Shown here piece by piece: positions 1 to 41,366 of a DNA stretch of 41,366 nucleotides. The position numbers and the translations under genes are program-made. The notes under the pieces were generated by a model. The model was not told where the DNA came from and did no database searches. It saw only the letters and a program-made list of their open reading frames with translations. Origin of the DNA: Octopus bimaculoides (Eukaryota); NCBI RefSeq assembly GCF_001194135.2, contig NC_068987.1, forward strand, positions 43,249,068 through 43,290,433, read 5' to 3'. Position 1 is the first letter of the stretch, and every line of letters begins with the position of its first letter.

Positions 1-198
1 GTGCAGGTGACACGTAAAAGCACCCACTACACTCTCTGAGTGGTTGGCGTTAGGAAGGGCATCCAGCTGTAGAAACTCTGCCAAATCAGACTGGAGCCTG
101 GTGTTGCCATCCGGTTTCACCAGTCCTCAGTCAAATCGTCCAACCCATGCTAGCATGGAAAGCGGACGTTAAACGATGATGATGATGATGATGATGAT
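1..198 (+). mobile_element. Young SINE copy with RTE-like tail (cut by the window start)
   Basis: ...ccaacccatgctagcatggaaagcggacgttaaac(gat)n; reverse complement of 41180-41366 with one mismatch. Confidence 0.85.
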
Positions 199-596
199 AT
201 ATATATATATATATACCCCACATTTTATTGTTTTATTTTATTTGTGATTGCTAAATGTTTGCTGTCTTTCGCAACCAAAATTTACTTCATGTCAAGCTTA
301 GCTATATTTTCATGTATAGAATTCATTTTAATTTATATATGGTATGGTGTTATAGTTAATTCCTGTCACTTATTTATTGCCAACCCTATCAGAAAAAGGA
401 CAAAATTCTGTAAGTTGTGTTTACTGCTAGTGAAAGAATACAGAAGTATGTAAGATCCATTACATTAGGACTGATGCATATTCTATGTAGTATTGAAACC
501 TTGATTCTCCACTTAGAGAAAAATGAAATTTTTTTCATCTCCAGAATTTACTGATTTAAAGTTAACAAAGTCTGTTGTTACTGCTTAAATTTTCAG

Positions 597-746
597 GTTT
601 CCAAGTTAGGAAATGGTATAACTGTGGCATCTTTGGAAACTTACTCTCCTATATCACATGTGTCTATTGTGGTTAAAGCTGGCTCCAGGTATGAATCAGG
701 AGATAACTTAGGAATTAGTCACCTCTTGAGAAATATGGCTGGAATG
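597..746 (+). CDS. UQCRC2: UQCRC2 exon A (150 nt, phase 0-0)
   Basis: ttttcag|GTT...ATG|gtaagt; VSKLGNGITVASLETYSPISHVSIVVKAGSRYESGDNLGISHLLRNMAGM. Confidence 0.92.
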
Positions 747-3700
747 GTAAGTAACTTCCAAAAGACTTTTTATCCTATTTTCTACACTGTAGTCTATGGC
801 GTTGTACTAGTTATACTGTGGTGTGTTGTGTTGTGACTTTTACAATGTATGGTGCTGTGATATATATGCACTGTAGTGTGTGGTGCCATGATATCTGCAC
901 TGGTATAGACATTGTGATGTCTATACTGTAGTGTTTGGTGTTCTTTTGGGTGGATAGATGCGGGATTATTCCAATATTAACTGCTGATTGAATCTCATTA
1001 AACATGCTCCACTGCTTAGTTTCTTATTGATGTTTTCTCTCTGAGAGTTGTCCTTGCATTCTTGTTGTAACCTCTTGCAGCTAGCTACATAGTGAAGCAG
1101 TTGAGAAACATTGCTGTTAGCTTGTTCCAAGCATATTCTTCACCATTTTCTTCTTTCTTCTCTTTGACAGGGAACAAAGGAGACCACAGCATTTGGCTTG
1201 ACTAGAACCGTGCAGCAATCTGGTGCCAATTACACGTAAGTTTGATCTTTGTCTTCACTCTTCTCTCCTAACACATCTCTCATCCATAAAATTGTTATAT
1301 ATATATATATTCAAACAGATAGAACCCTCTGCAATTTACTCCCTGCCCACAGTTTTTCCTGCAGACATCACTCTACAGATGTTCAAGCTTAAGATCAGCC
1401 TCCTGTAAAACTGTCATTCCCACTTTCCCTCTTTCTCTGACTGTCTTATTAAAACTACACAAGAGATATACAAATGAAAAATATATATATAGGACTATGT
1501 TGCTGTATCAAATTCTAAATGTTGGCTATTATCTTGTAAGCAGTAAAACAGTATTGAAATAACTGAAGAGGTTTATGTTGCTAGATTTTCTAAACCGTGC
1601 CAGTTTGGACACTGAAGATATTAGGGTAATTACAAAAGTTTTGAATTGATAAAAAAATTAATTCAGTATATGAAGAATATGCTCTGCTAGCTGGAATAGT
1701 GTACCATGGACTACATTATCTAATGTATCATTTCTTGAGACACTAGAGAATGATTTGAAAGTGAGATTTCACTCTTTCTAGCAAGTTGAGCAACCACACA
1801 GAGATCCTCTTGTCAGTTTGTTCAGTCTAGTCACATGACCCATTTTTTAAACTTTTACAATAGGTCTAAATATTTTGAATGATGAAGTTATGATGGTTGT
1901 GTTAATGTTGAAAATTTGCTGTGATGAAAGGGAAGATAATAAGTGTGTACATAACACGCACATACGCACACACACACTCTGACTCCACAATTTATGTGGT
2001 TATAGTGGAGTGTGTTGTATGTCTTGTCATGACAGAGTGCTATTGATATGAAAGATGACTGTGTTAATGATAAAATAATAATGATGGTGATTGGGTTGAG
2101 GTTTATAGTAACAGCAATGGTGAAGTTACTGCTACTTGTGAAGTGGTTGAAAAGTGGGTGATGTAGATGGGAACGAGAACCTAACTAAAAGGCAAGTGAT
2201 GGAAAGGGATTGGGATTTGATGATCAACAAAAGAAGGGGACAATAATTAAGGTGGTGGGAGTGACAGCAGTGGTTTAGATCTTGTTCTATCGGTAATTTG
2301 TCTTGTTTCTTGCGTATTTCAGCTGTTCAACCTCACGAGAATTTATCACTTATCAAATTGATTGTCTTCGTGATGAACTGTAAGTATAACTTTAACCCTA
2401 CTGTTCACTTCATCTCCTTGATAATCCTTTTTCAACAAAGAAATATATTTAAGTCCCTTGGCGAATGGGAGGTTCTTTTTTGGTCCTTGAAGACATAGAA
2501 GATATTTGAAGTCACTGAGGTTCTTGTCAACTAATATTTTTAGTTGCCTCATCGATTTTAGCTACTCATAGACCAGTGTGGTTACTTTCCTGTTGACCAA
2601 TGCCAAAAGACGTTTATATGTTATCATTGAAATGTTATATAACACACACACACACTCCATTATATACATTGTGATAGTGGAGTGTATTGCCTATATTGGT
2701 TATGACAGTGTACTCTACATGTTTTTATTGTAGGGCAGTGAATGGGTATAGTTTTATCTCATAAGTTTGTAGATATTTTAAGGGTTGATGAGGCTCAATG
2801 GATAGAGAACTAGATGAAGCTTAATATTTAACTGTTCCACTTTCAAATCTTACCAGTATTGACTTTGCCTTTTATCACTCTGGGTTTGATAAATGAAGTA
2901 ATTGTAGTATAATAAGATCAATTAGATGTATGCTTTTACTAAAAAAAAAAAATACCTTTCTGTCTCTCGTGAAGAACATATTTCTACTTAATTGTTAGGA
3001 TTCAGTGGGCAATTTTGTTAAACATGAGAAGGTTTACTGTTACTAATAAATCTTATTAAACTCCAACTTCTGTGGTTCTTTTCACTTGTTCTTGTTTATG
3101 GAAATCACTTACGTTACCTTAGGTTCCTAATAATTTTTTCACTTTTTATTTTAGTGATAATGTGATAGGAATGGTGAAAAATGCAGTGACCATGCCAGCT
3201 TTCAAACCATGGGAGATAAAAGAGACAGCTGCCAGTATGACACTTGACAAGGCTATCCTGAAGACACAACTTCCTCTTCGTAAGTACAATATGGTAATTA
3301 GTTTAATCACTTGCATTTTATATTACATATAAATCTTGGGCAATGATTTGGTATGAACGTGGGGCTGTTTATTAGTCTAATTAACAGTGTTGCCATATTG
3401 AGGGAAATGGTTGCATGCTGGACTAAATTTTTTCTGAAGTATTTAATCTCATCTTTATCAATAGAGGGTTTCAAATTTCAGTTGAAATAAAGGAATGTGA
3501 GTTGGAGAGAACCTTGTCAGTGCACTCAGCAATTGAACATTGTGACTGGAAACTTGATTCAAGAGATGAGAGACTGATAGAACCCATAAACAGGCAATTT
3601 TGGGAGGAGGTTCTCATTCCAGTTGTGGTCAAATTTTTTGATGATGTCCAGTGCAAAATCCTCAAGGACCAGTGGCCAATGAGGTATGACAGAAAAGAGT

Positions 3701-6700
3701 GTGTTGATGGTAGATCTAACTGTTAGGAGACAGAAAAATGTCTTTCCATAAATGAACAGGAGAAAGAACTAAAGTGAAACCCCAAAACATTACTGTTAGA
3801 AAGTAGAGAAGAGAAAATTGATAGATATTACCAAGAATAAGGGATATCAAATTTCCCAAAATGTATGGAAAGAGAAATTAAGAAAACATTATTTGCCACA
3901 CTGAGTTCAAATCATTCAAAATTGTCTATTTTTCATTCCTCAGAAGTCAAAGTGAGAACTAGTAATATATTATATTGAGTTAATTCAATTAATTATATTT
4001 TATACTTACTAAAAGAAGTCCTTATTTTCATTTCTAATAAAACTAGCAGCAATTTTTTTTTAATTCAGTGTGTTCCACTTTCATCTCCATCTCTGTCCAT
4101 TTACCTCTTGCCTTTCATATTCTTGCAAACTTCCCTACATACTCATCCTGTCCAATCCTTTGTACCACTTCTATATTCACCTTCCTGAAACTTGAGGCTG
4201 CACTCTGATACCTCCTCACCATCTTCTCTCTTTTCCATGCACCTCGTCTGCAACAAAAAAAACCGTTATCATTCTATTGTACTTTAACCTCATCATTATC
4301 TGGCATAAAGCTTAATACAACATCACCCTCAGTTGAGGAGTCTCATCTTGAAAGTTACTTGGTGACCTCACTTGTGCTAGTACCTCTTAAGAAGCACCTA
4401 GTACAGTGATTGGTATTAGGAAGGGCATCCAATTGTAGAAACCATGTTGAAGCAGACATTAGGGCTTGTGCAGTTCTCTAGTTCACTACCTTATGTCAAA
4501 TCAGCCAACCCATACCAGCTTGGAACCCAAACATTAAATGGTGACGATGATAATCTTTGTTATTGAGTTATAAAAAGATTTGTATATGCTTTGTATGTAT
4601 CAAGGACCTGTTTAAAAACCAGTGTTTAGTGGTTTCACGACATTAAGTGAATGTGAAATAAATCTTCTATTGGGTAGGAAGACACCATTTTATTGCAAGA
4701 AACCTTACTAGATATTCTGGTTCCTTCCTAATCTTAACATTTAGGGGATTTTTTGGTGAGGTCGGGACTTGGTCAGCAGGAAGCGGCTTTACTTATATCC
4801 TTTTGCAGCCTGTCCAAGATTGGTGAGGTTAATTCAGTTAATATTGTCCTTGAAGGTAAACTGAGGCAGTTTAGAATGTCCTTCTTAGAAACAATATAAT
4901 ACTTGCAACAAATTTCAACTTATAGCATATCAGCAAGTAATCCATGATTTTATTCACTCAGTTATCAACCCTCTAGAATTCAAAATTCTTCAGTTTTGTG
5001 GCTGTCATAATTGTAATTTAGTTTTACTTTGTAGTTATATGGAAATATAGATTCAAATATGGCAACAATGCAAATGACAAACTCTATTTGGATTGACTCT
5101 GTGACTCAGTTGATATTTTGCCGGAAGTCAGTCCTAATCTAGTGGACCTATGATCAAAAATGTTCCAGTTTTGACCATCCCATCTTTAATTTAGACTAAA
5201 GTAACCAGCATGCAAGATGGTAGGTTGTAAGTTGAAGGATATTTTACAACTATTTCTAAAATGTTATGCAACTGTAAAGGGCTAGTTTCAATCTCTAGTT
5301 AAACTAAACCAATTTACTATGTAGATGCTGCAGAAAATGCTTAGACATTGCAGCTTTCTTCTCTCTCTCCTTCTCCACATTTATATTACTCACTTAAAAG
5401 AAACAAGTGTGTTCTTTTATTGATATTAGCCATTGAATTGTGGCCTTGATATTTAAAACTATAATCAAGTCTGTGTTTGATTGCAGAGGTGTTTGAGTTA
5501 CTTCACTACGCAGCTTTTAGGAATACTTTGGGTAACTCCATTTATGCATCTGACAGTATGATTGGCAAGTTTTCTTCTGAGCTTGTAAGTTTTTTTGTTT
5601 TCTTTCTTTCTCTCCAACACTTTAATGAATATATGTTTATAGCTGTTTTTTGTCTTCTTATTTAAAAGCGCTTATGATTTTTAACTTTTTTTGTGAGAAG
5701 ATTTCAAACAACACTAGACTGTTTATATGTTTTAATATACTTCTTGTGAAATTGTGTTGATCTGTTGATAAAAAAAAATGCATCTAATAAAATTAATGAA
5801 AGTCATAAGTTTCCTGTTCTCATCGCACATAAACTCACCTTTTTACAAATTAGAGAAATTTGCAGGCGTGACCGTTATGTGAAGAAATTCACTTCACAAC
5901 TTTAGGTTCACTCCCACTGTGCCACTTCTTGGCAAACCTATGTCTTATTAGGGAATAGGGAATTTGGTAGATAGAAAGCAGAAGCTCATCTTGTGTAGGT
6001 ACATGCACATGTATGTGTTTACAATATACTTAGCTAATATTACAAACATAGTAGTATTTGTTGTCAGGAAATGTCGACAAATCATTTGTTTGCTTTGCTC
6101 TTTTGAATTCTGCTGAAGTGAAAAATCCCTTCCTTGAAAACAGGCAAAGGTTGGCAAGACGAATGTCATATGGCCACAAAAAACCTTGCCTCCATTTAAG
6201 CCATGCTAATGTGGAAAAAACAGATGTTAAATAAATGACTAAAGATTTTCTGTAAAATTGTGCTCAATTTTCTGTCTAGTAAAAATCTCATGTATGTAAT
6301 AGATTTTGGGTCTTTTTAGAGTTTTATGTGAGATCACCAAAAGAGCTCATCAGTGATTGTACAGTTAAGTATTTGTAGCAACTTTGAGGTTTTTAAGTAC
6401 ATTTTGTCTTGAGAAGGTGAGACATACTTGTTTCTTTGATCTGTGCAGTGGTTGTGTGTTTGTGCAATTGTTTTCTTGGCATGTTAAGACATAATGTATC
6501 TAGAACTACATTAACTAAAGAAACCTTCCTTATTTAAGGTATTAGGTTGTAATTTGAAAATGGTTTAGTTGCTATTGTAGCAAATCCAGTGAAGGCATAG
6601 GGGCACATTTTTCAGCTCTCATATAAATGTTGTTGATGTGGTGATGGTATTAATGTCTTAACTCCAGCACTGCTTTAGCAAATCTTATAGAGGTAACCTG

Positions 6701-9700
6701 CCAAACAACTGAAAGTGACTCACAGCCTTCAGCTGTTTATCAACAACTATGTTGTACACTCTAACTTGTCTGATGGTAGTGACGATGCTGATGGTGTTAC
6801 TGTTCTTGATAATGAGAAGTTTTGGTCAAACATTTGAGAGTAACTATTATGTATCCCAGATATGTCATTCTTCAGTTCCAATGAAGAACCATTTCTATGA
6901 TCAGCCATCATTTTAGAGAGCGACTCATTCTTTGACTTCTTTTCATGTATTTACCAGTTGCATCAGTATGTAGCAGACCACTACACAGCAGACCGTATGG
7001 CAGTTGTTGGCATTGGAGTTGACCATGAACATCTTCAATACTTGGTTGGCCAGTTCCAGTGCAGCCCCTCGTCTGGCATTTCTGATGCAAAGGCAAAATA
7101 TTGTGGCGGTAAGCAATGTTAATAATAATTTCAAAATTTTGACACAAGACAAGCACTTTTTAGTGGGTGGACAACAAGCAATAACATCGACTCCCGTGCA
7201 TTACTGGTACTATTTTATCGACTCCAACAGGATAAAAACGAATGTTGACATCAGCATAATTGGAACTCGAGAAGTAATTCATAGTGGCCAGTGACATGCA
7301 TTTGAACAACACAGACAAATACAGGACATGAAGTACCGTACAACATAAATTCTTTATTTATTAAAATTATCTCTTCTTGATGGTCTATCACAGTGTCTGC
7401 TAAATTTTTAGGATTTTCGTGAAACAACAATCCAAGAACATTCACAAAGTTTGAGCGTATATATAAATCTTAAAATACCGTAAATATAAATTAATTACAT
7501 TGCACGATGAACAGCAGTTTTGCTACAATATATTACATTTCTGCACTTAAACTGGGATTGTCTGTAAGCAAATTGTTTAGTAGTCCTAGTAGTTTTTAAT
7601 TTTTGATTTATTTATAATTTACATAAATTATTTTATGCTAAATTGTAATCGATTTTTAGATTTAAACATGGACAAATTTTTATTGAGACCTCAGAAAAAC
7701 GAGAAAGAGAATCATAGCAAACAAGACGAACACCTGAATAAAAAGTCCGCCTCATCAAAACGAAAATATAATGAAAATTATGTCCAATATGGTTTTATCA
7801 TCATCATCATCGTTTAACGTCCGCTTTCCATGCTAGCATGGGTTGGACGATTTGACTGAGGGCTGGTGGACCAGGAGGCGACACCAGGCTCCAGTCTGAT
7901 TTGGCAGAGTTTCTACAGCTGGATGCCCTTCCTAACGCCAACCACTCCGAGAGTGTAGTGGGTGTTTTACGTGCCACCGGCACGAGGGCCAGTCAGGCAG
8001 AACTGGCAACGGCCACGCTCGAAATGGTGTGTTTTCAGAAAAAGACAACTCAGTTTCTTTTTGTATGATTTGTTTAACAACACTCTCAAATGAAGTGATG
8101 GTTCCCAGTAAACTTCAACGTCATCTAATAACAAATCATCTGCAACTCAAGAACAAACCAAAAGAAAACTTTAAGATGCTAAAAAATCATTTAAAAATTC
8201 AATCAAAAAGGTTGAAGAAATTTCACTCAATTCCTGCGAAAGCTCAAATCACTAGTTACAAAATTGCCCAGCTTTTAGCAAAGAAGAAAAGACCACATTC
8301 TGATGCCGAAAACATTATTTTACCAGCCTTGGAGATCGCTATTGGCTCAATGATTAGTGATGAAGCTGTCAAACAAATTAAGATTTCTCATAAAATTCAA
8401 GACATTTCAAGAGACATTGATGATCAGCTCTGTGAACATTTCACTGAAGCAAAAAATGAACACGAAAACTTATGGGCCTTACAAATCGACAAAAGTACAG
8501 ACATCAGCAATAAAGCTCAACTAATTTCATTTCTACAAATCATCAGAGGTGGTAAAATCATAGGTCAGCTTTTCTTTTGTTGTGAATTGAAAGAAAGAAC
8601 AACAGGAAAAAATGTCTTTAACCTGGTAAACCAAAATGTTGTATTGAGAGGGATCCAGTGGCCAACTTATATTAGCGTTTGCACTGATGGAGCTCCATCC
8701 AAGCAGGGTCAAAAAAATGGTTTCGTGGCTCATGTATTACAAAAAAATTCACACTGTCAGATGGCCCGAGGGCCTATCTCTCTCAGGAATGACACGATAT
8801 GAACAAGGACAGGTGAAGTCCCTCCTGAACCTCGCCAACACTTTGTACATGGAACAAATAGTACTCCAACCAACCAGGGCAGATAACATACTGGATCTCT
8901 GCTTCACAAATAATACAGATCTCATACATAATGTGAAAGTGACACCGACGCTACTCTCGGATCACAACATGGTAGAGCTGACCATGTGCGGACCAAAGGA
9001 AACTATGGACATGCAGCCTACAAGAAACTCTCAGAATCTTTCCAATTTGAACTTCCTAAGGCAAACTGGAAACAAATTGAGAAAGAGATCCTCAAACAAA
9101 ACTGGCCTAAATGTCTCTCCTCACTGGACATCGACATGAAACTTTAACAATTCATGTCTGTAATGCAAGCCATATGCTACAAATGTATCCCAGAGAGAAA
9201 GGCCACTGTACACAAGAACAAAATCCCCAAGGAGAGGAAAATTCTTATGAGACGGCGTACAAAAGTTTCAAATCGCCTAAACAAANNNNNNNNNNNNNNN
9301 NNNNNNNNNNNNNNNNNNNNNNNNNNNNNNNNNNNNNNNNNNNNNNNNNNNNNNNNNNNNNNNNNNNNNNNNNNNNNNNNNNNNNNNNNNNNNNNNNNNN
9401 NNNNNNNNNNNNNNNNNNNNNNNNNNNNNNNNNNNNNNNNNNNNNNNNNNNNNNNNNNNNNNNNNNNNNNNNNNNNNNNNNNNNNNNNNNNNNNNNNNNN
9501 NNNNNNNNNNNNNNNNNNNNNNNNNNNNNNNNNNNNNNNNNNNNNNNNNNNNNNNNNNNNNNNNNNNNNNNNNNNNCAATTCAAAAGTGTTTTCACTCCA
9601 CCCCTAGGGCACTTTCAAGTAGCATTCCAACTGACTTTTTTACCACTGCAGATATAAAAACAGAGGCAATGATGATCAATTACATCAATATAAAGGAAGA

Positions 9701-12700
9701 CGATGTAATAAGGGCTATAGATGAAATGAACCCAAACTCAGCTACTGGCCCTGATGGATTCCCAGCAATCCTTCTAAAAGTATGTAAACGAGTCCTAGCA
9801 AGACCACTGCAGTCCCTCTTTCAGAGCTTCCTTGCATCTGGCAAACTCCCAAGAAAACTGAAGGAGGATGAAATATGCCCTATTCATAAAGGAGGTAGCA
9901 GAGCGGAGGCCAAGAACTCGCTGACCTCGCACATCAGCAAGGTCATGGAACGAATAGTCAGAAGAAAACTAATCGCGTTCCTTGAAGAAAATGACTTGCT
10001 GCCTGACACTCAACATGGTTTCCGACCAGGAAGAAGCTGCCTGACTCAGCTCTTACAACACTATGACTGGGTGCTGAAACAGCTACTTAACCACACAAAT
10101 GTGGAAGTGATATATCTCAACTCTGCAAAGGCCTTTGATAAAGTCGGTCATGGAATGATATGTCACAAACTGCATGATCTCAGCATAGTTGGACAATTAG
10201 GAAACTGGCTTCATGACTTTCTGAAGGATAGAAGTCAGGTGGTAGTAGCCAATGGGGCCACCTCTAATGACATGCAAATAGTGAGCGGTGTTCCGCAAGG
10301 CACTGTTTTGGGACCACTACTGTTCAAAATGGCCCTCTCAGATATGCCTTCAGCCACACAGAGAGCCACGATCACAAGTTATGCAGATGATACAAAAGTT
10401 TCACAGGTAATACAGAACCCTGAAGACACTATGCACCTGCAATGTGAGCTGGATGAAATATACAAGTGGGCTGAAAAGAATAACATGCAGTTTAATGCTG
10501 AAAAGTTTCAAGCCTTGTGCTATCAGCATGCAAAACTAAATGCAGTACCCATTAAATACACTGGACCTGGGGGGACTGCAATNNNNNNNNNNNNNNNNNN
10601 NNNNNNNNNNNNNNNNNNNNNNNNNNNNNNNNNNNNNNNNNNNNNNNNNNNNNNNNNNNNNNNNNNNNNNNNNNNNNNNNNNNNNNNNNNNNNNNNNNNN
10701 NNNNNNNNNNNNNNNNNNNNNNNNNNNNNNNNNNNNNNNNNNNNNNNNNNNNNNNNNNNNNNNNNNNNNNNNNNNNNNNNNNNNNNNNNNNNNNNNNNNN
10801 NNNNNNNNNNNNNNNNNNNNNNNNNNNNNNNNNNNNNNNNNNNNNNNNNNNNNNNNNNNNNNNNNNNNNNNNNNNNNNNNNNNNNNNNNNNNNNNNNNNN
10901 NNNNNNNNNNNNNNNNNNNNNNNNNNNNNNNNNNNNNNNNNNNNNNNNNNNNNNNNNNNNNNNNNNNNNNNNNNNNNNNNNNNNNNNNNNNNNNNNNNNN
11001 NNNNNNNNNNNNNNNNNNNNNNNNNNNNNNNNNNNNNNNNNNNNNNNNNNNNNNNNNNNNNNNNNNNNNNNNNNNNNNNNNNNNNNNNACTGCAATACCC
11101 TGTGCTTCAGAGGTCCACAGCTCTTCAATATCCTCCCGAAGGACCTGAGAGACCTGCATGGGGTGGATGTAGGTGTCTTCAAGATGAGGCTGGACCTCTT
11201 CCTGTCAGGTGTCCCAGATGAACCAACTTCGCGGCAGGAGGTGCAGATGAGGGCAGCTGCATCAAACTCTCTCATGCACCAAATATCAATTCCTGAAGTA
11301 AAACTGTGTAGCAACACTAAATGGCGGTGCCCCAGCATGGCCACAGCTCATGAGCTGAAACTAGATAAAATGAAAATGAAAAAAAAATGAAGTTAAAACT
11401 GTACATTGCATGATTCACCGCAAAGTTTTGGTGTCAAAATCTCTACTTGTGATAGTCTCCTGAAGATGATGAGCAACGTTGTTAAAGTGGTGAATTACAT
11501 AAAATCGCATTCCCTACAGTGCAGATTTTTTGCATCCCTATGCGAAACTATGGATTCTGATTTTAAGAGTTTACTGCTTCATACAGAAGTGCGACGGTTC
11601 CCAAAAGGAAAAGTGCTCTCTCGATTTATCTCTTTGTGAGCTGAAATATGTTTCTTTGATGCTGAAAATTGTGGATTTGAATTTGTAAACGATGATAATT
11701 GGTGGCTGGAAGTAGCATTTCTCAATGATCTTTTTGAGAAGTTTCAAATTTGAGTCTGCAAGGAGTGAACGAAAATATTATTACAATTACAAGTGAATTA
11801 AAGTCTTTCACTGACAAGTTAGAACTGTGGATAAGGAAAGTTAAAAACTTGCAGCTTGATTGCTTCTCAGGCCTATTTAAAATTTTGTCAGATGTGCAGA
11901 AGATGGTAGAAAACCTCTCTGTATCATTTTCTAAGTATTTTCCACCACTTGATTATCAAATGTACGAGTGGGTTATCAATCCTTTCGCAACATACGATAG
12001 TACACACCTGCCATTAACATTAACAGAAGAAAATTTAATTGTCTTGAAAAACGATTCTGTGCACAAAGCCTCATTTTCTGTGCTAAAATTGTCAGAATTT
12101 TGCTTTGGAGCAAATATCCTCGATTAGCTACTACAGCCACGAAATCTCTGTTACCCTTTGGATCAATGTATCTTTGCGAATTAGGTATCTCTGCACTTAT
12201 GGAAATGAAGTCAAAAAAAGGGAACGATTACAGATGGTAGATGAGAGTTATGTATTTATCTAATTTCTAAGCTGCGTTATGACAAAATTCTTTCTCAAAA
12301 TCAATTGCATCCTTCTCACTAAAAACATTAATTCTCACCCAGTGTGTCATAAGGTAAAAATGTTTGGCAGACACTATTCTCTCATAATTACAGAAGTAAA
12401 TTAAGACCAGCTCTGCTTGAGGAGAGGAGATAATCCCAAGATTCAAGAATTTTCCTAAGTTGACATGCCATTAAGGAAAAGACATGCTTATTGTCTGGAG
12501 ATATGAGGATACCTCTAACAGCCAAGGGACTTAGATTTATACAGAAAAAGAATAGAACACATTTATGGCCATGATAATTTGCATAAACAAAAAAATAGCT
12601 GAGAGGTTATACGGTGGCCAGTGGCATGTATTTGAGCAACATAGACAAATACAGGTACATTAAATAGCATACAACATAAAATCTTGATTTAGCTGTGTCC

Positions 12701-15700
12701 ATGACTGGTATCAGTGATAAATTATATTCCATTCTAAGGGAAGAATCTATCTTGTTTAACATAAGTAATCCCAAACAAAATGTCTGCTCTTAAAAGTAAT
12801 TTATGAGATTTAGAAGCATTTAAGAAATCTTGCTGTACAAAGAACACAAATTACAACTGTTTCTGCCACTTCTTTGGACAGTCTTTCATTTTTAATAATG
12901 ATAATATGCATCAACACATGGCTGTGAAAACAGTGTTTCTTGGTACAATTAATCAAAAGATCTTTTTATTTCCTGAAAATAGGTGAAATTCGAGTGGAGG
13001 CTAAGAATGATATGGTAACTGCTGCTGTAGCTACTGAAGGACCTTGGTAAGTTTACTAAACAGTATTCTCATGTTTGGATTAGTTGCCATTGATCCCTAT
13101 TAGCAAGATTACTAATACTGTTATCACTAAAACTGCACTAAATTCTTCTTGATTGAATTACATCACGCAGTAGGAGTGGCATCAGTTCTAACATACCTAC
13201 CTAAATTAATTCCACATGCACATATCCAACCTTTACTAGCATTGAAAAAAATAATTTTGAAACAAAACACACACACACCACAAATATTTATTACTAATCT
13301 AGGTGGCACCACCAGTGCATTCGTGTAATTTATATATGGTGTTTTAAAAAATTATTTAGTTGAAAGATGTGCAACCAGTGTCCATGGGCTTTGTAGTTCT
13401 TTCCAGACTGTTAACAAGTGTCTATGATGTTAGCTGTTAACCACTGTCAATCATTGTCTTGGCAGGGAAGGAATTAAAGGTGGAGTTGGGTAAGTTCTAA
13501 TGAAGAATGATTGGTAAAACCTTTTAGTGGAAAATGTTGGGTTAGACAGAGTAGTTGTAGTGTAAAAGTGACTGGGTGTTTGCTATATGGAAGTGATAAA
13601 AGTGTGTTATGAGGGTGGGTGATGGCTAGGTTTGGATGTGAGTAGTTGTTTGGACAGTCAGTGTGTTAAAGAGGTCTTTGGCTGAGTGAGAGAAGATTAA
13701 TGGGTGTAGTCAGTTCAGATGGCCGGATTATTTACCCTATGCATCAAGAATGTTGAAGGGGTGGGAGCCAAGAGTAATTGTGTGCATTGAAATAACTGAA
13801 GTTGGTGGCTTGAAAAGGGTGATACAAGATAGATGATGTTAACACTGAATGAAAGGTAGTTGAACAACTGTTAAAGAAGGAGAGAGAGTGTTAGAGACAG
13901 TAAATGAATACAGAGAAATGAAGGTGAGAGACTTTGAGTCATAGTAATTGCAAGTGGCTGTAGAAATCTTTTAGGAATTGATACATTTGTTATGGTCAGT
14001 AATGTTGCTAAAGTGTTTTCCCAGTGAGCATTACAGTAGCTTCTGTATTAGATGAGCTGCGTAAAATTTCAAACTATACTGTAGAAGTTCTGCTTAACCT
14101 TCACTTTCCAAAATACATTAACAGTTTCTGCACACTTTAACTACAAGTTTCTATTAAACAGTCTTATGCTGTCTGAAAAACATAAATGTAGCTAGCAAGT
14201 TTACTTAGAGATCAAGATTTGGGTTTGGTACCACTGCTTAGCATGTTGAGCAAATGACATCTAATAATAGGCTGACCAATTCTTGTGAGTTTAATTGTTA
14301 GACAGAAACTGTATGGGAGCCTGTTTTGTGTGTGCATTTGGTTTGACACCACTTGGACAATGATGAGGTTTATGTCCTGCATAAATATTTAAAAAATTAC
14401 CAGTTCCAAGTGCAAAAACCTGAAATAAAGTAACTTAATTGAAAACAAGTAAGGGTGATCACCAGGAAAGGCATGTAGTCAATAGAATACTGCCTCAAGA
14501 AGTTTTGTCCAACCCATAGCAGCATGGAAAAGTAGACAAAAACAATGATGATATGTTGTAGTGTTACCTTGGATTGTCTACACCTGTCTCAACAACCTGT
14601 TTTGCATGTGTGTGTGTGTATAGATGTGTGCTTTGTTTTTGCATCTTCTAAATATGTTGTTCACAGGAACTCAGCTTTGTCACACACAATACAACAATCT
14701 ACATACTGATAGCAGACTTAGTTAAGATAATGACTAACATATCCCACTATGCAAACCCTATGAAACAAGGAAACAGAACTTCATGCACCATATGCAATTC
14801 TCTGACCAGAAAGGTAGGATTCATGTATACAGGGGAGCTAGAAAGAAGTTAGATAGCATTATATATAATGAAGGCAGTGGTACCTGCCCTAGATACAGAG
14901 ACAAAGACTGGAATAGTATACAGAGAGTTTGTGACAAAGCAAAGTAAACACATGGTACAAGGCTGACAAATATCAAGGAGTGATGTTTGTAGAAGCCACA
15001 CCCCATGGGAACTAGCCAATAGATTTAGGAAAGCTCTGAAGGAGACCAAACTCAATACTAAGATGGTTGAAAAGCCAGGGAGTCCATCAGATCACAGTTA
15101 TGTAGGATGTTCCCCTTCGAAAATACCACATGCACTAATGAAAACTGTGTGGTATGTAAGATTAACCTAGGCATTAACTGTAGAACTAGAAATGTAGACT
15201 ACAGTGTAAAGTGCATAGAGAGTGCTTGTAAAGACAAAAACATGGCATACATTGAAGAAACATGATGACAAAAAACAGTCCTCCATACTCTACCAACGTG
15301 GAGGCACACTTGGCTAACTTGTCATACGCATTTTATCCAAGCACCTGAAGGGCCCATCACTCAGACAAATGCAGGAGTACATCCTCATATGTCCCCTGTA
15401 CTAAATAGAAAATACACATAGAAGGTAGTGATACCCCAATATCCCCAGAATATATATACATAAGTACATTTGCTAGTAGGCTGTTATCTAGGTATATATA
15501 TAAATAGGTAGGTAAATAGATATGTAAGTAAACAGATAGATACATAGGTTAGTAGATAGATAGGTATATAGGTAATACAGACGGACTATCGCGCGCACAC
15601 ACAAAAGGAGTTGGAACCATATACACGCACAGACACATATGGGGACACACATCCATACATAACAGATGCACATACATAATCACACAAACCCATACGCATA

Positions 15701-15958
15701 GACACACTCAAACATGCACACACACAAGGAGACAAAGGTACACATACATGTGCATACACAAGCACACATGTACACTGATGCACACACGTGCACAAACAAA
15801 CAAAAAAGAACGCAGCTCCAATAACAGACAGTCAACATCTATTGACGAGGTTGCAAAAGACAATGAAAATTTTGGAAGGAAAAATATAAGTAATGAGTGG
15901 AAATCGAACTGGTGTGTTAGATAATAAGACATTAAGACAATATGACTCTCCCCAGACA

Positions 15959-15989
<31 letters not shown>

Positions 15990-18900
15990 CGCACACACAC
16001 ACACACACACACACTTGGTGAATGAGTAATTAATACTTAGAAGGGCATCATCATCACCATTTTACATCCATTTCACCATACTTGCACTGGTTTGATGGGT
16101 TTTCCTTGCAAGTGTCTCCACTTGTCATAATCACTTGGCATCTTTGTGAGATTCAATATCGGGAGATCATCTTTCACCACACTTACCTTTGTTGTCCTTG
16201 ACCCAAGTGTCTGCTGCCATATGTAGTACATGCTCGTACTTTCAAGTCTCTTCTCTTGTACACCATATCTGACTCTTTTTTTTAAACTCAGTTTTCCTCT
16301 CCTCTCATTTGTGCCTTGTTGTTTATGCACACTAATATTACCAGAAGTTGTGTGTCTCCTTTCTCTCCATCTTTTGCACAACTTTCAATTACTATGTTTT
16401 GCTATCATGCAACATCATACCTCATTATGTCATATACTCTTCACTTTGAAAGAGAATCTGTTTCCAATAGCAGTAACATAACATCTCCCTAAATTTCTCA
16501 CTCTGTTCATTATGCTTTTGGCACACCTAACTCCATCTACTTCTATGGAGACTTCCAAACAGCCCAAAGACCTTATTTCACCAGTGATCTTACTGTTTAT
16601 TGCTCCTTGCATCTGCTACATACTTAGTCTTCCTTCTCAATCAGCTTGCTTATAATTCTACTACACCTTTGGAATTCCTACCTACTCTTTTACTTCATAT
16701 CAATCATGACTGCTTCTCTGATGGTAGTCTTCTTGCCTGCTAATTAAAATTTTTGACCTTGCCAGATTTTCTTTGAGGTTCCTCAGTTCTTGTCCTTGCT
16801 TCAGCATACAGAAGTTCCTATTGGCAGCCACTTTTAATCTACTCTCTTAAGTCCTGGAGAACTATGATAAATAACAGGGGTATAAAGTCTCACCAGCAAT
16901 CTAAATTCCTCATTGAATTTATTTCCAACCCTTTCCTTGCTGATAATACCTCCTCTGTACATGGTTCTCACAAGCCATTCATCTCTATCTAGCTTACTTA
17001 GTGGCCACCAGACTACAGTGCCTATTACCCACTCAAGGATCTTTTCCAGACTGATATATGCTAAGAATAATTGTTTACATATTACTAAAATCTTGTTGCA
17101 TACTTGTCTTACTAGGAAGAGAGTATCAGTGTTACCCCATCCTGTCACAAATCTGAACTCAATTGAGCCTATTTAAGCTAATTCTCTTCCTAATCAGTTG
17201 TACTAAAACTCATTCTCTTAGTTTCATAACTTGGTCTGTTATAATAGCTCTGTAGTTACTTCGAACATCTCTGTCCTTATAGCAATTGAAAAGGATACTG
17301 TCATGCCAGTCATTGAGTATGGCACATCCCTGTATGACCTTGTTGACTATCTTGAGTGCTATTTCACCAGATATTTTCAGTGTCTCACCAACTGTCCATG
17401 ATACTCCAGTTGTTTCCCTACTTTCTTGTCCTTAATCACACTTTCAGTCAAAGAGCTTTCAAATTCAGTGACTATCCTTCTTTTGAGTCTACATGGGGAA
17501 GTGTGTCTGCCTTCCACACATTCATTATGATCAGGAACTTTTTGTTATAGTGTAGCCAAGTCCATTTCTTCTCATCAGTAAGTGTGCTACTGTTATTCTG
17601 AACATATTTTCTCTCCTATTGGTGTCTTGATTCATACTAACACATTGCTTTACAATCCAAAATGCCTCACACCTCTGATCCTCTTGTTAAAGAACATTGC
17701 TAACCTCTTTCCTGATTTCTACCTACCCAATGTTATTATCAGCTCCTTGTTTCTTCATCATCATCATCATCATCGTTTAACATCCGCTTTCCATGCTAGC
17801 ATGGGTTGGACAATTTGACTGAGGACTGGTGAAACCGGATGGCAACACCAGGCTCCAATCTAAATTTGGCAGAGTTTCTACAGCTGGATGACATTCCTAA
17901 CGCCAACCACTCAGAGAATGTAGTAGGTGCTTTTACGTGTCACCTGCACGAAGGCCAGTCAGGCGATACTGGCAACGGCCACGCTCGAAATGGTGTCTTT
18001 TATGTGCCACCCACACAAGCCAGTCCAGGGGCACTGGCAACGATCTTACTTGGCTTNNNNNNNNNNNNNNNNNNNNNNNNNNNNNNNNNNNNNNNNNNNN
18101 NNNNNNNNNNNNNNNNNNNNNNNNNNNNNNNNNNNNNNNNNNNNNNNNNNNNNNNNNNNNNNNNNNNNNNNNNNTCTCACACACAGCACATTTCCAAAGG
18201 TCTCGGTCAGTAGTCATCTTTGGAAATGTGCTGTACATGAGAAGACCCGGCAAGCCAAGTAAGATCGTTCCTATCTGTAAAAACATCATCATTTTAACAT
18301 CCACTTTTCTGTGCCCTTCTTGTCACCAAGCCTCAGCCATTTGCAAGCAAAGTAATATTTCCCTATGGTTAGACATGTTTTTACAGAAAACTGCCAATGA
18401 ATGATACTGCTTCTATCACATGATGTTAACACACATACTCACACAGATTGGTGTTAGGAAAGAGAAACCTTACCAAAACAGACACTGGAACTTGACAAAA
18501 TCCCCATACCTGCTATATCCTGTCAGACTGTTTAACCCATATCAACATGGAATATAGATTCTAAAGATGATGATATATATGTACATGGCAAGCTTCTTTC
18601 CCGTTTTTGACTTCTAAATCCACTCAAAACTTTGGTCAGCCTGGGAATATAGTAGAAGACACTTGTCCAAGATGCTGCATAGTGGGACTAAACCCAAAAC
18701 CATTTGGTTGGGAAGCAAGTTTCTTAACCACACAACAATGCCTGTACTTATCTATTCCTGATATTCTGAAAAAATAAATCATCCAACTCGTGCTAGTATA
18801 AAAAAGTGAATGTAAATGAGAAAACACACTTTTATATATCTATCTATCTATAACATAAATCAACAAACAAATAAAAAGGAAACATTGTAAGTAGTATATT

Positions 18901-20826
18901 CCTGTTTGTCTTTAGTGTCTACAGACACATATAGACAATAGTGTTTATGAAATTCTACTGCTATATTAAGTGACTTGCCTTGCATGATTCTCTTCCTCTC
19001 AGCATTAATGGAAGGACAAAACGGTAAGTAATGGCCATGGTCATTTCATGTTTGACTCATAAAATCAATGTTTTTTCTTTCTCTCTTTACTTTATTTTTT
19101 ACCATTCTTCCTATATTGTACCAATGATTTGTTAATCTTTCCCTGCTTGCTTCCATGTTTGTTTCACCTCCAGTCACTCCAAATTCAGTAGTTCACACCC
19201 TCCAGCACCTGCCTATCCTAGTTTTTAATGTTTAACTTTAATTTGTCAATGTGGATGATTTACTTTACTTTTTTTGTGAAAATATACTTAACTGAAATTG
19301 ATTGTTGTTGTTTCATCTTGTCTATAATTATTATAGCATCAATTATTGCCTAAGATTGATGATATCTGCTATGTCTCCCTTGTCACCCTATGAAATAGGC
19401 CTTGAGTCTGATCAAAAGAACTTGTTTATTGTAATTGTTGCTCCTCTTAACATTGGGTCACACCAAAGTTATAAAGTTCATAGAAACGGGGATAGCTGTA
19501 TACACAGACGAAGAACATTTCCATAAAAATATTTCTCAATTCTGGAGATGTTTTGTAAGATCTTAACCATATTTTTCTCTTTGTCTAAGTTTACTGACCA
19601 CAGAAATTCTATTGGTTTAATAAAATTTTCCAACATTTGTGATCATAATGAGAGGTTCACTGACTACAATTGTGACATCTCTTGTCTTTAACCCATTAAT
19701 ATTCATTAAACTTGCACCCAACTTCAAGTTTTGTAATGTTAAATGTTTTCAAAGGTTGGATAATACTTCCTCTGGACATACAGAAGTGAATATGAATGAA
19801 GAATAAGGCAGGCATGGATGTGAGATTAAGAAGCTTACTTCCCAAACTTGTGGTCTTGGGTTCAGTTTCTGTGTGCAGCACCTTGGGAAAAGTGCTGCCT
19901 TCTGTAGCCTCAAGCTAACCAACACATTGTGAGTGAATCTAATAGAGAAAAACTGAAAGAAGCCAGTCATGTGTGTGCATGTACCCTTCCTTATCTTGGT
20001 AGTCTGGGTTGGTCGTAAATGAGCATCACTGTCTTACAAGTGATGTTGTTCATTTCCAGTCTTCTATGAGAAACATGTTAACAAATATGTTATCATCATG
20101 ATTGCTTTTGACACCAGATTATGACATAGTATATAAAATACAAGGCTAGACACTTTGTTCGGTGTGCTGTTTCTGAATTTGAATCTGACCACTCTTTACT
20201 TTGCTTGCTGTACCTTTGGGATCATTATATTATCTTTCTACCAAAGGTTTTTTGAGCCTTGGTTAAAAAATAAGAACTTTTAAAGATTTATCATTCAATC
20301 AGCATGTTTTATTGTTGCTGTTGTTTTTTTTTTTGTTTTTTTTTGTCATTATTGATGTTGTTGTTAAGATATTTGGCTGGTAGAATTGTTAGTATTGGAC
20401 AAAATGGTGGCTTGTGGTGAAAGGCAAAGACATTTAAACTCGTAGCAGTTCAGTTACATTGTTTCGGTAACATGTCTATCTGTAAGTGATCAAAGGCATG
20501 CAAACCATGACCTTCCTGTCAGAAACAGTGTTACCCAGGAACTTAATTATCTTATGTGCCCTTGAAAACTGGTTGGGTGTAATCTGAACGAGGTTTACCT
20601 GATACTTGTAGCTGGTCAAGTGACTACAAAAAAACCCTTTGAAGAAGATATAGCAAATGGTACAACTACTTTCTGGAAGTAGCAGGAACACTATGTAAAT
20701 GAGGATTGTTTTAGTAGTTGATGGTACTGAATCCAAATCCTCCTATGAGTTTAATCTTGTGTTGGGAAGGTTCACTTACCCAAGATATACCAGCATGTCT
20801 TTAAGTATTTATGTATTGCTCTTGGT

Positions 20827-20866
<40 letters not shown>

Positions 20867-21576
20867 NNNNNNNNNNCAAGCAACACACCACATTATCTGT
20901 GCATTTGCCAGAGTCTTTAAGTACCTCACTTTTTGGTACCCCTGTTGTTGGTATAAAATATCAGTCATATCCTCACTTCTGAAATGTTTGTATTGTTCAT
21001 TATTGAATGATGTGTACTTGCTGGTGTGGAGCAGTTTGGGCTGAATCATTGTAGAATACTTAATTGTACTGTATCACTGTAAAGTTCTTGTCAATAATAT
21101 AGAGGCTGAGCATCCTCTCACCATACTGCAACATGCCATTTTCAAGGCCTTTAATGAGGCCTTCAAGAAGTCTAGGTTATGCATAAAAATACGTTTTTGT
21201 TGATTCCAAAGAATTATATTTACTCTGAAGTTCTTAAATTCTTAAAAGCATCTAATTTATATCTCTATTCTTATTTTCATAATTAAATTTTCACAATAAA
21301 TGTAATTAGGTTTTTCCACATGTTTCACAAAATTTCTGTAAATAGAGCCCTGTTAGATTAGACTGAGTTCAATGCAGCCTTCCAATATACAATCCCTGGT
21401 TCAAAACATACATGTATCATTAAGGTGTACATATGGCTGTGTGGTTAACAAGTTTGCTCTTGTCCCACTGCATGGCATTTTAGTCATGTGTCTTCTACTT
21501 TAGCCCCAGGATGACCAATGCCTTATATGTCAGTTTGGTAGGTGGAAATTGTGTGCATAAATCCATCACACCACAT

Positions 21577-21617
<41 letters not shown>

Positions 21618-24600
21618 CACACATTTATATGTTGAGTTGAGGAATAATTCTGGAGCGTTTTTTTTTTAAATTTATTTTAAACAAAAACAACAAATTTATC
21701 AATAATATACTCTTTATTGTTGTTTATGACTTCCTCCCATCATTCAATAAGTTTTTCAATGCCTTGGCGATAGAAATCTCCCAGTCTTGACTCAAAGAAT
21801 TTGTTCAGCAAAGCTCTCAATACCATGTCATTATTGAACGATACACCACACAAAGTTATTGAAAGAAATGAAAATTTGATGGCACCAAGTCTGGAGATTA
21901 TGGAGGATGAGGCAGCACTTCCCATTTGAGTTCTTGAATTGCAGCTTTGGCCATATTGGTGATGTGAGGATGGTCGTTGTTTTGTTGCGGAAGAATACCA
22001 TTTCGCCTATTCAGTCTTTTTTGCTGAATTGCTTCATTTTGTCATTGCAGTTGTTGAATGTAGAGCTCTGCATTGAGTGTTTGGTTGCACTCAGTGCCAT
22101 CATACACACAACATCATCTTTCAAGGACAAAGGTCTTGTTTTCCTTGCAGAGTTGCTTTTTTGTCGGGGCTGAGCCATCTTTTTGCTGCTTCATATTGGC
22201 TTAAAGGCACCATTTTTCATCGCCAGTGACAATGCAGTAAAGAAAATGCTATTTGTGATCATGTATTGAGCAATGTCAAGCGAGCAAACTGGCGGCAATT
22301 GTGGAGTGTTGATGTTTGTTGTTTGCGCTTAAAGTGTGTGGCACCCAAGCACTGATTTTCTGAACCTTGCCCATTGAGTGAAGGTGATTCACCTCAGTTT
22401 TTTTATCACAATCCATCTGGTCTGCCAATTCTCTGGTCATTTCATGTGGATTTTTGTGAAGAAATTGTTTCAATCACTCTTCATCGAACTCAATTAGTCG
22501 ACCGGTGTGTGATCTGTCCTTAAGGTCAAAATTCCCCTTTTTGAAGCACAAAACCTTACAGCAGGCGGTACTTTGAGGCATTGCTTCTTTTCCACGCACA
22601 ACACAAATCTCACAAGCAGTTTTGGTGACCTTAACACCTCCATTAAATCCAAAAAGCAAATGGTGTCGGAAATGCTCAGTTTTGTCCATTCGACATTTCA
22701 TTTTAATGATCTGAAAATACACAAAAATCAATAAAATTAAAAAATCAAAATACACTATCTTGTAGAGTAAAAAATTCTCTTTTCAATAACATGAAACATT
22801 TTGCCAATGTGTTTTATTTCTGTGTGCATTTTAAAATTTGAATAAAATGGTCATGAATTATTCCTCAACCCAGTACGTATGCTGCTTGCTTGCTGCTTCA
22901 TGCTCTTGCTTGATGGAGCTGGGGTCATCCCAGATTAGTGGTCCCAGAGATGTCATGTGTAGAGCCAACCAGGTCCACCAGTGCTTTCCATCACTGGCAG
23001 TCCCATGCCAGCCATCTGGGCCAGGGCTTGCCATGATGCCTCTTTCAGTCAACAACTGCTGCAACAGATAGCTATGAGGTGGGAGGCTGCAAGCTGATGC
23101 ATGCAATTCTTTGTTGGAAACCTGATGGCACCATCTAATGTTGTTGATGGTTCTCAGGGTCCTACTATCAAATCTGTCAGTCCCCTTTGCCAGGGTCTTT
23201 AAGAGGAGCCATGTTTGTGCTCTATAGAGGCGAATGGAGAGGACCAATGCATTGCAGATGTGGAGCTTCATCTTCCAGGAGAGAGAGCAGTGGCACCAGA
23301 GGGGCGTTCATAGGGAGTAAATGACCCTGGTAGCCAGACAACATCTGAAGTTCATCTCCATTGTTGGTGATTGTGGGGCCCAGATAGATGTATGTTTGTG
23401 TATGTCTCTTTGCTTGACAACTGGTGTTGGTTTCATTGTGTCCTTTGTAACTTAACAGTTTGGCAAAAAGTGACTGATGAAATAAGTAATAGGACTGATC
23501 CAGTTGACTAAGCTTCCTCAAGATGATGCCCCAGAATAGCTGCAATCCAATGACTAAATCAAGTAAAGGAGTAAAATGTGTGTGTACAAGGGAACTAATT
23601 TATTTGTTTGTGTTAAGAATTATTCTATAATGTTTACATTCTGCAAACATTCAAATAATTATCTGTTAATGGTCAACTGATTCAACTATACCACCTCTTT
23701 TGGATATTTTATACTACTTCTTAGTCCTTGATTATCAAATTAAAAGAAATTAAATGTCTTTAATAAAGTGTTTGAAAATATTTTTATACCCATAAAATCT
23801 TTCTCCTGTTTTGTTTATCGTTTCCTTTTTGTTTATGCAGTGTATTGTTTTTCCTTCCAATTTTATAGTCTGCCCAGCAAAGACTTGTTACCTGCATGTA
23901 TTATGCAGATGATCATGGGAACTGGACCGTTTGTGAAGTACAGTACCAACAATAAGATCTCCCGACTTGGTAAGGCAGCTGGGTCAGCCACTTCAGCTCC
24001 TTTTGGTGTAAGTACCATTTAGAATCATCATCGCCATAAGAAAGAGAGAGTGCCAATATAAGTATTTATGGTATTTAGTCCCAACTGTTTATACTCTGAG
24101 TTTAAATTTGTGACCTGCTACTAAAATTCAAAATCATAATTATTACATCTGTTTTTACATTCTGAGAGCAAATCCTGCTAAGCTTCATTTTACCTTTCAT
24201 TATTCTAATTGTCAATAAAATGTGTCTAGTATTGGGATTGATACAGTTAACTGTTTCCTCCACTGTAAATTCCTGGTTGTAGATTGGTGATAATAGTAGA
24301 GTACTGGACTAAATAGTTATTACATCACTTTGTGCTGAGTTCAGTTTAGCCTTTCATCTTTCTATTATTGAGTTGGTTTAATCACACACACACACACATA
24401 CACACATGCTTTATGAGAGTCCCTTTAAAACAAAACAGCATTTAACCACTATCTTTTTATTTTATGTATACATTTATATTTAGAGTTGGCCTTACAAAGA
24501 ACTCTTTCATTGCCCATCTCCTGGAAATCACTCTAGAAAGAGCTTTCTATTGGATCAACTCTAAATAAATATGTCAACTCTGCATAAAGAATCAACTGCC

Positions 24601-26070
24601 GTGTGTGTGTGAGTATATATATATATACACACATATAACACTGGTTGTTCAGTGTTATATATGTACAAAAGTGTTGAAACCATTTGGTTAGGACCTTACA
24701 ATTTTGCCTCAGGATTCTCCATTTAAAAGTATTGTGTCCTTCCTTGTGTGAATGGGCTCCCTAATCCCTGAATTAAGGTAACTCTGTTCATATACATGCG
24801 TGTGTGTGTGTGTGTGTATGAGGGGGTAACCACCAGAAACATTCTCTGTGGGACAAGCCTGTTGTAGTTCAGGCTTCCGCTGCAGAAGCCACTTGATGCA
24901 ACCCTCAGGCATCAGTCTGCCAACCAGCGTCATTGAATGAAGTCATACTGCCACATGATGTGTCTTTGTTTTATAGTGCTTCTCCCCTGATAAAAAGGAA
25001 CAGCGTGCTTCTGTGAAATTTTGTTTACTGCTGGGAAAAGCGGCGGCCAAAAGAGTTGTCATGCTTCAAACAGCTTATAAGGACATTGCCATGAGCAAAA
25101 CACAAGTTTGCAAGTGGTTTTCACACTTTGGGAATGGTCATTTGTTGCTTGAAGACCAACCTCATTCAGAGTGACTGCTGAGCTCCCAACAAATGAAAAC
25201 ATGAAAATTCACTAACTGATCTTGGAGGACCGTCACTGGATAATTGACTAACTTGTTGATATGAGTGGTGTATCCTGGAGCTCCTGTCAGCAAATTTTGA
25301 GCAAGGAAATGCGAATGAAAGAGTTGCAGCAAAATTTGTGCCTTGCTTGCTTACAGAAGATTAAAAGCAGTCATGACTGAATGCATGTCATGAACTGAAA
25401 AAACAGGTGGAAGTTGATCCAAAACTTTTTCTGGAGGTCATCACTGGTGATGGAAGCTGCTGCTACAACCCGGAAATGAAACAGCAATCAAGTCAATGGA
25501 AGTATTCAATGTAACCACACCCCAAAAAAGCACATCAAGTGAAGTCTGATGTCAAGCCAATGCTGATTTGCTTCATCATTGTGAAAGGAATTGTCTGCAT
25601 AGAATTTGTTCCTCCTGGTCAAACTGTTATCCAGACATTTTACTTGACAGTTCTGAAGCATTTGTGAGATGTAGCTAAGTGGAGAGTGGTGGTTTCATCG
25701 CGTCAATGTGCCTACACCCACCACCTTAAGTGTGAGACCATTTTTGCCAAAAATGGCATGACCTCGCTTACCCACCCTCGCTATTTGCCTGATCTTGCTC
25801 CCCACGACTGTTCTCTGTTCTCTTGAATGAAAAAAATGTCCTTAATGGAAAACGTTTTGCAGATGTGGAAGACATGAAGAAAAAAAATGACAGAGGCGTT
25901 AAAAGGCATCACTTCACAAGAGTTCCAGGACTGCTTTGAACAGTGGAAAACACATCTGGACCAATACATTGCTTCATATGGAGAATACTTTGAAGGTGAA
26001 AAAAGTGTAAACATATAAAACTAAGTGAATAAAATATTGCAAAATTCTGGGGTGTTTGGGGTACCCCCTC

Positions 26071-26151
<81 letters not shown>

Positions 26152-29100
26152 CACGCATTTGTCAAGATTAATAACATCAGAAAAAGTTCCATGCAGAAAC
26201 TAGTTTTTAATATTTTTTAAACAGAAAATACATCTGTGATTTCAGACTTTCATGAGATTATCAAATAGTTATCAAGCTTCAAAGCCACAGTCATATTTTC
26301 TGTTTAATACATGTGTGCACACACACACACGTTCTTTATTTAAATATTTTTCTCTCCCTCTCTTGTATTTTCTAGATTTCATGTATCAGCAGTGCCTACT
26401 CTGATGGAGGTATATTTGGTTTTGCTGCAACTGCAGACAAGGCAGATATAGGAAAGGTCAGTTTATATTTGAAGTCAACAGTTCAGCTGAATTGTAAGAT
26501 TATCTTGTTAGTTGGCTTTGTATTTCCCTTCTCTCCTTTCCTCAATGAAGATTGGGTACTAAGAGACTTTGATATTAAGTTTCAGAGCTCTCAAAATTGG
26601 TTTTGTTGTTCAAATTCTTCACTTCCTGTCATTTTATGTTTTTGTACATATTTGATATTCAGCTATATAAATAGGTCAGAGTCTAACCCATGGCAGCATG
26701 GAACATGGACATTAAATGATGATGATGATATATATATATATTTTTTTGATATTTTATTTGGGCATTGCAATACTAATAACCTGTTGTAGAGCTGAATATA
26801 CATATGCTTCTGTATGAAGTGTTAGTCAAATACAGAGTGGTAGTAAGAAATTGAGATGGCAAAGGAATAAATAATTATCTTATGATCTATAAGGTGATAT
26901 TCAGGCACTTAACTATGAGTCCATTGTATCTTATAGTCGAAACAGCTGTAGACAAATGAAGTTCATAAGATAATTGTTTATTCCTTTGTCACACACAGAT
27001 GTGTGTGTACACACACACACACACACACTTCCACTATTTCCACCAATCTTTCTGTGCCTTCTGCCATACTTCATTTTTAACACCTATCTTTCTCAATACC
27101 TTTTCATATCTACCATCACACCCCACTTACTATAACTCCCTTATGTACCTCTACTACCCACTACTCTTATACCTTGCACATCATTCTGCTACTTTCTGAT
27201 CTTTTCTCTTTCCTGAGCAACTCCTATATCTCTCTCCTTACCCCTACCCTAACTGGACCTCCACTCTTGTTCATTATCGCTACATTCACCCCTACCACCA
27301 ACACTAACCATCTATTACTATCCCCTCACACTTTTATGAAACTTTCCCCACTCCACATCTGCTAATCCACTATCTACATCTTCTCTTATACCCACCATCT
27401 CTATCTTCTTTCTAAATACTCCCACCCACTCTTATATAATGCAGAGTATTCTTGTATCTCCTCTTGAGCAGAACACCTGGACTTGTCTTCCGTCATTCTT
27501 TATTGCCTAACGTTTCCAAGTAGTAATATTTCCCCATGGCTAGTACAACAATGACACTTGTTTACAACAATCATGCAATGTCAAGATCAAAAGATACAAC
27601 TTGCAAAACACTCACACACATATGTATATTCAACAGGCTTCTTTCAGTTTCCATTTACCAAATCCACTCACATGGCTTTGATTGGTCTGGGGCTATAATA
27701 AGCACCTGCCCAAGGTGCCACTCAGTAGAACTGAAGCAACAAGCAACCTTCTTACCACCCAGCTGTGCCTGTGCCTCATGGTTACATGATGGTTCAGTGA
27801 GTGAAAGCAGCTGATTTTTATATCTTCTTAATTTTTTTTTTTGTTTTATTATGTTTATCTGATCTCAGTTAATTTTTGCTGTATTTCTTAATACTAGATA
27901 TATAAATAATGTAAGGTGAATGTTTTATGTTTAATGGATTAACGATAATATTATACTAGTGTATTTTAATGTGATATGAGATAGCAGGATGGTAGATGAC
28001 ACACTTGGTAGAAAATCAGCCAAAAAGATTTATGGCATTTAGTTAGATCTTGAGTTTTAATTCCAACTGGTTTTGAGTTCCCTTTCAGCCAGTCAGGGTC
28101 AATAAAAAGTACTAGTTAATTACTAGGAGTTAAATCAGTCAATAATACCTTTACTTCTGTATGCTGATGTAGTTTAAGATTCAAATGTACAGTTTGTGTG
28201 TTTGACATCAAGCCAAGAGGGAACATGTTTCTATGTGTATCTAAATATTCTCCATCAAACTGATTGGTAACATGCTTGTGTGTATAAAATATTGAGCTAA
28301 ACCAAAATAACAGGAAATGTGTTTGTATAACATATTGTTCTACATTAAACTGACAGGAAACATGCAGTGTTTGTGTAATGTATTGTTCTACATGAAAGCA
28401 ACAGGGAATGTGTCTGTATAATATATTGTCCTGCATCAAACTGACAATGAACATAGTGATTGTGTAACTACATTAAACCAACAAAGAGTGTGTTGTTTAT
28501 AATATATCATTTTAAATCAAAGTGACAGGAAACATTTTAATTTCTTTTTGTTTCTGCAGACTACTTTCATGTTTCTTTCCTTCGTTTCTAAGGTTCTGAA
28601 AGCTGCCTTTGGGGAGTTTGCTAGTATCACCAAATCTGGATTTAGTGAAGAGGAGATCTCCCGGGCTAAGTAAAGTCATTTTTTTTTTACCTTTTTATAT
28701 TATGGCTGGTTTGTTTAATTAACTTTACCCTGATCTGGCATTGCAGCTGTTTGCTCTGTCATACAATATTTGGTTGTGTAAGTGAGGTAGTCAAGGTATT
28801 TGGAATCTTCCTTGATGTCCCATCGTTTTGATATGGTTGTGTTAAGGATGCAATCCTGGGATGTAGCTTCAAAAGAAAATCTGTTGTATTCTGGCTGCTA
28901 CATTGAGCAGGTCAAGTAAGAAGTGTCATGCAATGGTTGAGTATTTAGTTGGTAAAAAGCTGTGAAAGTTGATCTGTTGCAGAGAATAGCGAGGTAGTGT
29001 GAAAGAAAGTAGAATGTTAGTTTTGCCTGCAAGAGAACTTTATAACATTGGTTGAATGTATACTTTCTATACAGGAACCAGCTGAAGGCAGCTGTGTTGA

Positions 29101-29914
29101 TGAATGCTGAAGACAGCAACCTTGTTCTGAAAGAGATGGCTGAGCAGTTATTGATTGCTGGAGGACTGGCTGACATCACAGACATCTTGGCACAAATTGA
29201 TGCTGTCACCATTAGTGATGTCAACACGGTCAGTAGTTCTCTTTTTCTTTATTTTTGTCTCTCAGAAGCAAGAACTGTTTATTGAATTTGATCCTTATAC
29301 TTTTCTAACCGCAAAAACTAGCCCTAACTACCATTTTATGTTGGTTACTTACAATCCTGGTGGCAAAAACACTAAACAATTCTTTTATGTTTCTTCAAAA
29401 GTTTTCTATAGATAATACTTTATGCTCTTAAATAACTCAATGCCTTATATTGCAATAACAACGCTAATCTAAACAAGCAAGCATTGTAGTTACAGTATTA
29501 TGCAAGAGAGGACTTCATTGAGTCACTAAGAAAAAAGGGGCTAAAACTACTAAAGGGTACCCTATAAGATAACACTATATTCTGGCATTTGTAATTGAAT
29601 TGAGAGGGAAGGAACTTACCAAATAATCCTCCCTGTAAAGATAAATGTATTAAGTGATGTTAAAATGATTTTTTGATTGGATAATATAGCAATGATAAGG
29701 CCTTAAAGTGAGTCAGTTACTAAGTTTTGATTTTTCACTCTGGTTGCTATTACCTTTGGGAAGTTCATGAAAATTAAAACTACTTTGCTCCTCATTCATG
29801 TTCATATTTTATTTCTATTTCCAGGTTTCAAAGAAGATCATTAATGGCAAACCTTCAATGGCTGCTGTTGGCAACCTCTCACAAACTCCTTACTTGGATG
29901 AACTCTACAAATAA
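597..29914 (+). CDS. UQCRC2: Cytochrome b-c1 complex subunit 2 / core protein 2 (spliced, 12 coding exons in window, 5'-partial)
   Basis: Joined exons give one open frame of 1251 nt: VSKLGNGITVASLETYSPISHVSIVVKAGSRYE...SDGGIFG...KNQLKAAVLM...GKPSMAAVGNLSQTPYLDELYK*. This is colinear with animal UQCRC2 as I recall it (KAGSRYE, SDSGLFG, SMAASGNLGHTPFVDEL). The HxxEH zinc motif is degenerate (HLLRN) and there is no MPP-alpha Gly-rich loop. Confidence 0.93.
1171..1235 (+). CDS. UQCRC2: UQCRC2 exon B (65 nt, phase 0-2)
   Basis: Long pyrimidine tract, tgacag|GGA...AC|gtaagt; GTKETTAFGLTRTVQQSGANYT. Confidence 0.9.
2323..2379 (+). CDS. UQCRC2: UQCRC2 exon C (57 nt, phase 2-2)
   Basis: tttcag|C TGT...CT|gtaagt; CSTSREFITYQIDCLRDEL. 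Confidence 0.9.
3155..3279 (+). CDS. UQCRC2: UQCRC2 exon D (125 nt, phase 2-1)
   Basis: ttttag|T GAT...C|gtaagt; DNVIGMVKNAVTMPAFKPWEIKETAASMTLDKAILKTQLPL. Confidence 0.9.
4385..4552 (+). mobile_element. Old copy of the same SINE family. Similar decayed copies lie near 6140-6240, 14455-14552, 18447-18575, 26686-26730, 31605-31775, 33085-33200 and 34455-34620.
   Basis: ggtattaggaagggcatccaattgtagaaa ... aacccataccagcttgga..cattaaatggtgacgatgat. Confidence 0.6.
5487..5584 (+). CDS. UQCRC2: UQCRC2 exon E (98 nt, phase 1-0)
   Basis: ttgcag|AG GTG...CTT|gtaagt; QVFELLHYAAFRNTLGNSIYASDSMIGKFSSEL. Confidence 0.9.
6958..7108 (+). CDS. UQCRC2: UQCRC2 exon F (151 nt, phase 0-1)
   Basis: taccag|TTG...G|gtaagc; LHQYVADHYTADRMAVVGIGVDHEHLQYLVGQFQCSPSSGISDAKAKYCG. 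Confidence 0.9.
7799..8030 (-). mobile_element. Young SINE copy with (GAT)n 3' tail inserted in the hAT BED-finger codons
   Basis: catcatcatcgtttaacgtccgctttccatgctagcatgggttggacg... is nearly identical to the copies at 1-198 and 41180-41366. Confidence 0.85.
8755..11388 (+). mobile_element. 5'-truncated CR1/L2-type LINE (endonuclease C-terminus plus RT), nested in the hAT
   Basis: PTRADNILDLCFTN and SDH (APE end); GPDGFP, QHGFRPGRSC, AKAFDKV, SGVPQGTVLGPLLF, YADD (RT); (ATGAAA)n-like tail at 11369-11388. It has two N-gaps, a motif-A D-to-N change (YLNSAKAFD) and no YRPI. Confidence 0.88.
12983..13046 (+). CDS. UQCRC2: UQCRC2 exon G (64 nt, phase 1-2)
   Basis: aaatag|GT GAA...TG|gtaagt; GEIRVEAKNDMVTAAVATEGP. 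Confidence 0.88.
14700..15400 (+). mobile_element. Penelope-like element fragment (RT thumb/linker, Cys-rich region, GIY-YIG start), frameshifted
   Basis: Manual translation across frameshifts: MQFSDQKGR...GTCPRYRDKDW; WYKADKYQGVMFVEATPH/ELANRFRKALKE...VEKPG; CTNENCVVC...CRTRNVDYSVKCIESAC..MAYIEET (NVxY...YIGET-like). Confidence 0.7.
15490..15800. repeat. Compound imperfect (TAGA)n/(CA)n microsatellite
   Basis: Directly visible low-complexity sequence. Confidence 0.8.
16046..17750 (-). mobile_element. Degenerate RTE-clade LINE (RT and C-terminus, (GAT)n tail)
   Basis: GNTDTLFLVRQ...LFLAYISLEK..VVWWPLSKL.DEWLVRTMY; C-terminal VVKDDLPILNLTKM.SDYDKWRH; catcatcatc tail at 16046. Confidence 0.8.
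17756..18270 (-). mobile_element. Long SINE copy of the same family, with an inverted duplication at one end and an N-gap
   Basis: Same catcatcatcgtttaacatccgc... start as the other copies. Confidence 0.8.
19003..19023 (+). CDS. UQCRC2: Candidate 21-nt cassette microexon of UQCRC2 (phase 2-2; inserts INGRTKR)
   Basis: ttctcttcctctcag|CATTAATGGAAGGACAAAACG|gtaagt; same phase as the flanking exons, no stop codon. No transcript evidence is available here. Confidence 0.55.
19812..19980 (+). mobile_element. Second SINE family with a tRNA-like head. Related copies lie near 5865-5950, 18590-18745 (-), 21432-21570 and 27655-27790 (-).
   Basis: Shared ggctgtgtggttaagaag..cttcccaa..ttgggttcag..cac..gcaccttggg.aagtg pattern, with A-box/B-box-like spacing. 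Confidence 0.55.
21632..22873 (-). mobile_element. Tc1/mariner (mariner-type) element, full-length but decayed
   Basis: TIR core TG[A/G]GTTGAGGAATAATTC at both ends (17/18) and TA at 22874-75. Motifs MDKTEHFRHHLLF, WVPHTL, IVTGDEKW, PP*SPDLVPSNF; 1.24 kb. Confidence 0.88.
22880..23450 (-). mobile_element. 3' fragment of a second RTE-clade LINE with (CAAG)n-like tail
   Basis: YIYLGPTITNNG; KLHICNALVLSIRLYRAQTW; RTLRTINNIRW...VSNKEL; tail aagcagcaagcaagc on the minus strand abuts the mariner TIR. Confidence 0.7.
23869..24007 (+). CDS. UQCRC2: UQCRC2 exon H (139 nt, phase 2-0)
   Basis: ttatag|T CTG...GGT|gtaagt; LPSKDLLPACIMQMIMGTGPFVKYSTNNKISRLGKAAGSATSAPFG. Confidence 0.9.
24819..26071 (+). 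mobile_element. Second, distinct mariner element, decayed
   Basis: TA|TGAGGGGGTA...TACCCCCTCA|TA termini; QRASVKFCLLLGK, ITGDGS, YLPDLAPHD; 1.25 kb; TIRs unrelated to the element at 21632. Confidence 0.88.
26072..26155. repeat. (TA)n microsatellite. Others lie near 198-215, 15958-16013, 20828-20866, 21580-21612, 40455-40498 and 41075-41180.
   Basis: Directly visible. Confidence 0.95.
26376..26456 (+). CDS. UQCRC2: UQCRC2 exon I (81 nt, phase 0-0)
   Basis: ttctag|ATT...AAG|gtcagt; ISCISSAYSDGGIFGFAATADKADIGK. Confidence 0.92.
28045..28150 (+). mobile_element. Third SINE-like family remnant. Related pieces lie near 2850-2900 and 7180-7280 (-).
   Basis: gagtt..aattcc...ccttt..c....ggg(g)tc(g/a)ataaaa.agtac.agt pattern recurs at these sites. 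Confidence 0.45.
28195..28535. repeat. Degenerate minisatellite, unit about 43 bp, about 8 copies
   Basis: Unit resembles acaggaaatgtgtttgtataacatattgttctacattaaactg. Confidence 0.7.
28593..28669 (+). CDS. UQCRC2: UQCRC2 exon J (77 nt, phase 0-2)
   Basis: ttctaag|GTT...AA|gtaaag; VLKAAFGEFASITKSGFSEEEISRAK. Confidence 0.88.
29075..29228 (+). CDS. UQCRC2: UQCRC2 exon K (154 nt, phase 2-0)
   Basis: atacag|G AAC...ACG|gtcagt; NQLKAAVLMNAEDSNLVLKEMAEQLLIAGGLADITDILAQIDAVTISDVNT. Confidence 0.92.
29825..29914 (+). CDS. UQCRC2: UQCRC2 terminal coding exon L (90 nt incl. TAA)
   Basis: ttccag|GTT...TAA; VSKKIINGKPSMAAVGNLSQTPYLDELYK*. Confidence 0.92.
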   Translation, partial: VSKKIINGKPSMAAVGNLSQTPYLDELYK

Positions 29915-30072
29915 CTATCGTCCATCTTAGTCCTGTAAAAATAAAAATCCCTGTTAGAAGTCACCACTAAAGATTACTGCAATTATGTTTGGCCATATTT
30001 CAAGAGATACCAGTTATTAGTTGCCACTATCTAATTTACTCTGGTTATTGACTCTGCAGTCTAAAACTGGAA

Positions 30073-30115
30073 AATAAAAACATTAAAATATTGTGTTGTC
30101 CTTTGTTGTTGAGCT
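30073..30115 (+). terminator. Probable polyadenylation signal (AATAAA 30073-30078) with downstream GU-rich element; a proximal AATAAA lies at 29940-29945
   Basis: aataaa followed about 15-35 nt later by ttgtgttgtcctttgttgttg, 160 nt after the stop codon. Confidence 0.6.
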
Positions 30116-33100
30116 GGAAGGTTTTTGTCTGACATCACTGTTAAAGCTTTACTGGATTAGAAAGTTGTTGGTTTGCTGGGAAAAAAATGGTAGATGAAGT
30201 TGCTTAGCTCCAGATCATGTCCTTCATTTTCAGTTAGTGTATCTGTTGATGGATCTCCGTTGTTTGATGAGGATTATCTGCTCCTGAATTAATGTGAATG
30301 GGTATTCTGTAGATACATGTACCCTTAATGTAATTCTCTTGCAGCATCAGCATGATAAGGCTGTATGTTTTGAATTCTATTTATAATCCACCTGACAGGC
30401 TTCTAGATCATCTCTATCCACCCTATTTCACTCACTATTTATGGGTCAACCTGGGGCTATAGAAAATATTTACCCAAAATACTATGGTTTCAAAACAAAT
30501 TTCTTAACCACTTGACCATACTGCACCTACAGTGTACTCTTTGATATTTAAGATAGCAAAGTTTTGAATGTTTCGTTTGGGGATTTGGTTTGCAAGATTC
30601 TCTATGTGAGTTCGTGTGTTGAAGCATATTCTGTTGTGTTTTGGGAGAGTCATTCTCTTTTAGTGCTTTATAATTTAACACACTCACCGGTAAAATTTCC
30701 ACTTATTTATTTTTATTTTCTTAATCCAAGTTAGAAATGGTACCCCTTATACACATTTGTGTAGACAAGTAACTAGATGGCATCAGGTTTTATCTGTTGA
30801 ATTTTAATGGTTTCAGAGAAAACAAATGAGAGGGTTTTGAAGAGATACAGTCCTGGTGTGGAAGAGTGGAAAGTGTTTAGGTAGGTTAGACAGTATGTTG
30901 GCAAATATTCGAGACTGGCATTACTCAACAATAAGAAAATATGGTTTGAGTGGGGAGGTGAATAATGTCAGCAAACAGTAATCATAGAATGATGATAACT
31001 GTTAGACTATTCATATTCTAAGTAAATATTGTCGGCAGTTGTCCTGAGCTGAAATATATGGCTTTATGCATAGGAAACCTAAATCTTGTGATGCAGTGTA
31101 GCCCTTGTCAAAACAGTTAATATCATACAAGATCAAACATTTCATTCATTCAAGGTTTAACATGTTCAGGGAAATTGTTGTTTATGCCCAGGTCAACCCT
31201 GATCATTTGTGATGTGGTTCAATGTTGTTATATATAGTAGATTTTCAGGTGGTACAAAAGAGAAATTCTAGATTTTCTTGTTTAAATTTGTTTCAACCAG
31301 CCAGAAGACAATTTAGTACAAATTCATCCTAATATATTATTGATACTTGTTTTATTTATAAATTTGTAATGATTTATAAAAGATTACAGTAATAAATGTA
31401 ATGGGAATTATTATAACAACATGATTCTTTTGTACTGAATCCAAACCCTGCTGATGTTGAAATATGTCTTTAGTTCCACACCAGAAATAATTCAATTAGT
31501 TCTGCCTCTCATCTACACATTTGTGGCCTTGTCCATTAACATTAAATATATGCAACATCAAAATCACCAATTTGGTCATTCTCAACTTAGAGACAGAAAA
31601 ATATGATGTAAAATTATATCATTTCTCCATGCTGGAACAGGTTGGGTGGTTTTAGAGGGTTTGATGAGCTGCATCAGGCCACAATGTCAGCTTTGGCATG
31701 ATTTCTACAGCTAAATGTTCTTCCTAACATCAACCATTTTACAGTGTGTACTGGATGCCTTTTTGTGAAACCAGCACTAGTGAGGTTATTTAGTAACTTA
31801 TAAAATGAAATAAGAAAAGATCCCTTTGATTAGGAGTGTATTTGTGAGAGGGAGAGGTGGCTTTATGCCAAGTGTAGAAGGCTAACATATAATAGAGGGA
31901 CAAGCATAGGTGTCTTGCTATAGAGGAGATACAAAGGTGGAAGGGAGATGGTGACAGGGTGCCAGAGCACACAAGATACAAGAAAGTGAGTATAAGGGAG
32001 AATATAGAGTGTGGGAGGAGAGTGACATAATTAAAGATAGAGCTAGAGGTGGATGTAGTAAGTGATGAAAAAGGGTAGAGGGTATGTATATATATAAGTG
32101 AAGAGGTATGAGAGTGAATATATTCAACCATAGAATTATGACCATTTTGCAAACTTCTTGAATATTAAATTTAGTGTGGAAGAAATTATGCATGTATGTT
32201 TGCATTAATATGTATGCTCAGCATTATACAATTGTATATTCACAAATTGATGCAAATAAAGACAGCTAGCTCATCAGATCACTGGAACATCATGGTTACA
32301 CCAACAATTCAAGTCTAAATTTACGCACAAAATTTCTTCTTTATATATGCAATGGGAAGGCTGAAACTGGGCAAAATTAGATTGATTTGGTCAGTAAAAG
32401 TAAAGATACATTAAGTTCAAGTGCTGGATAGAATTTAGGGAATTTCCCATTCTTAATATAAGCAAATAACAATAAGAAGTGGAAGTAAAAAAGTATGTAA
32501 AAATATAAGCAAATAATAAAAATGAATTTTTAGTCAATGTAATTATTTAGATGGGTAAGTGAGGAATGAAACAGCTGGAGATTTAGAGATTCCACAGAAC
32601 TGGATGAATGAGAGGTCAAGTAAAACCAAGAAATAGTATTCAACAATGATTAACTTCTATATGAGGTTAACAAGATCACAAAGCATTTGGACATTCAAGA
32701 ATTTTACTAGCACATCAACCACACCTCAATTTACTTTCCAGCACATTGAACTGGAATAAACAAAAACCATACATAAAAGCAGATCTACAGAAGCTCATAT
32801 AAGTATAAGAGTACACACTCACACACATATGACAGTATTTCAAATGTCAAGAATTGTGAACAGTTAATCCTTTAATATCTACTAGATGTTAGAGGATTAA
32901 CAGTTGAGCCTATAACATGTTTTAGATGTTACAGGGTTAAATATTCAAAAGGAACATTAATTGCATTGATCTCAAAACAATCTGTGAAAGTCATCTACAG
33001 AGACTCTCCCTCAAGACCAAACCAAAACATCTAGCCTCAGGGATAATTCAAGGATTTCATCATGCATGTGTCAGCCAGAATTCATCAAGGCAGGTTTTCT

Positions 33101-33339
33101 ACATTCAGATGCCCTTCCTGTCACCAACCAAGGTCATATTCTCCATGGCCAGACATATTTTTCACAAAGACTGGAAACAACACTACTTGTATAACTGATA
33201 CTTTTTTACAACCATCATGTGATGTCAAGACAAAGGAACAGACTTATACACATGACCAGTTTCCATCTACCAAATCCACTCACAAGGCTTTGGTGAGCCT
33301 GGGGCTATATAGTAGTAGTCACATTGCATCAAATGCTGC

Positions 33340-33870
33340 TCATGACCTCGGAATAACCATTGATAACAACTTAAGCTGGAATGTTCATATAAACAACAAA
33401 GTCAACATGGCCCACAGGGCATGCTCCTGGATTCTCAGGACTTTACAGTCTAGAAACACTTCTTCCATTATCCTTCTCTTCTCTGCCTTCGCCCATCCTC
33501 ACCTTGAATATTGTTGTGTGCTGTGTTCTCCCTACCTGAAACGGTATGAAAATTGAAGCACCCTAGAGCTCGATCACAAGGAAAATAGACAGGTTTTGAT
33601 TATTGGGATCATCTCAAGATGAAACTAAATCTTTATTTCCTCCAATATCACCATGAGTGCTGTATCATTTGTACAATGTGAAAAATATGCCCAAAGGATG
33701 TTGGTATCCACTTTAAAATTCACCTGTTCACCTCAACTGGGCTTGCTCTCTTTTAACATACTAAAACACATAAGAGAAGAAAAATATCCCCTAATATTTA
33801 AATGGTTCCTGAATAATTATCTCCAATGAATCCCAGATAAACCATCTATCCCAGGATATATTTCTGCAAA
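33340..33870 (+). mobile_element. CR1-type LINE 3' fragment
   Basis: DLGITIDNNLSWNVHINNKVNMAHRACSWILRT...HPHLEYCCVLCSPY; the 3' boundary is approximate. Confidence 0.75.
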
Positions 33871-35625
33871 CAATAAGTATCCACTCAAATGAGCTATGAC
33901 ACCCATAGAATGACTGAGATGAAACATCTTTAAATGTCTTTTCTAACTGATGCTACTAAGTTAGACATAGCTGGTCAAAACTTATCTATGGAAAAATATA
34001 TTACCAAGCTCTAGCCATATTGACATTAAAATATGTATTAATGCATGACTTGCACACACACACAGAAAATTCAATGTAAACAACTTTAAAACACATGCTA
34101 CACTACCCCTTCCCCTATCCTCACCTCATCTCAAATGGAATCCTAAAATGTCAGATAATCTCTGTTAATGTTTCCATATCTTGACATTAGTACAAAAACT
34201 GGAGAGCTATTTTAGCAAACAATTTTGTCAATTAAGGTTATCCAAGTAAATAAATAGTCTTTTTAAAAGGTCTTAACTATGTAACTAGAATATTCAAATA
34301 AAAACTGATGTAATTTAATGTTAGATTCTTGCAGTAAATTTACATTAATTAGTAACTTGAGTGACACAAGAATAAAATATTTCACAGATGTCTGAAGTTA
34401 AAAGTTAACAATTTATGCTAAGTGTCTGAGGAATTCTTTTTATGCATTGACTATATATCATCATTGTCATTTAATGTCCACTTCTCCATGTTTGCATATG
34501 AGTCAGAAAGAATTTGTTGAGGCAGATTTTCTACAGCTAGATGCCCTTCTTGTTGCCAACTCTCCCTATTTCCTAGCAAGATAGTATGGCCAGACAGGTT
34601 TTCCATGGAAGACAGCAGACGAACATCATTTGTATGACAGTAATGTATATTTACAACCAACACTGAATTTGAGACGATATAGTTGGGAAACAAGCTTCTT
34701 AACTACATTTTCCAAACTATGGAGGCGTTAAAACAATAATGATGCAGCTATGCATGTCTATATATATCTTAGTATATGTATGTTTGCATAGCGTATGTAT
34801 ATGAAATGAGAATGTGCTTGCATAGACTGTATGTATAATGGGTATGTATGTACTTATGAATAGGTATGAGATATGTAAAAGTGCTAGTGTCTTTCTTCAC
34901 TTGGCTTTTTACTGTTTTCTATCTCCTGTTTTCCACAAGTTGTGTATCTGACCACCGTATGCAATAAGCTCATTATTATTAATAATGATTACAGTTAATT
35001 AATTTTATCATTGACATTTAAGGGTAGACTTAATCTAAAACATCACTACATGGTACATTAGGGGACCTAAACAGGGTCAAAGTTGCTGCTGTTCCTCCAA
35101 TGATTTGACCATTAACATGGGTTCTTTATTATTTCTTCAATACTAAACACAAAGGTCACACTGTTTATGCTGAGTGCTCCAAGCCATGTAAGTATGAAAG
35201 TTGTCCGAGGCTCCAGATAAGTGCAACTGGGCCACAAAAACCATCATATGGGCTTTGATGGACTGGAAAGGCCATTTTAAGCAGATGTGTGTTGTTTTTC
35301 AACCCCATTTAATAAACTAAACTGGTGGAGGAGATGAGCTTAACTAATTTTCCTTAAATTATAACAGAAACAGTAATATGGTGTGAAAGGGTGATAACAG
35401 AATCTGAACTACTGAAATAATGGTCAGCAGTGTAAGGGTCAGTTAGTTAGGACTGGATGGTTTACTCTTACAAACCCTCTCTAAAACACGACAGGCAGAG
35501 TTTGTAAGGTAAATCATTTTATCTTCATTGATATATAGTATAACTGATAGTAAACTGGGAACATTCACTCTTGAATAAACTGGGAAGTGGAAGGTATGAG
35601 CAACAATGTCTCAAGGTGATGAAAT

Positions 35626-35829
35626 TGTGGTTTGAAGGCATGTAAATAAAATTGTTCTTACTTCCAATTGCAATCAGGTACTGCTGGCAGATTGATCAAT
35701 TTTTCACCCATGTTGTCACAACCACTCTATCTCCACGACTTGTGTCTGTTGCTGCTCGTATCCTCAGGAAAAACTTCTTCTCACTTGCTGACGTAATATC
35801 TTGTTGCTTCCAGTCTTCCTTCAACTATA
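35626..35829 (-). repeat. 3' LTR of the Gypsy element
   Basis: Direct repeat of 38704-38928. Confidence 0.85.
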
Positions 35830-38703
35830 CGCCCCCCCTTGATCTAAAGATCACTGCCCTGCTATTCTGTCCCGTAATCATACATCCACCTGGAGGGGAT
35901 GACGTTCCCTTAGATAACTCCATAGGGTCTTGGGACCACCTTCTCCTCCCCTTCATCATTGGAAGAGCTAATCACCCTTCAAATATATCTAGGATGTGAC
36001 ATGGCATTCCATCCTCTGATACATTATTCAAAATACTGATTGTGGTCACTTACCTTTTTCTCACTGCATTGCACACTGAGCATTTGGGGGCTTCATCCAT
36101 ACTTCATCTCCAACCTTCACAGATGTAATCCCTTCCACTTCTTGTTCCTATGGCACCACACTTGGGTGTCTCCATTTGTATAAGAATATGACCCTGTGCA
36201 GGACTGACTCTTCAGCTTGCCCTATCCTGGGTGACATGTTATACCAGAAGACTGCCTCCATAGCAGAGATTTGTCCCCTGTCAGTCATGGCTTTAATCAT
36301 ACGGTGGTGCCGTTCCACAATCCCATTTCCACCTGGCCTGTATGCGTCTCTGAAAAAGCATCTTGTGCTCCAACTTTCAGGCATCTCTATCAGCTCCTCT
36401 GAGTGAAAAACTGAGCTGTTATCCATCAATAGCTTGTCTACAGGACCCCTTTCCAAAAACACCACATTCAGCACCTCTGTGAGCTCGGCAGCAGTCTTCA
36501 CTGTGATTTCTCTCCATATAGCCATTCGCCCTGCTCCACAGTCAATCATTGAAAGGTACATCTTTCTCTGATAGTGTGTCACATCAATGACCAGCCTCTT
36601 CCATTCTTCCTCTACCTGAATCTTTCCTGATTTGTGTGTGTTTGGGGCAGGATCAATTAACTGGCACCCACTACAGTTCCCCACTAACCTATGAACACTC
36701 TCCCTAGTGACATCAGGGTTGACCATCCTTGCCAAAAACATCATCCTGTTGACCCCCATATGGTGCACATTGTGCAGCCTCATTAGTTCTGTGACCTCCA
36801 ATCAACAAACTACCACCACCTCACCTGGAACATCCTCTACTGTTTCCAACCAATTTTTTTCACTCTAATTAGAATGCTCACCTGATTCTTTTCTGAGGGT
36901 ACGAACACCACATGCAGTTACAAGGCTAACTCAGCATCTTGCTCCCTCAAGATTCCGAGACGATAATTGATCATCATTTCCACAGCCCCTTTCCTGCGAA
37001 TCCTCTTCCGGCTGGTGATCACTGACTCCACCCACCCTCACATGTTGACAAAATCAGTCTAGATCTCAACTGCTCGCAGTCTCCATCTCAATGTTAGGTT
37101 GACGGCCTTCAACACAGCATCTGGTTCAGTTACATCGGTATGGTTGTAATCGTCCTTCTTTCTAAGCCATACTGTGTCTTCCACCTTGACACCTCCTATT
37201 TCCAGCATGACTCCCAATGCTATGTTGCTTGTGTCGCACCACACGATCCTTTGTGTAAGGCATGTACCAGCTGCCTCTCACTAGATCCTCCACTCGCACT
37301 CTCTCCAAGACCTCTTGCATCATCACTATCATCATCTCTCCCACTTTATTACACCAGTTCTCTCCTTCTGCTTGCCTTTTGAGATAGCTACATGCTGTTT
37401 GGGGCCATCCTGCGACAGGGTAGTGGCCCACCAACTACCCAAACATTGAGAACAGTTCTCATCTATTCATATTCTGTTACAAGTCTGGGGTCTCGTTTTC
37501 TCTGCAAAACACAAGCTTACCCACTTTGTCTATTTTGAGCCTAAACCCCAGCGCCATATAGTCTCTGGCAGTTTTACTGTCAGCCTGAACCTCCTCAGAT
37601 GGTCCACGATTTCCTCTGCCAATACCACATTTTCATCTACTAAGATATCGTCAATATATGAGCTGGTAGCCTGCTCCACTTTGGCCTCTTTACCCAAAAC
37701 CGTTTTGATGACCTTCGCCATGATCTTTGGTGCTGAATACAACCTGAAATCCTGTCGAGTCAGGCAGTATGTTCTACCTCTGTACCTCACCAGTTGGTAC
37801 TTCTACAACTTCTCTGATACATGGAGCTGCAGATAGGGTGACTTGAGGTTGACGATCGTAATTTCCCCCCTCATTCACCGCCACTCATGGAAGGTTTCTC
37901 CACACAAATCCGCTACCTCGCCTCCTATATGACAGGACACATTTTTGTTCAGTTCCCTGAAGTCTAGCACCAGTCAAACCTTATTCTTTGTTGGCTGAAC
38001 CACAGCCATCAACGGCAGCACACCACCCGTCGTTTCTTCACTCCATGGCACCAGAATACCCTCCTCTATCCACCTGTTCACCTCTCTCTCGAACTCAAAC
38101 CTGACTTCTCCTTTCAGAGTATGCTCATAGCAGCTCACCCTGTTTCTCAGTACGGGAGGTTCTCCTTTCAAGAAATACTCCTCCGTCCATTTTTTGCCTT
38201 CAATTAGTAGTGGAGGGAACTAGTGGCGCAGTAGTCCCCCTTCATTCCTTTCCCTGCTTGCAGTTTTACGTTATGTGCCCAGGGTAGCTGCATCGGTAAC
38301 ACACCACCATTGGCTTCGGTTCTGTGCACTCCCTGACCATGTGCGGACCTCGACATCTGAAACATGATCCCTTGGTCATTTGAATTACCAGACTCTTGCT
38401 GTTGTTTGCTACCTGCCTTTTCGTCCCACTGGTAACCATCGTCACTGTTGCCGCTACATCTGAAGTGTTACCTTGCATCAACACACGATTTATCAATCAT
38501 CTCTCCTACTGACATCATTTCAATGTCTGTGCTGCTTCACTATTAATCTCAACTTCTTTATCTAGGCCACCACATCACCTTCGCTGGTGAACGGTCTCAA
38601 CACATTTCCGATTTCGATTTTTGTGGCCATTACAAACAAAGAACAACAAAATTTATAGAAAATCTACTTCTCAGATGTAGCCACACGACATGCCAAAACA
38701 GCT

Positions 38704-38928
38704 TGTGGTTTGAAGGCACATAAATAAAATAGTTCTCCCCTCGACTTGCAATCAGGTACCACTGGCAGATTGATCAATTCTTCACTCATGTTGTCGCAAC
38801 CAGTCTATCTCTATGACTCGTGTCTGTCGTTGCTCATATACCCAGGAAAAACCAAAAGCAGAGAAAAACTTTTCTTCTCACTGGCTGATATGACTTCTCT
38901 CATCACTTCCAGTCTTCCTTTCACCATA
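38704..38928 (-). repeat. 5' LTR of the Gypsy element
   Basis: Direct repeat of 35626-35829, with an extra stretch of about 20 bp. Confidence 0.85.
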
Positions 38929-39489
38929 GAAATTCCTGCCTGGACGACTTTTAGGTTAATAATTAATGGATCATTTCCAAAAGTCCTTGCCTTGGTAGTG
39001 CTCCATTGAAGAGGGGGGAGTCTTTGTTGGTCCAAGATAAGACATGTAAAATGTAGGGAGAACATTAAAACCACCTTATACATACTCTTATTTAACAAAC
39101 ACAGATTGACTTCTGGAATCATGCCAAATGGCTGCTATTACATGTTGGGCTGATTAAGCTTTAGGCTGAGTGTGTAACAAGGCTTATTTAGATTTCCAGC
39201 TCTGAGCCACAGCTTACTCAGCCATAAAAGTCTTGAGCCAGCCCCTTGAGAGAACAAAATGCTTATATAAATATTTACCAACTGTCATATTGTTTTCAAT
39301 AATAAATGAAGCAGGCAGATTTCATACAATGTTTTATCTTTTGCTTACATTGTAGAACTGAATTATTTATATAGTAGCATACCCTTGTCAAAAATACTGA
39401 CAATTTTATTAATGATACAAAATGGTGCATCAACAGAATGGAAGAAACCATTGATAAATGTCAGCAATCTAGTAAATATATGTACATCC

Positions 39490-40010
39490 TCATCATCATT
39501 TAACATCCATTGTCCTTGCTGGCATGGGTTGGACAGTTTGACCAAGGCTGGTAAGCTGGAAGGCTGCACCAGATTCCAGTCTGATTTGGCATGATTTCTT
39601 TGATTGGATGCCCTTCCTAATGCCAACCACTCTGAGAGTATAATGGGTGCTTTTATGTGCCACTGGCATGGGTGTCATTTGCATGACATCAGTATCTGCC
39701 ATAACTGTGATTTTACTTGGCTTGATGGGTCTTCTCCTCAAGCACAACATAATGCCAAAGGTCTTGGTCATTTTTCATTGCCTCCATGAAGTCCAACACT
39801 CAAAAAGAGCTTTTCACATGCCACCGGCATCAGCTGCTTTACCTCTGTGAGGCCCAACACTCAAAAGGTGCTTTTTACACATGCCACCAGCATAGGTGCC
39901 AATTATTTTACACCAGCATTGACCACGATTGTGATTTCACTTGGTTTGATGGGTCTTCTCAAGCACAGCATATTGCCAAAGGTCTTGGTTACTAGCCATT
40001 GCCACTGTGA
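39490..40010 (-). mobile_element. Older long SINE copy with internal repeats of about 60 bp
   Basis: catcatcatttaacatccattgtcc...ggatgcccttcctaatgccaacc; repeated cccaacactcaaaa..tgccacc units. Confidence 0.7.
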
Positions 40011-40164
40011 AGCCCAAAGTTTGAAGATCATGCTTCACCACCTCATCCCATGCCTTAGAATTGATGCACTTGAAGTATCAGATACAGTTGTAACGTCTCA
40101 GTTGAAAATACCGTCCACATGTATCATGTGTGTGTGTGCATGCATGCATATATTCATATACATA

Positions 40165-40450
40165 TCATCATCATCATCATCATCATCATTGTTTAACATC
40201 TGTTTTCTATGCTGGCATGGGTTAGATGGTTTGACTGAGGATTGGCAAACCAGCAGGCTGCACCAAGCTCCACTCTGGTCAGGCAAGGTTTCTACAGCCA
40301 GATGCCCTTCCTGATGCCAACCACTCCAAGAGTGTAGTGGGTGTTTTTTACATGCCACCAGCACAGGAGTCAGTTAGGCAGCAGTGGCATCGACCATGTT
40401 CAGATGGTGCTTTTAACATACCACCAGCATGAGGAGCCAGTCAGGCAGGA
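40165..40450 (-). mobile_element. SINE copy of the same family, moderately diverged
   Basis: (cat)n tail, gctggcatgggttagatgg, gatgcccttcctgatgccaacc. Confidence 0.75.
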
Positions 40451-40460
40451 TACATATATA

Positions 40461-40499
<39 letters not shown>

Positions 40500-41082
40500 G
40501 AGCATACATAGAGGTAGGCACCGTTAATTGAAGAGTTAACTTCGTTAATCATTAATCTGTTAACGTTAACCTTTATTGAAAAAAGGCATAACTACAGTTT
40601 GATACCCCATCAACTTTGTTGCCTCATAACTTCCATAAAAATGGACACATTTTAATGAAACTTATATCGCTTATATCCTGTAGATTGAGTGTATGTAAAG
40701 ATTTGTTGGAAAAAAATTCTCCAAGGGGTTGGAGAGAGGAGTTTCAGAAAATTCACAGGACCCAAAAGTTATATATTTATATATGCATAAATTAATCCTA
40801 TAAAACTCTCTGACGAAGCCTAAAGGCATACCCACATACCCTTATTTTATCTACAGATTACTACAATACACTGAAAAGATGATGTAACATATGGAGTACT
40901 GTGACCTCTTGGCTGAAACAGCTGTAAGAAACTGGTCTTCTTTCTCCATTCTAGAAATTACTAATATTTTACACATGAATTTATATAATATCTGAACTGT
41001 TTAAATTAAATAAATAGACATTATATAATGTCTAACAGCTGATGAATACTACCTCTGGATTCCCTCCATTTCCTTCTTACAC

Positions 41083-41132
<50 letters not shown>

Positions 41133-41179
41133 GTATATATATGTATATATATATATATGTATGTATATATATATATATG

Positions 41180-41366
41180 TCATCATCATCGTTTAACGTC
41201 CGCTTTCCATGCTAGCATGGGTTGGACGATTTGACTGAGGACTGGTGAAACCGGATGGCAACACCAGGCTCCAGTCTGATTTGGCAGAGTTTCTACAGCT
41301 GGATGCCCTTCCTAACGCCAACCACTCAGAGAGTGTAGTGGGTGCTTTTACGTGTCACCCGCACGA
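41180..41366 (-). mobile_element. Young SINE copy (cut by the window end)
   Basis: Near-identical reverse complement of 1-185. Confidence 0.85.

What the first reader, a model, noticed from the sequence alone, without database searches (positions are those of the whole stretch)
18960..19035. Candidate 21-nt, possibly neural-type, microexon inside mitochondrial complex III core protein 2
Seen: in a 10.8-kb intron, a 21-nt segment has a clean pyrimidine tract with no AG for 30 nt (tgacttgccttgcatgattctcttcctctc-AG) and a perfect GTAAGT donor. It is phase 2-2 like exons G and H, so inclusion turns TEGPC|LPSKD into TEGPC-INGRTKR-LPSKD with no stop. UGC triplets lie at 18976 and 18981, the second within UGCAUG (the Rbfox motif). 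Established: frame-preserving microexons of 27 nt or less with UGC motifs just upstream of the 3' splice site typify the Srrm3/4 (eMIC domain) neural microexon programme. Inference: the skipped form aligns without gaps to human [23 protein letters not shown], so this would be an optional, basic 7-aa insertion giving a tissue-specific complex III isoform. I know of no such isoform for UQCRC2.
Basis: partly seen in the sequence, partly recalled or inferred. Interest (0 to 1): 0.8.

Follow-up and report, generated by a model that had tools for sequence, protein, structure and literature searches.

The report
Conserved 21-nt microexon in octopus UQCRC2
The 21-base segment is a real, optionally included mini-exon of the octopus gene for complex III core protein 2; it is already in public gene annotation, is kept unchanged at protein level in octopuses, cuttlefish and squid, and where and why it is included is still unknown.

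Summary
Window 19003-19023 (AG acceptor 19001-02, GTAAGT donor 19024-29) lies in the 10,822-nt intron between UQCRC2 exons 12983-13046 and 23869-24007. Including it gives TEGPC-INGRTKR-LPSKD.

The window-derived inclusion protein is identical to residues 40-462 of RefSeq XP_014789960.1, O. bimaculoides isoform X1. The skip form equals isoform X2. The same +7-aa isoform pair is annotated in O. sinensis, O. vulgaris and Sepia pharaonis. Two assembled transcripts, one from a sepiid and one from a squid, also carry the insert.

The exon and its splice sites are present in Argonauta and Sepia genomes. There it is the only collinear conserved island in the intron. All six variable nucleotides among six cephalopod sequences are synonymous.

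Gastropods (Pomacea, Babylonia, Haliotis, Lymnaea) have other basic alternative exons of 27-57 nt at the same junction.

The insert lengthens a loop at the start of the inactive M16_C domain.

The 'neural / Srrm eMIC' reading is untested. Cis features fit it (UGC at -22/-24 conserved, 30-45-nt AG-free zone, UCUC tract), but no tissue data could be obtained.

The isoform is not new to databases. I found no paper describing it.

The parts
597..29914 (+). UQCRC2 (cytochrome b-c1 complex subunit 2 / core protein 2) gene, exons 2-13 of the skip form. Exon 1 (first 39 aa) lies upstream of the window. Exons: 597-746, 1171-1235, 2323-2379, 3155-3279, 5487-5584, 6958-7108, 12983-13046, 23869-24007, 26376-26456, 28593-28669, 29075-29228, 29825-29914.
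   Evidence: tblastn and manual splice model give a 1251-nt open CDS. The product is identical to residues 40-455 of XP_014789963.1. Pfam Peptidase_M16 and M16_C match. Best PDB matches are core protein 2.
12983..13046 (+).
13047..23868 (+). 10,822-nt intron that hosts the microexon.
18962..18972 (+). Candidate branch-point region (tatTTAAGtga; CTAAG in O. vulgaris, TTAAA in Argonauta, TTAAG in Sepia). Inferred only.
   Evidence: Partly invariant columns in the 4-species alignment. Position 31-41 nt upstream of the AG.
18976..18986 (+). UGC motifs: 18976-78, and 18981-83 within UGCAUG 18981-86. The second TGC is invariant in O. bimaculoides, O. vulgaris, Argonauta and Sepia (-22/-24 from the exon).
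18988..19002 (+). UCUC-rich polypyrimidine tract (ttctcttcctctc) and acceptor AG (19001-02).
19003..19023 (+). 21-nt alternative cassette microexon, C ATT AAT GGA AGG ACA AAA CG, encoding (C)INGRTK(R).
   Evidence: It gives residues 277-283 of isoform X1. It is present in the genomes of O. vulgaris, Argonauta hians and Sepia pharaonis and in two transcript contigs. Only synonymous differences occur.
19024..19029 (+). Donor GTAAGT, invariant in four coleoid genomes.
19030..19311 (+). Downstream intronic block still alignable with Argonauta, part of HSP 18903-19311. Possible regulatory sequence; function inferred.
   Evidence: (E 2e-22)
23869..24007 (+).

Best explanation
Window 19003-19023 is a genuine alternatively spliced cassette microexon of the Octopus bimaculoides UQCRC2 gene.

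Shown: the exon has a strong acceptor (13-nt UCUC tract, 30-nt AG-free zone) and a consensus GTAAGT donor. It can be spliced in or skipped. Skipping gives the 455-aa protein (isoform X2). Inclusion gives the 462-aa protein (isoform X1), with INGRTKR inserted between Cys276 and Leu284. Both forms are made in several cephalopods, and the peptide is under strong purifying selection across coleoids.

Partly shown: in an AlphaFold model the insert lengthens the loop between a beta-strand (265-273) and the first helix (289-299) of the inactive C-terminal M16 domain.

Inferred: inclusion is regulated through the conserved intronic sequence around the 3' splice site, with an invariant UGC at -22/-24. 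The leading candidate regulator is the Srrm234 eMIC domain in neurons, at about 0.35. The basic loop would then tune some surface or cavity property of complex III core 2 in particular tissues.
For: 1. The inclusion product built from the window is identical to residues 40-462 of RefSeq XP_014789960.1. The skip product is identical to 40-455 of XP_014789963.1.
2. The same +7-aa pair is annotated in O. sinensis, O. vulgaris and Sepia pharaonis.
3. Assembled transcripts carry the insert: Logan SRR7548197_7107 (a sepiid) and JGI Ga0192992_10002732 (a squid). Skip-form contigs of one sepiid protein come from 12 contigs, and the 10 listed are each from a different run.
4. The exon, its AG and its GTAAGT are present in the orthologous intron of Argonauta hians, where only the skip form is annotated, and of S. 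pharaonis.
5. In blastn of intron against intron, the microexon region is the top hit against both Argonauta (18903-19311, E 2e-22) and Sepia (18979-19029, 83%) and the only collinear one. The remaining hits map out of order or to a repetitive stretch.
6. Six sites vary among six cephalopod sequences and all six changes are synonymous. Only 13 of 63 possible single-base changes are synonymous, which gives roughly 8e-5 under neutrality. The whole protein is only 60-66% identical between octopods and decapodiforms.
7. By sequence criteria it is the only such candidate in 82.7 kb, against 0.06 expected per intron.
8. In the AF2 model (pLDDT 90) the insert lies in loop 274-288, with a local confidence dip to about 72. 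No solved core 2 has the insert.
Against: - No quantitative or tissue-resolved inclusion data could be obtained, so 'regulated' and 'tissue-specific' remain inferences.
- The annotated isoforms are computational models. A 21-nt exon cannot plausibly be modelled without transcript evidence, but I did not see that evidence itself.
- The function of the loop is unknown, and I could not place it in the three-dimensional complex.
- The housekeeping nature of UQCRC2 is unusual for the neural microexon programme.
Confidence: 0.93

Rival explanations
1. Chance pseudo-exon or splicing noise: good-looking splice sites that are not used, or used only as errors.
For: With thresholds set at the weakest real exons of this gene, 4 in-frame pseudo-exons occur in the intron against 2.1 expected. 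One other candidate, 13466-13489, also has GTAAGT.
Against: Exact match to annotated isoforms in four species and to two independent transcript contigs. Conserved exon and splice sites across octopods and decapodiforms, with synonymous-only changes. The 13466-13489 control has no counterpart in the Argonauta or Sepia introns.
Confidence: 0.02
2. Regulation A, the reader's idea: inclusion is neuron-enriched and driven by the eMIC domain of Srrm234 binding the UGC just upstream of the polypyrimidine tract.
For: - Length is 21 nt.
- UGC is invariant at -22/-24 in four coleoid genomes.
- The AG-exclusion zone is 30-45 nt, with a UCUC-rich tract and a TTAAG/CTAAG branch-point-like element.
- These are the features listed for eMIC exons in flies and mammals (PMC8797185 section 10).
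- Lymnaea's exon at the same junction has UGC at -15 and -11.
- Weak hint: the run holding the sepiid inclusion contig (SRR7548197) is ten accessions after SRR7548187, an O. vulgaris stellate-ganglion library (PMC8967140 Table S3).
Against: - No tissue data.
- The splice sites are strong, whereas fly eMIC exons have very weak ones.
- Haliotis and Babylonia counterparts have no UGC within 50 nt.
- The host gene is a ubiquitous mitochondrial protein.
- Neither the link between SRR7548197 and a neural tissue nor the species of that run is established.
Confidence: 0.35
3. Regulation B: inclusion is tissue- or stage-regulated by other factors (for example Rbfox through UGCAUG, or muscle/heart-type regulators), or is a fairly constant minor or major fraction in all tissues.
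For: - UGCAUG lies at -22 in three octopods and additionally at +21 in Argonauta.
- Two UGCAUG lie at +19 and +41 downstream of the Haliotis exon.
- An inclusion transcript was assembled from a marine metatranscriptome (JGI 3300019054; I take this to be whole small animals, though the sample type was not checked), which argues against a very rare form.
- From memory: tissue-specific splicing of OXPHOS subunits is best known from muscle (ATP synthase gamma).
Against: UGCAUG is absent within 300 nt on either side in Sepia. An upstream Rbfox site usually represses rather than activates (established knowledge). No expression data.
Confidence: 0.55
4. Evolution: the cephalopod exon and the gastropod exons at the same junction arose independently, by recurrent exonisation in one intron, rather than descending from one molluscan microexon.
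For: - Lengths differ: 21, 27, 27, 30 and 57 nt.
- Peptides are only loosely similar: INGRTKR, TGKFGKTGR, TGAFGKKGR, CRPRNQGTRG and RQFLKSSKAKKEKQPEPSLG.
- The bivalve Mercenaria has a roughly 385-nt intron here; I saw no microexon on reading it, but ran no candidate scan.
- Recurrent evolution of tissue-specific exons in the same genes is reported to be common (bioRxiv 10.64898/2026.09.05.749416).
Against: Same intron, same phase, all basic. There is a shared G-[RK]-[TK]-[KG]-R-like core between cephalopods and caenogastropods, and both end in CG| to complete an Arg codon.
Confidence: 0.45

Closest known systems
RefSeq model XP_014789960.1, 'cytochrome b-c1 complex subunit 2, mitochondrial isoform X1' of Octopus bimaculoides (with XP_029638999.1 O. 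sinensis, CAI9726289.1 O. vulgaris, CAE1245788.1 Sepia pharaonis)
   Same: It is the same object. The window's inclusion product equals residues 40-462 of this protein, insert included.
   Different: Nothing at sequence level. The database entry carries no statement about conservation, regulation or function, and I found no paper on it.
Srrm3/4 (Srrm234 eMIC)-dependent neural microexons of vertebrates and Drosophila
   Same: Length of 27 nt or less, frame-preserving, deeply conserved peptide, UGC close to the 3' splice site, long AG-exclusion zone, UCUC-rich tract. The insert falls in a surface-type loop of a folded domain.
   Different: Neural enrichment and eMIC dependence were not tested. 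The host is a housekeeping respiratory-chain subunit rather than a synaptic, signalling or trafficking protein. Both splice sites are strong.
Tissue-specific isoforms of OXPHOS subunits, e.g. muscle-specific skipping of exon 9 in ATP synthase gamma (ATP5F1C) and the paralogue-based heart/liver COX subunit isoforms (from memory, not checked here)
   Same: A core respiratory complex made in two protein versions from regulated expression.
   Different: Those cases affect a C-terminus or use gene duplicates. Here a 7-aa internal loop of complex III core 2 is toggled. I know of no counterpart in vertebrate UQCRC2, and none appears among the solved structures.
Alternative exons at the same UQCRC2 junction in gastropods (Pomacea canaliculata X1/X3, Babylonia areolata X1, Haliotis rufescens X1, Lymnaea stagnalis model)
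   Same: Same intron position and phase, optional, basic, Gly/Lys/Arg-rich inserts of 9-20 aa. Caenogastropod TGKFGKTGR/TGAFGKKGR share a G-[RK]-[TK]-[KG]-R core with INGRTKR.
   Different: Different lengths and mostly different sequence. Donors are weaker (GTATGA, GTATGT, GTATAT). No proximal UGC in Haliotis or Babylonia. Homology versus recurrence is unresolved.

Membership tests
UQCRC2 / complex III core protein 2 (non-catalytic M16 peptidase-like) | Peptidase_M16 plus Peptidase_M16_C domain pair | tested here: met
   PF00675 at 1.9e-32 and PF05193 at 3e-16 on the window-derived protein.
UQCRC2 / complex III core protein 2 (non-catalytic M16 peptidase-like) | Closest solved relatives are core 2 rather than core 1 or MPP subunits | tested here: met
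   Bovine, ovine, human and chicken core 2 score about 4e-40, against alpha-MPP at 6e-20 or weaker and core 1 at 3e-10 or weaker.
Alternatively spliced cassette microexon (27 nt or less, frame-preserving) | Length at most 27 nt and a multiple of 3, with no stop in the host frame | tested here: met
   21 nt; gives C-INGRTKR-L.
Alternatively spliced cassette microexon (27 nt or less, frame-preserving) | Canonical splice sites on both sides | tested here: met
   AG acceptor and GTAAGT donor in four genomes.
Alternatively spliced cassette microexon (27 nt or less, frame-preserving) | Both inclusion and skipping products exist | tested here: met
   X1/X2 pairs in four species; two inclusion contigs; 12 skip-form contigs of one sepiid protein.
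Alternatively spliced cassette microexon (27 nt or less, frame-preserving) | Conservation above intronic background | tested here: met
   The microexon region is the top and only collinear hit against the Argonauta and Sepia introns. All differences are synonymous.
Srrm3/4 (eMIC) neural microexon programme | UGC motif close to the 3' splice site, long AG-exclusion zone, UC-rich tract | tested here: met
   UGC at -22 (octopods) and -24 (Sepia); AG-exclusion zone 30-45 nt; ttctcttcctctc tract. Feature list from PMC8797185.
Srrm3/4 (eMIC) neural microexon programme | Inclusion enriched in neural tissue | not testable with these tools
   No read-level RNA-seq access. The only hint is that a neighbouring SRA accession is an O. 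vulgaris stellate-ganglion library.
Srrm3/4 (eMIC) neural microexon programme | Inclusion depends on the eMIC domain of Srrm234/SRRM3/4 | not testable with these tools
   Needs a minigene or knock-down experiment.
Rbfox-regulated exon | Conserved (U)GCAUG within about 300 nt of the exon | tested here: inconclusive
   Present at -22 in O. bimaculoides, O. vulgaris and Argonauta, plus +21 in Argonauta. Absent within 300 nt on either side in Sepia.

The most novel reading that the evidence does not exclude
The cephalopod microexon and the gastropod exons at the same junction descend from one alternative exon that predates the cephalopod-gastropod split. Its inclusion would be tissue-specific, neural through Srrm234-eMIC or otherwise. 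The basic loop it adds sits next to the vestigial, MPP-like substrate cavity of core 2: the helix that follows it leads into the counterpart of the alpha-MPP glycine-rich loop (my recollection of the M16 fold, not tested). There it would change presequence or subunit binding, or supercomplex contacts. That would give molluscs a spliced, tissue-specific form of respiratory complex III.
Probability: 0.15. Interest if true: 0.7.

Novelty: already known. Interest (0 to 1): 0.42.

Why it matters
Tissue-specific versions of respiratory complexes are usually made from duplicated genes. A deeply conserved 7-residue splice insert in a complex III core subunit would be an unusual second route. Its peptide is invariant across coleoids while the rest of the protein has diverged to 60-66% identity, and similar basic inserts occur at the same junction in gastropods. 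Together these say the loop does something that selection sees.

It is also a clean, easily testable case for asking whether the microexon programme of cephalopod nervous systems reaches into mitochondrial housekeeping genes.

For the scan itself, it shows that a tool-free reading of splice signals can pick out a real 21-nt exon from a 10.8-kb intron. It also shows that 'I know of no such isoform' needs a database check: the isoform is already annotated.

Tried and rejected
- A 75-aa query across the junction found nothing in the protein index. The full-length query was needed.
- Literature searches for UQCRC2 + microexon, octopus + microexon and cephalopod + microexon gave no paper on this exon. 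The most relevant preprint, which has O. bimaculoides tissue-specific splicing, has no supplement held as text and does not mention UQCR or mitochondria.
- I tried to find the tissue of SRR7548197. The accession is in no paper. A neighbour, SRR7548187, is O. vulgaris stellate ganglia. Two further searches for the source study found nothing. I treat this as a hint only.
- Placing the loop in the three-dimensional complex was not possible. The model's coordinates are not exposed to scripts, so only secondary structure and pLDDT are reported.
- The second strict-ish pseudo-exon, 13466-13489, was rejected. It is absent from every annotated isoform seen and has no match in the Argonauta or Sepia introns.
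- Isoform pairs outside Mollusca (Latimeria, Diadema, Nematostella) differ elsewhere in the protein, not at this junction.
- The Mercenaria intron is about 385 nt. I saw no microexon on reading it and ran no candidate scan.
Full report
OBSERVATION.
- The exon is window 19003-19023 (21 nt), with the acceptor AG at 19001-02 and the donor GTAAGT at 19024-29.
- The nearest upstream AG is 30 nt away.
- TGC sits at 18976-78 and 18981-83. The second is part of TGCATG.

GENE MODEL.
- Twelve exons from 597 to 29914 on the + strand give an open 1251-nt CDS.
- Exon 1, the first 39 residues, lies outside the window.
Exon H is 23869-24007 and starts T CTG CCC. The intron between them is 10,822 nt.
- Including the 21-mer keeps the frame and gives TEGPC-INGRTKR-LPSKD.

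CHANCE. I used thresholds typical of this gene's real exons: at least 14/20 pyrimidines, an AG-free zone of at least 20 nt, a perfect GTAAGT, length at most 27 nt, in frame and without a stop.
- The candidate is the only hit in the intron and on both strands of the whole window.
- Markov-1 randomisations of the intron give 0.063 hits on average.
- At the thresholds of the weakest real exons there are 4 hits against 2.1 expected.
- The signal was therefore good but not conclusive on its own.

IT IS AN ANNOTATED, EXPRESSED EXON. A full-length protein search, its alignment and the cluster listings gave the following.
- The inclusion product is identical to residues 40-462 of RefSeq XP_014789960.1, 'cytochrome b-c1 complex subunit 2, mitochondrial isoform X1 [Octopus bimaculoides]'. 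The skip product is identical to 40-455 of XP_014789963.1, isoform X2. The window is therefore O. bimaculoides.
- Pairs that differ by exactly INGRTKR at exactly this junction are also annotated in three other species: O. sinensis (XP_029638999.1 / XP_029639000.1), O. vulgaris (CAI9726289.1 / CAI9726288.1) and the cuttlefish Sepia (Acanthosepion) pharaonis (CAE1245788.1 / CAE1245792.1).
- Two assembled transcripts carry the insert. One is Logan contig SRR7548197_7107; its protein is 93% identical to the Sepia cluster, so it is a sepiid. The other is contig Ga0192992_10002732 of JGI sample 3300019054, a squid-like sequence.
- The skip form of one sepiid protein lies on 12 contigs, and the 10 listed are each from a different run. 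Skip forms were also assembled in three other decapodiform lineages.
- Both products therefore exist, and skipping looks like the commoner assembled form.

CONSERVATION. I fetched the genomic loci of O. vulgaris (L001), Argonauta hians (L003) and S. pharaonis (L004).
- All three contain the exon in the orthologous intron, with an AG acceptor and a GTAAGT donor. This includes Argonauta, where only the skip isoform is annotated.
- In blastn of intron against intron, the best hit against Argonauta is window 18903-19311 (E 2e-22). The best hit against Sepia is window 18979-19029 (53 nt, 83%), that is the exon with its splice sites. No other hit is collinear; the rest map out of order or to a repetitive stretch.
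- The six exon sequences are:
  - O. bimaculoides and O. vulgaris: C ATT AAT GGA AGG ACA AAA CG
  - Argonauta: C ATA AAT GGC AGG ACA AAA CG
  - S. pharaonis: C ATA AAT GGA AGA ACA AAA CG
  - sepiid transcript: C ATA AAT GGA AGA ACG AAG CG
  - squid transcript: C ATA AAT GGA CGG ACG AAA CG
- Six sites vary and all six changes are synonymous. Only 13 of the 63 possible single-base changes are synonymous, so the pattern has a probability of roughly 8e-5 under neutrality.
- The peptide is invariant, while the whole protein is only 60-66% identical between octopods and decapodiforms.
- This is protein-level purifying selection over the octopod-decapodiform split, which is a few hundred million years from general knowledge.

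CIS ELEMENTS. The four-genome alignment and motif counts show the following.
- A TGC is invariant at -22 in octopods and -24 in Sepia.
- There is a UCUC-rich tract, TCTTCC.CTC.
- The AG-free zone is 30-45 nt.
- A TTAAG/CTAAG-like element lies about 35 nt upstream.
- These are the features listed for eMIC-dependent exons in flies and mammals (PMC8797185 section 10).
- UGCAUG is conserved only among the three octopods. Argonauta has a second copy at +21. Sepia has none within 300 nt.

GASTROPODS. The same junction, with the same intron phase (..GGN CCN AG|gt), carries other optional exons.
- Pomacea canaliculata X1/X3: TGKFGKTGR.
- Babylonia areolata X1: TGAFGKKGR (27 nt).
- Haliotis rufescens X1: CRPRNQGTRG (30 nt).
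- The Lymnaea stagnalis model: a 57-nt lysine-rich exon.
- All are basic, and the caenogastropod peptides share a G-[RK]-[TK]-[KG]-R core with INGRTKR.
- The bivalve Mercenaria has only a roughly 385-nt intron here. I saw no microexon on reading it, but ran no candidate scan.
- Isoform pairs outside Mollusca differ elsewhere in the protein.
- I cannot tell whether this is one ancient molluscan exon or recurrent exonisation. Recurrence of tissue-specific exons in the same genes is reported to be common (bioRxiv 10.64898/2026.09.05.749416).

PROTEIN CONTEXT.
- The protein has Peptidase_M16 and Peptidase_M16_C domains, and the insert lies in M16_C.
- Against solved structures the best matches are mammalian and avian core 2 (about 4e-40). 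The insert appears as a 7-residue gap in the AESAA|IGSAE loop, about Ala263/Ile264 of mature bovine core 2. No solved structure has it.
- An AlphaFold2 model of O. vulgaris X1 (mean pLDDT 90, pTM 0.86) puts residues 277-283 in a coil (274-288) between strand 265-273 and helix 289-299. Local confidence falls to about 72.
- From my memory of the M16 fold, that helix is the domain-2 counterpart of the HxxEH helix, and it leads into the counterpart of the alpha-MPP glycine-rich loop. The insert may therefore lie near the core 1/core 2 cavity.

REGULATION IS THE OPEN QUESTION.
- I could not obtain tissue-resolved data.
- The only hint is that SRR7548187, ten accessions before the run that yielded the sepiid inclusion contig, is an O. 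vulgaris stellate-ganglion library (PMC8967140 Table S3). The link to SRR7548197 is unproven.
- I put the eMIC/neural reading at about 0.35, and other regulators or broad alternative splicing together at about 0.55.

COMPARISON AND NOVELTY.
- The object is the same as an existing RefSeq isoform, so as a sequence feature it is already known.
- It meets every tested criterion of a conserved cassette microexon and the cis-motif criterion of the eMIC class. The two defining functional criteria of that class, neural enrichment and eMIC dependence, could not be tested.
- I found no publication on it.
- As far as I could search, what is undescribed is its strict conservation across coleoids, the positional counterparts in gastropods, and any function.

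VERDICT.
- The neural label is open.
- Interest is moderate (0.42): a solid, testable, conserved splice isoform of a respiratory-chain core subunit. It is an ordinary kind of feature and is already annotated.

Noticed in passing
window 1-596: Exon 1 of UQCRC2 (39 aa, MASRVCRSLIHPVRGRLLTSQAAAVHDVDTSSSLQPVTK) is not in the window, which starts inside intron 1. A (GAT)n/(AT)n microsatellite lies at about 175-215.
   Followed up: partly
window 36148-36801 (-): A 217-aa ORF with a weak integrase-core (rve) match (E 6.6e-5, below Pfam's cut-off), in a GC-richer stretch (36-40 kb, GC 0.42-0.46). Probably a decayed LTR-retrotransposon remnant downstream of the gene. The ORF at 33062-33556 (+) had no Pfam match.
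   Followed up: partly
window 13466-13489: A second in-frame 24-nt pseudo-exon with a GTAAGT donor and a weaker acceptor. It is absent from every annotated isoform seen and has no match in the Argonauta or Sepia introns. A useful negative control.
   Followed up: yes
L006 13162-13191; L007 8617-8643; L009 11177-11233: Gastropod alternative exons at the same UQCRC2 junction and phase: Haliotis rufescens 30 nt (CRPRNQGTRG), Babylonia areolata 27 nt (TGAFGKKGR), Lymnaea stagnalis 57 nt (K-rich). Pomacea canaliculata X1/X3 has TGKFGKTGR (protein only).
   Followed up: partly
L008 about 18771-19156: In the bivalve Mercenaria mercenaria the orthologous intron is only about 385 nt, in the same phase. 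I saw no microexon on reading it, but ran no candidate scan.
   Followed up: partly
L001 1-220, L003 1-369, L006 1-312: A BRAT1-like gene lies head-to-head upstream of UQCRC2 in O. vulgaris, Argonauta and Haliotis. This neighbourhood is conserved between cephalopods and a gastropod.
   Followed up: no
P0126/P0127 (Sepia pharaonis, 625/632 aa); P0016/P0139 (Pomacea): The S. pharaonis models run about 170 aa past the conserved ...LDELYK end into low-complexity sequence, probably an annotation artefact. Pomacea X1/X2 carry an extra 18-aa insert (YRLQADFGMYMETSSSLL) at the junction corresponding to window exons 28593-28669 / 29075-29228.
   Followed up: no
L003 +21 of the microexon; L006 +19 and +41: UGCAUG copies lie just downstream of the alternative exon in Argonauta and Haliotis. 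That is the position where Rbfox usually enhances inclusion. They are absent in O. bimaculoides, O. vulgaris and Sepia.
   Followed up: partly
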